From a virus (lineage: Duplodnaviria > Heunggongvirae > Uroviricota > Caudoviricetes), in the IMG/VR virus record IMGVR_UViG_2718218435_000004: a stretch of DNA of 37,062 nucleotides. One strand, given 5' to 3'. The position numbers and the translations under genes are program-made. This document shows, piece after piece, positions 1 through 37,062 of the stretch. Within the stretch, counting starts at the first letter, position 1, and each line of letters starts with the position of its first letter. The notes beneath the pieces were generated by a model. The model was not told the DNA's origin. It saw nothing but the letters and a program-made list of their open reading frames with translations, and did no database searches.

Positions 1-903
1 TTATGAAAGCATAGACCGTTTACCCTCCCTGGGTACGACGGAACAGGGGTCCTGATGGATAATCACATCCGATCCCGGAAAACGCCGTAAAATAGCCTGC
101 TCTACCTGATCCGCCACCATATGTGCCTGAACCAAAGGCAGAGAGTCTTCCATTTCCAAATGAATCTGAATAAAGCGGGTCGGCCCTGACTGCCGCGTGC
201 GAAGATCGTGAGCGCCGCTAACACCCGGCCAGGAAGTCACGATATCAATAATTTCTTGCCGTTCTTCATCAGGCAATGCGCGATCCAGTAATGACTGTAC
301 CGCCTCATATCCCATGCGTAACGCGCTATATAAAATATAGATGCCGATTCCCAATGCAAACAGAGCATCGGCGCGATGCCAGCCGTACCAGGACAACCCC
401 AGCGCCAGCAGAATTGCACCGTTCATCATAACATCAGACTGGTAATGTAGCATATCAGCCCGCACCGCCTGGCTTTGCGTCCGGCGCACCACCCAACGCT
501 GAAACGAGACAAGGATAATCGTACAAATTAGCGCCACAATTGTCACGATAACCCCGACGCCTGGATCTGTCATCGGTGTTGGAGATATCAGATGTTGAAT
601 ACCCGTCAAAAACAGGAATAGTGCTGAACCGGAGATAAACATACTTTGCGCCAGCGCCGCGAGGGACTCAGCTTTACCGTGACCAAACGAGTGATTATCG
701 TCGGCAGGTTGCAGGGAATATCGCACCACCAGTAAATTCGTCAACGACGCGCCGATATCCACCAGCGAATCCACCAGCGCGGCGAGAATACTCACCGACC
801 CGGTATACCACCATGCAAAAATTTTAATCAGCAATAGCAGTGAAGCCATCGCCGTTGCAGCAATCGCCGCCCGACTGACCAGCCGTCCATAAGATTGATT
901 CAT
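1..903 (-). CDS. fieF: Host cation-diffusion-facilitator ferrous iron/zinc efflux pump FieF (YiiP)
   Basis: ORF 1..945 (-) contains [37 protein letters not shown]..., recognised as enterobacterial FieF (300 aa). Start placed at the internal Met (MNQSYG), 14 codons inside the ORF-track start. Confidence 0.9.
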
Positions 904-984
904 AAATACTCCCGCTATCAACTGACGGTAGTATAACGGAAGCAAATCATCTGCAATGCATTAAGCAGTAGGCAAATTGAGGAT

Positions 985-1011
985 AAAAAAAACCCCCACA
1001 TCATGTGGGGG
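985..1011 (-). terminator. Rho-independent terminator-like hairpin in the host/prophage junction
   Basis: GC stem cccccaca / tgtggggg (about 993-1011) next to an A8 run on the + strand, i.e. a U-tract after the stem when read on the - strand. Confidence 0.4.
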
Positions 1012-1109
1012 AAGACAGGGATGGTGTCACAAAAAATCACCTAACCTACTGATATAAATGGATTTATATAAACCACTGTCCACATAGCGTCCACATCGAC
1101 CATAAATAA

Positions 1110-1136
1110 AGCCCCTCAACTGAGGGGCTATTTTTG
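1110..1136. terminator. Hairpin immediately 3' of ogr, possible bidirectional terminator
   Basis: Stem gcccctc / gaggggc with a 4-nt loop, followed by tattttt on the + strand and flanked by a T-rich stretch on the - strand; sits directly after the ogr stop. Confidence 0.4.
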
Positions 1137-1139
1137 TGA

Positions 1140-1358
1140 TCACATCCACATAATTTGCTGCCCTGACGGCAACGGGTGCGGCCTCACGGCGTGGACTTCT
1201 CCCGGCTTCACGATGTATCTCTGTACCGACTCATAAGTGATGAACGTGGCGCTGCAATTCACGTTCTGGCACTGGTGATAACGCTCTTTTGTCGTGTCAG
1301 TGATATAGCGGCTTGTACGCGCATGTGCGGCATGCTGGCATAAAGGACAATGAAACAT
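1140..1358 (-). CDS. ogr: Late-gene transcription activator Ogr (zinc-finger)
   Basis: Translation MFHCPLCQHAAHARTSRYITDTTKERYHQCQNVNCSATFITYESVQRYIVKPGEVHAVRPHPLPSGQQIMWM matches P2 Ogr (72 aa, C-x2-C...C-x4-C). Start at the internal ATG of the ORF-track ORF. Confidence 0.9.
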   Translation of the reverse strand: MFHCPLCQHAAHARTSRYITDTTKERYHQCQNVNCSATFITYESVQRYIVKPGEVHAVRPHPLPSGQQIMWM

Positions 1359-1439
1359 CGCGAGCACCTCTTCCGGTTTTGTTGATAGTGCCATTTTAGT
1401 TAAATTATCATTATAAAACAAAAAGATAAACAAAAGACA

Positions 1440-2603
1440 TCACTCATCATCTTCTGTTTCGTACTCCACATCAGAAAGCCTGACCTCAAGCTCTAAGGAC
1501 GTCGTGAAGCCGCTATTATTCAGAAAATGTGTCACCTTAGTGATTGTCCAGTCCTGCTCGTCTATGACGCGCTTAAAGCCTGACACTCTGACCGGTGTTT
1601 CCGTGTAAATATCTGCACGACCGGTAGCCAGGATGATGGAGAACTCCGCAACGCCCCGTTGCAGTTTATCCCACTTCGCCTGAGCAGCACGCATGGCCTG
1701 TGCTTTCGTGGCATATACCGTGGTCAGGGCAAAAACGTTGTCAGCCTCACCGGCCATGTATTCACCTTCGCGCGCTTCCGGTACTTTTGGCACTTTCTTC
1801 TGCGTGACTGGTTTCGCTTTCGGGTGCTCCAGTGCGCGCAGGTGTTTTTCTTTCTTTTTGCGTTTCAGTTTTACCTTCTGCTTTTGCGGCTTCGGGTCTT
1901 TGGTGTGAAGCCACTTTGCCGTTACGCCGGTATAGGCTCCACGGTCAGCAATCGCAAAATGATGACGGTCGCCGTCGCTGCGGGTGATGGTAATCTGCGG
2001 GATTTTTTTACCGCTGGCCGTCACCCCCTGCCCCGCTTTGAGAAACAACAGTTTTCCCATTTTTACCGACACCTCACCGCCGTTGCGTTCAGCAAGGCGG
2101 GTCAGGAATTTTGCATCAGACTCCTGCGACTGGTCGATGTGCGGGATTTTAATTCCGGCCAGTGACGGAGCGACACTGGCTTCCAGCCTGTTACGGGAGG
2201 CTATCGCCTCAACAATCGCACCGAGCGTGGTGTCATGCCAGGAGCCTTCACGGCGGGAATTGAGCGTGCCACGAAAATCTGCACTCCGGGCCCGGATGGC
2301 GACCACATCCGGCGTGCCCCGGTGTTCTACCTCATCAACGGTGAATTTCCCTTTGCATACCAGGGCAAAACCTTTCCAGCCGATATACACCGTCAGAACA
2401 GCGCCACGAACCGGCAGTTCGACCTGCCCGTCGGCATCGTTCAGTTCAATATCAAGCTGATCAGCCTCAAAGCCCCGGTTATCCGTCAGGGTCATGCTCA
2501 TCAGACGGTCGCTGATATTGCCGGTAATATCCCTGCTGTCGAGCATCAGCATGTAATCCGGCGTCAGCGTACTGCCTGCATCAAATGTCAGCGCATCCAG
2601 CAT
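1440..2603 (-). CDS. D: Tail protein D (late control gene D)
   Basis: 387 aa, same length and N-terminus (MLDALTFDAGSTLTPDYMLMLDSRDITGNISDRLMSM...) as P2 gpD; sits between ogr and U as in P2. Confidence 0.9.
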   Translation of the reverse strand: MLDALTFDAGSTLTPDYMLMLDSRDITGNISDRLMSMTLTDNRGFEADQLDIELNDADGQVELPVRGAVLTVYIGWKGFALVCKGKFTVDEVEHRGTPDVVAIRARSADFRGTLNSRREGSWHDTTLGAIVEAIASRNRLEASVAPSLAGIKIPHIDQSQESDAKFLTRLAERNGGEVSVKMGKLLFLKAGQGVTASGKKIPQITITRSDGDRHHFAIADRGAYTGVTAKWLHTKDPKPQKQKVKLKRKKKEKHLRALEHPKAKPVTQKKVPKVPEAREGEYMAGEADNVFALTTVYATKAQAMRAAQAKWDKLQRGVAEFSIILATGRADIYTETPVRVSGFKRVIDEQDWTITKVTHFLNNSGFTTSLELEVRLSDVEYETEDDE

Positions 2604-3082
2604 TATTCCGCCCCCGTCATCCCCGTGAATCTGGTCGCCAGACTGCCGGCCTTACCGATGAGCGACTCCGCCTGTTTACCGATATCGCCATAAAGCGCGG
2701 CCAGTGATTCATCAACGCGGGTGAGCGACAGCGTAAAATCAATTTTCCGGGGTGTGCCGTCTGCAAAGAAAATACTCCCTGTTTCACTCACCTTGCTGAT
2801 GACATACATGCCGTAAATCATGCCTGTGCCATCCAGCAACGGCCACGCCCGGCCTTCCTCTGCCATCAGCCTGAGCGTGGTCATCGTCAGCTTGCCGCCG
2901 GTCAGTTCGGGATAAAGCACGCCGGCAAGCGTGATGTTTTCCTCGCCAACACCGAGAAACTGAAAGGCATCCCGTTTACCGATACGGGAATTTGACGGCC
3001 AGCGATAATCTGATTCGCGCTGCATGGTCTGGTGTGGCAGCGTCTGGCGCATAAAAACAAACATACCTAACGCGAGCATCAT
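2603..3082 (-). CDS. U: Tail protein U
   Basis: 159 aa, matches P2 gpU in length and sequence; its stop overlaps the D start. Confidence 0.9.
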   Translation of the reverse strand: MMLALGMFVFMRQTLPHQTMQRESDYRWPSNSRIGKRDAFQFLGVGEENITLAGVLYPELTGGKLTMTTLRLMAEEGRAWPLLDGTGMIYGMYVISKVSETGSIFFADGTPRKIDFTLSLTRVDESLAALYGDIGKQAESLIGKAGSLATRFTGMTGAE

Positions 3083-3096
3083 TTTTAGTCACCTCC

Positions 3097-5544
3097 TTAA
3101 CCGTCATGCATCATGCTGGCACGGGCGCGCACACGTTTATCCCGCTCGTATTTTTCGAGCGCATCCTGTAACTGGCGGTCGAGCTGTGTCCCCGGCGCAG
3201 TACCACCCGTCAGGCTGATGTGATATTCGTTTTTACTCTGGTCCACATAAGAGCGGCCAGCCGGTGCCGTGACCGGCTGATAAGCCTGATAGCCTGCATA
3301 AGAGCTGGTCGCCGGAATATAACCACCGGTGCCATACGTGGCGGCATGAGTTCTGGCGGCGGTCTGGTCAAGTGTGTCTGACTCTTTGTTGATAACACCG
3401 AGTTTTTCCAGTACCCAGTCAATACCGCTGCGCAGTTTGTTGAACGCATTAAGCGGCAGCATCAGCGCGTCAGCCAGTGCCTGCCCGAACATGACGCCCG
3501 TGTCACGGCAACGGTTCAGGGTGTCCTGGGTGGCTTTAACCGGAGCAATCAGGTTTGTAAACCACTGCCACGCGGCCTGTAACTTTTCGCCCAGCCAGTC
3601 AAACACCGGTTTCAGTGGCGTGAACAGTTCCCCCACCGGCGCAAAGGCCGCTTTCAGCCCTTCCACCACACCGCCAAAGAATGCGCTGACAGGCTCCCAG
3701 TATTTACGGATAAGCAACGCCCCGGCGACAATGGCAGCCACCACGGCCACAACCGGCCAGCTAATCGCCCCGATGGCCGTCATAACGGCACTACCAACCG
3801 TCGTGAAGATTGCCCCCATTGCGCCTGCTGCCGCGATGATGGCATTGATGCCGGTGATAACCGGCCAGGCTATGAGGCCAATGGCACCGATGACACCAGT
3901 CAGCGCCAGTGCACCACCGACAATGATGCCGATGGTTGACGCCAGTGATTTGTTTTTCTGTATCCAGCCGTCGAGTTTTAACACATACTTTGTGGCCGTC
4001 TGCGTGAGATTACGCAGTGCGCCTTCCTGTTGGTCAAACAGGTCAGTCCCCACCGCCTCATAAGCGGACTGAAACTCCTTAAAGTCACCGCCGAGGTTAT
4101 CCTGCATGATATTTACCAGCTCGGCGGTCTTCCCGTCTGAGGCTTTAAACGCAGCGGTCAGTTTGTCCAGCTTTCCGGTTGAGGCGGCAGTCATCAGCAC
4201 GGCGGCGGCTGAGCTGGCCTCCTCCCCGAAAATAGTTTTCATGTATTCAGCCTGCTGGGCAGTACCGAGCCGGTTTTTCTCAAAACTGGCCTGCATTTCT
4301 TTCAGAATGGTAAATATTGGCCGGGTGTTTCCCTTGCTGTCTGAGGTTTTCACTCCAAGCTCTTTGAGTGCATCCCATGCTTTTCCCGTCGGTGCCTGCA
4401 GGCGGCTTAACACGGCACGGCTTCCCGTCCCCGCCATTGAGCCTGTGATTTTTGCATCATGCAGCGCCCCGACCATTGCGGCGGTTTCTTCAATGCTGAC
4501 ACCGGCATTTTTTGCCACAGGTGCGGCATAGGTCAGCGCATCGCTCATGCCGTCAAAATCGGCGGCGGTTTTGTTCATCGTCATGGAGAGAACATCCCCG
4601 ATATGAGCGACCTTATCGTTTGAAAGCTGAAAGGCGGATTTCATCCCCATCAGCAGGGCGGCGTTTTCTTCCATCGTGCGGCGGTTCGCCAGCGCCATAT
4701 TCAGCGTGACCGGCGTTGCCGCCTGAATGGCATCAACATCCCCACCCGCTTTCGCGATGATTATCTGTGCACCGGCCGCATCATCCGCCGAGGCTGCGGT
4801 ATTGTCACCGAGCTGGCGCGCCTGTTTGCGTAGTGCGGTCATTTCGGCGGAGTCTTTTGCCACTCCGAGCACGGCCTGCAATTCTGAGTTTTTCTGCGCA
4901 AACTCATAACCGGGCATCAGCAGCTTAACTCCGGCCATCGTTCCCGCCGCCGCAATCCCCACACCGGCAGCGCCCACCGAGGCCATATTTCCGGCCAGTT
5001 CCTTTCCGGCCTGATAACGCTGTTTGACTGCGTTAAGTTTTGCCTGTTGCGCACTGACACGCGCCAGCGCATCACGCTGACGGTTAAGCTGTGCGGTGGT
5101 TTCACTGATACGGTTTTTCAGTCCCTGCTCATCATGTGCAAGATTGCGGGTATTAATTCCCACAGCGGCCAGTTCCCGCTGCTGGCGTTTAACGGAATCC
5201 GTCAGGCGGTTATATTTCGCCTGTAAGTCCTCCGCCGCACGCTTTGCGGATTCCAGCACTTTCGCCTGAGCACGGGTCGGACGTTCGGTGTTTTTAAACT
5301 GTGTGGCAAGGGCTTCGGCTTCCTGCCGTGCCTTTTCAAGTGCATGACCAGTCACGGCGAGCTGCGCACTGGTCTTGCGAAATCCCTCAATACGGGATGC
5401 GTGACCGTTCAGCTCGCGCAGTGATTTTTGTGTTTCCCGGATATCCCCCGACAGCGACTTGCTCGCTGTGCGGATGGATTTAAACGGGCGGGATGCCTGG
5501 TCAACAGCCCTGAGCAATACCTGTAATTTTACATTGTTACTCAT
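3097..5544 (-). CDS. T: Tail tape measure protein T
   Basis: 815 aa (P2 gpT is 815 aa); coiled-coil-rich N-terminal half and Gly/Ala-rich hydrophobic central region typical of tape measure proteins. Confidence 0.9.
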   Translation of the reverse strand: MSNNVKLQVLLRAVDQASRPFKSIRTASKSLSGDIRETQKSLRELNGHASRIEGFRKTSAQLAVTGHALEKARQEAEALATQFKNTERPTRAQAKVLESAKRAAEDLQAKYNRLTDSVKRQQRELAAVGINTRNLAHDEQGLKNRISETTAQLNRQRDALARVSAQQAKLNAVKQRYQAGKELAGNMASVGAAGVGIAAAGTMAGVKLLMPGYEFAQKNSELQAVLGVAKDSAEMTALRKQARQLGDNTAASADDAAGAQIIIAKAGGDVDAIQAATPVTLNMALANRRTMEENAALLMGMKSAFQLSNDKVAHIGDVLSMTMNKTAADFDGMSDALTYAAPVAKNAGVSIEETAAMVGALHDAKITGSMAGTGSRAVLSRLQAPTGKAWDALKELGVKTSDSKGNTRPIFTILKEMQASFEKNRLGTAQQAEYMKTIFGEEASSAAAVLMTAASTGKLDKLTAAFKASDGKTAELVNIMQDNLGGDFKEFQSAYEAVGTDLFDQQEGALRNLTQTATKYVLKLDGWIQKNKSLASTIGIIVGGALALTGVIGAIGLIAWPVITGINAIIAAAGAMGAIFTTVGSAVMTAIGAISWPVVAVVAAIVAGALLIRKYWEPVSAFFGGVVEGLKAAFAPVGELFTPLKPVFDWLGEKLQAAWQWFTNLIAPVKATQDTLNRCRDTGVMFGQALADALMLPLNAFNKLRSGIDWVLEKLGVINKESDTLDQTAARTHAATYGTGGYIPATSSYAGYQAYQPVTAPAGRSYVDQSKNEYHISLTGGTAPGTQLDRQLQDALEKYERDKRVRARASMMHDG

Positions 5545-5964
5545 TCGTGTTTCCGCTTCGCCGGAGCGCCTTTTCGCGCCATGTGATGAGTTCGGTCAGG
5601 CTCATGGGATACAGTTCTGATGGCGGCCAGTGAAATATCACTGCCACATCCGCCATCAGGTCATCGACCGAGAGATTTTTCGGAAACGTCACTGCACCGA
5701 GTTCGGCGACAAAAAACCGACCACCTTACCGGCCAGCGCCACAAGGTCAGGCAGTTCCAGCGCGGCGACTTCCTGCTCGGTCAGCATCGGTGCCGTCATG
5801 CGCGGCAGCACTTTAATCAGTGCATCGACTTCGGAGTTCGCGACTGCAGCCAGACTGACACCGCGCAGCGTCCCGGCATTGGGTTTCATCAGCGTGACCT
5901 GTTCGATAACCTGCTCACCACGTTTGACCGGATTGTCCAGGGTAATGACGTTTTCTTTGTTCAT
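5537..5964 (-). CDS. E+E': Tail assembly chaperone E+E', made by programmed -1 ribosomal frameshift
   Basis: The - strand mRNA reads GTC GGT TTT TTG TCG near 5710-5718, giving the slippery heptamer T-TTT-TTG a few codons before the E stop. The hand-translated -1 frame continues VAELGAVTFPKNLSVDDLMADVAVIFHWPPSELYPMSLTELITWREKALRRSGNTNE to a stop at about 5537-5539, for 85 + 57 = 142 aa, the known size of P2 E+E'. It ends just past the T start codon. Confidence 0.75.
5689..5964 (-). CDS. E: Tail assembly chaperone E
   Basis: 91 aa (MNKENVITLDNPVKRGEQVIEQVTLMKPNAGTLRGV...), matches P2 gpE and sits between FII and T. Confidence 0.9.
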   Translation of the reverse strand: MNKENVITLDNPVKRGEQVIEQVTLMKPNAGTLRGVSLAAVANSEVDALIKVLPRMTAPMLTEQEVAALELPDLVALAGKVVGFLSPNSVQ

Positions 5965-6020
5965 GGTTTTCTCACTTCTGAATCGGGGTTAACCGGTCAG
6001 CCAGGCTGACCGGATGAAAA

Positions 6021-6539
6021 TCACAGGCCGATATTGCGGCGGTGTTGCTCCAGCCGGTCGACGCCGTTCACCTTCTCAATCATGTTGATGGTGTCGATTT
6101 CGACCAGCTCCTTACCGTCCATCGTCAGCCGGAAATAGGTGCAGACCACGGAGATTTTCGACTCGGTGTCTTCTCCCTGTTTGCCCTCGCCGGTGTCGAT
6201 TTCTTTCTGACGGCCACGCATGACCACCTCGACGGCCACCGTTTCGCCGGTATCGTCGCGCTGGTAAGAGCCGGCAAAACGAATCGGTACGGCATCCACA
6301 CCGGTTGCGGCGTAAAGCTCCCAGATAACCGAATCCGGGAAGCCACCGAGCGACCACTCCATTGACAGCGCATCGTCATCAAGGCCGAGGTCTACCGGTG
6401 CGCTGCCGTTCATCCCCGCACCGCGATAGTTTTCGAGCTTACGGGTCAGTTTTGGCAGCGTGACGGACTTCGCGACGCCCTGATAGCTGTAGCCGTTCAG
6501 AAAGACGTTCATTAACTTGAGTTTGCGCGGCATTGCCAT
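6021..6539 (-). CDS. FII: Tail tube protein FII
   Basis: 172 aa, matches P2 gpFII (MAMPRKLKLMNVFLNGYSYQGVAKSVTLPKL...). Confidence 0.9.
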   Translation of the reverse strand: MAMPRKLKLMNVFLNGYSYQGVAKSVTLPKLTRKLENYRGAGMNGSAPVDLGLDDDALSMEWSLGGFPDSVIWELYAATGVDAVPIRFAGSYQRDDTGETVAVEVVMRGRQKEIDTGEGKQGEDTESKISVVCTYFRLTMDGKELVEIDTINMIEKVNGVDRLEQHRRNIGL

Positions 6540-6551
6540 CGGTCAGGCTCC

Positions 6552-7742
6552 TTAATTGCTGTTAACCGAGGTGACCAGATTTGCCAGGTATTTATCGGTA
6601 ATACGCTGGCGCAGGGTCAGGTTTTCAAGAGGAGGCACCGGGGTATAGTCGTAGTCGATATACAGTTTTCCGGCCTTGAGGGTTTCCGCATCGTTGGATT
6701 CTTCGCTGAACCAGCAGGTCGCATCCACGATATAGCCGTTTGTTTTCAGCTCACGGAATTTGGCATTGATGCCGTCAACGATGTCGCGAATCAGCGTTGC
6801 GGTGATGGGCTTGTCCACCGCCCACATGTGCGCCTCAGCCATCGTGTCGGCCAGCACCTGCGCGGTGCGGGTGTAGTTTTCAAAGAGGAACAGCGGGTCA
6901 TCAGAGCAGGTACGGTTACCCCAGAATCGGAAACCGTCGCGGCGAATCAGCGTAGTGACGCCTGACTCGTTAAGCAGGTCAGCATCGGTGCCGGACTCCT
7001 GCAAATCCCAGAATACAGATGCGCTGATGCCGGTAACACCGTTCACCCCGACATTGGACAGCGTTTTATGCCAGCCCTGCTCCTGGTCGATTCTGGCACG
7101 CAGACCCAGCGCACGGGCGGTGGCATACGCGGTGGCGGTGGTGCTGGTGACCGTATCCCATGCGAGGAAATCCGGCCAGATGACCATCAGCTCACGCTGG
7201 CTGAAATTCTGGCGGTAGGCTTTCACCTCGGAAATGGTTTTACAGCCCCATGCGCTGATATACCCGAAAGCGCGCAGCTTCTGACAGACTGATGCCAGTG
7301 CAACAGCCACCTCTTTGGTATCCAGCCCCGGCACGCCGAGAATACGCGGTTTAACACCGGTTACCGACTCCGCCGCCAGCAGGGCTTTCAGTCCGGTGTA
7401 CTGACCGTTTTCGTCGGTGGTGCCGATGATATTGGAAACGGTCTGCGCAAGTTTCGTTTCCTCGTCGTCGCCGGTGCCGTCTTCCACACGCACGACAACG
7501 GTGACCGGTTTTGACTGGTCGGCGATGGCCTGCAACGATGCCGCCAGCGTGCCTTTTTTACCGGCCTTTGCAATTGCGCTCTGCACATTGGTAATCAGCA
7601 CTGGTTTATTGAGGGGGAAGATTTCCGCATCCGCATCGCTGGCCGTGCAGACCATGCCAACAATGGCGGTGGATACGGTGGAAATGACGCGGGTGCCGTC
7701 GTTAATCTCCAGCACCTGCACGCCGTGATGATAGTCACTCAT
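6552..7742 (-). CDS. FI: Contractile tail sheath protein FI
   Basis: 396 aa, matches P2 gpFI (MSDYHHGVQVLEINDGTRVISTVSTAIVGMV...). Confidence 0.9.
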   Translation of the reverse strand: MSDYHHGVQVLEINDGTRVISTVSTAIVGMVCTASDADAEIFPLNKPVLITNVQSAIAKAGKKGTLAASLQAIADQSKPVTVVVRVEDGTGDDEETKLAQTVSNIIGTTDENGQYTGLKALLAAESVTGVKPRILGVPGLDTKEVAVALASVCQKLRAFGYISAWGCKTISEVKAYRQNFSQRELMVIWPDFLAWDTVTSTTATAYATARALGLRARIDQEQGWHKTLSNVGVNGVTGISASVFWDLQESGTDADLLNESGVTTLIRRDGFRFWGNRTCSDDPLFLFENYTRTAQVLADTMAEAHMWAVDKPITATLIRDIVDGINAKFRELKTNGYIVDATCWFSEESNDAETLKAGKLYIDYDYTPVPPLENLTLRQRITDKYLANLVTSVNSN

Positions 7743-8061
7743 CCGTTTAACTCCGTGGTTAATGGGTGCAACTATTTTCTGTTGGGCAGTGCATGAGACG
7801 CTATTTGACCTGGCTGGTCAGTGGATGAAACAACAGATAAAGAAAAGGCAGGCAATTCGCCCGCCTGTCCTGATTTGTACTCACTCATTTTCCGACTGAC
7901 AATTTACATAGCCAAAACGCTATCAAATCTGACAGTCTGCTTTGAGCGAGGAGCAGAGGTTAGTTTTAGTTAACCAAAATGATAAAAAGCAGTAGAAAAA
8001 TCCGCTCATTACGTTATGGTTATAAGCCGCACATAATCATCCGAGCCAAATCCTCTTGATT

Positions 8062-8961
8062 TCAAAGAATTAGCACTTGCTCTTCACTAGAAACTATGGT
8101 TCTGACTTCACGCTCAAATACTGGATCCATTATCATTTTTCTATTTGTTGGAATAGTAAATTTACCGAGTACCATGACAATGCTACTCAACGGAAATAAT
8201 TTTGGAGTAACATTTCCTAATTGAATCGTAGGATATATATTAAAGCCCCCTTTTATCCTCATTGGCGAACCTTCAATGAAGTGTCGATAATTAAATTTCG
8301 CCATAGGGATTCTCGCCACATGCACTTTCATAATTACAGCAACCTGAGCTATTTTTACTTTCTGGAGGTAAGTTGACAATCGTTCTAACTGCGTTGTTTC
8401 ATAGAAAAAATCAGACCACGTTACAGTACTTGTTCCAGTAACAATTTTTATGCTGTTTCTCTTGTTGGGGTGAGCTTTTCCATATTCATAGATCTCCCGT
8501 AAGCTATCCATGTTCTTCACATAAGGGGCTTTCCGACCTCTCTTGACATAAACGCGGTCTGTAGTATCAGAAGGTGGATTTGCCTGCATAGCTGCAGCTT
8601 TTCTGCTTAATTTAGAGATATCATCTTCATCGAGTATATGTATACGGAATATATTATTACCTGTGGCAAGCGCACGGCTGATATCATGACTGGAATCACT
8701 TGCATAAATTGTATTCAATCCTGAAGTTCCATACTGGCATAATTTGTCATGCGTGAAATTTTTTTCCAGTCTAAAGAAGGCGGGGATATGCAAGGTTTTA
8801 TTAAAACTCCGACGAATATGGCTTTTGACATACACCAAATGAGCAGAGCAATTTGGGTCAGGACATTTGAGTGGATAGGGATTAACACTATAATTAAAAG
8901 TATTTACATTTACTAAAATCTGATTGTTATCAATAGCCTGAGTTATACGAATACCACTCAT
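8062..8961 (-). CDS. Hypothetical 299-aa protein in the Z/fun cargo slot between FI and G; no family recognised
   Basis: ORF with an ATG start preceded by a strong GGAGGAG Shine-Dalgarno; markedly AT-rich relative to the flanking tail genes; occupies the position of the non-essential Z/fun gene of P2. Contains a Cys/His-rich segment (LKCPDPNCSAHLVYVKSH) but no motif I can assign. Confidence 0.7.
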   Translation of the reverse strand: MSGIRITQAIDNNQILVNVNTFNYSVNPYPLKCPDPNCSAHLVYVKSHIRRSFNKTLHIPAFFRLEKNFTHDKLCQYGTSGLNTIYASDSSHDISRALATGNNIFRIHILDEDDISKLSRKAAAMQANPPSDTTDRVYVKRGRKAPYVKNMDSLREIYEYGKAHPNKRNSIKIVTGTSTVTWSDFFYETTQLERLSTYLQKVKIAQVAVIMKVHVARIPMAKFNYRHFIEGSPMRIKGGFNIYPTIQLGNVTPKLFPLSSIVMVLGKFTIPTNRKMIMDPVFEREVRTIVSSEEQVLIL

Positions 8962-9100
8962 TACTCCTCCATAAAGATAGGCGCAAGCATTTAGTAATAA
9001 ACCATTAACATGCCGAGATCATACCCGATCATTGAAATGTAAACACTCCCCTAAGACGGCTGCTGGCATAATATTTTATGACATCAGCAATGCCCACCTC

Positions 9101-9142
9101 TGGCACAGAGTGGACTGTCAGATTAGGCTTTACTCTGTGCCA
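9101..9142. repeat. Inverted repeat between G and the Z/fun-slot gene (11-bp arms, about 20-nt spacer)
   Basis: tggcacagagt ... actctgtgcca read directly from the sequence; no adjacent U-tract. Confidence 0.4.
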
Positions 9143-9176
9143 TAGATATGTAAGCCCACACTAGAGCTCATACAAC

Positions 9177-9704
9177 TTATTGCGGCATTTCCGGCCATTC
9201 AGGATTTGCAGGATCCACACGACTGACCAGAACACTATAGCGTTCCCATGCCTCCAGTCGACTACGCTCCTCATCTGTTGCCATATTCAGCCTGACCGCG
9301 CGCTCCAGCGGCAAAATCACGGATTCAGCTTCGGAAAGCAGAGCTGCCTTATGTAATTCCGCCAGTTTCTGCTGTTCGTCTGCCGTATAAATCCGCTTAA
9401 TCACGGCACCATCCTTAAACATCCATTTACCTGAGTCGTCAGCACGTCGGTTGGAGGTAATATCAGGAACCTCAACAACGCTAAAACCTTCAGGATTAAG
9501 CGTTGAAGCATCTCTGGTGATAGCGACAATAATATTATTTTCATCGTAAACAATCTTTATTGTGTCTGGCTGAAAGTTCTTCACTTCCTCATACCAGTTT
9601 TTTCCGTCCTCAGAGTAAAGCCAGATAACTCCGTGTTTCTTTGTTAACTCATACTGTTCCAGTGTTTTAGCGTTACCCGCTTTTATGTTCTTTAAGTGCA
9701 TCAT
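9177..9704 (-). CDS. G: Tail fibre assembly chaperone G
   Basis: 175 aa (P2 gpG is 175 aa), immediately downstream of tail fibre gene H. Confidence 0.85.
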
Positions 9705-9705
9705 A

Positions 9706-11727
9706 TTAAACGCTCGCTACATTATACCAGGTGCCATTTATATACTTTTGAACGGGTCTGTAATAAACGCCCGCTATATTATCGGCAGAGTTGGACCCTG
9801 TATCCTGAACATTAATACCAGACAATACATGACCTGACGGGCACTGGAAATTCCATGTTTGCCAGTTGTTCACTCCATAATATTGCTGTGACCCAAGTCG
9901 AACATCTTTCACATATCTGGAATCAAAATTGCCATAGTTGCCAGGAATAACTTGCGAGCCACAAAGCCAGTTACCGTTATTATCCATGTACGCCTGACCA
10001 TCGGTGCCATTGGCTGTCCTTGAGTTATTAATCATGTAGATGCCAAATTGCTTGTTCCCCAGTCCACCTATCATGAACTTGCGGTCAGCGTGATTCTGGC
10101 GAAGCAACGCCTGAGCGCTATCAGTGTTAACTATATTTTTCCCAAAGATAGCGTTGTTATCGCGCATCTGAATCCACATACCATTACTGCTGTTAATAGC
10201 AAAACGGTCTGAAAGCGTCTCCCCTGAAACATTAAGGCCACGCCCCATCGAAACAGCGCCAGTAGCGTTATTAATCCATAATGGCCTTAATCCGTTATAA
10301 GTCCCCATGTTGTCACCGGAGTTTGTCAACATGAAGTATGTATTTGAACCATCATTACGAATAAAGAATCCGTAATTACCATAAGCAATACGTAGGCCGT
10401 TTGCTGATTTTGATATGACTTCGCCATTTACAATGGCATTGACAAGAACATACAAAGCATCCCATTTAAGATTCATCAGGTCTTTTGTTGTAGTACTCTG
10501 GCGGCTTCTCCATTTGAAATATTCATTGCCGTTATCCCCCGTTTCAAACCACATGAATGAATCAGTGTCACCATCGGCATCATTTTTAAATCCAATCTTC
10601 GCCCAGTCAGTATTTCGAATCCAGGCAAGGATTGAGTCGTTTTCAAAAGTAAGTCCACCGGACAAGGTATCGCCATTTTTTTGCACGGCGTTCCCGGCTC
10701 GGTTTACCGTTTCCTGTAAACCGAGATATTCGATAACGGCGGCAACGGTCGATTTAGCCAGAATATCCCGCCCGACTTTTGTCAGGGTTGCCAAGCTGGC
10801 AACATCATTCCCAATAAAATACGGAAACCTGTCTGCCGCAGTAGCAAGCCCCGCCAGTGCCGTCAGGGTGGCATCTTTCGGTTGCTTACCCGCAAGCGCA
10901 TTAGTCATGGTGGTAGCAAAATTCGGGTCATTGCCCAGCGCCGCCGCCAGCTCGTTCAGCGTATTCAGTGCGTCAGGCGACGAGTCTACAAGGGCGGCAA
11001 TCGCGGCCATAACGAAAGCCGTGTTTGCGATCTGAGTATTATTCGTTCCCTGTCGCGCAGTTGGCGTCGTTGGCGTTCCGGTCAGTGCAGGGCTGTTTAA
11101 TGGCGCTTTCTTGTTCGTTTCATCCATTACCGTCTTAACGGCTTTCGGCGTTGCAGCCAGTGTTTCAGACGTGCTGTTGGTCGCACTGCTTAACTGAGTA
11201 AAACCTTTTGCGGTCAGCGAGGCGTCAGGGTGACGTCGTGACTGTTCATGTTCTGCAATTTTGTCATCAACGTAATCCTGCGTCGCCATCACCGTTGTGG
11301 TGTCGATGGTCAGATCCACTGAGGCCACACTGCTGACGATAATGACCATGCGGCAGGTCTGCGAACGTCCTGAGCCTTCGGCAAGGGCTGGCTTATAACT
11401 TTCGGCCATGTTCGCCACGGCAATTAACGTTCCCGCATCATCGTACAGGCCAAGCTCACGCATCCAGAAACCGCCCACCTCCGGCGGAATAACCAGCTCT
11501 GCGATAATATAATTACTGTTTCGTTTGTCCTGGCTGATTTTGTTCAGCGCATGTCGCCAGACTTCGTGGATAAGCCCGGTCTGTCCGGCATCCGGGACAG
11601 GCAATTTACCACCGCCATCCCCGACGGCCATCGTGGTAATGTTGACCTTCCGCCCTCCCGGCGCGGTTGCCGCTGCCAGCTTTGCTGCACCGGCAGTGGT
11701 GATAACGGTTTTGAATTTTGTGCTCAT
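9706..11727 (-). CDS. H: Tail fibre protein H
   Basis: 673 aa; N-terminus [40 protein letters not shown]... matches P2 gpH; the C-terminal part is Asn/Gly-rich and likely the variable receptor-binding region. Confidence 0.9.
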
Positions 11728-11737
11728 TATTCCTCAC

Positions 11738-12268
11738 TTATCCGGGGTAAACCGTAATTACATCGCCGTCATAAGCCACACCACCGGCAAACAGGTAGCC
11801 GGGAATGTCCCGGGTAATGTTCAGACCAATAAGGTGGCGGCTTGCAGGTTTGGCATCAGCAATCAGCCGTTCCATTTCCTGATACATTGCCTCTGTGATG
11901 CCGCTTTCCAGTACACCAATATCAAGCCGGAAGGTGCCGGGCGGGTCACTGTTTTCCCACCACTCCGTCACGTTGATGAGATAGCCGAGCGGCTCCACCA
12001 CACGCCGGATTGCACCTATTGTGCCTTTATGACAGTGGATGAAATAGGCATCGCGGATAACGGCGCGTTTTGTCGCTTCCGGCCACTTTTCATCCCACCT
12101 GTCGACCGAAAACGCCCACGCCAGCCACGGCAGCAGATTTGCCGGACAGGTATCCGGGTTCCACAGCTCACGAATACTGACCGGCGTTTTTTCAATTTCC
12201 GCACAGGCTTTTGCGGCGGCGACTTCAAGCGGTGATGAGCCGGTCGGCAGCAGTCGCGAATCACTCAT
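11738..12268 (-). CDS. I: Baseplate protein I
   Basis: 176 aa, matches P2 gpI in length and position. Confidence 0.9.
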   Translation of the reverse strand: MSDSRLLPTGSSPLEVAAAKACAEIEKTPVSIRELWNPDTCPANLLPWLAWAFSVDRWDEKWPEATKRAVIRDAYFIHCHKGTIGAIRRVVEPLGYLINVTEWWENSDPPGTFRLDIGVLESGITEAMYQEMERLIADAKPASRHLIGLNITRDIPGYLFAGGVAYDGDVITVYPG

Positions 12269-13169
12269 CCGAGCCTCCGGTCACGACGCTGTATTCGGTA
12301 CAGAAAGACGCCTGCGTATTGTTGAGCACGATGTCGGCCAGCGGTGCAGCCAGTTCGACACGCTGCACGCCTTCCACATGCAAAGCGGCATAAATGGCAG
12401 ACAGACGGATGTCGCGCCCCAGCCGGTGCTGTGCCGTGATGTATGCTTCCAGTTTTTTCACGGCGGCCGCGCGGATGGGTTCACTTTCGGGACCAGGGTA
12501 AAGGTAAAGCGTGGCGTTTATCTGGTATTCAACAATGGCGGCAGACTGCACGGTCACGCGGTCGGCCACCGGTCTGACGTCCTCGCCATTCAGGGCGTTA
12601 CGCACCACCGCCAGCAGGTCTTTGGATGCGACACCGTTATTCTCACGTGACAGCACAGAGATGGTGACGCAGGCCGGAGACGGACTGGTGACAGAGATAT
12701 CCGCGACACGCCCGTCAGCACTGCGACCATGATACTGATAGGCACCCACCGACCCGGCGACGCTTAAACCTTCAAACGCCTGCTGAATACGCAGACGATA
12801 ATCGGTATCAGATTCCATCACTGCCGGTGTCGGCGGGATGGTCGAATCATCTGCCGGGGTGATAGTCAGACGCGTGGTGTTGTAATTGGCACCAATCACA
12901 TCAAGGTCATTACCGGCGGCACAGGCCAGCATCACCGCCCGTGCGGCCTCATTCACACGCTGACGCCAGATAAGCTCACGATAAGCATTTTCTTCCAGCA
13001 GTTTGACGAGAGGCTCAGATTCCAGTGTCAGGGTACGGGCGACCGCCTCCTGCTGGTCTTCCGGGTAAAGGGAAATCAGTGTCGCCTTGCGTTCGGCGAG
13101 AATGGTTTCAAAGTCCAGCTCCTCGACCACATCCGGTGCGGGTAGCTGGTTCAGGTCGATAATCGGCAT
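12261..13169 (-). CDS. J: Baseplate protein J
   Basis: 302 aa, matches P2 gpJ in length and position. Confidence 0.9.
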   Translation of the reverse strand: MPIIDLNQLPAPDVVEELDFETILAERKATLISLYPEDQQEAVARTLTLESEPLVKLLEENAYRELIWRQRVNEAARAVMLACAAGNDLDVIGANYNTTRLTITPADDSTIPPTPAVMESDTDYRLRIQQAFEGLSVAGSVGAYQYHGRSADGRVADISVTSPSPACVTISVLSRENNGVASKDLLAVVRNALNGEDVRPVADRVTVQSAAIVEYQINATLYLYPGPESEPIRAAAVKKLEAYITAQHRLGRDIRLSAIYAALHVEGVQRVELAAPLADIVLNNTQASFCTEYSVVTGGSDE

Positions 13170-13173
13170 GGTT

Positions 13174-13521
13174 TCAACTCACAGGGATGGTTAACGAAAG
13201 TGGCTGGCCGGTGTCGTTGTGCTGACCGGTTAACGTGACCGTCATTCGCCCGTCAAAACTGCGCGCCGTGGTGACGGATGACAGGGTGACGCGGGGTTCC
13301 CATTTCAGCACTGCCATGTAACAGGCGACCTTAATCTGCAACTCAAGCGCCGGGGTCTGCGGCTGGTCAATCATTGACGCCAGCAACGAGCCGTAATCAC
13401 GACGCATCACCCGTGAGCCGACGGGGGTACGCAGGATATCGCCGATACTCTGGCTGATATGCTCAAGGTCAGTGACAGTCAGGCCATCACTGCGATTCAT
13501 TCCGAGATAACGCGCAGTCAT
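13174..13521 (-). CDS. W: Baseplate protein W (gp25-like)
   Basis: 115 aa, matches P2 gpW. Confidence 0.9.
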   Translation of the reverse strand: MTARYLGMNRSDGLTVTDLEHISQSIGDILRTPVGSRVMRRDYGSLLASMIDQPQTPALELQIKVACYMAVLKWEPRVTLSSVTTARSFDGRMTVTLTGQHNDTGQPLSLTIPVS

Positions 13522-14153
13522 AGAGGTCCCCCGGTTGTGCCGCCGCTGTCGCCGGGGTGTTTATGGGTATGCAGTACCTTACCGTTTGATGAGAGCTCAC
13601 CGCCGGTGTGTTCAATGTTGCCGCGCATCGTCCCGCCCTTCTGCACTTCCAGCGTGCCGGTAATCAGCCTGTTGGTGCAGACCACCTCCGGTGTGTCCAG
13701 GGTGATGCGGGTTGATGCTTTCACCATGACCACCGGCACCGTGGCAGTAACAGAATCAGAAGCCGTCACGCTGGCCGTTTTAACTCCGCTTACCGTGAGC
13801 GCGCTGGTTTCAGGTTCATACTCAATCACCGCCCCGTCAGGGAAACGGATATGCAGGGCATCCGCCGACGCAGACGGCGCGGGGTTATCGCCGGAATAAA
13901 TCCCCGGCAGAACGAACGCCGTGTCGAGTTCACCACCCACGGCCAGAATCAGCACCTGTTCCCCCACGGAAGGTGCCCACCATGTGCGCGAACGCCCGGC
14001 GCGATGGGTCAGCCACTGAAGCCAGTCGGTGCACATGCCGCCGGTCTGCACACGGCAGCGACCGGCATTAAGGTCGGTTTCGACGATAATGCCGGTGCGG
14101 ATCATGTTGCGCAGTGCGCGCGCGAGTTCCTGAATATTTGCGAGAGTGTTCAT
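13518..14153 (-). CDS. V: Baseplate spike protein V
   Basis: The ORF-track ORF begins at a non-ATG codon; the P2 gpV N-terminus MNTLANIQELARALRNMIRTGIIVETDLNAGRCRV starts at the internal ATG, giving 211 aa. Confidence 0.9.
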   Translation of the reverse strand: MNTLANIQELARALRNMIRTGIIVETDLNAGRCRVQTGGMCTDWLQWLTHRAGRSRTWWAPSVGEQVLILAVGGELDTAFVLPGIYSGDNPAPSASADALHIRFPDGAVIEYEPETSALTVSGVKTASVTASDSVTATVPVVMVKASTRITLDTPEVVCTNRLITGTLEVQKGGTMRGNIEHTGGELSSNGKVLHTHKHPGDSGGTTGGPL

Positions 14154-14236
14154 GCGTGTGAGATTGCACAATATATAAAAGTTATGCTATCTGGATTCAT
14201 TTGTAGAACGACCATACAACATTCGAGGAGAGCGTA

Positions 14237-15022
14237 ATGTTCAGTGATAATGTGACTAATGCGTGGTGGTTTATCTCTTTGTATCTATTTTTATTAATAG
14301 CATTAACATTTGTTACCTTTGGTAAAAGTAATCTTATGAGGTTTATTGCACATCATTTCAATCTTGAGTATTCAGACAGAAAGTTAAAAATGCTCGACAA
14401 AAAATGGCGCGACATTCAACTATTTAAAATAATTAACGGAATCAATGTATCAGGCATCGAAGATGTGAGAATGATACAGCAGGGGCTGATTGATGGAAAA
14501 CTAAAAACATCGTATTTTTTCCTTACTCGCTTCTGGGGTGACATAACAAAACCACCACACATAATTAAAACAACAATTGTAATTCTGGCCAGTATTATTT
14601 ATATTCTCTTCGCATGTTATATACACAATGAACAATCCGCTATAGTAAGGGATGCCATAGGTATACCATATAAAAATATGATGTACTATGTTTATAGTGA
14701 CAAAGTTCTTTTATCCTTCAAAAATAAAACGGTTGAATTTAATAAAACTTATAGCCTTGCCGATTGCAAGAGTCTGCAAAACGTATTTATAAAAGACACA
14801 CTTCCCGAGATCGCCTGCAATAAGCTCTTACAGCTAAACAAGGAGGACTCCGAATGGTTAAGTCAGGAGATTAAAGATAATAACAGCTACAGAAAAACAT
14901 TATTAATAATATCCCTAACCTATTTCATTTCAGGTCTGCTTATATTCCTGTCATATACAAAATTCCTTTACGCCAATAAGAAGGTTGTAGAATACAAAGC
15001 ATCAAATAAAAATCACTCATAA
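14237..15022 (+). CDS. Hypothetical 261-aa membrane protein (about three predicted TM helices) in the orf30 cargo slot between V and S
   Basis: ATG with a GAGGAG Shine-Dalgarno; very AT-rich; transcribed opposite to the late tail genes; hydrophobic stretches near residues 10-28, 103-123 and 218-240. Confidence 0.7.
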   Translation: MFSDNVTNAWWFISLYLFLLIALTFVTFGKSNLMRFIAHHFNLEYSDRKLKMLDKKWRDIQLFKIINGINVSGIEDVRMIQQGLIDGKLKTSYFFLTRFWGDITKPPHIIKTTIVILASIIYILFACYIHNEQSAIVRDAIGIPYKNMMYYVYSDKVLLSFKNKTVEFNKTYSLADCKSLQNVFIKDTLPEIACNKLLQLNKEDSEWLSQEIKDNNSYRKTLLIISLTYFISGLLIFLSYTKFLYANKKVVEYKASNKNHS

Positions 15023-15031
15023 ACCTCTAAA

Positions 15032-15067
15032 CATTGAGCGACCAGCATGGCCGCTCAATGTTTAATT
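15032..15067. terminator. Stem-loop between the convergent orf30-slot gene and S, possible bidirectional terminator
   Basis: cattgagcg - 11-nt loop - cgctcaatg followed by tttaatt. Confidence 0.4.
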
Positions 15068-15093
15068 GCGCATCAGCCTCTGCCTGGATAAAA

Positions 15094-15546
15094 CTAACGC
15101 TCAAGGTGAGCCAGGATAATCTCTTCAATCATCTGCACATCCTCACCGGTAAAGCCGAGCAGAGGACGCGCCGGATAATCAATTTTCTTACCGTTTTTCC
15201 GGGTTTCTTCCGACAGACCGAACTGATGCACACTGGCGATTTTCGGCGACTTCCCGCCGTAAAATTCCATTGATGCCTGTTCCGGGCTGGCGCGGATATG
15301 CAAAAAACGACTGGTGATAAGTTTCGCAAACATTTTTCGCTTAACACGACCGGCCTTTTTTCTGGCGCTCTGCTGCTGGCGTGGCGCGTAGGGTGTGCCG
15401 TCCGGGGCTTTCTGTGCCATCACCCGACGCTGCTGACTCTGACGCAGACGTTTCGCCAGTTCGGCGCTCAGTCGCCGACGCCCTGACGGTGACAGCGATT
15501 CAATAAGTCCCGCCAGCCGGTCTTCAAAACGCTTAAACTCATTCAT
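15094..15546 (-). CDS. S: Tail completion protein S
   Basis: 150 aa, matches P2 gpS. Confidence 0.9.
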   Translation of the reverse strand: MNEFKRFEDRLAGLIESLSPSGRRRLSAELAKRLRQSQQRRVMAQKAPDGTPYAPRQQQSARKKAGRVKRKMFAKLITSRFLHIRASPEQASMEFYGGKSPKIASVHQFGLSEETRKNGKKIDYPARPLLGFTGEDVQMIEEIILAHLER

Positions 15547-16006
15547 CCCACTTGCTCACCAGTTCGCCATTGATATAAAGCTCCATCGGGCGGGTGGCCG
15601 GCTCCGGCGGCGTGGGTTCCGGGATATTCTTCACATGCAGCGCACCGTCAACCTCACTGACCAGCGTGCGCTCGGTCAGCATCAGGCTGATACTGATATC
15701 AAAGCTGCTGTCATTGTTGATGTCTGCATAAAACGTGAAACCTTTTTTCTGGCCTTCGTCGGTGGTCATGATGTCGGGCTGATTTTCCCGCAGCCACGCC
15801 AGCACCGGCACGATGAGCAGGTCAAAATCACCGGTAAAGTCGGTCACAATCACATTGAGCGTGTAACGCTTTTCGAATGACAGCGACGTCGCCAGTGTGG
15901 AGGCAATACTCCCGTTATCCACGAATATCCGCAGCATCTCTGGACTGGTTTTCAGCACCGTGACGGCATCAGTCAGCGCCCTGCGCAGGCTGTCGGGTTT
16001 GAGCAT
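15539..16006 (-). CDS. R: Tail completion protein R
   Basis: 155 aa, matches P2 gpR. Confidence 0.9.
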   Translation of the reverse strand: MLKPDSLRRALTDAVTVLKTSPEMLRIFVDNGSIASTLATSLSFEKRYTLNVIVTDFTGDFDLLIVPVLAWLRENQPDIMTTDEGQKKGFTFYADINNDSSFDISISLMLTERTLVSEVDGALHVKNIPEPTPPEPATRPMELYINGELVSKWDE

Positions 16007-16259
16007 CGTTTTCGTCCTGACAGTGTTTAATCATTTTTACCTGGCTGGCACAGCGTGCCAGCGCGTTCTCAAGCTGCCGGATATCAGCACTTAAATCGCC
16101 GTTCGTCTGCGGGTCACTGCCCGGCATCGGGCAAAGGCTCACTTTCGGGCAGGCGTTGGCGACAATCACTGGCGTCGGTGCAGGCCGGACGCTGGTGCAA
16201 CCGGCGCACAGCATCAGGCAGGTCAGCACCGTACCAGCGGCGGAAATCTTCGTTTTCAT
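15969..16259 (-). CDS. lysC: LysC, Rz1-like outer-membrane lipoprotein spanin component
   Basis: 96 aa with a signal peptide and lipobox (LMLCAGC); lies in an alternative frame overlapping the 3' end of lysB and the 5' end of R, as in P2. Confidence 0.75.
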   Translation of the reverse strand: MKTKISAAGTVLTCLMLCAGCTSVRPAPTPVIVANACPKVSLCPMPGSDPQTNGDLSADIRQLENALARCASQVKMIKHCQDENDAQTRQPAQGAD

Positions 16260-16539
16260 TCAGTAACCTCGTGATGGTTTTCTCGCGCTGTGCTTCACGC
16301 TTCGCGGCGTTTTCCAGCTCCTGACGCAGTGCCACCTGCGCCAGCTCGTTTTTGTCTGCCCTGGTGAGGGCAACATGAAGCTGATTTTTCAGCATGGTGA
16401 TGGTCGTCTGCTGTTCACTGGCGACGTTATTCGCCCTGTCCAGCGAGGCGCGCAGGCTGGCATTTTTGTGTTTCACCAGAAACAGACCGGACAGCGCCAG
16501 CGATAACAACACGACCAGCACAATCATCAGCTTTGACAT
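16114..16539 (-). CDS. lysB: LysB, Rz-like inner-membrane spanin component
   Basis: 141 aa with an N-terminal TM segment and coiled-coil; matches P2 LysB. Confidence 0.85.
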   Translation of the reverse strand: MSKLMIVLVVLLSLALSGLFLVKHKNASLRASLDRANNVASEQQTTITMLKNQLHVALTRADKNELAQVALRQELENAAKREAQREKTITRLLNENEDFRRWYGADLPDAVRRLHQRPACTDASDCRQRLPESEPLPDAGQ

Positions 16540-16952
16540 GGTTCCCGCTCCTCAAGACGCTGACGGCAGGCCGTACATATCAGCCGGAAGAACAGCGACG
16601 CCACGAGATAAATCAGCGCGGTAAAAATCCACCCGGCAGCGACCAGCGAGATAAACGTCGCCACCATCACCACCAGAGCCGCTGCCCGCCTGCGCCACGG
16701 CACCGGCTGCAAAAACAGCGACTTGACAATCTTCACGGCCAGCGATTCCGGTGGCAGCTCCCGCCCGTAGCGTTCCAGCACATACTCCGTGGCATACACG
16801 CCGACACCACCGGCAACCACACAAATAACCGTCGCCAGAATCGCCCAGGTGGCGACAAAACTGACGGCCACGCTCTGCGGATAAATCAGGGACAGTGCCA
16901 GCATCAGCGCCAGCGACACGTTCAGCATCAGTGAAAGGGATAATTTCTTCAT
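16527..16952 (-). CDS. lysA: LysA, lysis-timing membrane protein
   Basis: 141 aa multi-TM protein, matches P2 LysA. Confidence 0.85.
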   Translation of the reverse strand: MKKLSLSLMLNVSLALMLALSLIYPQSVAVSFVATWAILATVICVVAGGVGVYATEYVLERYGRELPPESLAVKIVKSLFLQPVPWRRRAAALVVMVATFISLVAAGWIFTALIYLVASLFFRLICTACRQRLEEREPCQS

Positions 16953-16966
16953 GGTGTTTACTCCGT

Positions 16967-17464
16967 TTAAGCCGGTACGCCGCCAGCGGTACGCCAGACG
17001 GTGACCAGTTTTTCCAGTGAATGCTCACGCTGACCGTAACCGGCACCCGGCAGGGACGCCCAGATATTGCGACAGCGTGAAATGGCGCGCTCAATGCGTC
17101 CCGCCCGGATGTCATCCAGTGCACCGCGTTCGCGGATCAACTGAATGGCGAGTCTGTCCTGTGACAACGGACTGAAATCAGGCAGGGCAAGCTGTTTGCG
17201 ATAGTGCGGCCAGAACAGGTAAAGCTGCTGATAGCGACCGGAGGCCGTGGATTTTTCACCGCGACGGTTAAACACCTTCGCCGGTCGGCCATGCGCGAAC
17301 GGGTGGTCACTGTAGTCGGTGAAAATTTCCGGCTTCCCGTCCAGTCCGGTGACTATCACGTCATAGCCCCGGTTTTTCGTCAGCGGATGATTCGCCGTCC
17401 CTTCGGACACGGCCAGCATGTCGAGAAAGGCAGCGATATTCTGATGCGTGTTAATTACCGGCAT
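16967..17464 (-). CDS. K: Endolysin K (lysozyme)
   Basis: 165 aa, matches P2 gpK (MPVINTHQNIAAFLDMLAVSEGTANHPLTKNRGYDVIV...). Confidence 0.9.
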   Translation of the reverse strand: MPVINTHQNIAAFLDMLAVSEGTANHPLTKNRGYDVIVTGLDGKPEIFTDYSDHPFAHGRPAKVFNRRGEKSTASGRYQQLYLFWPHYRKQLALPDFSPLSQDRLAIQLIRERGALDDIRAGRIERAISRCRNIWASLPGAGYGQREHSLEKLVTVWRTAGGVPA

Positions 17465-17745
17465 TACGGTTTCCCCCTGCCCTTAAAGCGGCGCTGAATG
17501 GCAATCTCAATCACCTGATAACCGGCGATACCCAGCATGGAGCCGATACCGCACACCGCAGGCAGTGACAGGTCAGGAAACTGCACCAGAACAACACCGG
17601 CAACCATCGAGACAAAACCACCGAGCAACATGCGCCCGATAAACAGACGCGGGGTGATGGGTTCACCACCGGCAAGCACCTTGCCGACAACAATCAGCAC
17701 CCCAATCATGAAAAGCGACAGGACGCTTTTTTCTTCTGCTGTCAT
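17464..17745 (-). CDS. Y: Holin Y
   Basis: 93 aa with TM segments, matches P2 gpY. Confidence 0.9.
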   Translation of the reverse strand: MTAEEKSVLSLFMIGVLIVVGKVLAGGEPITPRLFIGRMLLGGFVSMVAGVVLVQFPDLSLPAVCGIGSMLGIAGYQVIEIAIQRRFKGRGKP

Positions 17746-17948
17746 GCGTTACTCCTGCGTATTTTCATGAAAGGAGATCACTCAATAACTTCCATCGAGA
17801 TCGGGTAATAACATTTGAACAGATCGCTGAATAACATCGATGGAGATCACTTTTGACTCATTTTGTTATTCAGTGATCTCCATCAATGTTATTGGAACTT
17901 CACAGGTGTGTTGATCTGTATCTTTTGCCATTCCGGTAAAGGATACCT

Positions 17949-19490
17949 ATGCCAACAGTTCCAATTTCTATGAGAAAACTTAAAGAAATTCTTAGGCTTA
18001 AATACGGTGTTGGACTCAGCCATCGACAAATTGGTCGTAGTCTTGCAATCTCCCCTTCCGTTGTATCCAGATATGCTAATCGGGCGGCTCAACTTGGCAT
18101 AAAGCAGTGGCCCTTACCTACAGGATGGGATGATACAAAACTAAAACATGCGTTCCTTCAGACCCAGGTTAAGATGAAGAAGCACTCTCTGCCTGACTGG
18201 GCTACAGTACACCGGGAACTGCGTAATAAATGCGTGACGCTGCAGCTACTCTGGGAAGAATACTGTGAGCGTAATCCAGGCGGTTTTTACAGCTATAACC
18301 ATTACTGCCGGATGTACCGTGAATGGCTCAAAACCACTTCACCATCAATGCGTCAGGTACATAAAGCTGGCGAAAAACTTTTCGTTGATTACTGTGGACC
18401 TACCGTTGGCGTTACCGACCCTGAGACCGGAGAAATAAGAACTGCTCAGGTCATCGTAGCTGTTCTCGGGGCATCAAGTTACACATGGGCAGAGGCCACC
18501 TGGTCTCAGCAGCTTGAAGACTGGGTGATGAGTCATGTTCGCTGCTTCCAGTGGTTGGGTGGCGTTCCTGAACTTGTTGTTCCGGACAATCTGAAAAGCG
18601 CCACATCCAGGGCATGTAAGTATGATCCTGACGTTAACCCTACCTACCAGCAGATGCTTGAGCATTATAATGTCGCAGTTTTGCCTGCGCGGCCACGTAA
18701 ACCGAAAGATAAAGCCAAAGCTGAAGTTGGCGTTCAGGTTGTTGAACGCTGGATCATGGCCCGAATCAGGCATGAGATCTTCTACAGCCTTGCATCGCTT
18801 AATCAGCGCATTCGGGAGTTGCTGGAAAGACTGAATAACAAAATAATGCAGAAGTTGGGTTATTCACGTGCAGAACTCTTCATCCAGCTTGATAAACCCG
18901 CACTGAAGCCTCTTCCTGAAGCCAGTTACAGTTACACCCTGGTGAAGAAAGTCAGAGTTCATGCCGATTACCACGTGGAAATCGACAAACATTACTACTC
19001 GGTTCCATGTTCGCTGTTAGGCCAGCAACTGGAAGCATGGATCTCCGGAGAACTGGTAAGACTCTTCAATCAGGGGCAGGAGGTTGCTGTGCACCCGCGC
19101 AAGCGTACTTATGGCTACAGTACCCGCAACGAGCACATGCCTGAAGCTCATCGACAGCATGCCACCTGGACGCCAGAGCGTCTTCTGGAATGGGCGGGGC
19201 ACATAGGCAGTGAAACTCATAGTTATGTGCTTCATATACTGAACTCTCGTCCACATCCGGAACAAAGCTATCGCTTCTGCCTTGGACTCCTGAACCTTCA
19301 TAAAAAATACAGTAAAGCCAGACTTAATGCAGCATGTGCAAGAGCTCTGAAAACAAAGGTATGGCGTCTGTCAGGTATTAAATCGATCCTGGAAAAAGGT
19401 CTGGATAAACAACCTGTTCAGGATCCAAAACCAGATCTGTTATCCACGATGGAACACGAAAACGTACGCGGCAGTGAGTATTACCACTGA
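17949..19490 (+). CDS. istA: IS21-family transposase IstA
   Basis: 513 aa; N-terminal HTH region followed by a DDE transposase core; immediately followed by istB. Confidence 0.9.
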   Translation: MPTVPISMRKLKEILRLKYGVGLSHRQIGRSLAISPSVVSRYANRAAQLGIKQWPLPTGWDDTKLKHAFLQTQVKMKKHSLPDWATVHRELRNKCVTLQLLWEEYCERNPGGFYSYNHYCRMYREWLKTTSPSMRQVHKAGEKLFVDYCGPTVGVTDPETGEIRTAQVIVAVLGASSYTWAEATWSQQLEDWVMSHVRCFQWLGGVPELVVPDNLKSATSRACKYDPDVNPTYQQMLEHYNVAVLPARPRKPKDKAKAEVGVQVVERWIMARIRHEIFYSLASLNQRIRELLERLNNKIMQKLGYSRAELFIQLDKPALKPLPEASYSYTLVKKVRVHADYHVEIDKHYYSVPCSLLGQQLEAWISGELVRLFNQGQEVAVHPRKRTYGYSTRNEHMPEAHRQHATWTPERLLEWAGHIGSETHSYVLHILNSRPHPEQSYRFCLGLLNLHKKYSKARLNAACARALKTKVWRLSGIKSILEKGLDKQPVQDPKPDLLSTMEHENVRGSEYYH

Positions 19491-19501
19491 TACGGGATCC
19501 A

Positions 19502-20251
19502 ATGATGAATCATCTTTACGAACAACTGACCGCACTTAAACTCACCGGCTTCCGTGATGCGCTTAAAAAGCAACTTGCTCAGCCGGGCACATACCAGGAG
19601 CTGGGCTTCGAAGAACGCCTGTCATTACTGACAGCAGAAGAACTAACCTGCCGTGAAAACAGGAAGGCAGAGCGTCTGATCAAACATGCACGGTTCAGAC
19701 TTAATGCTGAGTTATCAAAGCTGGATTATCGTAACAATAGAGGGCTGGACAGGGCCCTCATCCGTTCACTCAGTCAGGGAAACTGGTTAACCCTGAAACA
19801 AAATATTTTACTGACCGGGGCCACCGGCAGCGGTAAAACGTTCCTGGCATGTGCACTTGGTCATAATGCCTGCCGACAGGGATACAAGGTCTACTATTAT
19901 CGCCTTAAAGCGCTGATGGAACAGTGCTATCAGGGGCATGCTGATGGAAGATACAGCAAACTTTTGACCAGGCTGAATAATAGCGATCTGCTGCTTCTGG
20001 ATGACTGGGGGCTGGAACCTCTCTCATCAGAACAGCGTAGCGACCTGCTGGAAATAGTGGATCTGATGTACCAACGAGGCTCAATCATCGTAGTGAGCCA
20101 GTTGCCGGTGGAAAACTGGTACAAAATGATCGGAGACTCCACACATGCGGATGCCATCCTAGATCGACTGGTTCATGGCAGTATCAAGATCGAACTTAAA
20201 GGAGAATCAATGCGGAAAATACAATCTCCGTTGACCGAAGGAGATCAGTGA
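19502..20251 (+). CDS. istB: IS21-family helper ATPase IstB
   Basis: 249 aa with Walker A GATGSGKT and Walker B LLLLDDWG, typical of IstB AAA+ proteins. Confidence 0.9.
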   Translation: MMNHLYEQLTALKLTGFRDALKKQLAQPGTYQELGFEERLSLLTAEELTCRENRKAERLIKHARFRLNAELSKLDYRNNRGLDRALIRSLSQGNWLTLKQNILLTGATGSGKTFLACALGHNACRQGYKVYYYRLKALMEQCYQGHADGRYSKLLTRLNNSDLLLLDDWGLEPLSSEQRSDLLEIVDLMYQRGSIIVVSQLPVENWYKMIGDSTHADAILDRLVHGSIKIELKGESMRKIQSPLTEGDQ

Positions 20252-20304
20252 AGGTAATTTAAAAACGGTTCTGTGAAAGTGACACGAACCGATCTCCATC
20301 GATG

Positions 20305-20538
20305 TTACTCACCGATCTCCTTCACGGTAATACGCAACTCCCACAGATTGACAGTTTCAGCCACGGGCGCGGTCTGAACGTCGGGCAGTTCGACGGCGGT
20401 GCCGTGCGGCAGCACCGCACCCAGTTCAGCCAGTCCCGGATTTGCGGCGAGCACGGCCTCGACCACGCCCTCAGTGCGCCCGTAATACCGGACACAGATG
20501 GCGTCGAGCGTGTCGCCCTGTAGCGCAAAGGTCTTCAT
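20305..20538 (-). CDS. X: Tail protein X with its C-terminus altered by the IS insertion
   Basis: MKTFALQGDTLDAICVRYYGRTEGVVEAVLAANPGLAELGAVLPHGTAVELPDVQTAPVAETVNLWE matches P2 gpX (67 aa), but the reading frame now continues 10 codons (LRITVKEIGE) into the IS right end before a stop. Confidence 0.8.
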   Translation of the reverse strand: MKTFALQGDTLDAICVRYYGRTEGVVEAVLAANPGLAELGAVLPHGTAVELPDVQTAPVAETVNLWELRITVKEIGE

Positions 20539-21047
20539 CAGATTTGACTCACAATGCAGCGCGGCTTGTCCTGGATTCGCGCCACTGCCCAGCGCATATC
20601 CCGCCACAGCTCATCAATGGTGCTGTCAATGCTGTCGGCCTTCTTGTCGCCTTTGGCACTGGCATCCACGCCGCGATAACGCTCATAAAGCGATGCGGTC
20701 GCCATCGCACACACGGCGCGCTCGTAGTAAAAAACTTTGATGCTTTCACCGTCGATGTCGTCCGCCGGGACGTCCGCCAGACGCGTAAAACCGGCGGCAA
20801 TTTTCTGTTCGCGGTACTCGTACAGCTCCGCATTAGTTTCAGCCATGCCTGACTTGATGGCCTCACGCAGACGGGCGGGGGCGACGGTCTGCTCAAGGCG
20901 CATACGTTCCCGGACGCGCTTCGGGTCGATATCGGGAAAAAAGAACGTGTTTTTAATCACCGGCTCGTCGCCTGCCGGTTGCGGGATGACCACCGTACCC
21001 TCACCGGACACGGGAGCCTCCTTTCGCGGAATAATCAGCGTCATCAT
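20538..21047 (-). CDS. L: Capsid completion protein L
   Basis: Internal start MMTLIIPRKEAPVSGEG... gives 169 aa, matching P2 gpL. Confidence 0.9.
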   Translation of the reverse strand: MMTLIIPRKEAPVSGEGTVVIPQPAGDEPVIKNTFFFPDIDPKRVRERMRLEQTVAPARLREAIKSGMAETNAELYEYREQKIAAGFTRLADVPADDIDGESIKVFYYERAVCAMATASLYERYRGVDASAKGDKKADSIDSTIDELWRDMRWAVARIQDKPRCIVSQI

Positions 21048-21146
21048 GACCACCTCTGAAAAGTCGGGCGGTGGACGCCGGTGCAGTGTCAGGTGATTCA
21101 CCCTCACTGACCGGCGTGCCGCCCTGGCGCGGGGCGCATTCGGTTG

Positions 21147-21890
21147 TTAACTGGCTTTCTTTTTCGGGCGTCCACGTTTTGCCGGTGTCACGCTCCGGGT
21201 CTTACGCGGGGTACGGGTGGCCGCTTTTGGCTGCGGCTCCGTCTTCGGTTTCAGCTCCCGCTCCAGTCGTTCAATCTCTTTTTTGACGCCTGCCTGACAG
21301 TCGAGCTGTGTCGCTCGTTGCAGGTGAGCCAGCGCACCGGCGGCATCACCAGCGTCACGCAGAAACAGACCGGTGATTTTGTGCAGCTTTGCGCGCACTT
21401 CATCAGGCATGTCAGCCGTGGCTGTCAGTTCGAGGGTGTCCGTCAGCAGGCGGGTATCCACAGACTCACCGGCAGCGTGAGCGCGCATGGCCGCAAGCGC
21501 TACCTCCTCGGTGAACATGTACGGCGGGGTGCGGCGGTGTTTACCCGGCATGGTCAGACCGTATTTCAGGGCATAACGGGCAATCTCCAGCGCACCGGCA
21601 ATATCGCCGGTATCCAGACGCCACAGCATGACCGTCATCAGAATGTCATCCTGTGCGCCTTTGCCCTGCTCCAGTACGCCGTTCACCCACGGCAACCAGA
21701 ACGGCAGCAGTTCGCGTTTTTTCGCGGCCTTCAGCTCTTTTGAATAAATCGCTTTCAGTGTGCGCTGGTCTGCGGCCAGCTTAACCAGCATCTGCTCATA
21801 GACAGTTGCATGTCGCAGCGGGGCGGCTTCCCGCTGCGCGGTTATCGCTGCCGAGACCCGCATCATGTGGCGCTGTGCGGGACTCGTCAT
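21147..21890 (-). CDS. M: Terminase small subunit M
   Basis: 247 aa, matches P2 gpM; basic Lys/Arg-rich C-terminus. Confidence 0.9.
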   Translation of the reverse strand: MTSPAQRHMMRVSAAITAQREAAPLRHATVYEQMLVKLAADQRTLKAIYSKELKAAKKRELLPFWLPWVNGVLEQGKGAQDDILMTVMLWRLDTGDIAGALEIARYALKYGLTMPGKHRRTPPYMFTEEVALAAMRAHAAGESVDTRLLTDTLELTATADMPDEVRAKLHKITGLFLRDAGDAAGALAHLQRATQLDCQAGVKKEIERLERELKPKTEPQPKAATRTPRKTRSVTPAKRGRPKKKAS

Positions 21891-21893
21891 CGG

Positions 21894-22967
21894 TTACGCT
21901 CCCGGCTCTGCGGTCGCTTTAGCCGGTGTGGAAAAATCACCGACCTTGATTTTTTCCACCAGACAACCGGCGGCGTAGTCTTCCACCACGTAATCAATGT
22001 TCATTGACTCGTAGTTCTCCACGCGGTCGAGTTTCGGGTTTTCCTCAATCACGCGGCGATGGCTGTCATCCATGTAGTAGATGGACAGGTTTTCCAGCTT
22101 CGTGATGAGCATCGCATCCGCCGGGAAGTACGGGACGCGTACCGCCGGCAGGTTACCGATGCGTTTCTGGCTGATGATGACGTCAGCGGCCAGCATTTCG
22201 CTGTTGTCCTGCTCCTTGTTGACGATGGGGAAATACTTGTCCGCCAGTAGCTGACGTCCCACAATCACCACAAGGTCAGGGTCTTCCTGATACCACGGTT
22301 CAATCAGGTTGTTGGTCGCATCCATCACCAGTGCATCGAGGCTGGCATAATCACCGCCCTTACCCACGCGGATGACCTCAGAGGTGGTGTGACCTTCCTC
22401 GTCAGTAACCTTGCTCATCACGCGCGCCGGGGCTTCATTGCGGTATTTCTGCAGCCAGCCGACCGCCACATCCTGCAGCATCGGATTGCTGCTGCGGTCA
22501 GAGGTTTCGGCACGCTTCACGCCGTTAAAACCGGCCATGATGAAATCAAGGGACTGGCGTTTGATAATGGCGTTACGGACACGGAGCTGGAAATCCTGAT
22601 AACGCGCCCACAGGTCCAGCGTTTTGTAGCGGATATAAAAATCGAAGTTAATCTGGTCGCATTCGTACTTGTTTGACGCCAGCTTCGAGAAGTCCTTCGG
22701 CTGACGCTCGGTGCCACCGGCGGTGTCGGTGGTGCTGGCGATGGAGCCGGTGACACCAATACCAATTTTTTCCCCTTTCATTTCGCTGACCGGCACAATG
22801 TTGATGCGGGTCAGAAAGTCAGAGGACTCCTGCATGGTGTTCATCAGGGTCTGGGTGACCGACGGTTCAACGGTGAATTTTTTCGACACATCACCGGCGT
22901 CGATGCCGTTCAGTTCGGCAACACGGGACAGGTAAGCATTAAATTTAAAGCGGGTTTCCTGGCGCAT
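21894..22967 (-). CDS. N: Major capsid protein N
   Basis: 357 aa, matches P2 gpN. Confidence 0.9.
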   Translation of the reverse strand: MRQETRFKFNAYLSRVAELNGIDAGDVSKKFTVEPSVTQTLMNTMQESSDFLTRINIVPVSEMKGEKIGIGVTGSIASTTDTAGGTERQPKDFSKLASNKYECDQINFDFYIRYKTLDLWARYQDFQLRVRNAIIKRQSLDFIMAGFNGVKRAETSDRSSNPMLQDVAVGWLQKYRNEAPARVMSKVTDEEGHTTSEVIRVGKGGDYASLDALVMDATNNLIEPWYQEDPDLVVIVGRQLLADKYFPIVNKEQDNSEMLAADVIISQKRIGNLPAVRVPYFPADAMLITKLENLSIYYMDDSHRRVIEENPKLDRVENYESMNIDYVVEDYAAGCLVEKIKVGDFSTPAKATAEPGA

Positions 22968-23025
22968 AGTTTTTCCTGAAATTAAGGGTTAATCGTGAAG
23001 GTTTTCCCGGACTGACTGACGCCGG

Positions 23026-23880
23026 TCAGCAGTTCGTCATCAGGGCGTCACCGCCACCACCGGTGGCCTTGCTGCGGCGCTGCTGGGTCAGACTTTCGGT
23101 GTGGTCGAGACTGTTTTTCAGGCGGGTGAATGCCTGGCTGGTTTCATCCGCCCTGTCAGTCACCTCCTGCTTAAGTGCGGAAAAGGCAGTTTCCATCTCA
23201 GAGAGGCGCTGCTCAGTGGCGCTCAGTTTTTCCTGCACATGTTCAGCAACAGCGGTCACCGCTTCATGCACGTCATTCAGACGGGCGTCATCGCTGGCCT
23301 GTTTGCGGCCAAAAATGGATTTCACCTTTTCGGTCAGGGCGGTGAACACGGTTTCAGGCAGGTCTTCAAATTCCAGCTCAACAGGCGTTGCCACTGAAAT
23401 CAGGTTTTCAGGGCTTAATTTGAAGCGGTTCAGGGGGTTGTGTTTTGCCGTGCGGCAGAATTCCAGGTATTCCGTGCCGAGGCTTGCCGGGTCATCGGTG
23501 ACGGCCAGACCCACCAGATAACATTTGCCGGTGTTGGCAAAGTTCGGCTGAATTTCCATTGAGGTGTAGACCTTCTGCGCGGCCTTGTTCATCGCGATAA
23601 GGTCATCGGTCGGGGTGATTTTCGCAAACAGCGCCCATTTGCCTTTCAGCGCCGAATCATCGTCAATCTTTTCGGCCTTCAGTTCGGCCACATCGCCATA
23701 ACGCTTAAAAATACCGTCAGGCAGGATGCCGCGCAGATGTTCCAGGTTAATGCGGCAACCATAGACTCGCGGGTCAAAGGTTTCGGCCATTTCCTGAATA
23801 TCCTGCGCACTGATGACACGCCCGTCACAGGTGTCACCCTCAACGCCGATACGAAAGAATTTTGAGACTTTTTTTGCCAT
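23026..23880 (-). CDS. O: Capsid scaffolding protein O
   Basis: Internal start MAKKVSKFFRIGVEGDTCDGRV... gives 284 aa, matching P2 gpO. Confidence 0.9.
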   Translation of the reverse strand: MAKKVSKFFRIGVEGDTCDGRVISAQDIQEMAETFDPRVYGCRINLEHLRGILPDGIFKRYGDVAELKAEKIDDDSALKGKWALFAKITPTDDLIAMNKAAQKVYTSMEIQPNFANTGKCYLVGLAVTDDPASLGTEYLEFCRTAKHNPLNRFKLSPENLISVATPVELEFEDLPETVFTALTEKVKSIFGRKQASDDARLNDVHEAVTAVAEHVQEKLSATEQRLSEMETAFSALKQEVTDRADETSQAFTRLKNSLDHTESLTQQRRSKATGGGGDALMTNC

Positions 23881-24053
23881 TGTCAGGAGTCCTGAATAGT
23901 GATTAGAGGAGTCACATGTCGGCATCAGTTTCCCGACGATACGCATCCTCCGCCATCAGTCCCGGATGGCTTATCACTGACACAACAGCACCTTAGCGAA
24001 TCGCGGGGCGCGACTCAGTAGCCTTGCCGTGTATTCATCACGGCGAGGTATTC
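23881..24053. promoter_or_regulatory. Divergent late promoter region between O and P (expected Ogr-dependent P_O / P_P)
   Basis: Intergenic region between divergently transcribed O and P, where P2 has its two late promoters. Contains dyads gtcgg-N10-ccgac (about 23918-23937) and ccgtg-N7-cacgg (about 24027-24043); no exact TGT-N12-ACA was found. Confidence 0.45.
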
Positions 24054-25826
24054 ATGACCATCACCACAGACACCACTCTTTTACACGACCCGCGTCGTCA
24101 GGCGGCGCTGCTGTACTGGCAGGGGTTTTCCGTGCCGCAGATTGCCGCCATGTTGCAGATGAAACGCCCGACGGTGCAGAGCTGGAAACAGCGCGACGGC
24201 TGGGACAGCGTTGCCCCCATCAGCCGTGTCGAAATGAGTCTGGAAGCGCGACTGACCCAGCTCATCATCAAACCGCAGAAAACCGGCGGTGACTTCAAGG
24301 AAATTGACCTGCTGGGACGCCAGATTGAACGACTGGCACGGGTAAACCGCTACAGTCAGACCGGCAACGAGGCAGACCTTAATCCGAACGTCGCTAACCG
24401 CAACAAAGGCGGGCGTCGCAAACCGAAAAAGAATTTTTTCAGTGACGAGGCCATCGAAAAGCTGGAGCAGATTTTCTTTGAGCAGTCTTTCGAATATCAG
24501 TTGCACTGGTATCACGCCGGGCTTGAGCACCGCATCCGCGATATCCTGAAATCCCGCCAGATTGGCGCGACGTTTTATTTTTCCCGCGAGGCGCTGCTGC
24601 GCGCCCTGAAAACCGGTCATAACCAGATTTTTCTGTCGGCCAGTAAAACGCAGGCGTATGTGTTCCGCGAATACATCATCGCCTTTGCCCGTCTGGTTGA
24701 CGTTGACCTGACCGGTGACCCGATTGTCCTGGGCAATAACGGCGCAAAACTAATTTTTCTCGGCACCAACTCCAACACCGCACAGAGCCATAACGGCGAC
24801 CTGTACGTCGACGAGATTTTCTGGATCCCGAATTTTCAGGTACTGCGTAAGGTGGCATCAGGTATGGCCTCACAGAGTCACCTGCGCTCGACCTATTTCT
24901 CCACCCCGTCCACGCTGGCGCACGACGCCTACCCGTTCTGGTCGGGTGAACTGTTTAACCGGGGACGCGCCAGCGCCGCCGAACGCGTGGAAATCGACGT
25001 CAGTCATAACGCCCTTGCCGGTGGGCTTCTCTGTGCGGACGGCCAGTGGCGGCAGATTGTCACCATTGAGGACGCCCTGAAAGGCGGCTGCACGCTGTTC
25101 GACATTGAGCAGCTCAAACGCGAAAACAGCGCCGACGATTTTAAAAACCTGTTCATGTGTGAATTTGTTGACGACAAGGCGTCGGTATTCCCGTTCGAGG
25201 AGCTGCAACGCTGCATGGTCGACACGCTGGAAGAATGGGAAGACTATGCGCCGTTTGCCGCCAATCCGTTCGGCTCCCGCCCGGTATGGATTGGTTACGA
25301 CCCGTCACACCGTGGCGACAGCGCCGGATGCGTGGTGCTGGCACCGCCGGTGGTGGCCGGAGGTAAATTCAGAATACTTGAGCGTCACCAGTGGAAAGGC
25401 ATGGACTTTGCCACTCAGGCGGAATCCATCCGCAAACTCACCGAAAAATACAACGTCGAATACATCGGAATTGATGCCACCGGCCTCGGTGTCGGCGTGT
25501 TCCAGCTCGTGCGCTCGTTCTATCCCGCCGCGCGCGATATCCGCTACACGCCGGAAATGAAAACCGCAATGGTGCTCAAGGCAAAAGACGTCATCCGCCG
25601 TGGCTGTCTGGAATATGACGTCAGCGCCACCGACATCACCAGCTCGTTCATGGCTATCCGCAAGACCATGACCAGCAGCGGACGCAGCGCCACCTATGAG
25701 GCCAGCCGTAGCGAGGAAGCCAGCCACGCCGACCTCGCCTGGGCGACCATGCACGCCCTGTTAAATGAGCCACTCACCGCCGGTATCAGCACCCCGCTGA
25801 CATCCACCATTCTGGAGTTTTACTGA
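24054..25826 (+). CDS. P: Terminase large subunit P (ATPase/endonuclease)
   Basis: The ORF-track ORF begins at a TTG; the internal ATG with an AGG Shine-Dalgarno gives MTITTDTTLLHDPRRQAALLYWQGFSVPQIAAM..., 590 aa, matching P2 gpP. Confidence 0.9.
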   Translation: MTITTDTTLLHDPRRQAALLYWQGFSVPQIAAMLQMKRPTVQSWKQRDGWDSVAPISRVEMSLEARLTQLIIKPQKTGGDFKEIDLLGRQIERLARVNRYSQTGNEADLNPNVANRNKGGRRKPKKNFFSDEAIEKLEQIFFEQSFEYQLHWYHAGLEHRIRDILKSRQIGATFYFSREALLRALKTGHNQIFLSASKTQAYVFREYIIAFARLVDVDLTGDPIVLGNNGAKLIFLGTNSNTAQSHNGDLYVDEIFWIPNFQVLRKVASGMASQSHLRSTYFSTPSTLAHDAYPFWSGELFNRGRASAAERVEIDVSHNALAGGLLCADGQWRQIVTIEDALKGGCTLFDIEQLKRENSADDFKNLFMCEFVDDKASVFPFEELQRCMVDTLEEWEDYAPFAANPFGSRPVWIGYDPSHRGDSAGCVVLAPPVVAGGKFRILERHQWKGMDFATQAESIRKLTEKYNVEYIGIDATGLGVGVFQLVRSFYPAARDIRYTPEMKTAMVLKAKDVIRRGCLEYDVSATDITSSFMAIRKTMTSSGRSATYEASRSEEASHADLAWATMHALLNEPLTAGISTPLTSTILEFY

Positions 25827-26860
25827 TGAGCAAGAAAAAAGGGAAAACACCGCAACCTGCGGCAAAAAAAATGACCGCCAGCGCCCCGAAAATGGAGGCA
25901 TTCACCTTTGGTGAGCCGGTGCCGGTACTCGACCGCCGTGACATTCTGGATTACGTCGAGTGCATCAGTAACGGCAGATGGTATGAGCCACCAGTCAGCT
26001 TTACCGGTCTGGCAAAAAGCCTGCGTGCTGCCGTGCATCACAGCTCACCGATTTACGTCAAACGTAACATTCTGGCCTCAACGTTTATCCCACACCCGTG
26101 GCTTTCTCAGCAGGATTTCAGCCGCTTTGTGCTGGATTTTCTGGTATTCGGTAATGCGTTTCTGGAAAAGCGTTACAGCACCACCGGTAAGGTCATCAGA
26201 CTGGAAACCTCACCGGCAAAATATACCCGCCGTGGCGTGGAGGAGGATGTTTACTGGTGGGTGCCGTCCTTCAACGAGCCGACACCTTTCGCGCCCGGCT
26301 CCGTGTTTCACCTGCTGGAGCCGGATATTAATCAGGAGCTGTACGGTCTGCCGGAATATCTCAGCGCCCTTAACTCTGCCTGGCTGAATGAGTCGGCCAC
26401 GCTGTTCCGCCGCAAGTATTACGAAAACGGCGCTCATGCCGGATATATCATGTACGTCACTGATGCCGTGCAGGATCGCAACGATATCGAAATGCTTCGC
26501 GAAAACATGGTGAAGTCGAAAGGCCGCAACAACTTTAAAAACCTGTTTCTCTATGCCCCGCAGGGGAAAGCTGACGGCATTAAAATTATCCCGCTCAGTG
26601 AAGTGGCAACGAAGGACGATTTTTTTAATATCAAAAAAGCCAGCGCCGCTGACCTGCTGGACGCGCACCGCATCCCCTTTCAGTTGATGGGCGGCAAGCC
26701 GGAGAACGTCGGGTCGCTGGGTGATATTGAGAAAGTAGCAAAGGTCTTTGTCCGCAATGAGCTTATCCCGTTACAGGACAGGATCCGCGAGATAAACGGC
26801 TGGCTCGGTCAGGAGGTCATCCGATTTAAAAACTACTCACTGGACACTGACAACGGCTGA
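25826..26860 (+). CDS. Q: Portal protein Q
   Basis: 344 aa, matches P2 gpQ; ATG overlaps the P stop (TGATG). Confidence 0.9.
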   Translation: MSKKKGKTPQPAAKKMTASAPKMEAFTFGEPVPVLDRRDILDYVECISNGRWYEPPVSFTGLAKSLRAAVHHSSPIYVKRNILASTFIPHPWLSQQDFSRFVLDFLVFGNAFLEKRYSTTGKVIRLETSPAKYTRRGVEEDVYWWVPSFNEPTPFAPGSVFHLLEPDINQELYGLPEYLSALNSAWLNESATLFRRKYYENGAHAGYIMYVTDAVQDRNDIEMLRENMVKSKGRNNFKNLFLYAPQGKADGIKIIPLSEVATKDDFFNIKKASAADLLDAHRIPFQLMGGKPENVGSLGDIEKVAKVFVRNELIPLQDRIREINGWLGQEVIRFKNYSLDTDNG

Positions 26861-26865
26861 ACATC

Positions 26866-26887
26866 GCCGCCTGCGGGCGGCTTTTTT
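26866..26887 (+). terminator. Rho-independent terminator downstream of Q
   Basis: gccgcc-tgcg-ggcggc hairpin followed by T6. Confidence 0.6.
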
Positions 26888-27029
26888 ACACCCCGTCATC
26901 ACGCCCTCACACGTTCGCCACTGTACAAAACACCCCGCAGACACACCAACGCCCCGGCAGGCCGACTAAACGCCATCACGACGCGCTCAGACGCTGAAAA
27001 AATAAAATCAGCACCACCGCCAGCGCGCA

Positions 27030-27048
27030 GTGCTTTCCCCGCCTCGCC
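27030..27048. other. cos site: 19-nt cohesive-end sequence of P2-type phages
   Basis: gtgctttccccgcctcgcc is the reverse complement of GGCGAGGCGGGGAAAGCAC, which I recall as the P2 cohesive end; it sits in the expected place next to Q. Confidence 0.7.
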
Positions 27049-27247
27049 CGCCCGCTTCATGGGTCGGTTTTGATGCAATTACATTAGTCCATCAGAGCCT
27101 CATGGATTACACCATACGAAAACATCCTCAACCATTGAACATAGATGCAAATCCATGCACCCTATAGATTCATATACCATCCCTGATTGCAGGAATGAAT
27201 AACACATGCGACAATAAGAGCATTTTTCATAAGAGTAACGGTGACAC

Positions 27248-28252
27248 ATGGATCAGAGAATCCTTGAACATGAAGCGATTAAACAACTTAGCAAAAAATC
27301 AGTGCGCAAGTTGTTTGGGGTTCACGATATCCCTAGAGCCAGTTCACCATTTCGCTATCCAGGAGGTAAAGACAAACTTGCCTCATTTCTCGCTATTTTT
27401 CTTGTACATAATAAGTTAAATGGTGGCCGGTTTATTGAACCATTTTGTGGTGGTGCTGGAGCATCACTTTCTTTACTATTGGGCGGATATGTAAAAGAGA
27501 TCCACTTAAATGATAAGAACTATGCTTTATTTTGCTTTTGGGATCAATTAATTAACAACACTGATAATTTATTGGATATGGTATATCAGAATATACCATG
27601 CATTGACGATTGGCATAAACAAAAGAAAATCTACCAAACGAGTATTATTGACCCCAATAAATACACCAAACTCGAATATGGTTTTAGTGTATTCTATTTA
27701 AACAGAACAAACAGATCTGGAGTACTAAGCGCTGGGCCAATTGGCGGTTTAGACCAGTCTGGAAAATATAAAATTGATTGCAGATACACTGTAAGTACGC
27801 TTATTAAAAAGCTCGAAAAAATAGCTAGCATGCGTGACTCTATATTCGTTTATAACGAGCACTGCATTGATTTTTTAAAACGTTTCAATAGTAAAGATAA
27901 CTATGATCATGATTTCGTTTATCTAGATCCTCCTTATGTTAAAGAGGGGCGCAACATTTATTCAAAAAACTTTTGCTTCGATGACACTCAGCATCGCGAG
28001 CTTAAGGATTACATAGCTGGTTATGCAAATCGTTGGTTAATTTCTTATGACGATCACCCTCTAGTGCATGAATTATACTCAAAACATGGCACAAGAGCCG
28101 TTGAGATAAGTTACGCCATGAATAAAGCAAAAGTTGGAAAAGAATTAATGATAGCGGATTCTCGCTTAAGAATGCCAGAATCATTATTCTCTGTTGATAT
28201 ATTAAAATCTGGCGAAATACCAATGAAGAAAAAAGTAGTTAAAATGGCCTGA
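27248..28252 (+). CDS. Dam-like (D12-class) N6-adenine DNA methyltransferase
   Basis: 334 aa with FRYPGGK near the N-terminus, the SAM-binding motif EPFCGGAGAS and the catalytic DPPY motif; AT-rich; lies where P2 has old/tin. Confidence 0.85.
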   Translation: MDQRILEHEAIKQLSKKSVRKLFGVHDIPRASSPFRYPGGKDKLASFLAIFLVHNKLNGGRFIEPFCGGAGASLSLLLGGYVKEIHLNDKNYALFCFWDQLINNTDNLLDMVYQNIPCIDDWHKQKKIYQTSIIDPNKYTKLEYGFSVFYLNRTNRSGVLSAGPIGGLDQSGKYKIDCRYTVSTLIKKLEKIASMRDSIFVYNEHCIDFLKRFNSKDNYDHDFVYLDPPYVKEGRNIYSKNFCFDDTQHRELKDYIAGYANRWLISYDDHPLVHELYSKHGTRAVEISYAMNKAKVGKELMIADSRLRMPESLFSVDILKSGEIPMKKKVVKMA

Positions 28253-28254
28253 TA

Positions 28255-29274
28255 TCAGGCCGCTTCTGCTTGTAATGTTTCAGTTGTAGAAATCACATAT
28301 TGTGAAATATCATTTATTTCATCTTTCCGTTCTATTAGTAGCCCTGGATCTGATACCAACAGTTCTAACCCTTTCTTAAAGCAAGTAGGTAACCGGAGTC
28401 TATGCAATACTGCGCCAAACTCCTCTGCGACTAGTGAAATATGGTCTTTCTTTATAGATTCATCATCACTCTCAAAATCAAAAGGTATAACAATAGCATC
28501 AGTTATTCTATATATTCTTTGCGCTAACCAGTGATTTTGTATGTTTGCAATATCCTCTTTTATTGCTTTTGAACGCCAATCTTGGCCGCTAGCAACTTGA
28601 GCAAAATAAATTTGCTTGCTTCCCGGATATGTATCGCGGGGATTATTATCTTTCCATGCAATCACATCAATACCAGCATCTTTATGAGGTCGTGTTTGCA
28701 AATAACGATTAACATCCTCAAATGGTCTAACCCTTCCTTCACCAATTAAATCAACAGCTCTAGTAAGAGCATCATAAAACTTTGAACTATCAGGTCTTGG
28801 CCAGCCGAATGAAATACTATGCCCCTGAACATAGCCAGCTAATGCAATTGTTGCAGCAATCTGTAATAAGTCTCGGTGTTTTCCTGTCGGCAAATCTACC
28901 CCATTAAATAGCCGTGATGCCGACATATGAGAAAAATACAAACAATATAAGTATATATGCTGATCTACGGTAAGTAATTCCAATGTTTCCTTTGCCAATT
29001 CCAAACATTGCGTTTCTTCATTAAAAATAAAAGGATAGCTATCCCCGAGTATATCCTTTCTTTGTTGATATTGTTCTAATAGTCTTTGTATTTCATTTTC
29101 GACTTCAGCATCTTCTTCGCCTATATCGGAAGATGTAAATGAATCTAAGTTCTCTAGAATATTCCTTAGTTCTGAAATTCGCATTGTAAAATATACATTT
29201 GATAAGCAAGATAACTCAAGCCAATCCAATTTGACTTGAATATGATGACTCTCTGGATAAGGTTGCAACTGCAT
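28255..29274 (-). CDS. Hypothetical 339-aa protein, second gene of a two-gene operon; possible nuclease-like partner (tentative)
   Basis: ATG 3 nt after the stop of the upstream ParB-like gene with a GAGGAA Shine-Dalgarno; AT-rich; convergent with the MTase, stops 2 nt apart. Segment HKDAGIDVIAWKD...IYFAQVASGQ loosely resembles Mrr-type PD-(D/E)xK motifs, but this is not established. Confidence 0.7.
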   Translation of the reverse strand: MQLQPYPESHHIQVKLDWLELSCLSNVYFTMRISELRNILENLDSFTSSDIGEEDAEVENEIQRLLEQYQQRKDILGDSYPFIFNEETQCLELAKETLELLTVDQHIYLYCLYFSHMSASRLFNGVDLPTGKHRDLLQIAATIALAGYVQGHSISFGWPRPDSSKFYDALTRAVDLIGEGRVRPFEDVNRYLQTRPHKDAGIDVIAWKDNNPRDTYPGSKQIYFAQVASGQDWRSKAIKEDIANIQNHWLAQRIYRITDAIVIPFDFESDDESIKKDHISLVAEEFGAVLHRLRLPTCFKKGLELLVSDPGLLIERKDEINDISQYVISTTETLQAEAA

Positions 29275-29277
29275 CTC

Positions 29278-30405
29278 TTATTCCTCAATGCTCTGCAATT
29301 GATATTGAACCTTAGATACCTTTCTCTTAAACTGTTCGATGTAGTTCTTCGTCGTATCGTCTAACGAATCTGTTCTATCTAAAACAGAAGATATAGTATC
29401 AAGTTGTTTGTTTATTTCCAAAAAAGCATCTTTAATGTGTTGAAGAGGGTCACCCGCTTGCTTATATAATTCAGAAAGACTTTCAACTCCAGACTTAAAA
29501 GCTTCATATGAAGCCTCATTCGCTAAAACCTCACCAAAATATTTCAAATCAGGATTTTGCGAAGAGATCAACGATGCTCTTTTATCTTTTTTATACCCAT
29601 AAAGACCGATCAGAACATCTCTGAGTTTATCAAGATTCCTTTGCGGTACAGGATTCTTTCTGAGTGTAATATTCCAATCTTTCTCCAATCCTAAAAAATC
29701 TTTATATTCAGTTCTATTCAAAGCCGTATACAAATGAGAAAAAGAAAATTTTGGTGACATTCTGTCGACATGAATATCATATATTTCTTGAGTTTTAGCC
29801 TGTTCAAGAACAAACATAGCACTAACTATAGAACGAACAGTATTGTTACTGTCACCAAGTTTTTTTGTTATATGTTCAATAGTGAGACCGTTATCTCTTT
29901 CACTTATAAACCATTTATATGCGAACTGTGCTTTAGCAAACGAATCCCATTTATGGGGACCATTAACATGTTTAAATCCAATAAATGAACGAGCTTCTGA
30001 CTCATCATTAACAAGATAAACAGCAACTTCCTTGAGGCTATCCAAAACCCAAGAATCTATATTTTTTGGAACGACAACTCGACATTTTTGTGCCAAGCCC
30101 GGTTCAGTAAGCAATTTGATGGCAGCTAAACGACGATTACCTTCTAAGACGACATACTTATCATCTTTTTTCATGACAATTAAAGGTTCAATCGACATAT
30201 ATCCATTTTCAGAAATGGATTTAATCAATTCTTCTAAATCTGCAGTATCAGATAATGCTTTAACCAACTCATATGAGTCAGCATTATCATTAAAGCTTTT
30301 CCCGTTATAAAGCCTTGGATTTCTAGCATCCAAGATTAACTCATCCGGGGAAATCATCTGTGTTTTGAGCGGTTCTAAGACAGTTTTTGGCATTTTATGC
30401 ACCAT
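29278..30405 (-). CDS. ParB/Srx N-terminal-domain protein (ParB-like nuclease/NTPase fold), first gene of the two-gene operon
   Basis: 375 aa; NPR box near the N-terminus (LILDARNPRLY) and SIEPLIVMKKDDKYVVLEGNRRLAAIKLL resembling the ParB GxRR arginine motif; AT-rich. The true start may be the first ATG or the ATG four codons downstream. Confidence 0.7.
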   Translation of the reverse strand: MVHKMPKTVLEPLKTQMISPDELILDARNPRLYNGKSFNDNADSYELVKALSDTADLEELIKSISENGYMSIEPLIVMKKDDKYVVLEGNRRLAAIKLLTEPGLAQKCRVVVPKNIDSWVLDSLKEVAVYLVNDESEARSFIGFKHVNGPHKWDSFAKAQFAYKWFISERDNGLTIEHITKKLGDSNNTVRSIVSAMFVLEQAKTQEIYDIHVDRMSPKFSFSHLYTALNRTEYKDFLGLEKDWNITLRKNPVPQRNLDKLRDVLIGLYGYKKDKRASLISSQNPDLKYFGEVLANEASYEAFKSGVESLSELYKQAGDPLQHIKDAFLEINKQLDTISSVLDRTDSLDDTTKNYIEQFKRKVSKVQYQLQSIEE

Positions 30406-30607
30406 AATCTAAATAAAATTCACGTCATCCCATGCGTTCCTTGCCTCTTTAACATGATTTCCATAAATTTTCCATAGAAACATGAATAACGTTTGATGGC
30501 AGATTACAATATCAGCACATATAGTAAAATCAACTAAGACTTCGCAACGCTCGTAATTCAGTCCCGCCAGCCCTGAACACAAGTTTCACGACTGGCGGCG
30601 TTCTCTA

Positions 30608-30811
30608 TCATCTGCGTGGTGGTGGCGTAACTCTTGATTGACCGATATGGTTAAACCGCCCGTAATTATCCCGGACTATTTCGGCACACCCGACCAACTC
30701 GTCGGGCGTCAGATTTTCGTTGACCATAATCCGCTGTAAACGCTGAACAATAGCCATCAGCTTGATATTTTTAGTTTTATGGTGCGGTATCTCGCCTGGT
30801 ATTCTGTGCAT
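30608..30811 (-). CDS. Small hypothetical protein (about 67 aa) translationally coupled to the upstream gene
   Basis: ATG overlaps the stop of the 30811..31266 gene (TAATG); no recognisable motif. Confidence 0.35.
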   Translation of the reverse strand: MHRIPGEIPHHKTKNIKLMAIVQRLQRIMVNENLTPDELVGCAEIVRDNYGRFNHIGQSRVTPPPRR

Positions 30812-31266
30812 TATCCAAGCCACCCGTTTTGCTGTGCACGCTCCATCTGTTCATCTGAATAGTTCCATGCTCCATCCGTGGCAACCATTGCCCCGCCAGA
30901 CATCCCCGTCTCTGGTTCATACATAACAGCAAGGCCGAGCTGATGCATAATTTCATGATTAATTCTGAATACCAGGCCACGCTCACTAAGTTCTTTCCAG
31001 TTCACAATCTCATATGCGCCTGTATTAAGCAGCTCAATACTTAGCAAGACATAGTCTTCCAGCCAGTCTGACAGGTCAGTAACATCTGTTATCCGGGCTT
31101 CAACCTTTCGCCCCGTATACACACCCTGCCCCCATTCATGCAAAATCAACGTGTCCCCGCGCTCATAATTACGGTCATTTTTCCGAAACTCTGCGCGTTT
31201 CTTTCCTTCCAGCACAAGGTCAAAATATTTTGCGTGCAGCTTTATCTCGTGAATTTTTGCCATCAT
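30811..31266 (-). CDS. Hypothetical protein with an N-terminal ASCH/DUF3850-like (PUA-fold) domain, immediately downstream of A
   Basis: Start ATGATG overlaps the A stop; N-terminal MAKIHEIKLHAKYFDLVLEGKKRAEFRKNDRNYERGDTLILHEW resembles ASCH/DUF3850 domains; C-terminal half unassigned. Confidence 0.6.
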   Translation of the reverse strand: MMAKIHEIKLHAKYFDLVLEGKKRAEFRKNDRNYERGDTLILHEWGQGVYTGRKVEARITDVTDLSDWLEDYVLLSIELLNTGAYEIVNWKELSERGLVFRINHEIMHQLGLAVMYEPETGMSGGAMVATDGAWNYSDEQMERAQQNGWLG

Positions 31267-33548
31267 GTCCACTCCATTACTGTTGAGAATCCCGGCCACT
31301 CATCAGCGACCGGATACGTGAATTTTTTCCCGTCATAATTTACAGTCGCACCACGCGCCAGCGCCTCAAGCTCCCATCGCTGCGGCCTGATACCGTTCTG
31401 AGCAAGGTCAACGCGGATACGGGTGATTTGCAATCGTTCAGACCTGGTCAGTCTGGCAGATGGTGCAATTTCATGCGGTTTTAACATGCTTCCGTTTCTT
31501 TGCTGACGGTTTGGTCTTCTCAGGCCGTGTTTTAATGCGCCCCTGAGCGCCCTCACGACCTCCGGGTCATTCCATTCGATAACACCATCATCAACCAGAT
31601 TTAGCACTGCTGCAGCGTGCTCAGAAGGTGTGGGAGCCGGTAACGAAGCATCACTACCGGTGAGCTTTCCACAGTTATTGACAGGACTCCGAGGCGCGGC
31701 GATGCCGCTTTTTAAAGTCAAAGGCTCAACGACCGGAACTTTCGGCACAATGCGCCAGTCCGTCGTTCTGGTGATATGAATATGACGCGCGCCGAGATGC
31801 GGCGCGTAAATACCGACCACTCTCTCGACTTCTTCCTCGTACTCGTTAACGTCACTCGACGGGCTACGGGCAACCCTGACAGTCTGACAATCGCGCGGGA
31901 CATTTGCCCCACCCTGCGCGCTGATATACAACGCAAAATCACCACTGTCTGCGGCAGCGCGAGCAGCCTCGACGCGTTCGTCAAACTCATCAGCAATACT
32001 GACGCCGCGAGGTAATTTGCGTAGTTCACGGTAAGCCCCCATTGTCGGCAGGCCAACCGTTTTAAATTGCGGAATGCGCCACGTTGACGCCCATGCGGTA
32101 ACAGCCGCGGCAGTGTCTTTCAGCGGCCTGCCGGTATCGTTATCGAGCTGACCATCCAGTGCATAGCCGTCGATGTTTTTTGAAATGTATTTCGCGATAT
32201 ACCCCGCAGCACCGCCCCGATTAAGGTGTTTTGCCTGAAAACGGTTTCGCGCGGCTCCTCTTTCGTCGCCATCCTCTTTGAGCGCATAGCGACGCATGAT
32301 TTCGATAATCTGGTTACGCTGGCGCGAATTACAAAAAAGCATCATATGCCAGTGCGGCGTTCCGTCGTGGTGTGGCTCGACGACACGCAAACCGTAGACC
32401 TGTAAATCATTATCCTTGAATGCCGTGCGCATCAGGCTCCAGATACGGCAGAGATAACGCTGCGCATCCTTTGGATTAAATGCCTCATCGTTCCAGCCGT
32501 GATTAAGCTGCACGGTTTTACTTTCGCCTTTTCCTACCTGACGTGTCGGGTGATACTTTGACGGCGCGGTCAGCGTGATAAACATCCCCACATCACCCTC
32601 TGCAGCGGCGTAACGCTCAATACCGGCAATGGTGTTCATCAGCTCCATCCGGCGAATTTCAGGATTAGAAATACTGCCCATCACCTTACTGATAAGGTCG
32701 ATGCGCTCGCCGGTTTCCCTGTTTTCAAGGTCACACGATTTAAGAAATTCCAGATTTGCCTGGCGGCGCGCACGCACATCACGAATGGCATGTTTACTGG
32801 CATAAGGTGAACGGTCTTTATTGACCTCCCCGACAGCAATCAGTAACGCCTCATGCCAGCGCATACGCTGGCCTTTAAGCTGACTAATCCACCACTCATC
32901 GTTAAACAGGCGGGCAATGGCAGAATATGCCTGCCTCGTGGTCATCTGCCCTTTACGGTATTTTCTCCAGTACAGCGGGGAAATATTGAAAGCACGTGCA
33001 GCGCCAGCAACATGACCATACAGGTGAGCCTGCGCCTCATCCGTAAACAGCGATTCTTTTTCGCCATGGGCATCCACCCAGGCATCGCAGAGTTCCTCAT
33101 ACATCATGAAAAGCTGCGATGAGATACGGGCGGCAAACTTTTTCAGCTCCTTGTCATTCATTCCCGGCAGGCGCGCATAGTGGTCACGCTCTGCCAGAAA
33201 CAGCAACGACGCGTCGGTGTTCATTTCATGGCGCTGATTCACACGCTCAATGCGCGGCCATAAACGACGCTGAAAAGTGGATGTGAGGAAATAAAACCCG
33301 TGCACCGGGCTTTTATTGCGCCGGATGTAGTCATAGCGTGAAGTAAACAGCGAGCGCAAAAAGTAAGGCAGGCGGTTAATCGTGGATAAAACACCTTGCA
33401 CCTGACGCATCTCATCACGTGTAAGGGGTCTTTCGCGCCCGACGGCCTCGCGTGGCGCGTTCCATGCATAAGCACCGGTAAACATCTTACCGGTGCCTGC
33501 GGCAAATGCTGACGGAGGGACAAAACGCCCGGAGGCTTTAACGGCCAT
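31263..33548 (-). CDS. A: Replication initiation protein A (rolling-circle nicking endonuclease)
   Basis: Internal start MAVKASGRFVPPSAFAAGTGKMFTGAYAWNAPREAV... gives 761 aa, matching P2 gpA. Confidence 0.9.
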   Translation of the reverse strand: MAVKASGRFVPPSAFAAGTGKMFTGAYAWNAPREAVGRERPLTRDEMRQVQGVLSTINRLPYFLRSLFTSRYDYIRRNKSPVHGFYFLTSTFQRRLWPRIERVNQRHEMNTDASLLFLAERDHYARLPGMNDKELKKFAARISSQLFMMYEELCDAWVDAHGEKESLFTDEAQAHLYGHVAGAARAFNISPLYWRKYRKGQMTTRQAYSAIARLFNDEWWISQLKGQRMRWHEALLIAVGEVNKDRSPYASKHAIRDVRARRQANLEFLKSCDLENRETGERIDLISKVMGSISNPEIRRMELMNTIAGIERYAAAEGDVGMFITLTAPSKYHPTRQVGKGESKTVQLNHGWNDEAFNPKDAQRYLCRIWSLMRTAFKDNDLQVYGLRVVEPHHDGTPHWHMMLFCNSRQRNQIIEIMRRYALKEDGDERGAARNRFQAKHLNRGGAAGYIAKYISKNIDGYALDGQLDNDTGRPLKDTAAAVTAWASTWRIPQFKTVGLPTMGAYRELRKLPRGVSIADEFDERVEAARAAADSGDFALYISAQGGANVPRDCQTVRVARSPSSDVNEYEEEVERVVGIYAPHLGARHIHITRTTDWRIVPKVPVVEPLTLKSGIAAPRSPVNNCGKLTGSDASLPAPTPSEHAAAVLNLVDDGVIEWNDPEVVRALRGALKHGLRRPNRQQRNGSMLKPHEIAPSARLTRSERLQITRIRVDLAQNGIRPQRWELEALARGATVNYDGKKFTYPVADEWPGFSTVMEWT

Positions 33549-33813
33549 ATGAGCCAAAAGCCTCTGAACAACGCCTGCTGAGTTGCTCAACCTGCGCGTT
33601 TAAATCAGCAAAAGACTTTGCGCTTCCGGTCAGAATATCGTGATGCATCAGGCCGGAAACGAGCTGGCTTAATTTCGGGTAATAACCAACCACCGCCAGC
33701 CATTCCTGACCGGCGTTTTTACCGCTTTCCGCTCTCTTTTTCTCGTGGAGAATAAACTGAAAGCTGTCACTGGTAACGACATAACGTTCGCCAATTTCAA
33801 TACGAATACTCAT
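33538..33813 (-). CDS. Small early protein (P2 orf83-like position)
   Basis: 91-aa ORF packed tightly between orf82-like and A. Confidence 0.6.
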   Translation of the reverse strand: MSIRIEIGERYVVTSDSFQFILHEKKRAESGKNAGQEWLAVVGYYPKLSQLVSGLMHHDILTGSAKSFADLNAQVEQLSRRCSEAFGSYGR

Positions 33814-34034
33814 GCCGTTCTCCGGTAATGTTTGTTTTTTGCTTCAAAGACTGCCTGACAGGAAACACAACGCGTGGCTGACGGATAAGCCGCACGACGG
33901 GCAGCAGGTATTGGCGCGTCACACTCTTCGCAAACCAGCGCAGAAGCACCGCAATGTTTTACCCTTGCCGCGTTAATCTGGCGCTCCAGTAATTCAGCCT
34001 GTTGTTCCTGAATAAAATCTACGTTGTCCGGCAT
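33810..34034 (-). CDS. DksA/TraR-type C4 zinc-finger protein (P2 orf82-like)
   Basis: 74 aa with C-x2-C...C-x2-C (CGASALVCEECDAPIPAARRAAYPSATRCVSC). Confidence 0.65.
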   Translation of the reverse strand: MPDNVDFIQEQQAELLERQINAARVKHCGASALVCEECDAPIPAARRAAYPSATRCVSCQAVFEAKNKHYRRTA

Positions 34035-34339
34035 TACCAGTTCCTTTTGTCGTTCAGTTTTTTAAATTCATCAGCGCAATAGCTGGCGATTTCTGTCGTT
34101 AATTTCGTCAGTTCATCCGCGGAGGAAATTTGCTTGTGAAATACAGCGCGTTTAACAAGTAAATTGACCACATCAGACAGGAGGTTTAATTCACTCTGAT
34201 AAATCGCGATAACAGATTCAGTTATTTCGCGTTTTTCTTTATCAAGACCAAGTTGAATAAGAGACAAATCGCCATTTTTCATAACGGCGATTTTTAGGGC
34301 GTTATTCAGTAATACAACTGAACGAGAACAGGACATCAA
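34034..34339 (-). CDS. Small early protein (P2 orf81-like position)
   Basis: 101-aa ORF in an operon with neighbours, overlapping stop/start codons. Confidence 0.55.
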
Positions 34340-34560
34340 AGCACCTCCCCGCGAGACAATCCGATATTGTGAAATTTTTCCGACTCCTGACTGAGCAGCT
34401 CGACTATCTCCACGCGGGATAACTCCGCCTTTGTGATGTGGCGAATCATGGCGTCAAGATGAGAAGAAAAGCGCGTCGCTGCGTCGGCCTGTGCTTCGGT
34501 TCTGGCCTGTTGCAGCAGTAATGCGTATTTACCGCACTGATTTTCAGAAACTGTATGCAT
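34336..34560 (-). CDS. Small early protein (P2 orf80-like position)
   Basis: 74-aa ORF downstream of B. Confidence 0.55.
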
Positions 34561-34623
34561 GACTTTCTCCAGGCAAAAAGAAGCCCCGCACGATTAAGTG
34601 CGTTAAAAACTCTGGTTAATTAC

Positions 34624-35124
34624 TTAATGCAGATATTGCTCTGGTTTTACCGACGTCAGAATTGTCGGTGCATACTCAAACAGGCTGAATAATTCACGTA
34701 ATGCACGGAATAAAGCATCACGCCAGTAACATGATTCTTCATTAATTCGCCAGTATGGCTGGTTGAATTCTTTTTCAGTCAGTCGTGCGTGCATAAATAA
34801 AGTGCGACGCTGACTGACTGTTAAAAAACTAATATATGCATACTCACTTGCGCCAACCTGACGGCGTTTTGAGAATGCGCCACGCAATTCATCAATTGCA
34901 CAAACCAGTCGTTCACGTTCGACGTCGTTCATTTCTTCAAAACGCATCGTTGCGTGACGCTGTTTTAACTGTGCATGAAAGCAAACCGTTAGCCGTTCGC
35001 GCTCCATCATCTGATTATAATAATCACATGTATCCTGCCAGCGAGGGACGGCAAGATGCTTGCCAATTATCCGGCGCATAGCTGCTGGCTGTTTTTCAAC
35101 GAGATTAAGCGTCATCACTGTCAT
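34624..35124 (-). CDS. B: Replication protein B (helicase loader)
   Basis: 166 aa, matches P2 gpB in length and sequence (MTVMTLNLVEKQPAAMRRIIGKHLAVPRWQDTCDYYNQMMERERL...). Confidence 0.85.
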   Translation of the reverse strand: MTVMTLNLVEKQPAAMRRIIGKHLAVPRWQDTCDYYNQMMERERLTVCFHAQLKQRHATMRFEEMNDVERERLVCAIDELRGAFSKRRQVGASEYAYISFLTVSQRRTLFMHARLTEKEFNQPYWRINEESCYWRDALFRALRELFSLFEYAPTILTSVKPEQYLH

Positions 35125-35318
35125 TTCCAGCCCCTCCGGCTTTTCAGAAAGGTCAGAGCCTTTTTTAACGGACTCTGTTTTTTGGTGCGGATAATGATTC
35201 CCTTACGCCCCTTACCGTGGGTGATGGTGAAGTCAATCGCCCTGGGGCTTTCGTTACGCAGTAACTGAGCAATACAACGCGGTTCACTCATAATCACAAC
35301 CCCATCCACAAAAGCCAT
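35121..35318 (-). CDS. Small early ORF (P2 orf78-like position) between cox and B
   Basis: 65-aa ORF whose ATG lies in the cox 3' end and whose stop overlaps the B start (ATGA); basic C-terminus. Confidence 0.45.
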   Translation of the reverse strand: MAFVDGVVIMSEPRCIAQLLRNESPRAIDFTITHGKGRKGIIIRTKKQSPLKKALTFLKSRRGWK

Positions 35319-35566
35319 GCATCACGCTGTTCAACTGGTCGGTTATAAAACGCCTCTCGTACAGCGCGATTAAACTCTGGAATGAAAACCCACTTCTCAC
35401 CGACACGAGCGTTCGGCTTACTTGGATCACGAAGCTCAATAACTGGCAACTTATTCTCTTTTACCATCTTGACTACAGCCGTTTCTGGCTTACCAAGTAA
35501 CTCTGCAAACTTAACCGTATGTACCGCATCAATCGGGTACTGAATCACATAGTCATTGACTTCCAT
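35294..35566 (-). CDS. cox: Cox (excisionase / early-operon regulator)
   Basis: 90 aa, first gene of the early operon divergent from C; C-terminal ...RDAWLLWMGL resembles P2-family Cox. Confidence 0.75.
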   Translation of the reverse strand: MEVNDYVIQYPIDAVHTVKFAELLGKPETAVVKMVKENKLPVIELRDPSKPNARVGEKWVFIPEFNRAVREAFYNRPVEQRDAWLLWMGL

Positions 35567-35718
35567 TGATTAGCCCTTTTTGCTTTCGTGTTACCCTTAT
35601 TAGATCCAGTCCCTTCTAGGTCGCACCTGTCCTTTCTAGGGACTGGCTAACACACTCAAAAGGTCACCAATACACAACCTTTTGACGGGAATATAAGTCA
35701 CCAATAGGTTACTGTCAA
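35567..35718. promoter_or_regulatory. Immunity switch region (Pe/Pc promoters and repressor operators)
   Basis: Intergenic region between divergent cox and C. Imperfect 12-bp direct repeats gtcccttctagg / gtcctttctagg about 20 bp apart (about 35609-35640), nested in an 8-bp inverted repeat ccagtccc / gggactgg; consistent with the direct-repeat operator architecture of P2 C. Confidence 0.5.
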
Positions 35719-36012
35719 ATGCAGACATTCGAAAAACTGAAAGCGATTAGGAAAGCAGAAGGCTTAACACAGGCGAAATTCAGCGAAATTAGCGGGATAG
35801 CTCTAGGAACAGTCAAAAATTACGAAAGTGGGCATAAAGACCCTGGTCTCAGCATCGTTATGCGAGTCACAAATACGCCTTTATTTAAAAAATATACGCT
35901 CTGGTTAATGACTGGTGATACGTCACCACAAGCTGGTCAGATCGCGCCGGCTCTCGCACACATTGGGCAAAAACCAACAGAATCAGACCACTCCGAAAAA
36001 CAGACTGGTTAA
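35719..36012 (+). CDS. C: Immunity repressor C
   Basis: 97 aa with an N-terminal HTH; C-terminal FKKYTLWLMTGDTSPQAGQIAPALAHIGQ resembles P2 C; directly upstream of int on the same strand. Confidence 0.8.
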   Translation: MQTFEKLKAIRKAEGLTQAKFSEISGIALGTVKNYESGHKDPGLSIVMRVTNTPLFKKYTLWLMTGDTSPQAGQIAPALAHIGQKPTESDHSEKQTG

Positions 36013-36081
36013 CACTCTATAAACATTACATTTTCACCATTTGTTACCAAGATGGTGAATACAGCGTCAGAGGGCTTTCTT

Positions 36082-37062
36082 ATGTCAATTAAGAAGCTCG
36101 ATGATGGACGCTATGAAGTGGACATTAGACCTCGCGGTCGCGACGGAAAACGCATCCGCAGGAAATTTGAAAGAAAAGCTGAGGCTGTAGCATTTGAGCG
36201 ATACACAATCGCCTACGCCAGCCAGAAAGAATGGGCAGGTCAGCGAGCAGATCGCAGAACTTTGAGTGAGTTGCTGAACATCTGGTGGAAATATCACGGG
36301 CAAAACCACGAGCATGGAACAAAAGAGTTTAATCATCTGCTCAAAACCATCAGCGGCATAGGTGATATACCAGTGAGCCGGATGAGCAAAAGAGCTTTGA
36401 TGGATTATCGTTCCATGCGACTACGTGATGGTATCAGTGCCGCAACGATAAACCGTGACATGTACCGATTATCCGGCATGTTCACAAAATTAATTCAATT
36501 GGATGAATTTTCCGGGCAACACCCAATTCACGGACTGCCGCCACTGGCGGAGGCCAACCCTGAAATGACGTTCCTGGAAAAAGCAGAAATCGAAAAACTG
36601 TTAAATGTTTTGGATGGTGATGACTTACTTGTCGCACTTTTATGTCTGAGCACTGGAGGAAGATGGACGGAAGTTGCCACGCTAAAACCAGCACAGATTA
36701 CAAATTGCAGGGTTACCTTCCTGAAAACCAAAAACGGTAAAAAGCGAACCGTGCCGATTTCTGAGGAACTGGAGAAAAAAGTTAAAGAGGAGGCCAGCGC
36801 TAAATTATTCAAAGTTGATTATGAGAAGTTTTGCGGGATTTTACGCAGAGTGAAGCCAGATATACCACCCAATCAGGCAACCCACATCCTGCGGCATACA
36901 TTCGCAAGCCATTTCATGATGAATGGGGGCAATATAATCGCACTGCAACAGATTCTGGGACATGCGAGCATTCAGCAGACGATGGCCTATGCGCACCTTG
37001 CGCCTGACTACCTGCAAAATGCCGTCGCGCTGAATCCTCTAAAAGGCGGAGTGACGTTATAA
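36082..37062 (+). CDS. int: Tyrosine integrase
   Basis: Internal ATG with a GAGGG Shine-Dalgarno gives MSIKKLDDGRYEVDIRPRGRDGKRIRRKF..., collinear with the P2 Int N-terminus (MAIKKLDDGRYEVD...); C-terminal catalytic region with R...HxLRH...Y (ATHILRHTFASHF, MAYAHL). Stop codon at the window end. Confidence 0.9.
   Translation: MSIKKLDDGRYEVDIRPRGRDGKRIRRKFERKAEAVAFERYTIAYASQKEWAGQRADRRTLSELLNIWWKYHGQNHEHGTKEFNHLLKTISGIGDIPVSRMSKRALMDYRSMRLRDGISAATINRDMYRLSGMFTKLIQLDEFSGQHPIHGLPPLAEANPEMTFLEKAEIEKLLNVLDGDDLLVALLCLSTGGRWTEVATLKPAQITNCRVTFLKTKNGKKRTVPISEELEKKVKEEASAKLFKVDYEKFCGILRRVKPDIPPNQATHILRHTFASHFMMNGGNIIALQQILGHASIQQTMAYAHLAPDYLQNAVALNPLKGGVTL

Follow-up and report, generated by a model that had tools for sequence, protein, structure and literature searches.

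A WΦ-type attachment junction between fieF and ogr overlaps the predicted 3' end of the small RNA CpxQ

Introduction

Between a host cation-efflux gene, fieF, and a phage late-gene activator, ogr, the DNA analysed here (a stretch of 37,062 nucleotides, which we call the window) holds a spacer of 236 bp with two hairpins, at positions 904-1139, and the question it raises is where in this spacer the bacterial chromosome gives way to the phage, and through which sequence the two were joined. A first-pass annotation made from the sequence alone had proposed that fieF ends at 903 and ogr starts at 1140, which the open reading frames, the K-12 annotation and Pfam bear out, and that a host/prophage junction, presumably attR, lies in between, with its core left undelimited. 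We keep the name attR for the ogr side, following the P2 convention.

Part of the answer is already in the literature. Table 2 of the E. coli W genome paper has an entry 'cpxP-fieF: Wphi1 (P2)' (PMC3032704), and the WΦ Int/att pair is in use in integration vectors (PMC12765450). A further paper gives the WΦ integration site, in its Table 1, as MG1655 4104392, previously identified and common to L-413C (PMC3448106). E. coli W itself appears in both our attR and our attL match lists, at positions about 32.7 kb apart. The junction is an ordinary feature, of a kind and at a site already published, and when we looked for literature linking the WΦ attB, CpxQ or cpxP to phage attachment, the E. coli W table entry was the only item found. 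The primary work on WΦ att is reportedly that of Nilsson in 2004 and Karlsson in 2006.

Results

The host/prophage boundary and the attachment core

When window positions 800-1200 were compared by BLAST with 5,426 complete E. coli genomes, matches were found in 5,425. Prophage-free genomes, K-12 and thousands more, align only with query positions 1-229, that is, with window 800-1028, which puts the boundary within 904-1139, where the first-pass annotation had expected it. In K-12 the order at this locus is fieF, a spacer of 148 bp, cpxP, and then cpxR and cpxA, and in the empty site cpxP lies 24 nt past the core. The fieF of the window has a CDS of 903 nt and is 99.8% identical in DNA to that of E. 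coli.

The other junction, attL, lies past the right edge of the window, as had been supposed, because the window stops at the last base of the int stop codon, and we read it in relatives. Strain 14EC020 has a shorter prophage with an int end 100% identical to that of the window, and its attL consists of int, an arm of 115 bp, a copy identical to 982-1028 and the end of cpxP; in APEC E19035, ES4 and LD27-1, attL likewise repeats 982-1028. These four strains, close relatives whose int equals that of the window or nearly so, carry the core as a direct repeat at both prophage ends; the E. coli genome closest to the window has 98% identity over 96%. Since the part common to attL and attR is 982-1028 and the match of the empty sites ends at 1028, the core is 47 bp long; to the left of 982 the window departs from both attL and attP in the alignment. 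The direct repeat sought beyond the int end is present, and the core can now be set to 982-1028 (Table 1); the feature is the published WΦ attachment site. Beyond position 37062 of the window we would expect a P arm of about 115 bp with two copies of TGTCCACA, the 47-bp core, TATGGCAAGGAAAACAGGG and the end of cpxP.

Table 1. Features of the fieF-ogr junction and of the integration genes, in window coordinates.
Feature	Position	Strand	Basis or remark
fieF, host CDF cation-efflux transporter, complete	1-903	-	ORF; annotated as fieF in K-12 and others
Host-only DNA, fieF upstream, distal part of the native cpxP-fieF spacer	904-981		Collinear with empty sites
att core, 47 bp, GATAAAAAAAACCCCCACATCATGTGGGGGAAGACAGGGATGGTGTC	982-1028		Identity among attR, attL, attB and WΦ attP
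cpxP/CpxQ Rho-independent terminator, orphan duplicate just upstream of fieF	985-1011	-	Terminator scan, folds
Polymorphic loop base, T in the window, G in K-12-type hosts	1001		Host-side crossover marker in attR
Candidate Int core-type sites GACA-N7-TGTC	1014-1028		Possible 7-bp overlap GGGATGG at 1018-1024, proposed from the sequence
P' arm of WΦ-type attP, core to ogr stop codon	1029-1139		Collinear with WΦ attP
IHF-like site TATCAGTAGGTTA, 1 mismatch from WATCAANNNNTTR	1042-1054	-	Pattern scan, consensus match only
AT-rich palindrome ATATAAAT-GG-ATTTATAT	1052-1069		Between core and arm sites
Arm-type Int sites, tandem, 11 bp apart, TGTGGACA and TGTGGACG	1084-1077 and 1095-1088	-	Match to P2-group consensus
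ogr terminator hairpin, bidirectional in form	1110-1129	-	Folds, terminator scan; same sequence in WΦ
ogr, late-gene activator, zinc finger	1140-1358	-	Pfam Ogr_Delta 1e-21
cox, recombination directionality factor and Pc repressor	35294-35566	-	Pfam Phage_Cox 9e-24; Cox in relatives
int, P2-family tyrosine integrase of WΦ specificity, 326 aa	36082-37062	+	Pfam Int_N 3e-28, Phage_integrase 4e-20

Both hairpins of the spacer had been noticed in the first reading, and both exist. The first was taken for a - strand terminator at about 985-1011, and the terminator scan and homology with cpxP agree: the A8 is at 985-992, the stem-loop at 993-1011, and the - strand reads CCCCCACAUGAUGUGGGGG followed by U8. 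The second, described as a hairpin directly after ogr at about 1110-1136, is there, with its limits to be corrected, the stem ending at 1129 and the T-run at 1135, and its form is terminator-like on both strands. Against shuffled sequences, the fold of the second hairpin has z-scores of -4.7 (- strand) and -6.7 (+ strand), and the region 700-1500 holds 3 terminator-like sites compared with 0.6 +/- 0.7 in shuffles. The first hairpin with its flanks is no outlier in this comparison (z = -1.7), so its reality rests on homology, as the conserved terminator of cpxP; its predicted fold is the same in the native K-12 CpxQ and in the CpxQ of attL. The suggestion that it might be the 3' end of the host gene beside the insertion was correct, for it is the terminator of cpxP and the 3' end of CpxQ.

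The phage arms and the integration system

The int gene of the window has 99.6% DNA identity with its counterpart in coliphage WΦ and 99.8-100% with those of several other sequenced Peduoviruses; in relatives it is annotated as a CDS of 981 nt, and cox and the C repressor gene adjoin it. By Pfam and by this identity with WΦ int, the enzyme encoded beside the site is a P2-group tyrosine integrase of the heterobivalent class. The attP of WΦ, which is the stretch between its int and ogr, equals the phage arm of attL plus the 47-bp core plus window 1029-1139. The last segment is missing from empty sites and differs from WΦ at 4 positions, and 982-1139 as a whole is collinear with WΦ attP, so that the junction is made of host DNA, core and one attP arm. 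The P' arm ends at the ogr stop codon (1140-1142), and relatives carry an ogrK annotation at the equivalent position.

P2-group integrases have an arm consensus tgTGGaCa (PMC3448106), and in our pattern scan at least two direct repeats of this type lie on each side of the core, the two copies in the P arm, read in the attL of relatives, being exact and in the same orientation as the P' pair. The pattern scan also returned a perfect IHF consensus spanning the border between P arm and core, at attL and outside the window. Within the P' arm, 1042-1054 and 1052-1069 are possible accessory-factor sites, for the palindrome either Cox or IHF. Cox boxes are similar at 5 of 9 bp, too weak for reliable detection by common k-mers with the Pe-Pc region, and the IHF and Cox sites of this locus are putative, placed by analogy with P2.

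Two further repeats were seen. The P arm of the relatives' attL (locus L004, about 2333-2357; attP 70-94) has GTTTTCTTA twice in direct orientation, 16 bp apart, with the Int arm sites on one side and the IHF consensus on the other, and this repeat is a candidate site for an accessory protein. A 9-bp inverted repeat, TCACAAAAA/TTTTTGTGA, at 1027-1035 and 1131-1139, brackets the P' arm and could be due to chance.

Taken together, we are highly confident that a P2-family prophage of WΦ specificity, complete in appearance, has its attR at window 904-1139 and is inserted in the known attB between cpxP and fieF. The WΦ-type Int would recombine attP with the host site through the 47-bp core that the two have in common, IHF aiding integration and Cox directing excision if the analogy with P2 holds. 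One product is the attR seen here, in which host DNA upstream of fieF is followed by the core and by a P' arm carrying two Int sites and the terminator of ogr; the other, the attL outside the window, would have the P arm, the core, the 5' seed of CpxQ and cpxP. The junction could also be a fossil, left by a defective prophage that has lost excision, which we consider unlikely. P2-like prophages have often decayed, otherwise nothing specific speaks in favour, and some relatives carry IS insertions, such as ES4 with an IS150 near ogr and an ISEc12 in gene A; however, the reading frames of int, C, cox, A, ogr, D and the tail genes are uninterrupted in the window, its core and arm sites are undamaged and differ little from those of the viable WΦ, and a related lineage with the same core occurs in one strain both integrated and as a circle of 32 kb.

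The position of the crossover

The assignment to attR of a prophage with WΦ specificity left room for a more precise placement of the exchange, since base 1001, in the loop of the first hairpin, is polymorphic among empty sites, being G in K-12 and T in others, and is T in the attP of WΦ and in 24 of the 24 species-representative genomes with the core. We searched for the G allele with junction-specific queries of 97 nt carrying G, under an E-value limit that shuts out empty sites. At attR junctions it was found exactly in at least 31 of 789 genomes, which are phylogenetically non-independent lysogens, at least two independent integration events being documented; at attL junctions it was found in none of 687 (439 and 248, for two P-arm haplotypes). 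ES4 and LD27-1, which have different P-arm haplotypes, were read directly, and in each of them attR carries G and attL carries T. The presence of G at attR only means that attR took base 1001 from the host and attL took it from the phage, with the exchange to the right of this base. In a second integrase lineage that uses this site, identity with the host extends only to 1026, which leaves 1002-1026 as the common crossover interval. These alleles place strand exchange within 1002-1026/1028, on the right-hand side of the hairpin loop, and the natural G/T heterozygosity maps the crossover to one side of the terminator loop with no experiment needed. GACA-N7-TGTC (1014-1028) falls inside the mapped interval, and we propose it as candidate core-type sites around a 7-bp overlap; any exact cleavage positions would be provisional.

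The hairpin itself offers another geometry, in which the overlap would be centred on the terminator loop and the halves of the perfect palindrome, CCCCCACAT/ATGTGGGGG (993-1011), would be the inverted core-type Int sites. The cores of tyrosine recombinases usually have inverted binding sites flanking an overlap of 6-8 bp, and no inverted repeat in the core is more obvious than this hairpin; yet a G/T heterology at 1001 should then hinder recombination or segregate either allele at both junctions, and G was seen only at attR (at least 31 genomes, against 0 of 687 attL junctions), with ES4 and LD27-1 in agreement. On this allele asymmetry we rejected the hairpin arms as Int core sites, and regard a loop-centred overlap as quite improbable.

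The core as the 3' end of CpxQ

The hairpin that lies to the left of the proposed exchange belongs to CpxQ, a small RNA reportedly described by Chao and Vogel and by Grabowicz et al., both in 2016. It is given as about 60 nt, nearly the whole 3'UTR of cpxP, with its 3' end at the terminator (PMC9438474), and as Hfq-dependent and cut from that 3'UTR by RNase E (PMC9438474, PMC4817254). Its 5' end acts as the seed, U7 pairing with nhaB and C11G abolishing the regulation of cfa (PMC10250213, PMC6755755). Past the stop codon of cpxP, the K-12 spacer reads ACCCUG UUUUCCUUGCCAUAGACACCAUCCCUGUCUUCCCCCACAUGCUGUGGGGGUUUUUUUU on the - strand, and U7 and C11 both agree with a CpxQ 5' end at UUUUCCUUGCC, from which the seed UUUUCCUUGCCAUA was read. 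On this basis, which combines position, the U7/C11 numbering of the papers and our reading of the sequence, the core on the - strand appears to be CpxQ nt 15-58 plus 3 nt past the U-tract, with the seed, nt 1-14, just outside. Rfam at its gathering threshold gave zero matches in the window, K-12, attL and attP loci; its silence even on the K-12 locus suggests that the library is without a usable CpxQ model.

The two ends of the prophage differ in what they would retain of CpxQ. At attL, the RNA has the same predicted fold as the native one (-17.4 kcal/mol), and UUUUCCUUGCCAUA is present. In the window the copy has the terminator hairpin and U-tract at its 3' end, equal to those of K-12 save for the loop base; on the - strand, phage DNA stands in front of it in place of cpxP, and UUUUCCUUGCCAUA is absent. 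Compared with CpxQ, then, it has the terminator hairpin and U8 and is without cpxP, the RNase E site and seed nt 1-14; it appears from the sequence to be a duplicate fragment, the functional copy being presumably at attL. Because the phage brings the 3' end of CpxQ with it, host seed and core together restore both the cpxP terminator and the complete CpxQ sequence at attL, and attR is left with a seedless, truncated copy whose terminator stands between the - strand genes of the prophage and fieF. The retained terminator may insulate fieF, with CpxQ function probably unchanged. By analogy with relatives, the long core could be there in order to rebuild this RNA gene.

A role of its own for the orphan fragment, at attR and in free phage DNA, can also be imagined, if it were expressed, for example by read-through from ogr, as an Hfq-binding RNA, seedless or with a new seed, and modulated the Cpx response or titrated Hfq. 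The fragment has a complete terminator/U8 module typical of Hfq-binding small RNAs, and it lies some 100 nt downstream of ogr, on the strand of that gene; the phage sequence 5' of it, GGUGAUUUUUUGU, is A/U-rich, as are RNase E sites, and the core recurs in at least 62 phage records. However, our scan found no sigma-70-like promoter on the - strand between ogr and the core, the strong terminator at 1110-1129 intervenes there, nt 1-14, the known seed of CpxQ, are absent, and the length of the core is well enough explained by the rebuilding of the cpxP terminator and CpxQ. Moreover, the phage sequence abutting the core varies among the WΦ-type, L003-type and Kosakonia lineages, and this lack of conservation argues against a seed encoded by the phage, and hence against a function of the orphan RNA, so that we think expression of this sort very improbable. 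Bolder still is the idea that the copy in attP and attR is transcribed as an Hfq-bound, seedless look-alike of CpxQ and that the unusually long core of 47 bp is under selection both as an RNA and as a recombination site. If true, the look-alike would damp or rewire the small-RNA response to inner-membrane stress during infection or lysogeny, and we give it hardly any credence. We retain the reading in which the core serves recombination and leaves a complete CpxQ at attL.

Use of the site by other phages

A 100% match to the core was found in at least 62 phage records, WΦ among them, from Escherichia, Salmonella, Yersinia and Enterobacter phages. Among the 5,426 complete E. coli genomes the site is occupied by WΦ-type elements in 789 and by the second lineage in 41 (about 15%). 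The Int of the second lineage is 67% identical in protein, its arm repeats are GTCTACA/GACTACA and its common core is 45 bp. In species-representative genomes, the exact 45-mer occurs as attB (fieF-core-cpxP) in Escherichia species and Salmonella diarizonae, and as attL (int-core-cpxP) in Yokenella, Citrobacter, Kluyvera and Escherichia.

Strain 2020N21-246-1 has one and the same P2-like element, of the second lineage, in two copies, one integrated at the CpxQ site and one in a circle of 32,330 bp recorded as 'plasmid unnamed3', which is presumably the excised phage genome (records L003, NZ_JBQJRQ010000002.1, and NZ_CM125665.1 4989766-4989862). In Kosakonia oryziphila (locus L013, NZ_FMBC01000035.1) int, core (at about 966 of the oriented locus) and ogr are adjacent in a contig of 54.6 kb, and this attP configuration suggests a tandem or unintegrated P2-like element. 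Two records labelled Enterobacter hormaechei (loci L024 and L025, CP169086.1 and CP170191.1) have a FieF and a CpxP that match, at 100% protein identity, the FieF of the window and the CpxP of K-12; with flanks the same as those of K-12, they look mislabelled or contaminated.

Prophage cargo

The last 10 kb of the window are covered to at least 80% in only 15 of the 5,426 genomes. Between 27248 and 30405 the window has two genes similar to the defence pair PD-Lambda-5: one encodes a D12 N6-adenine methyltransferase (27248-28252, + strand; PD-Lambda-5_B, 7e-94), the other a ParB_N-like protein (29278-30405, - strand; PD-Lambda-5_A, 5e-22, over the N-terminal ~160 aa only). The ORF of 339 aa between them (28255-29274, - strand) had no match in Pfam or PADLOC. 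An ORF of 162 aa with ASCH/DUF3850 and DUF7415 domains (30811-31299) adjoins the replication gene A.

Relatives carry extra ORFs between the Int sites of the P' arm and ogr (L008 2812-3453; L009 1892-2299; L003 3209-3856), in a slot that is empty in the window (about 1097-1110). In ES4 the slot holds a PD-T4-10_B-like protein (1e-34) and the IS150; ETEC6333 and the 32-kb circular element have one slot ORF each, with no family match.

Discussion

The junction itself is of little weight, and what we add is the overlap with CpxQ, the orphan fragment left at attR and the placement of the crossover on one side of the terminator loop. Engineered integration with pIT5 vectors uses the WΦ attB too, and this site appears to lie inside the CpxQ small RNA; for those who integrate there, or who annotate the small RNAs of lysogens, the CpxQ of attL would be partly phage-derived and that of attR a truncated duplicate. 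A small RNA derived from a 3'UTR would in this way join cyaR and rybB among the targets of P2-type phages, the principle itself not being new.

The nearest known system is WΦ (Peduovirus Wphi, AY135739 / NC_005056), with which the prophage of the window shares int type, core, host site and arm consensus. It is larger (about 36 kb, WΦ having 32.7 kb) and differs by four substitutions in the P' arm and in its cargo, the PD-Lambda-5-like methylase/ParB-like pair. With P2 it shares the layout int, P arm, core, P' arm and ogr, the arm consensus and Cox as directionality factor, whereas core sequence and host locus differ; the core of P2 is shorter, at 27 bp. The attB of P2, by cyaR, and that of the P2-type prophages at rybB also put the target at the 3' end of a small RNA gene, but the target here is the processed 3'UTR of an mRNA and no stand-alone small RNA gene. 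Both cyaR RNA and rybB ncRNA are listed as sites of P2-type prophages in Table 2 of the E. coli W paper (PMC3032704). In relatives that target tRNA genes, long cores have been explained by the rebuilding of the RNA gene (PMC3448106). Phages of the 186 type and Fels-2/SopEΦ, in tRNA and tmRNA genes, likewise carry the 3' part of an RNA gene that is rebuilt on insertion; they do so with a 186-type arm consensus and at targets of tRNA-like structure, whereas what would be rebuilt at the cpxP-fieF site is the terminator of an Hfq-type small RNA.

Follow-up and report, generated by a model that had tools for sequence, protein, structure and literature searches.

The tail operon examined here, in a stretch of viral DNA of 37,062 nucleotides (the window), very probably contains, as read from its sequence, a programmed -1 ribosomal frameshift that extends the tail-chaperone gene E. 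The window is a P2-like prophage, its tail region is collinear with positions 17429..24342 of phage P2, and the tail operon has the order FI-FII-E/E'-T-U-D. The site is already known: it is a real but ordinary, textbook P2 recoding site, since it has the same sequence as the published P2 site and lies within a P2-like prophage.

How are the two frames arranged? The features that matter, located by open reading frame list, translation and pattern search, are as follows.

6539..6021, minus strand: gene FII, tail tube, directly upstream of E; homolog of P2 gpFII (PF04985)
5964..5689, minus strand: gene E, frame 0, 91 aa, from ATG at 5964 to TGA at 5691..5689
5964..5537, minus strand: composite E+E' coding region, predicted 142 aa, 85 from frame 0 and 57 from frame -1
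5728..5726, minus strand: TAA in the -1 frame, 5' of the heptamer (sequence and frame analysis)
5727..5719, minus strand: Shine-Dalgarno-like AAGGTGGTC, a candidate 5' modulator, 2 nt 5' of the heptamer
5716..5710, minus strand: slippery heptamer T TTT TTG, in the E frame GGT TTT TTG (Gly83-Phe84-Leu85)
5710..5537, minus strand: E' extension in the -1 frame, 57 sense codons, stop TAA at 5539..5537
5544..3097, minus strand: gene T, tape measure, 815 aa, start ATG at 5544..5542 (open reading frame list; PF10145)

FII, E and T share one strand, with E between the tube gene and the tape-measure gene. Past TTG, six further codons (S P N S V Q) precede the E stop. In the -1 frame G5710 is read a second time, the G of TTG becoming the first base of GTC, and the peptide from that base runs VAELGAVTFPK...SGNTNE before its stop. 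Both the start codon of T and the stop codon of E' are held in ATGAGTAA. Since the -1 frame opens just 9 nt 5' of the heptamer, after the TAA at 5728..5726, the window for a 0/-1 shift is only 34 nt, and frame analysis found no second X XXY YYZ heptamer within this overlap. The original prediction had placed the heptamer about six codons before the E stop, followed by 57 open codons in the -1 frame, a stop just past the T start codon and a product of 142 residues; re-translation reproduced every one of these, giving exactly 57 codons and finding the heptamer present and no early -1 stop.

The match to phage P2 is close. Over 701 nt around the site the identity to P2 (AF063097) is 98.4%, and gene E as a whole shares about 98% identity with its P2 counterpart. 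From about E codon 52 to the T start, a segment that covers the heptamer and all of E', the DNA identity is 100%; the first 160 nt of E carry one amino acid change (N29 here, S29 in P2) and seven further silent substitutions. AF063097 labels the base following the heptamer "site of -1 translational frameshift", in a misc_feature, and describes the joined CDS as "gpE+E'; -1 frameshift; essential tail protein". Aligned to P2 E+E' (AAD03292.1, UniProt O64312, "Tail assembly protein E'"), as the original prediction had suggested, our reconstruction (...GFLVAELG...) differs at residue 29 and nowhere else; at the deposited P2 junction Leu is retained and Val comes next. The P2 pair gpE/gpE+E' (AAD03291/AAD03292; Christie et al. 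2002 J Bacteriol 184:6522) is thus the same in gene, position, heptamer, E' frame, overlap with T and sizes, while the prophage here differs from P2 in cargo genes, immunity region and IS insertion. PMC3091744, on the authority of Christie et al. 2002 and Xu et al. 2004, gives for P2 a -1 shift at TTTTTTG that yields E of 91 aa and E+E' of 142 aa, and describes the site as having no downstream hairpin.

The protein domains agree. Residues 7-85 of gpE match PF10109 Phage_TAC_7 (E = 2.6e-12, 47 bits, cut-off 25), and residues 104-139 of the fused product, which are encoded in the -1 frame, match PF06528 Phage_P2_GpE (E = 1.2e-21, 76 bits, cut-off 23). On either side, the FII product matches PF04985 Phage_tube (2.3e-60) and the gene T product, a homolog of P2 gpT, matches PF10145 PhageMin_Tail (2.4e-45). 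Solved structures searched with the E+E' profile gave no match below E = 0.5. The P2 record, the DNA identity, the Pfam domains and the gene position all support the identification of this locus as the P2 E+E' tail-chaperone frameshift, as originally proposed.

Might the arrangement be nothing but a T-rich heptamer that happens to precede an open -1 frame? Comparable geometry is common. The window has 19 copies of TTTTTTG where 10.9 would be expected; among the six-frame open reading frames of the window, 16% of in-frame X XXY YYZ heptamers are followed by at least 57 open -1 codons, and seven sites share the layout of a heptamer near a stop with a long -1 extension. Geometry alone is no better than chance. 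The site is nonetheless non-random, because its -1 frame matches PF06528 at 1.2e-21, the annotated P2 site has the same DNA sequence, and an in-frame X XXY YYZ heptamer lies inside the frame overlap in 385 of 385 related IMG/VR viral loci. We regard a chance overlap as refuted.

The pattern of conservation is informative in itself. The heptamer is T TTT TTG in 366 of those 385 loci and T TTT TTA, T TTT TTC or G GGA AAG in the remaining 19, and in all 385 it stays in frame while the flanking codons vary. Among 17 divergent Peduoviridae loci, 14 have an in-frame T TTT TTG; the others have A AAT TTT, G GGA AAG or C CCT TTC. Both halves, in two frames, were recovered by tblastn in 397 of 416 matching phage records. 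Depending on lineage, the codon 5' of TTT encodes G, T, P, S, D or L, but its last base is always T, and TTT and TTG are retained even where the host is high-GC. A residue that varies beside a fixed T and a fixed TTT TTG points to constraint at the level of the nucleotides and not of the protein. The -1-frame TAA at 5728..5726, on the other hand, is kept only in the P2 clade, and overlap windows elsewhere span 34 to 574 nt. The same two-domain, two-frame layout, between tube and tape-measure genes, is found in phage 186 (orf51/orf52, gene H), phiCTX, RSA1, SopEPhi and the Burkholderia phages KS5, KS14 and KL3. In these Peduoviridae pairs the proteins are 45-74% identical, the homologous codons mostly carry T TTT TTG (see also PMC3091744), with G GGA AAG, A AAT TTT or C CCT TTC in a few lineages, and the distance from heptamer to E stop ranges from 15 to 66 nt.

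Could E' instead be a small gene of its own, started internally and needing no frameshift? The open reading frame list does contain a 51-aa frame beginning with GTG (5692..5537), and RefSeq E. coli annotation, like many phage records, lists a "GpE family phage tail protein" beside a "phage tail assembly protein". Yet relatives do not keep this start codon: the equivalent codon in phage 186 is ATA, and annotated starts vary from record to record. The -1 peptide is conserved right from the heptamer (VAELGA, VTGFGG, VAEFGG), 5' of any such start. A separate gene would have no need of an in-frame heptamer, which is nevertheless conserved at synonymous sites, and the curated P2 product is a fusion. 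We consider a separate E' gene extremely improbable.

A second way of joining the frames is mainly transcriptional: RNA polymerase would add a U at the six-T run, so that the mRNA would be read as ...GFFVAELG.... The site is indeed a homopolymer run, a single added U does bring E' into frame, and U7/A7 runs may give indels in mRNA (PMC4066793). Furthermore, NCBI holds 142-aa proteins encoded in one open reading frame with a GFF junction (RJK13013.1, QTN08932.1), from which it follows that the T run is prone to indels at the level of DNA or of sequencing. Six T, however, fall short of the nine or so that efficient slippage needs; Baranov et al. in 2005 reportedly described efficient slippage by E. 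coli RNA polymerase at runs of about nine or more. The relatives with G GGA AAG, A AAT TTT or C CCT TTC have no long homopolymer and still keep the X XXY YYZ pattern, the last base of the heptamer (G, or else A or C) is conserved, as re-pairing in the A site predicts, and the P2 record calls the shift translational and retains Leu at the junction. We therefore hold transcriptional slippage to be highly improbable. Tandem slippage of tRNAs predicts the tryptic peptide VVGFLVAELGAVTFPK, and transcriptional slippage, or a T7 allele, predicts VVGFFVAELGAVTFPK.

Nothing in the sequence itself contradicts the frameshift reading. Under a programmed ribosomal frameshift, the majority of ribosomes would stop at the E TGA and release the 91-aa chaperone gpE. 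A minority would slip on U UUU UUG while tRNA-Phe in the P site is paired to UUU and tRNA-Leu in the A site to UUG; we infer that each tRNA then moves back one base and that the pair comes to rest on UUU UUU. GUC would be decoded next and translation would continue in the -1 frame for 57 codons, to give a gpE+E' of 142 aa composed of the first 85 residues of gpE and a C-terminal domain that gpE lacks. Analogy with lambda G/GT suggests that the common E part binds the tape-measure protein T and that the E' part brings in the tail tube protein FII. A fixed, low rate of shifting would set the ratio of E to E+E' required in tail assembly. The translational nature of the shift and the essentiality of E+E' come from the record and literature of P2, for P2, and are presumed here from sequence. 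The efficiency is probably low, at the percent level, since U UUU UUG is absent from the -1 motifs that measurements in E. coli showed to be highly efficient (PMC4066793) and we found no 3' stimulator. The prophage carries an IS21-family element in its late O operon, inserted between genes X and Y, and so may not make virions; its F operon is intact.

What, then, might stimulate the shift? We found no conserved 3' RNA structure: over the 50 nt past the heptamer in 12 lineages, folding z-scores ranged from -1.55 to +0.90 with no common fold, and these lineages had no stable hairpin or pseudoknot 5-9 nt past the heptamer. In the window itself the z-score is -0.31 for the 50 nt after the heptamer and -1.98 for 90 nt. 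A 5-bp hairpin (CGCCG/CGGUG) was considered and rejected; its stem positions are fixed by the residues encoded in both frames, it is lost in distant relatives and, as it starts 1 nt after the heptamer, it is too close for a canonical stimulator. The missing downstream structure agrees with PMC3091744.

On the 5' side, AAGGTGGTC pairs with the 3' tail of 16S rRNA, GAUCACCU, with a predicted duplex energy of -14.0 kcal/mol, and is the top anti-Shine-Dalgarno match across the whole E open reading frame, as it is in the P2 clade and several further clades. The element appeared strong in 11 of 12 sampled lineages, and it outscores most synonymous recodings of its residues. Since U UUU UUG is weak in E. 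coli and 3' structure is missing, a 5' pausing or tensioning element could explain a useful rate. In a wider survey, however, the element was absent from the Kp4872-3-like clade (69 distinct sequences) and from the G GGA AAG lineages. As a universal stimulator it is doubtful, since a large clade that lacks it still has T TTT TTG. Reported Shine-Dalgarno-like -1 stimulators precede their shift sites by 9-14 nt (PMC5009743), and the 2-nt spacing of AAGGTGGTC falls outside this dnaX-derived rule. That AAGGTGGTC acts as a 5' modulator of the P2-type frameshift is, on the sequence evidence, an unlikely proposition. A literature search found no further discussion of stimulators of the P2 frameshift. 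Conservation of the residues (E/K)-V-(V/I) might by itself account for the element.

It is instructive to compare the site with two other frameshift sites. Phage lambda shifts frame at G GGA AAG. Its G/G-T chaperones are reportedly the subject of work by Levin et al. (1993) and Xu et al. (2004, 2013, 2014). As in P2, lambda makes two proteins with a common N-terminus by an infrequent -1 shift close to the end of the gene immediately upstream of the tape-measure gene. In the lambda G/GT model the ratio is 30:1; this ratio matters to tail assembly, and neither protein is present in the virion (PMC5009743). The lambda analogy drawn in the original prediction holds for gene position, between tube gene and tape-measure gene. 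Scanned against Pfam, the fused product matched PF10109 and PF06528 alone, without a hit to the lambda gpG or gpT families, and lambda tails are non-contractile whereas those of P2 are contractile. The resemblance to lambda is functional and positional, without detectable homology. The dnaX gene of E. coli shifts at A AAA AAG, with a 5' Shine-Dalgarno-like sequence and a 3' hairpin as stimulators. Both sites have a tandem-slippage heptamer of the form X XXY YYZ, and in the P2 clade a strong sequence complementary to the anti-Shine-Dalgarno is found 5' of it. In contrast to dnaX, the P2-type site has no 3' hairpin, and its Shine-Dalgarno-like element lies 2-4 nt from the heptamer as against 9-14 nt. 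The product is lengthened by the P2-type shift and shortened by the dnaX shift.

The locus was found in 1586 of 5426 complete E. coli genomes (about 29%). In RefSeq pipeline output and in many phage records it still appears as two genes, one of 91 aa and a small, spurious one named "GpE family"; it should be annotated as a single joined CDS whose -1 shift falls at 5710. The biology adds nothing new, and the practical value of the finding lies in annotation. For the family as a whole the rule is to expect T TTT TTG, as in 366 of 385 loci, and otherwise T TTT TTA, T TTT TTC or G GGA AAG.

Where does the reading of gene E, which encodes a tail assembly chaperone, change frame? Translation of the window gave the following arrangement.

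5964 to 5689, minus strand: gene E, ATG 5964 to TGA 5691..5689, 91 aa, C-terminal end ...LAGKVVGFLSPNSVQ
5728..5726, minus strand: upstream -1 frame stop TAA, 9 nt 5' of the heptamer
5727..5719, minus strand: Shine-Dalgarno (SD)-like element AAGGTGGTC, two bases 5' of the heptamer, complementary to the 16S rRNA tail GAUCACCU
5716..5710, minus strand: slippery heptamer T TTT TTG, within GGT TTT TTG (Gly83-Phe84-Leu85 of E)
5710 to 5537, minus strand: E' extension, G5710 to TAA 5539..5537, 57 codons, -1 frame translation VAELGAVTFPKNLSVDDLMADVAVIFHWPPSELYPMSLTELITWREKALRRSGNTNE
3097..5544, minus strand: T ORF, 815 aa, start ATG 5544..5542

On the minus strand, six sense codons separate the heptamer from the E stop, and the E' stop falls inside ATGAGTAA, which holds the ATG of T. 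Because the TAA at 5728..5726 closes the -1 frame upstream, a productive shift is confined to 34 nt, and by frame analysis the heptamer is the sole slippery site in this overlap. The original prediction had read from the sequence alone an in-frame T-TTT-TTG about six codons ahead of the E stop, a -1 frame open for 57 codons and ending just past the T start, and a fusion of 142 aa. Re-translation returned the same features, with no early -1 stop after the heptamer and a predicted length of 85 + 57 = 142 aa.

How does the site compare with that of phage P2? The surrounding 701 nt are 98.4% identical to P2, with matches in 82 phage records, and the region is present in 1586 of 5426 complete E. 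coli genomes; in a direct alignment the two agree at every base between roughly codon 52 of E and the start of T. The P2 record AF063097 carries gene E together with a CDS in two pieces, 'gpE+E'; shares amino terminus with gpE; -1 frameshift; essential tail protein'. Its misc_feature 'site of -1 translational frameshift' is placed at the base following the heptamer. The deposited P2 product, located by exact-sequence look-up (AAD03292.1 / NP_046780.1 / UniProt O64312, 'Tail assembly protein E''), equals the fusion as reconstructed here, with the junction ...GFLVAELG...; in the window's version N29 for S29 is the sole difference. In its lines on P2, PMC3091744 (citing Christie et al. 2002 and Xu et al. 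2004) puts the shift at TTTTTTG, describes a downstream hairpin as absent, and gives 91 aa for E and 142 aa for E+E', the size predicted. We conclude that the site is P2's known E/E+E' recoding site, carried here by a common prophage, and not a novel one.

A Pfam scan of the fusion found the tail-assembly-chaperone domain PF10109 at residues 7-85 (2.6e-12) and the 'Phage P2 GpE' domain PF06528 at residues 104-139 (1.2e-21), the latter coded in the -1 frame only. E lies between a tail tube protein (PF04985) upstream and a tape-measure protein (PF10145) downstream, with homologs of sheath, gpU and gpD around them. With the fused protein as query, tblastn recovered both halves, lying in two different frames, from 397 of the 416 phage records that matched. 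T TTT TTG is in frame at the homologous codons of 14 of 17 loci from different Peduoviridae genera, the remaining three having A AAT TTT, G GGA AAG or C CCT TTC. The amino acid of the preceding codon differs by lineage (G, T, P, S, D or L), yet the third base of that codon is T throughout; even high-GC hosts retain TTT and TTG, while adjacent codons are free to vary. To judge from these comparisons, the heptamer is under nucleotide-level constraint. Viral contigs, scanned five times, yielded 385 usable loci in 20 clusters, and every one of the 385 carries an in-frame X XXY YYZ heptamer within the overlap of frames 0 and -1: T TTT TTG in 366, G GGA AAG in 10, T TTT TTA in 5 and T TTT TTC in 4. 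The AF063097 annotation, domains, gene order and family conservation together support the original reading as the P2 tail-chaperone frameshift.

Could the layout arise by chance? The window contains 19 copies of TTTTTTG where 10.9 would be expected, 16% of the in-frame X XXY YYZ heptamers in six-frame ORFs have 57 or more open -1 codons after them, and seven places in the window combine a heptamer near a stop with a long -1 extension. The layout alone is no more than chance; the case for non-randomness rests on homology and conservation, and these exclude a chance overlap of heptamer and open -1 frame.

How might the fusion be made? Tandem slippage is the most likely mechanism: with tRNA-Phe on UUU in the P site and tRNA-Leu on UUG in the A site, both tRNAs would slip one base back, onto UUU UUU; Leu would go in and GUC (Val) would be the next codon, an order that agrees with the curated P2 junction. 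The majority of ribosomes would not slip, yielding gpE. By analogy with lambda G/GT, we infer a split of roles in which the common part would bind the tape measure and the extension would recruit the tube protein. In lambda, a ratio of about 30:1 of the G/GT products is required, and both are absent from the virion (PMC5009743). A low percent-level efficiency is expected here, because U UUU UUG lies outside the set of efficient -1 motifs measured in E. coli (PMC4066793) and no 3' structure beat shuffled controls in the window or 11 other lineages (z -1.55 to +0.90).

If the ribosome did not slip, might E' be initiated independently, for example at GTG 5692? Automated annotation implies as much, but this is unlikely: the start codon lacks conservation, whereas that of the -1 peptide extends 5' of it, and the heptamer is under constraint. 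A transcript slipped at the T6 run would instead yield a fusion with a GFF junction. The run is short, however, some relatives' heptamers contain no homopolymer, and the heptamer's last base is conserved; we disfavour this transcriptional route, which would be minor at most.

Two NCBI proteins from public E. coli records, RJK13013.1 and QTN08932.1, represent E+E' as the 142-aa product of a single ORF, the junction being GFFVAELG, so that their genes would have seven T, not six. Either the homopolymer was wrongly sequenced, or these prophages are fixed in the shifted frame and would make no plain gpE.

Does the SD-like element assist ribosomal slippage at the heptamer? Its predicted duplex (-14.0 kcal/mol) is the top anti-SD match across E, and at its position the mean energy is -10.4 kcal/mol versus a background of -2.2 (59 distinct contexts). 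Against synonymous recodings under uniform codon choice, the match beats the mean in 12 of 13 divergent, though related, lineages, with a median fraction of 0.08 equally strong recodings. In the wider survey the P2 clade (-13.4) and the L268 clade (-16.8) have a strong element and two further clades a moderate one, but it is missing from the Kp4872-3-like clade (-4.0; 69 distinct sequences) despite the kept T TTT TTG, and from G GGA AAG lineages. It sits 2-4 nt from the heptamer, closer than the 9-14 nt of reported -1 stimulators (PMC5009743). The wider survey weakens the idea of a stimulator; in some lineages the element may influence the shift, or it may be a simple consequence of the conserved (E/K)-V-(V/I) residues.

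By blastn against P2, the window is a nearly complete P2-like prophage in reversed orientation.

1050-7961: tail operon (blastn against P2)
7961-9101, 17755-20337 and 27077-31043: non-P2 insertions (blastn against P2)
8062..8961, minus strand: 299-aa cargo ORF of the first insertion, at the P2 Z/fun position, between the tail fibre genes and FI
17949..19490, opposite the late genes: 513-aa ORF of the second insertion, rve integrase core and Mu-transposase C-terminal domains
19502..20251, opposite the late genes: 249-aa ORF of the second insertion, IstB_IS21 match (2.2e-67)
27248..28252: D12-class adenine methyltransferase, PD-Lambda-5_B (7e-94)
28255..29274: 339-aa ORF at the old/tin position, no match found
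29278..30405: PD-Lambda-5_A N-terminus match (4.6e-22), weak ParB_N
30811..31299: ASCH/DUF3850+DUF7415 protein at the old/tin position

The 2.6-kb insertion at 17755-20337, between the positions of P2 genes X and Y and on the strand opposite the late genes, is an IS21-family element within the late O operon and may render the prophage defective. The ORF at 8062..8961 matched neither Pfam nor PADLOC and is a candidate uncharacterised lysogenic-conversion or defence gene. At 27077-31043 the P2 old/tin cargo position is filled by other genes, which have the look of a defence cassette of PD-Lambda-5-like type. By blastn the prophage diverges from P2 at the immunity/integrase end; the only 70-79% identity of cox/C/int (within 35292-37062) suggests that immunity and integration specificity differ. 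Within 9101-11727, the tail fibre gene H (9706..11727) is a mosaic that lacks P2 similarity over roughly 9750-10423, and gene G is only 88% identical to its P2 counterpart. The left flank, 1..945, codes for a cation-efflux (CDF) family protein and is presumably host DNA. In the homolog of orf82, which codes for a small zinc-finger protein, an in-frame A AAA AAC (33834-33840, minus strand) lies seven codons ahead of the stop; past this heptamer the -1 frame continues for 98 codons, into the orf83 homolog, and the P2 sequence is identical. A shift there would join Orf82 to Orf83; the motif is probably a coincidence of two overlapping genes.

In RefSeq E. coli genomes (H91-H98) and phage records (L004-L015), automated annotation usually splits the E locus in two, a 'phage tail assembly protein' and a short 'GpE family phage tail protein' whose internal start is arbitrary, and a joined frameshifted CDS is usually not used. 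The main use of the finding is the correction of such annotation, to one CDS, complement(join(5710..5964, 5537..5710)), rather than two genes.

Follow-up and report, generated by a model that had tools for sequence, protein, structure and literature searches.

The prophage of phage P22 expresses SieA, an inner-membrane protein for which three membrane helices are predicted; it blocks DNA delivery, and a single gene suffices for this effect (PMC10883804). The SieA family falls into types that have diverged deeply from one another (PMC10883804). P2-like phages carry cargo in their variable regions, such as old, tin and Z/fun, or PARIS, retrons and PD systems, and this cargo is swapped between otherwise similar phages (PMC9122126, PMC13586616, PMC3091744). 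Horizontally acquired genes are likewise found in P2-like phages at the orf30 locus, between the tail genes S and V (PMC3091744). In P2, a model phage, functions have been assigned to nearly all genes, with orf30 among the last that have none.

We analysed a stretch of viral DNA of 37,062 nucleotides (the window) in which a gene of 261 codons occupies this position. The prophage of the window is chromosomal, and an IS21-family insertion is also present. P2 orf30 has long been catalogued; new here are the extent of its protein family, a link to the Pfam family DUF6216, the cargo found in the same slot elsewhere, the predicted membrane topology and the pattern of selection. We hold the identity of the gene and the architecture of its product, taken jointly, with high confidence, and we tentatively favor a role in the exclusion of superinfecting phages.

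Identity and surroundings of the gene

On sequence comparison, the gene is orf30 itself, an orthologue of P2 orf30, beyond mere occupancy of the orf30 slot, which is as far as the preliminary description had gone. Its DNA is 91.9% identical to positions 9439-10224 of the P2 record AF063097, annotated as 'Orf30, nonessential', and 100% identical to that of E. coli D10. The protein is 84% identical to P2 Orf30 (AAD03281.1), with the same flanks and orientation, and a PHROGs scan aligned its residues 1-261 with positions 1-261 of the phrog_2407 profile (E 5e-141). P2 Orf30, listed in UniProt as 'Uncharacterized 30.4 kDa protein in S-V intergenic region' and in PHROG 2407, shares the length of 261 aa, the V and S flanks, the opposite orientation, the upstream activator site and the downstream hairpin. 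The two proteins are allelic variants that differ mostly in the N-terminus and the first membrane helix.

The reading frame is intact. Its GC content is 0.326 (0.35 at third codon positions), against a window mean of 0.505 and 0.57-0.63 in the flanking late genes, and the chance of 261 stop-free codons at the base composition of the cassette is ~2e-9. Its neighbors are gpV on one side and gpS on the other, and all the late genes around it are on the opposite strand. The GGAG core of its Shine-Dalgarno sequence is 6 nt upstream of the ATG, and AAGGAG-like sites precede most genes of the Orf30 family. The AT-richness, the opposite orientation and the own Shine-Dalgarno sequence noticed in the preliminary description are all borne out by these data. 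The features of the locus are collected in Table 1.

Table 1. Features of the orf30 locus in the window
Feature	Position	Strand	Basis
gpV, baseplate spike gene, left flank	13518..14153	-	97% identical to P2 gpV
AT-rich cassette, 940 bp, occupying the entire S/V intergenic space	14154..15093	n/a	composition, slot survey, junction comparison
Putative Ogr-type late-activator binding site of the divergent pV late promoter, V/orf30 gap	14195..14222	-	annotation transferred from P2 record
Shine-Dalgarno sequence GAGGAGAG	14225-14232	+	direct sequence reading
orf30 coding sequence, 261 aa + stop	14237..15022	+	ORF listing; P2 orf30 match; ATG start
Predicted TM helix 1, aa 9-28	14261..14320	+	hydropathy; AlphaFold helix 5-28
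Predicted cytoplasmic helical domain, aa 29-108	14321..14560	+	charge; column conservation
Predicted TM helix 2, aa 109-130	14561..14626	+	hydropathy; AlphaFold
Predicted periplasmic alpha/beta domain, aa 131-220	14627..14896	+	model; net charge about zero
Predicted TM helix 3, aa 221-240, then basic C-terminal tail, aa 241-261	14897..14956 (TM3)	+	hydropathy; AlphaFold; charge
Predicted terminator-like hairpin between convergent orf30 and S	15028..15064	both strands stable	folding energy
gpS, tail completion gene, right flank	15094..15546	-	97% identical to P2 gpS

Transcription signals

The orf30 gene probably forms its own transcription unit, divergent from the Ogr-dependent pV promoter and ending at a predicted hairpin that it shares with the convergent late operon. 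The coordinates of the activator site were taken over by homology from AF063097 10239-10266; the sequence is conserved, with TGT at 14201-14203 and ACA at 14215-14217. Since this putative site lies immediately upstream of the orf30 start codon, late regulation of the gene in either direction is conceivable. The hairpin has predicted folding energies of -22.7 kcal/mol on the plus strand (z -4.7) and -32.5 kcal/mol on the minus strand (z -6.0), and the P2 record labels the corresponding structure as a putative rho-independent terminator of the O operon.

A scan for sigma-70 promoters upstream of orf30 in the P2-type allele found no site with at least 9 of 12 matches. The best candidate, GTGAGA-19-TATGCT, has 7 of 12 matches and a 19-nt spacer and ends 48 nt before the ATG; other members of the family have sites with 8-9 of 12 matches located 17-38 nt upstream. 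At 33% GC, orf30 may be silenced by H-NS.

Architecture of the protein

The three membrane segments proposed in the preliminary description are recovered both by hydropathy and in the AlphaFold model: the three hydrophobic stretches, whose approximate limits are given in Table 1, have 19-residue Kyte-Doolittle means above 2.0 and coincide with modelled helices. Orf30 is predicted to be a three-pass inner-membrane protein whose N-terminus is periplasmic and whose C-terminus is a short, basic, cytoplasmic tail. In the predicted layout a helical domain of ~80 aa is cytoplasmic and an alpha/beta domain of ~90 aa is periplasmic, and the distribution of charge is consistent with this N-out/C-in arrangement. 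Three membrane helices and a positive-inside charge pattern are present in all 27 aligned members of the family.

The predicted cytoplasmic domain is the best conserved part of the family and contains the motif D-x-Q-L-F-[KR]-x-x-N-G-[IV]-N-V. Column conservation is highest here, at 0.33 over the domain and 0.51 at residues 61-70; the family mean in this domain is 12.8 K+R vs 7.8 D+E. The membrane helices are the least conserved, with column identities of 0.14-0.23. The model of the predicted periplasmic domain has four beta strands and helices. Two cysteines in this domain, C177 (14765-14767) and C194 (14816-14818), belong to a pair spaced by 15-19 residues that occurs in 27 of 27 aligned members. 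A disulfide between them probably stabilizes the domain, if its periplasmic location is as predicted.

Searches of family libraries were largely negative. Pfam gave no family above threshold and one sub-threshold match, to DUF6535, on a membrane helix; PADLOC-DB 2.0 gave no family at E<=10; PHROGs gave just three families of 'unknown function' and none with an assigned function. No annotated exclusion family (SieA, Imm, Sp, Cor, Llp and others) was matched in the PHROGs and Pfam scans. The comparison of the Orf30 profile with solved structures returned noise (best E 0.04, on a membrane subunit), and no known fold was matched. Homology to a structural or lysis gene, which the preliminary description had named as grounds for abandoning its functional suggestion, was sought in Pfam, PHROGs and solved structures and not found; nor was homology to holins.

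Extent and distribution of the family

An exhaustive HMM search of 1.84 billion proteins yielded 44 representatives of the Orf30 family, all from Enterobacterales. The divergent members were reached by this search; a word-index protein search recovered close relatives alone. Homologues at 17-40% identity retain the length, helices, motifs and cysteine pair, and members down to 17-25% identity occupy the same S/V slot of P2-like prophages. Clade-level alignments were used to search for loci, because the alignment of the whole family has no conserved stretch. Almost all observed members of the family come from P2-like (pro)phages or what remains of them, or lie next to them. It was not found in 72,556 plasmids, and tblastn of divergent members against sequenced phage isolates recovered the P2-type clade only. 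Among 5,426 complete E. coli genomes, 464 carry the P2-type orf30, which is present at 482 places vs 1810 for the P2-type V gene.

The family is not strictly locked to the slot: a homologue lies between the integrase and a gpD fragment at locus L184, beyond gpR in degraded remnants at L180 and L181, and next to chromosomal genes at a contig end at L173. One allele of the orf30 family, at locus L066, is truncated.

The comparison of profiles ties the Orf30 family distantly to Pfam DUF6216 (PF19723; cut-off 27.3 bits). A relative from Sodalis (P0032) scores 28.9 bits over its full length, above the threshold, and seven other relatives score 13-24 bits, below it. As these relatives match and the window protein has no match even at E<=10, the link is transitive and applies at the superfamily level only.

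The S/V slot as an accessory site

We surveyed the slot at 160 loci. In 78 close relatives it is empty in 52, holds an Orf30-family gene in 16 and other cargo in 10; with one genome per species, the corresponding counts are 21, 5 and 35. The empty relatives have a GC-rich spacer of 66-68 bp that is unrelated to the 940-bp cassette. A comparison of junctions rules out simple insertion of the cassette: in occupied alleles the entire spacer is replaced, and with it the terminator and the region of the pV promoter.

Elsewhere the slot carries known anti-phage systems, among them Pycsar (PycC, E 1e-128, plus PycTM) and a type V retron (reverse transcriptase, E 7e-156), as well as the PADLOC candidates PDC-S06, PDC-S59 and PDC-S33 and a Ppl-like ATPase. 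Many other cargo genes have no defence annotation; one slot cargo, at locus L151, encodes what we take from its sequence to be a secreted protein of fimbrial type. The orf30 gene bears the marks of a 'moron' in its distinct composition, its patchy presence at the same site and its own predicted terminator. It is close to certain that orf30 is an accessory gene of this kind, AT-rich and non-essential, which a P2-like prophage acquired horizontally in a variable slot.

Selection on orf30

All 16 distinct alleles that we compared are intact. Their dN/dS is 0.29 in the predicted cytoplasmic domain and 0.23 in the predicted periplasmic domain; the soluble domains of Orf30 are under purifying selection. 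Values of at least 1 were obtained for the N-terminus with the first membrane helix and, on few substitutions, for the third helix. For whole genes, dN/dS is 0.44 in orf30, 0.18 in V and 0.085 in S.

Possible functions

Because it encodes a predicted three-pass membrane protein in a slot that elsewhere carries anti-phage defence systems, orf30 is a plausible phage-exclusion factor. The best explanation, which we put forward tentatively, is that Orf30 is a prophage accessory protein that acts at the envelope to exclude superinfecting phages. It would be made from the prophage and placed at the cell envelope of the lysogen, which it may guard against superinfecting phages, most likely by hindering genome delivery across the periplasm and the inner membrane, as P22 SieA does; the periplasmic domain would then meet the incoming phage or an inner-membrane entry factor. 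The preliminary description had suggested exclusion or abortive infection, with possible expression from the lysogen, and its suggestion of exclusion is strengthened by the Pycsar, retron and PADLOC candidate systems found in the same slot, by the features of an own unit (opposite strand, Shine-Dalgarno sequence, predicted hairpin), by the three-helix layout and the analogy to SieA, and by a real reading frame that is under selection and accessory in its slot. It is weakened by the lack of any match to PADLOC, Pfam, the annotated exclusion families or a PHROG of assigned function, by the weak sigma-70 candidates upstream of the P2-type allele and by possible silencing. Guilt by location is weak evidence, given the many slot cargos without defence annotation, and to our knowledge old, tin and Z/fun already account for the classical exclusion phenotypes of P2, with none ascribed to orf30. 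Furthermore, unlike typical defence systems, the family is nearly confined to P2-like (pro)phages and remnants and absent from the plasmids searched, which could point to a P2-specific role. Such a role could lie in the P2 life cycle or in conflicts within the P2 group: Orf30 might tune lysis or injection, shield the lysogen or the lysing cell from P2-type tails and R-type tailocins, or interfere with P4-type satellites. This would account for the family's association with P2-like tail genes alone, and agrees with its position, mostly adjoining the spike gene V and near the lysis cassette, and with the Ogr-type site just upstream of the start codon. We consider it very unlikely, however: the P2 record marks orf30 as non-essential, about two thirds of close relatives are the same phage except for an empty slot, and orf30 faces against the late operons. 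A narrower form of the exclusion reading, which seems to us quite improbable, makes Orf30/DUF6216 a superinfection-exclusion family of the P2 lineage. Its disulfide-stabilized periplasmic domain would prevent genome delivery by invaders with contractile tails, namely heteroimmune P2-like phages, P4 satellites in P2 virions or R-type tailocins. The gene would in that case stay beside V because spike and exclusion variants are co-exchanged by recombination in the flanking tail genes.

As an abortive-infection effector, Orf30 would sit inert in the inner membrane, sense a phage through its cytoplasmic domain, oligomerize or open, collapse the membrane potential and kill the cell before progeny are made, in the manner of RexB, the Pycsar/CBASS membrane effectors or holins. 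The N-out/C-in three-helix layout resembles that of class I holins, the best-conserved part is cytoplasmic, as might be expected if it served sensing or gating, the slot also houses other systems of abortive type, the Pycsar membrane effector among them, and low expression of a toxic gene would agree with the weak promoter and the AT-richness. We nevertheless regard this alternative as unlikely, since neither PycTM nor other PADLOC membrane-effector models nor holin families are matched, the conserved periplasmic domain with its probable disulfide is left unexplained, and the helices are the least conserved part, two of them with dN/dS of at least 1, unlike a precisely built pore. Another unlikely account makes Orf30 a lysogenic-conversion factor unrelated to phages, which would benefit the lysogen through envelope physiology (stress signalling, transport, colonization, or resistance to colicins or host factors). 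The moron-like unit, foreign composition and purifying selection are compatible with it, as are the absence of defence homology in Orf30, the unannotated slot cargos and the fimbrial-like look of the cargo at L151. Yet genes for host fitness are normally found in many contexts and this family is nearly exclusive to P2-like phages, and deeply diverged alleles between well-conserved flanks resemble an arms-race locus. The conservation data effectively refute the idea that orf30 is a decaying or spurious reading frame without function. In its favor, no function has come to light since the frame was described, its dN/dS exceeds that of its neighbors and a truncated allele exists; against it, a frame of this length is hardly expected by chance, the compared alleles are intact with constrained soluble domains, and remote homologues keep the length, helices, motifs and cysteine pair.

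If Orf30 proves to be an exclusion or defence protein, a membrane-level single-gene system would be added to the repertoire of P2 and DUF6216 would gain a function; the S/V slot would likewise be confirmed as a hotspot of defence comparable to the old/tin and Z/fun regions. The narrower P2-lineage form would amount to a new single-gene envelope defence and a fourth exclusion function for P2. If it has no phage phenotype, orf30 stays an ordinary prophage accessory gene. The question is testable now, with a defined predicted topology, two cysteines, a conserved cytoplasmic motif and a panel of natural alleles from this slot that share 17-40% identity.

Comparison with known systems

The DUF6216 protein WP_000115390.1, encoded by a defective P2-like prophage of E. 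coli BL21(DE3), lies in the same S/V slot in the same opposite orientation as Orf30. It resembles Orf30 in length, in three predicted membrane helices, and in the D-C ... [AL]-C-x-x-L cysteine-pair motif of the middle domain, but its first loop is much shorter, and a direct hhalign comparison with the Orf30 profile is weak (probability 16% over 48 columns). Class I holins, of about 70-110 aa and three helices, are encoded in a lysis cassette and co-transcribed with the endolysin, whereas orf30 lies apart from the Y-K-lysABC cassette and runs on the opposite strand, matches no holin family in Pfam or PHROGs, and encodes a protein of 261 aa with two large loop domains. The variable-region cargo of P2-like phages (old, tin, Z/fun; PARIS, retrons, PD systems) is, like orf30, AT-rich, non-essential and located between core genes. 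That cargo has demonstrated anti-phage phenotypes and consists mostly of cytoplasmic enzymes, whereas Orf30 is a predicted membrane protein without homology to them. The closest functional model is SieA: at 162-164 aa it is shorter and has no large loop domains, but it shares with Orf30 the prophage origin, the inner-membrane location predicted for Orf30, the three predicted helices and the division into diverged types.

Results

Judged by its sequence, the AT-rich gene between the tail genes S and V is orf30 of phage P2 itself: the 922-bp orf30 region is 91.9% identical to that of P2 (AF063097), where the gene is annotated as 'orf30, Orf30, nonessential'. The preliminary description had placed it at the P2 orf30 position, and its account of an AT-rich 261-aa gene, running opposite to all neighbouring late genes and preceded by its own Shine-Dalgarno sequence, is likewise confirmed. 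The 261-codon ORF starts with ATG and is foreign in composition, with a GC content of 0.326 (GC3 0.35) against a window mean of 0.505 and 0.57-0.63 in the adjacent late genes. E. coli D10 carries the region at 100% identity. Of 5,426 complete E. coli genomes, 464 carry related copies, all chromosomal and at 482 places in total, compared with 1,810 places for the P2-type V gene; on these counts the accessory gene is carried by about a quarter of P2-type prophages. PHROG 2407 ('unknown function') matches Orf30 end to end (E 5e-141), and all database names are 'hypothetical' or 'Uncharacterized 30.4 kDa protein in S-V intergenic region'. Published work describes the gene as an insertion between S and V, a 786-bp ORF whose function is unknown and which W-phi and L-413C do not carry (PMC2771037). 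Its locus is one of three sites with horizontally acquired genes in P2-like phages (PMC3091744), and phage R18C has a different ORF there (PMC6823313).

Coordinates of orf30, its surroundings and related loci
Feature	Sequence	Position	Strand	Remark
fieF-like host cation-efflux gene	window	1-945	-	Cation_efflux and ZT_dimer domains
299-aa ORF	window	8062-8961	-	
gpV	window	13518-14153	-	
Shine-Dalgarno sequence	window	14225-14232		GAGGAGAG
orf30	window	14237-15022	+	
Hairpin	window	15028-15064		
gpS	window	15094-15546	-	
IS21-family element	window	17756-20336		2.58 kb
istA	window	17949-19490		rve and Mu-transposase C-terminal domains
istB	window	19502-20251		
old/tin hotspot	window	27248-30405		
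PD-Lambda-5-like component B	window	27248-28252		D12-class adenine methyltransferase, E 7e-94
339-aa ORF	window	28255-29274		unannotated
PD-Lambda-5-like component A	window	29278-30405		E 5e-22
162-aa ORF	window	30811-31299	-	ASCH/DUF3850 and DUF7415 domains
WP_000115390.1 gene	L174, E. coli BL21(DE3)	45115-45921		NC_012971 885114-885920
Orf30 homologue	L184	2395-3153		outside the slot
Orf30 homologue	L180	3995-4777		outside the slot
Orf30 homologue	L173	1-788		outside the slot
Pycsar pair	L080	1998-3900		PycC E 1e-128, PycTM E 8e-29
Type V retron reverse transcriptase and small adjacent ORF	L171	1222-2624		reverse transcriptase E 7e-156

The hairpin downstream of orf30 has folding energies of -22.7 and -32.5 kcal/mol on the two strands (z -4.7 and -6.0), and no shuffle was equally good; by this folding prediction it could serve the convergent orf30 and late-operon transcripts. 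In the P2 record orf30 is directly followed by a putative rho-independent terminator of the O operon and directly preceded by the late-activator binding site of the pV promoter. The 83-bp space between V and orf30 contains the pV late promoter and activator site, as carried over from the P2 annotation. No sigma-70-like site with at least 9 of 12 matches was found upstream of orf30, the best candidate being weak; several divergent family members have sites with 8-9 of 12 matches, 17-38 nt before the start. With only a weak promoter candidate upstream, orf30 may or may not be expressed in the lysogen. An AT-rich gene such as orf30 may well be silenced by H-NS.

A word-index protein search recovered only five close clusters. 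When 1.84 billion representative proteins were searched exhaustively with a profile, 44 representatives were recovered, about 25 of them full length (250-271 aa), and a 27-sequence alignment comprises at least 12 deep clades with 17-38% identity to the window protein. The three membrane segments proposed in the preliminary description are borne out as predicted by Kyte-Doolittle means above 2.0 (19-residue) at about residues 9-28, 109-130 and 221-240, and all aligned members have three hydrophobic helices and an N-terminal stub without K or R. The charge pattern of the loops is conserved across the family: loop 1 is basic (mean 12.8 K+R against 7.8 D+E), loop 2 is neutral (12.0 against 12.2) and the C-terminal tail is basic. 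From this pattern and the positive-inside rule we infer an inner-membrane protein with its N-terminus out, loop 1 cytoplasmic, loop 2 periplasmic and its C-terminus in. Conservation is highest in loop 1, where the motif D-x-Q-L-F-[KR]-x-x-N-G-[IV]-N-V is followed by D-A (peak column identity 0.51). A pair of cysteines 15-19 residues apart in loop 2 is present in all 27 sequences (C177 and C194 in the window protein) and fits the expectation for a putative periplasmic disulfide. The first AlphaFold model, based on six sequences, reached a pLDDT of 76; with the 27-sequence alignment this was 83.8 (pTM 0.73), and the second model combines helices with a sheet of four strands (residues 141-173). 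Comparison with the PDB and with viral predicted structures gave no specific structural neighbour for either model, and the Orf30 profile matched no solved structure.

The window protein does not match the Pfam family DUF6216. One family member, P0032 from Sodalis sp., exceeds the gathering cut-off over its full length (28.9 vs 27.3 bits), and seven others give co-linear matches below threshold. In E. coli BL21(DE3), whose P2-like prophage is defective, the S|V slot of that prophage contains, on the opposite strand, the gene for WP_000115390.1 (268 aa; 'DUF6216 family protein' in RefSeq), a true DUF6216 member (E 1.5e-11). This protein shares with Orf30 the cysteine-pair motif and the presence of three hydrophobic segments; its alignment to the Orf30 profile is weak (hhalign probability 16%). 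On these grounds we place Orf30 on a divergent branch of a DUF6216-like superfamily, outside the family as Pfam defines it. In the Q|A hotspot of the same BL21(DE3) prophage lies a retron of the St85 family. DUF6216, P2-like and BL21 are all reportedly mentioned in a 2026 preprint whose subject is the silencing of immunity genes by H-NS.

Most homologues with a readable neighbourhood lie anti-oriented between V and S of a P2-like phage or prophage. These come from E. coli (L002), viral contigs of two clades (L003-L008, L010, L011), five Enterobacterales genera (L098, L128, L156, L161, L167), Sodalis (L172) and another clade (L175-L178); in two loci cut on the S side (L009, L182) the homologue adjoins V, anti-oriented. 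Where loci are fully covered, identity to the window proteins is 57-86% for gpJ, gpV and gpR and about 22-29% for the Orf30-like proteins. Outside the slot, one homologue lies between an integrase and a gpD fragment (L184) and another at a contig end beside chromosomal genes (L173). Two of one clade (L180, L181) lie beyond gpR beside a GNAT acetyltransferase gene, in a degraded remnant with a frameshifted V gene; L179 of the same clade has the same GNAT neighbour and no P2 gene within its 3.7 kb. Among sequenced phage isolates the P2-type clade is the only Orf30 clade present, and none of 72,556 plasmids carries the family. Orf30 proteins are thus restricted almost entirely to P2-like phages of Enterobacterales.

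We surveyed the S|V slot in 160 loci fetched with gpV, locating S and V in each. Among close relatives (gpV 94-100% identical) 52 slots were empty, 16 held the Orf30 family and 10 other AT-rich cargo; with one genome per species the counts were 21, 5 and 35 (S not found in 2 and 19 loci, respectively). Empty slots measure 59-76 bp, mostly 66-68 bp, with a GC content of about 0.6, and the six spacers inspected (L013, L014, L092, L111, L118, L119; 59-68 bp) contain a GC-rich hairpin that is conserved among them, GCCGCCGG...CCGGCGGC, immediately before V. Orf30-family slots (GC 0.32-0.37) measure 894-940 bp with the gene alone and are longer in L098, L128 and L167, where other genes lie alongside; other cargo spans 0.8-3.1 kb. 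A simple interruption of the spacer was rejected, as occupied alleles have a hairpin and a pV promoter region of their own in place of the entire spacer.

The other cargo includes known defence systems: a complete Pycsar pair and, accompanied by a small ORF, a type V retron reverse transcriptase, both co-oriented with V. Elsewhere the slot holds the PADLOC candidates PDC-S06, PDC-S59 and PDC-S33 and a Ppl-like ATPase, and some further cargo, judged from sequence alone, may be toxin-antitoxin-like pairs. Across L012-L171, the surveyed loci, gpS falls into two groups by its identity to the window protein (about 95-99% or 41-57%), gpV is 70-100% identical, and gpR is 63-79% identical in ten divergent loci compared. 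The pattern points to two deeply separated types of gpS, with a recombination boundary at the slot or beside it.

Among 16 distinct intact P2-type alleles, orf30 is under purifying selection (dN/dS 0.44 for the whole gene, compared with 0.18 for gpV and 0.085 for gpS). The ratio is 0.29 in the predicted cytoplasmic and 0.23 in the predicted periplasmic domain, about 1.1 in the N-terminus with TM1, and 2.9 in TM3, where substitutions are few. Constraint acts on the soluble domains, and the membrane anchors can vary freely; orf30 is functional and not decaying.

Several other features of the prophage were recorded. The IS21-family element sits precisely where late genes X and Y meet, and comparison with P2 shows a target duplication of 5 bp. 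Polar effects on the holin, endolysin, lysABC, R and S genes are to be expected, and the prophage is therefore probably defective; orf30 is intact despite this insertion. The old/tin hotspot, from portal gene Q to replication gene A, holds a PD-Lambda-5-like pair; the ORF between its components has no Pfam or PADLOC match. The same holds for the 299-aa ORF, another uncharacterised hotspot cargo, which lies in the Z/fun slot, flanked by the tail sheath gene FI and the tail fibre assembly gene G. The 162-aa ORF adjoins the replication gene A region. The host fieF-like gene at the left window edge puts the D/ogr-side prophage boundary within the first ~1.4 kb.

Discussion

Earlier publications have long covered the ORF itself, where it lies, what its composition is and that it is dispensable. 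New here are the Orf30 family, which is nearly restricted to the P2 slot, its link to DUF6216, the predicted topology with the cysteine pair, the selection pattern, and the direct demonstration of known defence systems in the S|V slot.

Our leading, tentative proposal is that Orf30, expressed from the lysogen, would act against phages at the level of the envelope, most likely by a SieA-like block of genome delivery. The defence cargo of the slot supports a defence role by location only. An abortive-infection membrane effector we consider unlikely; a conversion factor unrelated to phages appears similarly improbable. For a defence gene, such near-confinement to P2-like phages would be out of the ordinary. 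We regard a role specific to P2, for example in protection from P2-type tails or satellites or in the tuning of lysis, as quite improbable. At the cassette's base composition 261 codons would lack a stop by chance with a probability of about 2e-9, and the soluble domains are constrained; a functionless ORF is hardly credible.

For the proposed envelope-level block, the nearest functional model is SieA of P22, an inner-membrane protein that is expressed from the prophage, has three predicted helices and comes in deeply diverged types (PMC10883804). A PHROGs scan detected no relationship in sequence between Orf30 and SieA. If Orf30 is an exclusion protein, it adds to an existing class, a result useful rather than surprising to the specialist.

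Follow-up and report, generated by a model that had tools for sequence, protein, structure and literature searches.

What does the arrival of a mobile element at the junction of two late genes mean for a P2-like prophage? We studied this question in a window of 37,062 nucleotides (the whole stretch of DNA that was analysed, to which all coordinates refer), for which an earlier note, drawn from the sequence alone, had proposed that an intact IS21-family element lies exactly between the tail gene X and the holin gene Y and probably blocks the genes beyond it.

The element was confirmed, with boundaries exact to the base and a family assignment backed both by protein profiles and by identity to a named IS. 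Positions 17756-20336 (+ strand) hold a complete 2581-bp copy of ISEc12, a member of the IS21 family, with 100% identity over nucleotides 1-2581 to RefSeq-annotated ISEc12 copies; judged by sequence, this match is far beyond chance. The name comes from the RefSeq/PGAP annotation ("IS21-like element ISEc12 family") and not from the ISfinder reference entry, and ISEc12 is already named at the X/Y locus in the RefSeq record NZ_CP010157.1 (Escherichia coli strain D10, from a dog). All eight copies that we fetched from other contexts showed no mismatch to the window element, and a copy with at least 80% element coverage was found in 1366 of 5426 E. coli genomes. Both the element and its D10 locus are already catalogued; ISEc12 is a common E. 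coli IS and its insertion here is an ordinary kind of event.

The element carries istA (17949-19490, +; a 513-aa transposase, WP_001298859.1 under its RefSeq name) followed 11 nt downstream and on the same strand by istB (19502-20251, +; an AAA+ helper ATPase of 249 aa from the first ATG), the two-gene order of the IS21 family. RefSeq starts istB at 19505, which gives 248 aa (WP_001016257.1). The istA product matched the IS21-family transposase profile NF033546 with 310.5 bits (cut-off 160), as well as the Pfam domains rve (PF00665) and Mu-transpos_C_2 (PF22483), consistent with the rve-type DDE transposase of this family, while the istB product matched PF01695 (227.5 bits) and NF038214 (270 bits, cut-off 200) and its translation contains a Walker A (GATGSGKT) and a Walker B (LLLLDDWG) motif. 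A gapped end alignment placed the terminal inverted repeats at 17756-17803 (left, +; TGCGTATT..., with the first GGAGATC repeat at 17773) and 20289-20336 (right, -; ...AATACGCA, with GATCTCC repeats at 20291 and 20314). The ends, 5'-TGCGTATT...AATACGCA-3', are perfect over the first 8 nt and match at ~35 of 48 positions with a 1-nt gap. The gene lengths and the TG-initiated imperfect repeats stand as first read, apart from the RefSeq length of IstB. Like other IS21-family ends, which typically carry multiple terminal repeats, they combine imperfect TG...CA inverted repeats with repeated sub-terminal motifs. Those of the left end span 17821-17893, with GGAGATC at 17842 and an inverted copy at 17875, include a 22-nt hairpin-like pair (17830-17851/17872-17893) and are presumed IstA binding sites by analogy. 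The D10 copy is presumably active, given that identical copies occur at many sites, each with its own duplication.

We then examined the insertion site. The element is flanked by a 5-bp direct duplication, ACTCC, with a left copy at 17751-17755, which on the phage strand reads GGAGT and is the Shine-Dalgarno sequence of Y, and a right copy at 20337-20341, which on the phage strand holds the final Glu codon of X followed by the T of the TAA that used to terminate this gene. ACTCC is single-copy at the matching place in phage P2, and its length lies within the 4-8 bp of IS21-family duplications. Removal of the element and one ACTCC yields a junction identical to that of P2 over the 80 bp compared (…CTGTGGGAGTAACGCATG…), the sequence restored by precise removal of the IS being GGGAGTAACGCATG. 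Congruently, blastn against P2 aligned window 11134-17755 to P2 13213-6592 and window 20337-26931 to P2 6596-1, and the five P2 bases common to both blocks are the target duplication. Both the duplication and the restored compact junction had been predicted in the earlier note and were verified here. The insertion falls in the 3-bp X-Y intergenic gap and breaks no coding sequence, the duplication overlapping the last codon and stop of X. The X/Y junction is uninterrupted in 96 phage records, P2 among them, and in 1509 E. coli genomes, whereas the exact IS-interrupted junction was found in E. coli D10 only. P2-like genomes therefore do not normally contain the element; had they done so, this would have spoken against the insertion as first described. 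Our search for an IS-free sister of this very prophage gave no closely matching one; the restored junction region was matched at 99.4% at best. The insertion had also been called recent. The intact distal genes, its occurrence in D10 alone and the 100% identity to other copies agree with this, but a date cannot be derived, because ISEc12 copies are identical nearly everywhere and because the best IS-free match is only 99.4%.

The duplications of other ISEc12 insertions were compared, using as target-site sample eight E. coli ISEc12 copies picked by tied score. Seven other inspected insertions carry 5-bp duplications (TACCC, GATGA, CCTGC, GCGTT, CCCGC, CGCGG and ACGGG), which is the usual length for ISEc12. 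Nine duplications, namely these seven together with ACTCC and GTCAGGG, showed no shared target motif, and a scan of the GTDB representative genomes with the 34-nt IS left end for an unbiased target-site set gave no match. Some BLAST matches run 7-14 nt past the IS ends, most simply read as the extremes of thousands of matches. The copy in tssM of E. coli ST131 is flanked by the duplication ACTGC (PMC10711316).

What the insertion does to the neighbouring genes can be read directly. X (20305-20538, -; PF05489 Phage_tail_X, 7.7e-29; WP_073507057.1) has lost its stop, and the new one lies 10 codons inside the IS. Translations with and without the IS confirmed the 10-residue tail proposed earlier: the product is now 77 aa long, 67 native residues plus LRITVKEIGE, changing ...NLWE* to ...NLWE-LRITVKEIGE*. 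On the other side, Y (17464-17745, -; PF04550, 2.6e-42) is intact, with 10 bp between its ATG and the left IS end. The sequence upstream of Y on the phage coding strand is CAGGAGTAACGCATG; therefore a GGAG Shine-Dalgarno is retained, supplied by the ACTCC copy as the earlier note had it. Beyond Y, open reading frames and RefSeq annotation agree that K (16967-17464), lysA (16527-16952), lysB (16114-16539), lysC (15969-16214), R (15539-16006) and S (15094-15546), all on the - strand, are intact. This separated distal operon (15094-17464, -) is gap-free within a 6622-bp P2 alignment and has no RefSeq pseudogene flag, nor does the RefSeq annotation flag any pseudogene in the rest of the prophage. 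The genes Y-K-lysA-lysB-lysC-R-S now lie 2.58 kb away from the other genes of the PO late operon, with the IS genes in the opposite orientation.

Next, we considered transcription across the element. In P2, PO drives genes O through S and late transcription depends on an activator (Ogr) without an antiterminator; genes X, Y and K are essential. We take the divergent Ogr-dependent late promoters PO and PP to sit in the P2 O-P intergenic region, which RefSeq gene coordinates and collinearity with P2 place at 23881-24053 of the window; by this analogy it is the presumed source of the late transcript that must cross the IS. For X, Y, K, lysA and lysB of P2 the original description is reportedly that of Ziermann et al. 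1994. Between the new X stop and Y lie ~2.55 kb of untranslated antisense IS RNA. Such a length of untranslated RNA normally provokes Rho termination in E. coli (IS polarity). A simple consensus scan, which a weak outward promoter in the left end could escape, predicted no sigma-70-like promoter on the phage-sense strand across the whole IS, so an outward promoter toward Y was rejected, and the 10 bp between the IS end and the start of Y are too few for Y to have its own promoter. No strong intrinsic terminator turned up on the phage-sense strand either: within the IS this strand has seven weak terminator-like hairpins vs 3.6 ± 1.8 in shuffles, with 5-6 bp stems and poor T tracts, and intrinsic termination was rejected as the main cause of polarity since these hairpins are weak. 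In the absence of a strong intrinsic terminator, any polar block would be Rho-dependent. Windows of C-over-G excess on the antisense RNA lie directly past the new X stop and might somewhat favour Rho loading. A polar block of Y-K-lysA-lysB-lysC-R-S is plausible in this sequence context.

The rest of the prophage is closely P2-like. It is flanked by a 47-bp att repeat (window numbering 982 and 37178; k-mer script) with an adjoining integrase, as in P2-like prophages, and is collinear with P2 (Peduovirus P2) at 95-98% identity over the late, early and immunity regions, with P2-type gene names throughout. It differs from P2 in carrying the IS, in other cargo at the old/tin hotspot (a PD-Lambda-5-like system), in another gene at the Z/fun position and in the tail fibre, whose C-terminal part is divergent. 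Over the immunity region (C, cox, int), identity to P2 is ~98%. P2 prophages are not SOS-inducible, and because of the P2-type immunity mitomycin C, which the earlier note had suggested, is unsuitable as an induction test. With the IS the prophage measures 36,196 bp, 7.7% above the length of P2, and without it 33,610 bp. The packaging of P2 is sensitive to genome size, and progeny loss has been attributed in part to the enlargement of a P2 prophage (PMC9942202).

Taken together, our results make it likely that ISEc12 transposed into the D10 prophage at X/Y and most probably abolished its productive lytic cycle. IstA is a DDE transposase and IstB an AAA+ target-selecting helper. By their usual pathway a complete ISEc12 copy would have entered the P2-like prophage of E. 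coli D10, with a staggered cut on, and duplication of, the 5 bp GGAGT, in which the end of X (final codon and stop) overlaps the Y ribosome-binding site. The late PO transcript would then cross the ~2.55 kb of untranslated antisense IS RNA and undergo Rho-dependent termination. Holin, endolysin, spanins and the tail-completion proteins R and S would be strongly under-expressed, because Rho termination is to be expected and the Ogr system has no antiterminator. Packaging may suffer as well, since the genome has grown from 33.6 to 36.2 kb. The prophage would keep its immunity and accessory genes without completing a productive lytic cycle.

The insertion could also be real and only weakly polar, with read-through or an outward left-end promoter expressing Y through S and giving a viable IS-carrying phage, maybe with a delayed or smaller burst. 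Some read-through, and with it a leaky phenotype, is possible because the phage-sense hairpins are only weak and no strong intrinsic terminator accompanies them; the good Shine-Dalgarno of Y and the intact distal genes also fit such a phage. Moreover, lambdoid phages with an identical ISEc12 have been deposited as viable phages, so carriage of the element is not in itself lethal. However, in the PhiR12 phages ISEc12 has inserted outside an essential operon, in the side-tail-fibre region that lambda can do without. The weak polarity that this reading supposes also runs against the Rho termination normally seen over 2.55 kb of untranslated RNA, against the failure to predict a promoter-like site on the phage-sense strand, and against a genome 7.7% longer than that of P2. 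We regard it as unlikely.

A misjoin that placed ISEc12 inside the D10 prophage during assembly is very improbable. Each junction query matches three places in D10, repeats that could confuse an assembler, but both junctions are clean with nothing else lost or rearranged, and 5 bp that are single-copy in P2 are perfectly duplicated on either side of the element, which a misjoin would not generate. Least credible of all, with next to no chance of being right, is that ISEc12 is regular, conserved and non-disruptive cargo of this P2-like lineage. ISEc12 does occur near the same position in a few other P2-like prophages, yet at different nucleotides and with the duplications ACGGG or CGCGG, or with none and a deletion. 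These differing sites, together with the 96 phage records and 1509 genomes in which the junction is uninterrupted, refute the idea; the exact junction occurs in one genome only, a target duplication flanks the element, and we found no support for conserved carriage. Disruptive transposition into the X/Y junction remains our preferred explanation.

The other prophages raise the question of recurrence. Besides D10, in which the X/Y junction was hit, at least three other independent ISEc12 events were found in the K-Y-X segment of P2-like prophages: 26 bp into X in JCKP02, where two IS copies enclose ~35 kb of plasmid DNA; inside K in PI7; and in B20127 and OZ547450, with a truncated X and a deletion. 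These four independent events fall within ~0.6 kb and share one relative orientation, which was forced by the design of the query. That K-Y-X is a recurrent landing or retention site for ISEc12 is a tentative idea that we hold to be rather improbable. Should the recurrence exceed the expectation of a fair census, it could reflect a target preference of ISEc12 there or, alternatively, host selection for a knockout of the lysis module with immunity and defence-gene cargo kept. In the latter case P2 prophages would have their own particular path to domestication, and any non-random recurrence would inform the domestication of P2-like prophages with defence hotspots. Beyond strain-level annotation the significance is slight. 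Going by its sequence, the D10 prophage is best regarded as probably defective in lysis and in completing its tails, a point to consider when prophage induction or phage-host relations are predicted for the strain. It also exemplifies how a single IS insertion can lock a prophage in place with all reading frames unbroken.

Finally, we compared this case with known systems. ISEc12 as RefSeq annotates it, and as described in tssM of ST131 (PMC10711316), agrees with the D10 copy in its 2581-bp sequence (100%), in IstA (WP_001298859.1) and IstB (WP_001016257.1), in a 5-bp target duplication and in inactivation by simple insertion; only the target differs, tssM there and a P2-like X/Y junction in D10. 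With IS21 of plasmid R68.45, the family prototype, ISEc12 shares the istA-istB order, a DDE transposase with an AAA+ helper, TG...CA ends and several sub-terminal repeats, but it is larger (2581 bp vs ~2.1 kb, with an IstA of 513 aa vs ~390 aa). The target duplication is 4 bp for IS21 and 5 bp for ISEc12. IS21 also produces a second form of IstA, which begins at an internal start 8 codons further on; the IstA of ISEc12 has Met at positions 1 and 8. As in the classical polar mutations caused by IS1, IS2, IS4 and others in the gal and lac operons, an IS here would uncouple distal genes from their promoter, although the D10 ISEc12 breaks no coding sequence and its polarity in this orientation is a prediction from sequence context. 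As in IS-inactivated prophages, such as those of O157 carrying IS629, a single insertion would make the prophage defective.

At its X/Y junction, between tail gene X and holin gene Y, the P2-like prophage of E. coli D10 (from a dog; NZ_CP010157.1) carries a 2581-bp IS21-family element, ISEc12, on the plus strand at 17756-20336. ISEc12 copies on many chromosomes and plasmids of E. coli matched the element at 100% identity over its full length, and 1366 of 5426 complete E. coli genomes had a copy that spans at least 80% of it; all eight copies that we fetched from unrelated contexts had 0 mismatches to it. The earlier note had proposed an IS21-family element with istA and istB, and NCBIfam and Pfam matches to both genes confirmed it. 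The 513-aa transposase encoded by istA (17949-19490) scored 310.5 bits against the NCBIfam IS21-family transposase model (cut-off 160) and also matched Pfam rve and Mu-transpos_C_2, while istB (19502-20251) scored 270 bits against the model for the IS21 helper ATPase (cut-off 200) and 227.5 bits against PF01695; its translation shows both Walker motifs, A as GATGSGKT and B as LLLLDDWG. The proposed TG-initiated, imperfect terminal inverted repeats were also recovered: the element starts with TGCGTATT and ends with AATACGCA, about 35 of the 48 outermost positions are complementary if one single-base gap is allowed, and GGAGATC-containing motifs lie at 17773, 17842 and 17875 (inverted copy) in the left end and at 20291 and 20314 in the right end.

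On the phage coding strand, the P2 junction reads CTG TGG GAG TAA CGC ATG, in which X ends, 3 bp follow and Y starts. A copy of ACTCC adjoins the element at each end (17751-17755 and 20337-20341), and the two P2-matching blocks that abut the IS overlap on P2 by exactly these 5 bases, in agreement with the claimed target duplication. Removal of the element and one ACTCC restored the compact junction, as had been expected, with a sequence identical to P2 across the 80 bp compared. No coding sequence was broken; the insertion lies in the 3-bp intergenic gap and the duplication overlaps the last codon and the stop of X. The reconstructed 1-kb empty site gave an unbroken alignment with 96 phage records, P2, fiAA91-ss and pro147 among them, and with 1509 E. 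coli genomes. Filled junctions were found in D10 alone, with junction sequences 100% identical to NZ_CP010157.1, and in the phage collection the only carriers of ISEc12 were four lambdoid phages, 52-54 kb in size. The IS is thus not a normal part of P2-like genomes.

Six of the eight fetched ISEc12 copies had a target duplication, five of 5 bp (TACCC, GATGA, CCTGC, GCGTT and CCCGC) and one of 7 bp (GTCAGGG); the other two had unrelated flanks. The ISEc12 copy reported from ST131, where tssM is the target, is likewise flanked by 5 duplicated bp, ACTGC (PMC10711316). Comparison of the fetched copies revealed no motif common to the target duplications, so the placement at the X/Y junction looks like chance.

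According to the RefSeq annotation, the window extends from fieF to the end of the phage integrase gene, and the prophage inside it has its late genes on the minus strand and no pseudogene flags. Its attachment sites are a 47-bp direct repeat with copies at 982 and 37178, the second just beyond the window, and its length is 36,196 bp. P2 aligned with it by blastn in collinear blocks of 95-98% identity, and the immunity and integration region (C, cox and int) was 98% identical. The C-terminal part of tail-fibre gene H together with gene G (9101-11134) was 75-81% identical to P2 or unaligned, with flanks at 95-97%, which is the host-range mosaic usual among P2-like phages. A 299-aa protein occupies the position of P2 Z/fun (8062-8961, minus strand) in a segment unaligned to P2, and a 261-aa protein lies between S and V, where P2 has orf30 (14237-15022, plus strand, opposite to S and V); neither had a Pfam or PADLOC match. 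The old/tin hotspot (27248-30405) holds a PD-Lambda-5-like pair and, between the two, a 339-aa protein for which Pfam and PADLOC gave no hit. The D12-class adenine methyltransferase of the pair matched PD-Lambda-5_B (7e-94) and the ParB-N-like protein matched PD-Lambda-5_A (4.6e-22) over the first ~160 model positions only. Judged by these matches, the pair is a candidate PD-Lambda-5-like defence, and the set may represent that system in a split or variant version.

Having lost its TAA, X reads 10 codons into the right IS end (LRITVKEIGE*) to give a 77-aa product, also annotated by RefSeq; the IS-derived 10-residue tail described in the earlier note is therefore present. That the duplicated ACTCC still gives Y its Shine-Dalgarno sequence held as well, since Y keeps CAGGAGTAACGCATG upstream and with it GGAG at native spacing. 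The genes beyond the IS (Y, K, lysA, lysB, lysC, R and S) are undamaged, with gap-free alignments to P2, and the IS genes are directed away from Y, antiparallel to the phage late genes.

In P2, O-N-M-L-X-Y-K-lysA-lysB-lysC-R-S form one Ogr-dependent late operon, transcribed from PO, in which X, Y and K are essential, an account said to go back to Ziermann et al. in 1994 and to Christie and Calendar. With only 10 bp between the start of Y and the IS, any transcript of Y has to traverse the IS or originate within it. A consensus scan of the phage-sense strand predicted no sigma-70-like promoter toward Y within the IS. On the same strand the only terminator-like hairpins were seven weak ones (shuffled sequences gave 3.6 ± 1.8), their stems 5-6 bp long and their T tracts poor, so that the block to be expected is Rho-dependent termination of the late transcript within ~2.55 kb of untranslated IS RNA. 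Windows with C above G start directly after the new X stop, a base composition that hints faintly at such a block. With the IS, the prophage grows from 33,610 to 36,196 bp (+7.7%); P2 reportedly packages its DNA in a size-sensitive way, and P2 prophage enlargement has been cited as a contributor to progeny loss (PMC9942202). The enlarged genome and the C-terminal tail on gpX are possible further handicaps. The main rival, a leaky and still viable phage, would have intact genes from Y to S at its disposal and would have to express them through or out of the same IS; we regard it as unlikely. The prophage is probably unable to go through a full productive cycle.

DNA damage is not known to induce P2 prophages and the immunity here is of P2 type, so mitomycin C induction would be uninformative for this prophage. 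The appropriate route is derepression by P4 epsilon and delta, or by Ogr, as used in the system of PMC9942202.

Other P2-like prophages have independently received ISEc12 in this same small segment. In E. coli JCKP02 (from a yak; NZ_CP195759.1, ~1488600-1526000), two direct copies, within the stretches 4001-8426 of fetched locus L002 and 1-4400 of L003, bracket ~35 kb of F-plasmid-like DNA with hok/mok, psiA, psiB and IS91; the target is X, 26 bp into its 3' end. The same 5-bp duplication, ACGGG, is present in both outer flanks, which argues that the whole unit entered in a single event, as would be expected of a composite transposon or of replicon fusion of the IS21 type. In PI7 (E. coli, pig; L004, 1619-4200) the element lies inside lysozyme gene K, with the duplication CGCGG. 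In E. coli B20127 (L005, 1619-4200) it adjoins a truncated X, with a tail-fibre assembly gene on the other side and no target duplication, pointing to an IS-adjacent deletion; OZ547450 (H60) gave the same hit pattern, and in both the deletion extends to the tail-fibre assembly gene. Together with D10 these make four independent events within ~0.6 kb, for which enrichment beyond chance needs an all-site census. In the four lambdoid phages (Escherichia phage PhiR12_2_star, PV340551.1, L016 3652-6232; PV340549, PV340550 and PV340553), a 100% identical ISEc12 lies between a tail-fibre fragment and a tail-fibre assembly gene. Their deposits name E. coli K-12 or C as the strain on which they were grown, so ISEc12 can travel inside viable phage genomes when placed in a dispensable region.

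The element is a known, named IS with known IS behaviour, and RefSeq already names both genes at the D10 locus 'IS21-like element ISEc12 family'. IS21 itself makes a second IstA product, the 'cointegrase', by initiating 8 codons further downstream; Met is found at IstA codons 1 and 8 here (17949-17972), and by analogy ISEc12 may have the same internal-start arrangement.

Follow-up and report, generated by a model that had tools for sequence, protein, structure and literature searches.

The locus raises the question of what is encoded by three AT-rich genes lying together in a P2-like E. coli prophage, and whether they work as one system. The original prediction, made on the window (by which we mean the whole 37,062-nucleotide stretch of DNA analysed here), saw a Dam-like methylase converging with a ParB-like gene and a gene of no nameable family, and proposed a module resembling restriction-modification. 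Here we consider the island, its proteins, their relatives in other bacteria, and the functions that might account for them.

Position and content of the island

Homology of the window to P2-like phages ends at position 27084 and resumes at 30532 (Wphi) or 30641 (vB_EcoM-12474III), and the cargo can therefore be placed at about 27085–30531. This 3.4-kb island is flanked by the portal gene Q (25826..26860) on one side and the replication gene A (31263..33590) on the other, which places it in the A–Q or “TO” hotspot of P2-like phages (PMC9519451, PMC9122126, PMC6823313). The three genes that fill it are intact, with a GC content of 0.33–0.38 compared to about 0.55 in the flanks. The features are as follows.

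27085..30531, no strand: cargo island at the P2 TO hotspot, from backbone homology borders, GC content and the hotspot literature
27248..28252, + strand: D12-class N6-adenine DNA methyltransferase, 334 aa, PD-Lambda-5_B family, from Pfam, PADLOC and motifs
28246..28261, no strand: perfect 16-nt palindrome GGCCTGATATCAGGCC across the two convergent stop codons, putatively a hairpin resembling a terminator on either strand
28255..29274, − strand: 339-aa protein of unnamed family with a PD-(D/E)xK restriction-nuclease-like fold, from a predicted model
29278..30405, − strand: 375-aa ParB-like protein with a ParB/Srx NTP-binding-type N-domain, a helix-turn-helix (HTH) and a helical C-terminal tail, from motifs and structure matches
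30406..30531, − strand: cargo-side intergenic DNA upstream of the ParB-like gene, presumed promoter region of the two-gene operon, by position only

The coordinates, strands and motifs first described for the three open reading frames were all recovered, and these are the only ORFs of at least 60 aa in the hotspot apart from those nested within the three genes on other frames. The homology borders and the ORF list agree with the earlier view that cargo occupies this site and that old and tin are missing from it; none of the three proteins matches OLD/Toprim in Pfam, PADLOC and NCBIfam-type family searches. Between gene A and the cargo lie a 71-codon ORF and a DUF3850 gene, the latter resembling P2 orf91 according to the Wphi annotation. 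We read both as phage backbone outside the cargo, because the DNA that holds them is 94–95% identical with other P2-like phages.

RefSeq annotates the same three genes, at 100% identity, in E. coli D10 and F11, and a near-identity search of phage genomes found no copy of the island. Between two E. coli alleles dN/dS is 0.03–0.04 for all three genes (0.032 for the methylase), which indicates that all three are real and under strong purifying selection. Synonymous divergence between the alleles exceeds 1 in the cassette compared to 0.10 in the flanking portal gene, as would be expected of exchangeable hotspot cargo. We note that the prophage bears an IS21 insertion and may be immobile.

The convergent stop codons of the methylase and 339-aa genes are 2 nt apart, within the palindrome. 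The 3-nt spacing already noted between the ParB-like and 339-aa genes was found as TAA-GAG-ATG, with GAGG 10–13 nt upstream. The enteric alleles have a common block, ttcatgtttctatggaaaa, in the DNA upstream of the ParB-like gene. A consensus promoter scan gave zero − strand matches in 30406..30531, and 10 matches in the whole scanned region versus 13.3 in shuffles.

The three proteins

The methylase carries the motifs FRYPGGK, EPFCGGAGAS (FxGxG-type) and DPPY, its catalytic and SAM motifs being intact by sequence. It matches Pfam D12 (PF02086) at 3.7e-21 and is a full-length match to PD-Lambda-5_B (PADLOC PDLC04018, 7e-94; residues 31–314 on profile positions 4–280 of 291). The nearest solved chain is 7m6b_B (1.5e-20). 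The description as Dam-like survives as far as the D12 class; identity with Dam itself (GATC) was rejected, since DpnM is distant (5.8e-4) and E. coli Dam gave no match at E ≤ 0.001. The protein is presumed to be a self-protecting modification enzyme.

The 375-aa protein carries DARNPRL and VLEGNRRLAAIKLL. RefSeq (E. coli D10/F11) starts the gene 4 codons later than our ORF and names the product ‘ParB/RepB/Spo0J family partition protein’; the Pfam ParB_N match is below threshold, at 20.7 bits against a cut-off of 26.3. The best structural matches are ParB, KorB and Spo0J, with KorB at the top, which bears out the ParB/Srx fold first assigned to it. The NTP-binding P-motif GNRR (G89-N-R-R92) is invariant in the family, four further motifs also have invariant residues, and the HTH (LGDxxxTV) is conserved across cassettes. 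The protein resembles a ParB/KorB-type NTP-binding-type domain joined to an HTH DNA binder and not an obvious nuclease. It presumably works with the nuclease, as a sensor or clamp on DNA or as a regulator. A HEPN domain was rejected, there being neither a conserved Rx4-6H in the tail nor a HEPN structural match.

The 339-aa protein has no match in Pfam, NCBIfam or PADLOC models, just as the original prediction could name no family for it, and its family comprises about 2,600 clusters at 50% identity. The predicted model is confident; its structural matches are weak and almost only to PD-(D/E)xK nucleases, and the nuclease motif is non-canonical. On the basis of this model, the 339-aa protein is presumed to be the DNA-cleaving effector. 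Of the two nuclease-fold candidates proposed originally, it is this one whose model resembles a nuclease, the ParB-like protein resembling a KorB-type binder. Among the top 150 representatives, none reaches the length that a ParB–nuclease fusion would need.

Occurrence of the trio in bacteria

The same trio is found in Caballeronia (30% identity), in Vibrio and in two further genome or metagenome contigs. Family counts were made on 55 loci, taken from genomes that each represent a species and together cover about a dozen phyla, excluding L061 from Vibrio fluminensis, which is a 24%-identity match in a Dnd/Pbe context. In each of the 54 sampled loci whose sequence extends far enough upstream, the ParB-like gene directly precedes the 339-aa homologue. 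Of the 52 testable loci, 49 have an adjacent methylase; Methylococcaceae have a ParB–nuclease pair that lacks the methylase. Conservation of the triplet as a unit, a check suggested at the outset, thus extends far beyond E. coli. Cassettes are found in prophages and beside integrases, and some loci (L059) adjoin other defence genes.

The class of methylase differs by locus, and can be D12, a beta-class enzyme with an SPPY motif or, in the Wphi-type phage cassettes, C5. D12 methylases are convergent or co-directional, and the beta-class SPPY enzymes are co-directional and overlap by 4 nt; many relatives have all three genes overlapping and pointing the same way. The identities of the ParB-like protein and the nuclease co-vary (Spearman 0.73 and 0.88), with a lower value for the methylase in the D12 group (0.37), and the ParB-like protein is on average more conserved (about 40–47% identity) than the nuclease (30–36%). 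The HTH recognition helix does not cleanly track methylase class and is conserved overall; the closest ParB pair with unlike methylases (L045/L052) is 76% identical, although an N-terminal deletion in the L052 nuclease weakens this comparison. The ParB–nuclease pair is inseparable across bacteria, and the linked methylase is swapped among three enzyme classes. As judged from sequence, such an exchangeable methylase class is a signature of restriction-modification, and it is what a module of the proposed architecture should show.

TO-region cassettes are present in Wphi (orf98-orf96-mth), L-413C, HQ103, vB_EcoM-12474II-V and Pseudomonas phage D14A. Their genes are annotated as hypothetical, and our literature search found no functional study of them. 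Those of Wphi and vB_EcoM-12474III share the hotspot, gene order and convergence of the window, with the ParB-like gene and then its partner facing the methylase; D14A has the same gene order, but its cassette adjoins tail genes. In hhalign comparisons the Wphi-type ParB of 12474III is homologous to the window protein over its full length (99.9%, E 1.4e-32). The partners in 12474III and D14A are homologous to the 339-aa protein (97%, E about 1e-10), and the partner retains D..D..AW / Q / W..K. However, identity is only 20–25%, and in Wphi, vB_EcoM-12474III and D14A the methylase is a C5-cytosine enzyme rather than D12.

Relationship to described systems

The original prediction could not map the gene set onto a named system; in a PADLOC check it maps partly onto PD-lambda-5, through the methylase (B, 7e-94) and the ParB N-domain (A). 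PD-lambda-5 came out of a selection with phage, and the host used for cloning lacked mrr (Vassallo et al., 2022; PMC9519451). It protects against all but one of ten phages tested and was interpreted by its authors as a compacted RM+Abi system; it has two genes, and its A protein is a ParB domain fused to HEPN (PMC9519451). The trio shares with it the full-length PD-Lambda-5_B-family methylase, a ParB N-domain with DxxNPR, LEGNRR and H..G..W motifs, and carriage by a prophage. Homology of the N-domain to PD-Lambda-5_A (hhalign 97.9%) is strong only over about residues 19–160, and the matches to PD-Lambda-5_A profiles, most of them 430–530 positions long, take in no more than the first ~160–240 residues of these profiles.

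The trio differs from PD-lambda-5 in having three genes, always including a separate PD-(D/E)xK-fold protein, and in having an HTH and helical tail where PD-Lambda-5_A has HEPN, so that the window has no single protein combining ParB with a C-terminal HEPN. The convergent methylase of the window is a further difference. In three loci the trio has a full-length PD-Lambda-5_A gene beside it, with one methylase gene detected in each. Our best reading of these comparisons is that the trio is probably an evolutionary sibling, or three-gene variant, of PD-lambda-5, in which a separate nuclease replaces the fused HEPN effector.

The window ParB-like protein also matches the PADLOC candidate PDC-M38A along almost all of its own length (residues 55–366 against profile positions 59–358, 5.9e-20), as do the Wphi-type ParBs. 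PDC-M38A (a 715-position profile) is, however, about 350 residues longer, and the 339-aa protein has no match to it. The literature search returned no paper mentioning PDC-M38 or ‘ParB-HEPN’, and none on ParB with P2-like, methyltransferase and hotspot. Rousset et al. list the exact trio proteins in their Table S5A and leave the trio undiscussed in the main text.

The tight linkage of a methylase of exchangeable class to a PD-(D/E)xK-fold protein, and carriage on mobile elements, are features shared with Type II/III restriction-modification, and the co-directional, overlapping genes of many relatives resemble multi-subunit restriction-modification enzymes. Unlike Type III, a ParB-fold NTP-binding protein takes the place of the helicase-like Res subunit, and unlike either type the nuclease motif of the window is non-canonical. 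We know of no described restriction enzyme with a ParB-fold NTP-binding subunit.

A ParB/Srx NTP-binding fold combined with a DNA-binding domain and a nuclease effector is a likeness to GmrSD, SspE, DndB, Menshen NsnA and the CTP-gated ParB/KorB clamps (PMC12065111, PMC12704722). ParB-superfamily domains sense modified DNA in GmrSD and SspE (PMC12065111), but the ParB-like gene of the window differs from these in being linked to a methylase. It also differs from the DUF262 branch, in which Type IV restriction of the GmrSD kind joins or pairs the ParB domain to a DUF1524/HNH nuclease and has no methylase; here there is no DGQQR/QRxxxW signature, no Pfam DUF262 match and no HNH domain.

Proposed function and alternatives

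We consider that the prophage probably carries, as cargo, a restriction-modification-type system of three genes in which methylation guards against a nuclease, a sibling of PD-lambda-5; that it acts in restriction or against phages can only be inferred, from the sequences and gene arrangement. In such a system the methylase would mark host and prophage DNA, and the ParB-like protein would bind DNA through its HTH. In its nucleotide-bound state the ParB-like protein would take hold of unmarked DNA or move along it, as other ParB-fold proteins do, and would then recruit or license its PD-(D/E)xK partner to cut. Unmethylated incoming phage or plasmid DNA would be destroyed. A cell that lost the cassette would have its own chromosome exposed, and the prophage would be stabilised in this way.

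We tentatively suggest a more particular role for the ParB-like protein, as a nucleotide-gated DNA clamp that may be the subunit through which a restriction enzyme communicates over long distances, loading at unmethylated sites (or via the methylase at such sites), sliding, and licensing the PD-(D/E)xK partner to cut. If so, this would be a class of restriction-modification in which a ParB switch takes the place of a helicase or translocase; the exchangeable methylase, and not the conserved HTH, might be what confers specificity; and one ‘ParB-guarded’ superfamily would take in PD-lambda-5, the Wphi-type cassettes and PDC-M38 as variants with different effectors.

A rather unlikely alternative is a classical Type II system, in which the 339-aa protein alone is a sequence-specific endonuclease and the ParB-like protein is a regulator, similar to KorB or a C protein, that times nuclease expression after entry. 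The top structural match is indeed to KorB, a repressor of the ParB family, and the ParB-like gene encodes an HTH and stands ahead of the nuclease gene in their operon, the position of a controller gene; conservation of this HTH among cassettes would also suit a regulator accompanied by its own operator. However, upstream of the ParB genes no operator-like element and no inverted repeat of parS type is common to the loci, although this is weak evidence. The ParB-like protein is more conserved than the nuclease. Its invariant residues, in the NTP-binding motif and in four others, go beyond what a timing switch would seem to require, and the sibling PD-Lambda-5_A fuses the same domain straight to an effector (PMC9519451).

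It is unlikely that the cassette is primarily an addiction module, in which the methylase is an antitoxin-like guard, the ParB–nuclease pair is a toxin that kills cells losing the prophage, and any anti-phage effect is secondary. Restriction-modification systems behave as addiction modules, and the architecture here is the same. The location of cassettes in prophages and beside integrases fits this explanation, and a possibly immobile prophage with an IS21 insertion has a retention that needs explaining. Addiction is nevertheless compatible with defence rather than exclusive of it; anti-phage cargo dominates the A–Q hotspot, loci such as L059 have defence genes as neighbours, and the related PD-lambda-5 came from a selection against phage (PMC9519451).

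The genes could be chance neighbours, an orphan phage methylase directed against host restriction lying beside a separate ParB–nuclease pair that is modification-dependent (Type IV-like) or abortive. We consider this very unlikely. The methylase is convergent and probably has its own promoter, the Methylococcaceae pair stands without one, and the sensing of modified DNA by GmrSD and SspE (PMC12065111) provides a precedent; against this, the methylase is adjacent in nearly all testable loci and often runs in the same direction as the nuclease gene, the two overlapping by 4 nt. A linkage kept across phyla and through a change of methylase class would not arise from chance or from phage-specific linkage.

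It is highly improbable that the locus is an ordinary two-gene PD-lambda-5 with an unrelated passenger gene between the ParB-like and methylase genes. PD-Lambda-5_A and PD-Lambda-5_B models do both match island genes, and an annotator could apply that label, but the A-model matches stop well short of the C-terminal part, where there is no HEPN-type motif or structural match; the supposed passenger is coupled to the ParB-like gene, follows it without exception and co-evolves with it; and true PD-Lambda-5_A genes of full length are different from the ParB-like gene and are in some cases neighbours of the trio.

Finally, we give next to no credence to a function in DNA partition: the RefSeq name, the ParB fold, the helical C-terminus, and the ParABS-like combination of a ParB N-domain containing a GxxR nucleotide-binding motif with an HTH all point that way, but the Pfam ParB_N match is below the gathering threshold, no ParA-type ATPase gene is adjacent in the window or the sampled loci, the neighbours in the window are the nuclease-fold gene, the methylase and phage genes (the first two being invariant), and P2-type prophages integrate and need no partition.

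Implications

The trio is a widespread three-gene unit that is undescribed in the libraries searched, and its nuclease partner has no model despite about 2,600 clusters. A defence annotator could call the locus PD-lambda-5 and so miss the gene that is most likely the effector. The restriction-modification-type reading that we favour ties PD-lambda-5, classical P2-like cargo (Wphi orf98/orf96/mth, L-413C) and a PADLOC candidate into one modular plan, which would consist of a specialised ParB domain, an exchangeable methylase and an effector that varies, being either a fused HEPN or a nuclease encoded separately. This shared plan gives a specific starting point for working out the action of PD-lambda-5. 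The roles of ParB-fold NTP switches other than in segregating chromosomes are an open topic (PMC12704722), and the island provides a small, clonable cassette native to E. coli, in which such a switch has genetic coupling to both a nuclease and a methylase and the question can be tested directly.

Organization and setting of the island

The three open reading frames of the original prediction were confirmed, both in their positions and in all the motifs quoted for them:

27248..28252, + strand: D12 methylase, 334 aa, with motifs FRYPGGK, EPFCGGAGAS and DPPY
28255..29274, − strand: nuclease-like protein, 339 aa
29278..30405, − strand: ParB-like protein, 375 aa, with motifs DARNPRL and VLEGNRRLAAIKLL

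The island is AT-rich, as had been noted, with a GC content of 0.33–0.38 compared to about 0.55 outside. Translational coupling of the ParB-like gene to the 339-aa gene is plausible, because their junction is TAA-GAG-ATG, with GAGG located 10–13 nt 5′ of the ATG. The ParB-like ORF has two candidate starts, the ATG at 30405 or the RefSeq start at 30393, four codons downstream (ATGGTGCATAAAATG). The methylase and 339-aa genes are convergent and their stop codons, which are 2 nt apart, lie within a perfect 16-nt palindrome, GGCCTGATATCAGGCC (28246–28261), which could be a bidirectional terminator or a site of antisense interference. The last two codons are GCC-TGA in both genes, and the 2-nt spacing is retained in an 83% identical allele.

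The window represents an E. coli prophage of the P2-like type, and the island is 100% identical in strains D10 and F11. The island is situated between the portal gene (Q) and the replication gene (A), at the site known as the 'TO' hotspot; P2 itself carries tin and old here, and its relatives carry many defence systems (PMC9519451, PMC9122126, PMC6823313). Homology to P2-like phages stops at 27084 and restarts at 30532 or 30641, which places the cargo at about 27085–30531. Two other genes are found between gene A and the cargo:

30608–30823, − strand: 71-codon ORF
30811–31299, − strand: DUF3850/ASCH + DUF7415 protein

The DUF3850 gene is embedded in DNA with 94–95% identity to that of other P2-like phages, and the annotation of its counterpart in phage Wphi notes a similarity to P2 orf91; on this comparison we read it as backbone rather than cargo. 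Fusions of a ParB-CTPase to DUF3850 are enriched in phages (PMC12704722); however, since the DUF3850 gene sits in backbone DNA, the occurrence of ParB and DUF3850 domains in adjacent genes of the window is probably a coincidence.

The cassette is rare, being present in 20 of 5,426 complete E. coli genomes. Eight of these carry it at ≥99.6% identity, and the other 12 carry the same three genes as an allele of approximately 83% identity. Between the two alleles, dN/dS is 0.03–0.04 for each of the three genes, all of which are therefore under purifying selection, while dS is greater than 1 for the cassette genes and 0.10 for the adjoining portal gene, implying that the three genes have been exchanged together.

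Other notable segments were seen in the prophage. An IS21-family element (17949–20251, + strand; IstA of 513 aa with rve and Mu-transposase C domains, IstB of 249 aa) lies among the late genes, on the opposite strand to its neighbours, and the prophage may be defective. There are also two single-gene islands of low GC (about 0.37), at 8062–8961 (− strand, 299 aa), adjoining the tail-fibre assembly gene, and at 14237–15022 (+ strand, 261 aa), on the strand opposite to its neighbours and possibly at the second P2 hotspot (the Z/fun position). Neither protein has a match among Pfam or PADLOC models, and both genes are candidates for additional cargo or defence genes.

Domain and structure predictions

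No Pfam, NCBIfam or PADLOC family was found for the 339-aa protein or for 53 of its homologues. It has 259 homologues in a 90%-identity database, and 2,585 clusters at 50% identity. The best 150 are all stand-alone, with full-length members of about 320–380 aa and none of fusion length. The predicted structure is very confident (pLDDT 94.6, pTM 0.92); neither Foldseek nor a sequence-profile search gave anything significant in the PDB. The invariant residues lie on core strands of the predicted fold, which weakly resembles PD-(D/E)xK restriction nucleases, as K198-D199-x-G-I-D203-V-I-A-W207 followed by Q226-V-A228-S-G230-x-x-W233-x-x-K236. In the model they constitute a non-canonical version of the nuclease motif, and the protein is regarded as a probable nuclease.

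Many PD-Lambda-5_A models of PADLOC match the ParB-like protein, limited to its first 160–240 residues, while the PDC-M38A model matches residues 55–366. An alignment of 48 homologues identified DxxNPR, VLEGNRRL (the ParB P-motif), IGFKHxNGPxxW, a GD inside the helix-turn-helix (HTH), FSHLYTA and SQNP as invariant, with no invariant position past residue 285. Judged by this pattern of motifs and model matches, the protein has the build of a ParB: an N-domain of NTP-binding type, an HTH and a helical C-terminus.

The methylase had been described as Dam-like. It does belong to the D12 class (Pfam, 3.7e-21), and matches PD-Lambda-5_B over its full length (7e-94), but it is not close to the GATC Dam enzymes: its best solved relative is 7m6b_B (1.5e-20), DpnM scores just 5.8e-4, and E. 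coli Dam gave no match at E ≤ 0.001 in the search of solved structures.

Conservation of the trio across bacteria

The original prediction had raised conservation of the triplet as a unit, and this is borne out by distant family members, which retain the same neighbours. In Caballeronia (30% identity) a 379-aa ParB-like gene, a 332-aa gene and a convergent D12 methylase adjoin an integrase; a Vibrio campbellii prophage contains the same trio; and in two further contigs the ParB–nuclease pair is followed by an overlapping co-directional methylase of the PF01555 family.

A scan of one genome per species found 55 loci from about a dozen phyla, including several classes of Proteobacteria, Acidobacteria, Verrucomicrobia, Actinobacteria, Spirochaetes, Chloroflexi, Gemmatimonadetes, Cyanobacteria, Bacteroidetes, Armatimonadetes and Myxococcales. 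The linkage of the pair is strict: a co-directional ParB-like gene lies immediately upstream of the 339-aa homologue in all 54 loci that have upstream DNA. The methylase is exchangeable; one adjoins the pair in 49 of the 52 loci that could be tested, comprising 17 convergent D12 (one truncated), 13 co-directional D12, 2 upstream D12 and 17 co-directional enzymes of the beta-class SPPY type. The true exceptions are one Methylococcaceae cassette (L013, L014) and a remote locus linked to Dnd/Pbe genes (L061). The identities of ParB and nuclease co-vary strongly (Spearman 0.73 and 0.88), and the coupling to the methylase is looser in the D12 group (Spearman 0.37).

Several loci have unusual surroundings. 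In L013 and L014, both from metagenome-assembled genomes, the pair is followed by amidohydrolase and isoamylase genes, with no methylase nearby; a methylase may be encoded at another site, or the pair may be tolerated in its absence. In L061 (Vibrio fluminensis, 2823–8236) the ParB-like and nuclease-like pair (24% identity) is flanked by genes for an HNH endonuclease and a DndD/PbeC ATPase, which hints at a link between this pair of folds and Dnd/Pbe-type systems. Two Bacteroidales loci (L059, L060) have the D12 methylase upstream rather than downstream of the pair; the gene after the cassette in L059 encodes an AAA_15/AAA_21 ATPase (PADLOC PDC-M62A, PtuA-like), suggesting that this cassette is located in a defence island.

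Relatives in phages and in PD-lambda-5

Searches of phage genomes using tblastn located ParB-like genes in Wphi (orf98), vB_EcoM-12474II-V, Pseudomonas phage D14A, and Yersinia phages L-413C and HQ103. In the three regions inspected (Wphi, vB_EcoM-12474III and D14A) the ParB-like gene is followed by a 'hypothetical' gene of 299–369 aa and a convergent methylase, which is a C5-cytosine enzyme, in contrast to the D12 enzyme of the window. The Wphi and 12474III cassettes occupy the same A–Q hotspot. Profile comparison matched the 12474III ParB to that of the window (99.9%, E 1.4e-32, 24% identity over 344 columns) and the 12474III and D14A partners, which retain the D..D..AW, Q and W..K positions, to the 339-aa protein (97%, E about 1e-10). 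By these comparisons the phage proteins are distant homologues of both window proteins, and the ParB–nuclease pair thus occurs with three classes of methylase: C5, D12 and SPPY. The exact proteins of the window (WP_061348396, WP_061348395 and WP_061348401) are listed in Table S5A of Rousset et al. as 'MethyltransfD12 + hypothetical + hypothetical'. That table also includes 'DNA_methylase + hypothetical + ParBc' as a common arrangement; ParBc is absent from their table of systems that were tested.

PD-lambda-5 is a validated two-gene system, described as 'ParB/HEPN, methyltransferase', which affected all but one of ten phages tested and required an mrr-deleted host for cloning; its authors interpret it as RM+Abi in compacted form (PMC9519451). 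The trio has three genes rather than two; its methylase belongs to the PD-lambda-5 B family, whereas its ParB-like protein is homologous to the A protein in the N-domain alone (hhalign 97.9%; BLASTP 27% identity). In three loci the trio is accompanied by a full-length PD-Lambda-5_A gene (1e-135 to 1e-209), and only a single methylase gene was detected in each:

Idiomarina (L008), 6030–8291: pair, then a facing D12 methylase and A gene
Cyanobacterial locus (L058), 2542–4823: pair, A gene and methylase, all co-directional
Lysobacteraceae (L029), 5903–9121: pair and SPPY beta-class methylase (not D12), with a convergent A gene

The gene content of these composite loci points to a modular family, in which one methylase would guard one or two modules, each made up of a ParB domain plus an effector, which would be a HEPN domain fused to it or a separately encoded nuclease. 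The island, which could not initially be mapped onto a named system, is related, as a set of three genes, both to PD-lambda-5 and to the cassette in the TO region of Wphi.

Proposed function

The best-supported reading is that the trio is a methylation-guarded nuclease system of restriction-modification type, and the R-M-like interpretation made originally is upheld by architecture and conservation. The methylase would protect self DNA, the ParB-like protein would be the DNA-engaging, nucleotide-dependent component, and the 339-aa protein would cut DNA. In the main rival reading the enzyme is a classical Type II nuclease, and the ParB-like protein does no more than control it in the manner of KorB; no operator common to the loci was found, which is a weak argument against this rival.

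Within a methylation-guarded system, the determinant of specificity may be the nuclease, which is more variable, or the methylase, by analogy with Type III enzymes, since the HTH is strongly conserved even between cassettes whose methylases differ in class, and ParB proteins that are 76% identical lie beside different methylase families, one partner nuclease having an N-terminal deletion. In L052 (Candidatus Entotheonella, 4794–5687) the nuclease homologue is without about 70 N-terminal residues compared to a 67% identical relative in L045, and the methylase is D12 rather than SPPY; the L052 cassette may be undergoing decay or have been rearranged.

Methylase-linked putative defence cargo is of a kind to be expected at this known hotspot. 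Its nuclease-like component represents a large family without a name, in a compact system that lends itself directly to experiment.

Follow-up and report, generated by a model that had tools for sequence, protein, structure and literature searches.

The perfect 16-bp palindrome at positions 28246-28261 of the window (the whole 37,062-nucleotide stretch of DNA that was analysed) probably encodes a compact bidirectional hairpin that defines the 3' ends of two convergent transcription units, acting as a terminator and/or as a block to exonucleases. The palindrome would serve as DNA template for a short, GC-rich stem-loop of RNA, made up solely of the final two codons plus the stop codon of each of the two convergent genes. 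Its symmetry would place the same hairpin at the 3' end of the transcript of a DNA methylase (+ strand) and at the 3' end of the transcript of a ParB_N-nuclease operon (- strand).

The DNA of the window is that of a P2-like prophage of E. coli, and this region is identical to that of strain F11 and of APEC strains. The methylase, encoded on the + strand at 27248-28252, is a D12-class (Dam-like) N6-adenine DNA methyltransferase of 334 aa (Pfam PF02086, 3.7e-21) that matches PADLOC PDLC04018 (PD-Lambda-5_B) at 7e-94, with residues 31-314 on profile positions 4-280 of 291. Facing it on the - strand (28255-29274) is the gene of a 339-aa protein, for which no family was found in PADLOC, Pfam and NCBIfam; a structure model predicts a winged helix and a PD-(D/E)xK restriction-endonuclease-like fold, and this protein is referred to below as the nuclease. 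Also on the - strand, a 375-aa ORF at 29278-30405 (annotated in RefSeq as 371 aa, 29278-30393) encodes a protein with a ParB N-terminal domain (ParB_N, 4.4e-4), which matches the N-terminal part of PD-Lambda-5_A (4.6e-22) and PDC-M38A (5.9e-20) in PADLOC. The PD-Lambda-5_A profiles have about 450-500 positions, of which the ParB_N protein covers the N-terminal third only (~150-240 residues). In every locus with enough sequence, the ParB_N gene is the same-strand neighbour directly upstream of the 339-aa gene, and the two are operon partners.

The methylase, the 339-aa protein and the ParB_N protein form a three-gene, restriction-modification-like cassette that is kin to PD-lambda-5 but distinct from it. 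The cassette lies between the replication endonuclease gene gpA (31263-33590) and the portal gene (25826-26860), with the terminase gene at 24024-25826 and a strong terminator at 26866-26881 as further landmarks, and is therefore situated at the defence hotspot of P2 that Vassallo et al. 2022 (PMC9519451) place "between the replication endonuclease and portal protein". PD-lambda-5 occupies the same P2 hotspot; the methylase is a full-length match to its PD-Lambda-5_B component and the ParB_N protein corresponds to the N-terminal 160 residues of PD-Lambda-5_A (PMC9519451). However, PD-lambda-5 has two genes, whereas the cassette of the window has three, lacks a full-length PD-Lambda-5_A partner and contains the additional familyless 339-aa protein with the predicted restriction-endonuclease fold.

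Read directly from the window, the palindrome is GGCCTGATATCAGGCC (letters at 28246-28261, ggcctgatatcaggcc) and includes both stop codons. The TGA of the methylase occupies 28250-28252 on the + strand, the TGA of the 339-aa gene on the - strand reads as TCA on the + strand at 28255-28257, and the 2-nt TA at 28253-28254 parts the two. The initial annotation had described a perfect 16-bp palindrome holding both convergent TGA stops 2 nt apart, and this description is exact with respect to the sequence and the open reading frames. The left arm is the end of the methylase gene, ATG GCC TGA, and the right arm is the end of the 339-aa gene, GCG GCC TGA. On both strands, the core at 28246-28261 gives the same hairpin, with the stem GGCCUG/CAGGCC and the loop AUAU, and the alignment and pair counts of 18 sequences extend the conserved arms to (C/T)GGCC+stop ... 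stop+GGCCG at 28245-28262.

The whole window contains exactly one perfect palindrome of at least 16 bp. First-order Markov shuffles of the window contain a mean of 0.66 such palindromes, and at least one is present in 48% of the shuffles; by count alone, the palindrome is not significant. Its significance arises because its position, its arms and their pairing are kept across 22 distinct related junctions, together with an invariance of codons and with compensatory changes.

Convergent genes with non-overlapping stops are found in one gammaproteobacterial clade only, in which the 339-aa protein is 47-100% identical to that of the window. The members of the clade are Escherichia, Salmonella, Pantoea, a Serratia-like locus, a Cronobacter-like one, Aeromonas, Klebsiella, Dickeya, Erwinia, Proteus, Vibrio and Photobacterium. 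From Escherichia to Vibrio, the consensus C[G/A]GCC-stop-(0-6 nt)-stop-GG[C/T]CG is present in 22/22 distinct junctions, as is the fuller form AA(A/G)-(A/T)C(G/A)-GCC-stop-(0-6 nt)-stop-GGC-(C/T)GC (22/22), and the arms are kept although the coding sequence on either side is down to 47-88% identity at the protein level. The observed spacers between the stops are 0, 1, 2, 3, 5 or 6 nt long. In the variant closest to the window (83% DNA identity), GGCCTAATATTAGGCC, TAA has taken the place of TGA at both stops without loss of the perfect palindrome, and in the Pantoea junction, GGCCTGAAATCAGGCC, the centre is asymmetric and the arms are kept. Four Vibrio/Photobacterium loci carry CAGCC-TAG...CTA-GGCTG, which represents a double change from G-C to A-U, and in two of these four the spacers caaag and gaaac provide an extra C-G or G-C pair. 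Each of 31 loci has a single copy of the motif, always at the junction, and this copy number ruled out a dispersed or REP-like repeat. No second copy was found at promoters in the 31 loci scanned, and an Rfam search returned no family at the palindrome site.

Codon alignments of the methylase, nuclease and ParB_N genes were made for 18 distinct loci, and the columns in which the amino acid is invariant and has at least four codons were compared (196 columns over the three genes). The codon is invariant in just one of the 196 columns, that of the terminal Ala of the methylase, which is GCC in 18/18 loci. The nuclease likewise ends in an Ala encoded by GCC in 18/18, in a column that a one-residue gap excluded from the 196. 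The penultimate codon is ACG or ATG in 16 of the 18 methylase genes and GCG in 16 of the 18 nuclease genes, and the two exceptions are compensating Vibrio-type loci. The methylase tail varies in length and sequence save for its last three residues, K-T-A, and this K-T-A* tail is present in the convergent clade only; co-directional methylases end in unrelated residues.

These results bear on the reading in which the palindrome is functionless now, either as a by-product of coding, in that both proteins end in Ala-stop, or as the historical scar of an inversion of the methylase gene. Consistent with such an origin, chance gives 0.66 palindromes of 16 bp per window, many of the distant nuclease homologues end in Ala, and convergence of the genes arose from a co-directional order. 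However, the terminal GCC is invariant on both sides of the junction while the 195 other columns with an invariant amino acid vary in codon, the distant homologues that end in Ala do so with GCT, GCA or GCG, the methylase tail is variable except for its last three codons, and compensatory double changes are present. The codon test largely refutes an origin as by-product or scar, which is considered highly improbable.

In the 18-sequence alignment, 95.9% of the cells are paired, compared with 7-48% in slid controls, and compensatory pairs are thus in excess of the controls, as expected of a structured RNA under selection. Four of the nine pairs have changed on both sides, and the covariation score was reached by 0/500 shuffles of the 18 sequences, which are kin by descent and in which the change from G-C to A-U was probably a single event in the Vibrio-type loci. 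Matching stop pairs are seen as TGA/TGA, TAA/TAA and TAG/TAG. Strict covariation of the two stop codons was considered and is only partial, with 11/18 pairs matching where the frequencies of the stops predict 7.0. The constraint on the inner positions of the stem is therefore loose, and what stays constant is a 6-bp core, CGGCCU/AGGCCG. The outermost arm pair, C-G in the relatives, corresponds in the window to U.G (+ strand) and A.C (- strand). Wobbles of the G.U type are split evenly between the strands, and this symmetry makes their strand distribution uninformative as a test of RNA versus DNA or of the functional strand. The compensatory changes would maintain a hairpin in RNA and a cruciform in DNA alike, and the sequence cannot tell the two apart.

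The initial annotation had also offered a protein binding or recognition site, and a site acting at the DNA level might be parS-like for the ParB_N protein, an operator, or a target of the methylase or nuclease (e.g. GATATC). Such a site is disfavoured and considered very unlikely. As might be expected of a parS or C-box palindrome, the 16-bp perfect palindrome is located beside a ParB-family gene in a restriction-modification-like cassette. Additionally, the CGGCC arms do not vary among the enterobacterial and aeromonad loci and covary in the Vibrio-type loci only, and GATATC is in excess in the window (17 vs 7.3 expected). However, unlike parS or C-box sites, the palindrome has a variable spacing and an unconserved centre, is not accompanied by a C-protein gene and is located at 3' ends, not at promoters. 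With a spacing of 0-6 nt, the arms differ in helical phase from locus to locus, which is not compatible with a dimer site of fixed geometry, and the fixed half-site spacing and conserved base contacts of ParB-parS or operator sites are not seen at these junctions. The central GATATC is replaced in relatives by AATATT, GAAATC, AAAACT and others, the arm changes of the Vibrio-type loci preserve pairing, each locus has one motif with none at promoters, and GGCC contains no adenine for an N6-adenine methylase. The variable spacing and the single copy rule out a parS-like site for the ParB_N protein. GATATC (EcoRV-type) was likewise rejected as the target of the enzymes, with AATATT or GAAATC present instead where the methylase is 89-93% identical, and its excess in the window fits the E. 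coli codon pair GAT-ATC. A stem-loop rather than a dimeric protein site is indicated because the spacing ranges over 0-6 nt, the centre is free and the arms change only in ways that preserve pairing.

The proteins of the cassette co-diverge across the 18 loci, with r = 0.93 for the methylase and nuclease and r = 0.97 for the ParB_N protein and nuclease. Taken together, the conservation of the junction, the codon invariance, the co-divergence and the single copy per locus show a purifying and compensatory selection that acts at the nucleotide level on the inverted repeat itself. The tight convergent packing had been regarded in the initial annotation as typical of a co-evolved modification/restriction pair. 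The co-divergence of the proteins and the restriction-endonuclease-like fold in the model of the 339-aa protein agree with the co-evolution that was claimed, but the convergent packing is atypical, as most relatives are co-directional, and the cassette consists of three genes rather than a pair.

The hairpin of the window has a 6-bp stem (7 bp with the U.G pair) and a 4-nt loop, with a folding energy of -11.6 kcal/mol on either strand and z-scores of -3.5 and -4.4 on the two strands. The 18 folded junctions have stems of 6-9 bp and loops of 3-4 nt, with energies from -9.2 to -14.4 kcal/mol on both strands. The stem and loop of the window hairpin are within the range of intrinsic terminators (a GC-rich stem of ~5-14 bp and a loop of 3-8 nt). 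The geometry is also that of a bidirectional terminator, of which tonB-P14 is a classical example, in that one stem-loop usable on both strands is placed between convergent units and its position is kept in 22 junctions.

The sequences that follow the hairpin differ between the strands. On the - strand, the U-rich tail AUUUUAACUACUUUUUUCUUC (28226-28245) comes from the stretch of the methylase gene that specifies the Lys-rich end of the protein, and the tail after the window hairpin reads AUUUUAACUACUUUUUU. Among the 18 relatives, UUUU abuts the - strand stem in 13 and UCUU or UCCU does so in five, and the first 10 nt contain a mean of 6.4 U; the window has four U followed by A. On the + strand, the hairpin is followed by a weak pyrimidine-rich tail, CUUCUGCUUG (28263-28272), and the tails of the 18 relatives have a mean of 4.6 U in 10 nt and no canonical U-tract. 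A generic terminator scan flags the palindrome on both strands, and it was given little weight as support, the site counts being near chance over most of the window.

Of the suggestion in the initial annotation that the palindrome is a shared bidirectional terminator or RNA structure, the structure is borne out by a stem that is conserved and covaries, a loop that varies in length and arms whose synonymous sites are frozen. The part that concerns a terminator is more conditional and depends on a tail that is U-rich on the - strand and weak on the + strand. As judged from these sequence comparisons, termination or 3'-end definition is most likely the selected function. The short U-tract of the - strand and the poor one of the + strand are a counterpoint to termination.

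Convergent genes of E. coli are reported to have stem-loop-dependent bidirectional terminators that, unlike classical intrinsic ones, act via polymerase pausing and collision (bioRxiv 10.1101/2022.10.23.513370, in which the E. coli bidirectional terminators are cited from Ju et al. 2019). The hairpin of the window resembles these elements in that one stem-loop is present between convergent genes, both strands are served and a canonical U-tract is dispensable. The E. coli terminators set precise 3' boundaries and prevent read-through, and by analogy the same may be proposed for the window hairpin. In contrast to these terminators, the hairpin of the window involves no intergenic DNA, and its stem consists of the last codons and the stops, which makes it coding-constrained on both strands. 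Compensatory evolution is described for Rho-independent terminators (PMC5381666). With these terminators, the hairpin shares a GC-rich stem of 6-9 bp, a loop of 3-4 nt, compensatory substitutions and a U-rich tail on the - strand; it differs from them in a U-tract that is short or weak, especially on the + strand, and in its location within sequence that is translated up to the stops.

REP hairpins serve as terminators and as 3' stabilisers, and their presence between convergent genes is correlated with a higher expression of the two genes (bioRxiv 10.64898/2026.03.23.713779). The window hairpin is similarly a palindromic 3'-end hairpin between convergent genes, for which a limit on read-through and a block to decay may be proposed, whereas it is single in each locus, restricted to this junction, without the REP consensus and not extragenic. 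The REP parallel is also relevant to the main rival of a 3'-end-defining terminator, namely that the hairpin is purely a stabiliser of mRNA 3' ends. Termination would then occur elsewhere (e.g. through Rho, acting on the antisense stretch that is not translated) and exonucleases would trim the transcripts back to the hairpin, which would set the mRNA half-life and hence the methylase-to-nuclease ratio. A pure stabiliser is possible and considered unlikely. The stem-loop is stable on both strands and the U-tracts are weak, above all on the + strand, and REP hairpins of E. coli combine the roles of terminator and stabiliser (bioRxiv 10.64898/2026.03.23.713779), all of which would suit it; the UUUU right after the - strand stem in 13/18 loci, however, suggests some intrinsic termination. 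A stabiliser and a 3'-end-defining terminator are inseparable from sequence.

For the preferred reading of a bidirectional 3'-end-defining hairpin, the following mechanism may be proposed. On the - strand, the hairpin and the ensuing UUUU would act as an intrinsic-type terminator for transcripts of the ParB_N-nuclease operon and possibly also for transcription that runs in from the P2 early operon. On the + strand, the hairpin may terminate weakly or mark a place where polymerases pause or collide, and on both strands it may block 3' exonucleases. As a result, neither transcription unit would run antisense through its partner. Such insulation could matter for a toxic nuclease and a protective methylase that have no intergenic space between them and reside in a prophage hotspot.

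As both stops are inside the stem, a terminating ribosome would open or cover the hairpin, and translated transcripts could be terminated less efficiently as a result. The hairpin might accordingly be imagined as a translation-gated switch, in which a ribosome finishing either gene melts the stem and termination or 3' protection tracks translation; this is regarded as doubtful. Under translation gating, the complementary 3' ends of the two transcripts (~20-30 nt) could also pair and be processed. Such a switch, if real, would determine the ratio of methylase to nuclease in a three-gene defence cassette that had not been characterised before.

The element is of an ordinary, well-known class, a bidirectional terminator or 3' hairpin, and requires no new principle. 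Its distinctive detail is that the hairpin consists wholly of last codons and stops and visibly freezes synonymous sites and C-terminal residues of two genes. If the hairpin defines both 3' ends, a mobile cassette of the toxin/antidote type insulates its opposing units without intergenic DNA, and the junction is a natural case of an RNA structure that freezes synonymous sites and the C-terminal residues of two proteins. For annotation, conserved synonymous sites at gene ends may flag embedded terminators, and the arrangement may be of use in the design of compact convergent gene pairs.

The wider family of the cassette was surveyed at 181 loci, across which the ParB_N gene immediately precedes the 339-aa gene, and a methylase adjoins this gene pair nearly always. 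A D12 methylase is co-directional and downstream in 35 loci and convergent in 58, duplicates included. In 83 other loci of the survey no D12 methylase was found, and those that were sampled have a co-directional PF01555 N6_N4 methylase that overlaps the nuclease stop. The commonest order among the relatives is the co-directional ParB-nuclease-methylase, and the convergent layout is derived from the co-directional one. Alphaproteobacterial convergent relatives have overlapping stops, and the hairpin is absent from them. These loci were dropped as an independent replicate for the same two features. Because they manage without it, the hairpin is clade-specific and not a requirement of the system. 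Its dispensability to the system is also a counterpoint to the proposed function.

The methylase of the three-gene cassette is interchangeable, being either of the D12 or of the PF01555 class. The palindrome might for this reason be viewed as a recombination boundary at which methylase/nuclease modules are exchanged between cassettes, as a short conserved sequence lies exactly at the module junction and the methylase class is swapped across the family. However, the three proteins co-diverge in the hairpin clade (r = 0.93, 0.97) with no sign of shuffling, and 16-18 bp is very short for homologous exchange; a module-exchange boundary is scarcely credible and was set aside in view of the co-divergence. 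The three-gene cassette with its interchangeable methylase is widespread, is partly covered by the PD-lambda-5 definition and merits its own description. Its third gene, of the familyless 339-aa type, is constant across the cassette loci examined.

A three-gene cassette, comprising a ParB_N gene, a 339-aa gene that encodes a predicted winged-helix and restriction-endonuclease-like fold, and a methylase gene, occupies positions 27248-30405 of the window and is widespread, being present in 181 loci with a taxonomic range that extends from the Gammaproteobacteria to the Acidobacteria. Across these loci, the methylase varies both in class, which is either D12 or PF01555, and in orientation, which is either co-directional or convergent. 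The coverage of the cassette by PADLOC is partial, being full for PD-Lambda-5_B, restricted to the N-terminus for PD-Lambda-5_A, and half for PDC-M38A. The ParB_N gene, on the minus strand, was called mechanically as an ORF of 375 aa at 29278-30405 with an ATG at 30405, and the RefSeq annotation gives a protein of 371 aa, which is equivalent to 29278-30393.

The cassette that bears the hairpin, which in the window is the 16-bp palindrome at 28246-28261 spanning the convergent stops of the methylase and 339-aa genes, moves as one unit among differing mobile contexts (L084-L095, L126, and L127). One of these contexts is the P2 hotspot between gpA and the portal gene. The hairpin-bearing cassette adjoins an integrase and a CI repressor in Vibrio and Photobacterium prophages and a reverse-transcriptase gene in Klebsiella, and integrases lie near it in Dickeya; in Salmonella, a co-directional 40% relative adjoins TraG_N. 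The convergent cassettes of alphaproteobacterial loci (L057, L061, L083, L125, and others) are independent versions, in which the stops share 4 nt (CTAA, TTAA, or CTAG) or the gene ends overlap by 13-38 nt, and the conserved hairpin is absent from them.

Elsewhere in the prophage, the hairpin AGCCCCTCAACTGAGGGGCT at 1110-1129, with an 8-bp stem and T-rich tails on both strands, resembles a bidirectional terminator of the classical type. The portal gene is immediately followed by GCCGCCTGCGGGCGGC (26866-26881), a hairpin that is strongly terminator-like and has TTTTTT after it; the 387-nt non-coding stretch between the portal and methylase genes (26861-27247) is where the promoter of the methylase gene and a P2-type cos site would be expected. 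The ParB_N gene contains a second palindrome, the 14-bp GCTTCATATGAAGC (29501-29514), and palindromes of this size occur in the window at the chance rate (2 observed versus 2.6 expected).

The motif GATATC, which forms the centre of the junction palindrome at 28246-28261, occurs 17 times in the whole window versus 7.3 expected, a count reached in 0 of 100 shuffles. This excess is not tied to the cassette, given that relatives do not conserve the copy at the junction, and is probably a codon-pair effect (GAT-ATC).

Follow-up and report, generated by a model that had tools for sequence, protein, structure and literature searches.

In P2, gene A belongs to the lytic early operon. The stop codon of this gene is overlapped by the gene for Orf91 (NP_046796.1), annotated as a DUF3850 protein, beyond which lie tin and old. 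At the same locus Yersinia phage L-413C has an orf91 of 150 aa, while phage Wphi has two annotated genes, ‘gp91’ (93 aa, DUF3850) and ‘gp92’ (64 aa). Recent surveys of the cargo hotspot situated here extract the whole interval from gpA to gpQ, and leave open the question of how P2-like phages swap defence systems. Outside this locus, a DUF3850 structure has been solved for a single-domain Enterococcus faecalis protein of unknown function (PDB 3IUW, deposited as ‘activating signal cointegrator’), and DUF3850 domains are found in phage ParB-CTPase-DUF3850 fusions, which are uncharacterised, enriched in phages and prophages and co-encoded with parA. Among ASCH-domain proteins, E. coli YqfB is an N4-acetylcytidine amidohydrolase with catalytic residues Lys21, Thr24, Arg26 and Glu74 (PMC9599836). 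Our literature search returned no functional work on DUF3850 beyond the survey of ParB fusions, and none on DUF7415 or on P2 orf91.

We analyzed a 37 062 nt stretch of DNA from a tailed phage (Caudoviricetes, IMG/VR record IMGVR_UViG_2718218435_000004), called the window below. Four features that adjoin each other at positions 30529–33590 are all on the minus strand: gene A, two small ORFs designated Orf151 and Orf67, and a conserved hairpin element. Gene A (31263–33590), encoding the rolling-circle replication initiator, is the longest ORF (Pfam Phage_GPA, E-value 1.5e-122); its homologue in RefSeq has a later start, is 761 aa long and is annotated as ‘replication endonuclease’. The TGA stop of gene A (31265–31263) is located inside the tandem ATGATG (31266–31261) that starts Orf151, and a GGAG precedes the first ATG by 5 nt. 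Orf151 (30811–31266, 151 aa) ends with TAA at 30813–30811; RefSeq chose its second ATG and thus has a 150 aa product (WP_061348400.1, ‘DUF3850 domain-containing protein’). The ATG of Orf67 (30608–30811, 67 aa) at 30811–30809 shares one base with this TAA (TAATG). The match of Orf67 to phrog_11386 (E-value 1e-38) begins exactly at this ATG and not at the upstream GTG, and the RefSeq entry is a ‘hypothetical protein’ (WP_071337454.1). A preliminary description of this DNA had a 151 aa ORF coupled to gene A by an overlapping ATGATG/TGA and followed by an overlapping small ORF of about 67 aa; both overlaps are present as described, and the small ORF is conserved, as is seen next.

Orf151 and Orf67 are real, conserved genes. 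Over its full length Orf151 matches phrog_1812 (PHROGs, E-value 2e-82), and database searches yielded 87 relatives of Orf151 (by profile) and 179 of Orf67, the latter in Escherichia, Salmonella, Citrobacter, Klebsiella, Enterobacter and others. The E. coli strain APEC E19035 is 100% identical to the window over 30560–31300, with both small genes annotated there in RefSeq. Enterobacter, Leclercia and divergent E. coli prophages preserve the order of gene A, a DUF3850–DUF7415 protein (154–159 aa) and a small ORF (68–80 aa). Identity to Orf151 is only 50–57% in these prophages, and adjacent genes either share 4 nt or lie a short distance apart. Pairwise dN/dS values against four lineages, in which synonymous sites are saturated or nearly so (pS 0.66–0.81), were 0.15–0.34 for Orf151 and 0.14–0.33 for Orf67. 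One could speculate that Orf67 is a spurious ORF in a stretch conserved only as DNA or RNA: it is short, it has no match to a Pfam family and it is situated just upstream of a conserved non-coding element. Still, with synonymous differences near saturation, the 52-residue core of Orf67 is almost invariant, which together with the dN/dS range and with fusions that join this core in frame with a ClpX zinc finger and with DUF7415 (see below) effectively refutes the chance-ORF reading as judged by sequence comparison. Both genes had already been catalogued, with identical proteins in RefSeq and both domains of Orf151 in Pfam, as members of an uncharacterised family. New here are the revised view of P2 and Wphi at this locus, the network of modules to which DUF7415 and Orf67 belong, and the hairpin element.

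DNA at positions 30400–31400 matches many Peduovirus genomes with 93–97% identity; P2 DNA, on the other hand, matches the window only from ∼31043 upward, where P2-specific sequence takes over. P2 Orf91 is 95% identical to Orf151 over residues 1–75 and unrelated beyond; in contrast to the window, P2 is devoid of the DUF7415 half, of Orf67 and of the 3′ hairpin element. It was thought earlier that a different protein stands in the window where P2 has orf91. This view has to be reversed, as P2 Orf91 is the same gene as Orf151 in a 3′-replaced or truncated copy, which keeps only the first 75 residues because the P2 cargo junction cuts the gene. With its Orf91 truncated, P2 serves poorly as a standard of comparison here. 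The L-413C protein is full-length and 90% identical to Orf151, although L-413C has no Orf67. Both Wphi and L-413C carry the same locus with 93–96% DNA identity to the window; the Wphi record differs, however, by seven single-base insertions and its small ORF is broken. These insertions split Orf151 into gp91 and gp92, the latter being the DUF7415 half, as a structure search confirmed; the two Wphi genes are therefore annotation artefacts.

The AlphaFold2 model of Orf151 (pLDDT 86) has two domains connected by a linker. The N-terminal domain (residues 5–77; 31036–31254) is a minimal ASCH/PUA-like β-barrel identified as DUF3850 (PF12961) with 66.2 bits against a cut-off of 22.9 (E-value 3.1e-18); the score against Pfam ASCH was 44.5 bits with a cut-off of 21.2 (E-value 2.7e-11), and phrog_986 matches residues 1–85. 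The modelled domain has the PUA-like β-barrel fold. The proposal that the N-terminal half is ASCH/DUF3850-like is thus upheld. The second domain, DUF7415, had been missed in that description. The octapeptide GxKxxExR is a motif of ASCH domains; in Orf151 it is formed by G21, K23, E26 and R28. Across nine sequences K23 and R28 are invariant, while E26 is replaced by Leu in three orthologues.

Invariance of the octapeptide Lys and Arg, which are common to Orf151 and YqfB along with the ASCH barrel, as well as the nucleotide enzymes found among the fusion partners of DUF7415, could be taken to mean that the DUF3850 domain is an enzyme of phage nucleotide salvage, with N4-acylated cytidine or RNA as its substrate, and works as an amidohydrolase like YqfB or as a ribonuclease of the ASCH type. 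In the HMM alignment of Orf151 with YqfB, K23 corresponds to Lys21 and R28 to Arg26, but the nucleophile Thr24 falls on E26, the residue given as Leu in some orthologues, and Glu74 is left unaligned. For this reason YqfB-like catalysis was rejected, and we classify the domain, by its residues, as ASCH/DUF3850 rather than as a YqfB-type amidohydrolase. The profile relation to YqfB is marginal (E-value 0.78), and 3IUW, the closest solved relative, which differs from Orf151 in having no DUF7415, has no known activity. We consider an enzymatic function of this kind improbable.

DUF7415 occupies residues ∼87–146 of Orf151 (30829–31008); the Pfam match (PF24187) covers residues 87–129 with 54 bits against a cut-off of 27 (E-value 1.9e-14). 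It consists of a short helix, a long helix bearing the family motif, a β-hairpin and a C-terminal helix. The conserved core of the family reads GL..RIN.E(I/V)(L/M)HP(L/M)G(L/Y)A...G.S, with the motif RIN.E..HP.G.A at residues 101–113 of Orf151. The HEIMH at residues 104–108 resembles the HExxH of zinc metallopeptidases; this reading was rejected, as H104 is Lys, Arg, Asn or Thr elsewhere in DUF7415. The domain is small, only about 55 residues; a profile search of 1.84 billion representatives produced only 379 clusters, many of them with stand-alone proteins of 65–110 aa.

Fusion partners of DUF7415 include dATP/dGTP pyrophosphohydrolase (three proteins), a Rv2179c-like 3′–5′ exonuclease of DEDD type, thymidylate kinase, DUF551, PGDYG, DUF5405 (P2 Orf83), a Lar-type zinc ribbon (E-value 1.5e-6, just above the Pfam cut-off) and the Orf67 core with a ClpX-type zinc finger. 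We characterized the genomic neighbourhoods of DUF7415 by gene calling with the DUF7415 ORF fixed and by distance-based tests of neighbours. In enteric P2/186-like phages the DUF7415 gene abuts, upstream or downstream, an initiator gene of one of two unrelated types, gpA or Toprim primase. In T4-like phages DUF7415 is found among genes of nucleotide metabolism, e.g. directly after the large subunit of ribonucleotide reductase. The stand-alone gene adjoins tail gene X of the late operon in 54 out of 80 IMG/VR loci (49 between L and X, five between X and D). Given this set of partners, we take DUF7415 for a probable adaptor or docking module, not an enzyme.

Orf67 consists of the nearly invariant 52-residue core (30656–30811) and a variable tail rich in Pro and Arg; a profile search of PDB with Orf67 gave nothing but noise (E-values of at least 0.27). 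In a Pectobacterium relative (locus L093) zf-C4_ClpX (E-value 1.1e-11) comes after the core within a single protein. A 188 aa protein from a metagenomic contig (P0064), encoded directly after a Toprim/DUF5906 primase gene, combines the Orf67 core, a ClpX-like finger (E-value 5.7e-4) and DUF7415; the Orf67 core is 34% identical to its N-terminus (E-value 4e-8). Thus, the N-terminal C4 zinc-binding domain of ClpX is carried by both relatives directly after the core, whereas Orf67 of the window, made up of core and Pro/Arg tail only, has a single cysteine and no CxxC...CxxC cluster. The P0064 fusion, the sole evidence on this point, suggests that Orf67 and DUF7415 may act in the same process. Taken with the fusions and neighbourhoods described above, DUF7415 and Orf67 make up a network of small, shuffled modules centred on the replication initiators of phages, a network that offers concrete partners for testing.

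The preliminary description had raised the conservation of Orf151 and Orf67 as a pair across P2-like prophages. The gene order is indeed kept in the Enterobacter, Leclercia and divergent E. coli prophages mentioned above, but the pair is not an obligate one. Among the 80 best viral Orf67 loci, the fused Orf151 is present between gene A and Orf67 in 53 and not in the other 27; 19 of these 27 have no detected DUF3850 or DUF7415 at all, and the remaining eight have one of the domains elsewhere in the locus, though not as a fusion between A and Orf67. In Buttiauxella and Scandinavium prophages Orf67 is located within about 300 nt of gene A, and in one Enterobacter and one Escherichia sp. prophage other genes separate the two; the fetched loci of all these prophages contain no DUF3850/DUF7415 gene. 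Conversely, Orf151 without Orf67 occurs in L-413C and in one more locus (L003). Since each gene occurs without the other, a physical partnership of Orf151 and Orf67 is not required, and Orf67 is an independent family.

The same picture comes from 186-like phages, in which Orf67 follows tumA/tumB or orf97. One of them, Salmonella phage PSP3, has a homologue of Orf67 (gp37, 78% identical) near the right end of its genome, followed by the same hairpin element as in the window. Unlike Orf67 of the window, PSP3 gp37 is preceded by the SOS operon genes tumA/tumB instead of a DUF3850 gene, and has a direct copy of the element on either side. We also considered orf97 of phage 186 as a possible homologue of Orf67; it was rejected, as orf97 encodes an unrelated protein of 243 aa and 186 has no Orf67.

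We found the Orf151/Orf67 region in 427 places in 417 out of 5426 complete E. coli genomes. For gene A, searched by its 3′ half, there were 2008 places in 1712 genomes. Roughly one in five E. coli P2-like prophages thus carries the region. As it is rarer than gene A, and as P2 has the DUF3850 half only and no Orf67, both genes are apparently dispensable. Breakpoints of homology among the phage and E. coli genomes compared were observed at about window positions 30530, 30563, 30592, 30644, 30787, 31043 and 31248; with breakpoints so scattered, the cargo junction is ragged and sometimes cuts into Orf151 or Orf67. In 52 viral contigs with both genes the Orf151–Orf67 region made a single cluster, while the 1.5 kb downstream fell into 13 unrelated clusters, with such cargo as a PD-Lambda-5-like set (in the window), old/tin-like genes, a C5 methylase and GmrSD. 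One cluster against 13 shows that the two genes have no link to the adjacent cargo.

As the surveys take the interval from gpA to gpQ, Orf151 and Orf67 fall inside their ‘hotspot’, and such surveys count two conserved operon genes as cargo. It could be asked whether the genes are cargo after all, a toxin–antitoxin or defence pair of the A–Q hotspot, given that they are inside the surveyed interval and overlap each other. The pair stays constant while 13 different cargos follow it, its genes are coupled to gene A, and each of them is found without the other; furthermore, PADLOC models match neither protein, and NCBIfam has no defence or toxin–antitoxin assignment for them. We regard a cargo module of this kind as highly improbable.

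The explanation that we prefer, with about even confidence, is that Orf151 and Orf67 are accessory genes, conserved but dispensable, at the distal end of a P2-type early operon, outside the variable cargo. Their function would be that of a non-essential early accessory binding nucleic acid. Our confidence in the identity of the two genes is high; in the mode of action it is low. Orf151 would be translated from the gpA message by means of the stop/start overlap, and its amount would be expected to track that of gpA in early lytic growth. By analogy with the ASCH/PUA superfamily, the DUF3850 barrel would bind nucleic acid or a base, possibly a modified one, probably without catalysis, and DUF7415 would dock Orf151 as an adaptor. 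Orf67 would be a separate small helical factor coupled to Orf151 by the TAATG overlap. The operon ends in a conserved hairpin element, probably of RNA. Counted against this explanation are the placement of DUF7415 in late operons, the free-standing occurrences of Orf67 and Orf151, and the change of E26 to Leu.

An early accessory function had been proposed for this locus before, with a possible link to the adjacent cargo island or to replication. The position at the operon end fits an accessory function, while the cargo link is contradicted by the 13 downstream clusters. With regard to replication, the genes do adjoin those of initiators, but this is a matter of position only, and the DUF7415 half is often found in late operons elsewhere.

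The main rival to the accessory-gene explanation is counter-defence: Orf151, Orf67 or both may be early anti-restriction or anti-defence proteins, e.g. with the PUA-like domain masking or reading modified bases, or with DUF7415 blocking a host sensor. Such a role would suit small, early-expressed genes that border a defence hotspot and are patchily distributed, being present in about one-fifth of the P2-like prophages of E. coli. The Lar zinc ribbon fused to DUF7415 in one protein is of the restriction-alleviation type, and the authors of the ParB-CTPase survey raise anti-defence or phage–host interaction for phage ParB-fold fusions, including ParB-DUF3850, where the partner domain is ParB-like and not DUF7415 as in Orf151. 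Still, no characterised anti-defence protein resembles either of the two; the genes are kept in many different cargo and host backgrounds; P2 has a truncated copy and still grows; and the fusion partners of DUF7415 are mostly enzymes of nucleotide metabolism. Counter-defence is a possible explanation, though a less probable one than that of accessory genes of the early operon.

Directly after the stop of Orf67 we identified a 76 nt conserved element (30529–30604; 75.8 bits with the covariance model), composed of a GC-rich covarying hairpin of 13 bp (30564–30598) and a conserved tail; the window has a degenerate version of the tail consensus GGGGTTGAACAACGAGC..GCGAGGCGTTAG. Across 42 distinct copies the helix is 94.5% paired, and 10 of the 13 pairs have changed on both sides. 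Not one of 500 shuffles matched any of the observed helix measures, and controls with a slid helix were 31–56% paired. The alignment has 87 G–U against 14 A–C cells, so that pairing in the helix drops from 94.5% on the operon strand to 81.1% on the opposite one; the G–U pairs, by favouring the operon strand, point to an element that may act as RNA or as a single strand of operon polarity. No Rfam family matches it. Several other readings of the element were rejected. It is not an intrinsic terminator, as the tail GGGACUGAAUUACGAG has no U run and a terminator scan found none; it is not a repeat that brackets the cargo, as the covariance model search found one copy in the window; and it has neither an additional helix nor a closing stem outside the hairpin, as inspection of the alignment revealed uncompensated changes in the candidates for these.

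The DNA homology of P2-like phages ends at about window position 30530, the 3′ end of the element, and the element thus marks the left edge of the A–Q cargo hotspot. It sets the beginning of the cargo, and so bears on the manner in which P2-like phages swap defence systems. Stabilization of the mRNA 3′-end, insulation and anchoring of recombination are candidate roles.

One could speculate further that the end of the P2/186 early region represents a three-part system not described so far. A strand-specific, covarying hairpin of RNA or single-stranded DNA, placed right after the stop of Orf67, TumB or Orf97, would serve as insulator, recombination anchor or both and fix the left border of the A–Q hotspot; DUF7415 would be a new adaptor fold tethering nucleotide and nucleic-acid enzymes; and the Orf67 family, together with its relatives carrying the ClpX finger, would supply factors beside the replication initiator that might, for instance, engage ClpX. 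We consider this extended scheme doubtful.

The element is widespread and unannotated. Its 15-mer is found in more than 120 IMG/VR contigs, and 513 out of 5426 E. coli genomes contain the element; no copy was found in P2 or L-413C. In 59 out of 73 cases the element starts 1 nt after a stop codon, the upstream gene being most often the one for DinI-like TumB. The two direct copies that flank Orf67 in 186-like phages are about 405 nt apart. In phage 186 a single copy follows orf97, with the start of the annotated terminator t95b about 17 nt further on.

The conserved 76-nt element of the window (30529-30604, minus strand) consists of a strongly covarying hairpin followed by a conserved tail, and it is the covarying hairpin that is strand-specific. 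The element begins directly 3′ of the stop codon of Orf67 or, in other cases, of TumB or Orf97, genes of 186-like phages; the A-Q cargo hotspot, the set of variable genes between gpA and gpQ in P2-like phages, has its left edge at this element. Copies in other loci were located in L104 (2806-2882 and 3212-3293) and L185 (4844-4919), and in 186-like phages Orf67 is situated between two direct copies. The element has no Rfam family, and 513 E. coli genomes carry it with annotation in none of them.

In ∼45% of the Orf67 cluster representatives the C-terminus (30608-30625 in the window) is PP(P)RR, directly before the stop codon, and the hairpin element starts at once after this codon. One could speculate, and this is pure speculation, that a polyproline pause at the Orf67 C-terminus affects folding of the hairpin.

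The cargo of the window (27248-30405) comprises three genes with likeness to the PD-Lambda-5 defence system: a D12 adenine methylase (27248-28252, plus strand; PD-Lambda-5_B, E-value 7e-94), a ParB-N-like protein (29278-30405, minus strand; PD-Lambda-5_A, E-value 5e-22) and, between these two genes, an unassigned 339-aa protein (28255-29274, minus strand; phrog_14650).

The Orf67 core, its 52 conserved residues, was also observed in fusions. In a Pectobacterium locus (L093, 3459-3809) the core is joined to a ClpX-type C4 zinc finger; here gpA is followed directly by the fusion gene and then by a D12 methylase. In L085 (2597-3163; protein P0064) the fusion includes the core, a ClpX-type C4 zinc finger and DUF7415, and the gene is located downstream of a Toprim/DUF5906 primase. 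In two Trabulsiella loci (L091 and L092, around 3200-3830) we saw a remnant made of Orf67 and the hairpin element beside an IS-type transposase. Genes judged by eye from their translations to be cpxR-like and cpxP-like are close to the remnant in L091; the prophage integrase of E. coli APEC E19035 also adjoins cpxP.

DUF7415, the C-terminal half of Orf151, occurs as a stand-alone gene of 62-70 aa in the late operon of many P2-like phages of other hosts (L012, L027 and a further 52 IMG/VR loci within the set L005-L084). Tail gene X is its immediate neighbour: 49 loci have the DUF7415 gene between L and X, five have it between X and D, and start and stop codons overlap. A further small module that is shuffled in the surroundings of gene A has the sequence S-E-I-(S/A)-D-F-F-A-G-x-G-x-P-G-x-P-x-T-P-E-E-M-Q; it is placed N-terminal to DUF7415 (N-termini of P0072, P0074 and P0077), C-terminal to it (L029, 3001-3399) or in an ORF of its own immediately upstream of gene A (L037, 3387-3704).

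Comparison of the window with the Wphi record (NC_005056; L001, 3436-4311) revealed seven single-base insertions in the latter, each a doubled base. Because of these insertions the 151-aa gene is annotated as two, gp91 and gp92, and the small ORF is broken; the 2003 record probably contains sequencing errors at these positions.

Over the Orf151/Orf67 region (30560-31300) the window and E. coli APEC E19035 are 100% identical, whereas identity is only 97.7% in the neighbouring 1 kb of gene A (31267-32300); this difference indicates a mosaic junction within the 3′-end of gene A or close to it.

Among the complete chromosomes of E. coli, several records (those of matches H38, H39, H41, H47, H51 and H52, and L002, NZ_AP026937) apparently start at prophage gene A, which occupies positions 1-2280 of NZ_AP026937; in the others of this group the match is at 2249-2986. 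These assemblies were apparently rotated onto a phage ‘replication’ gene rather than dnaA.
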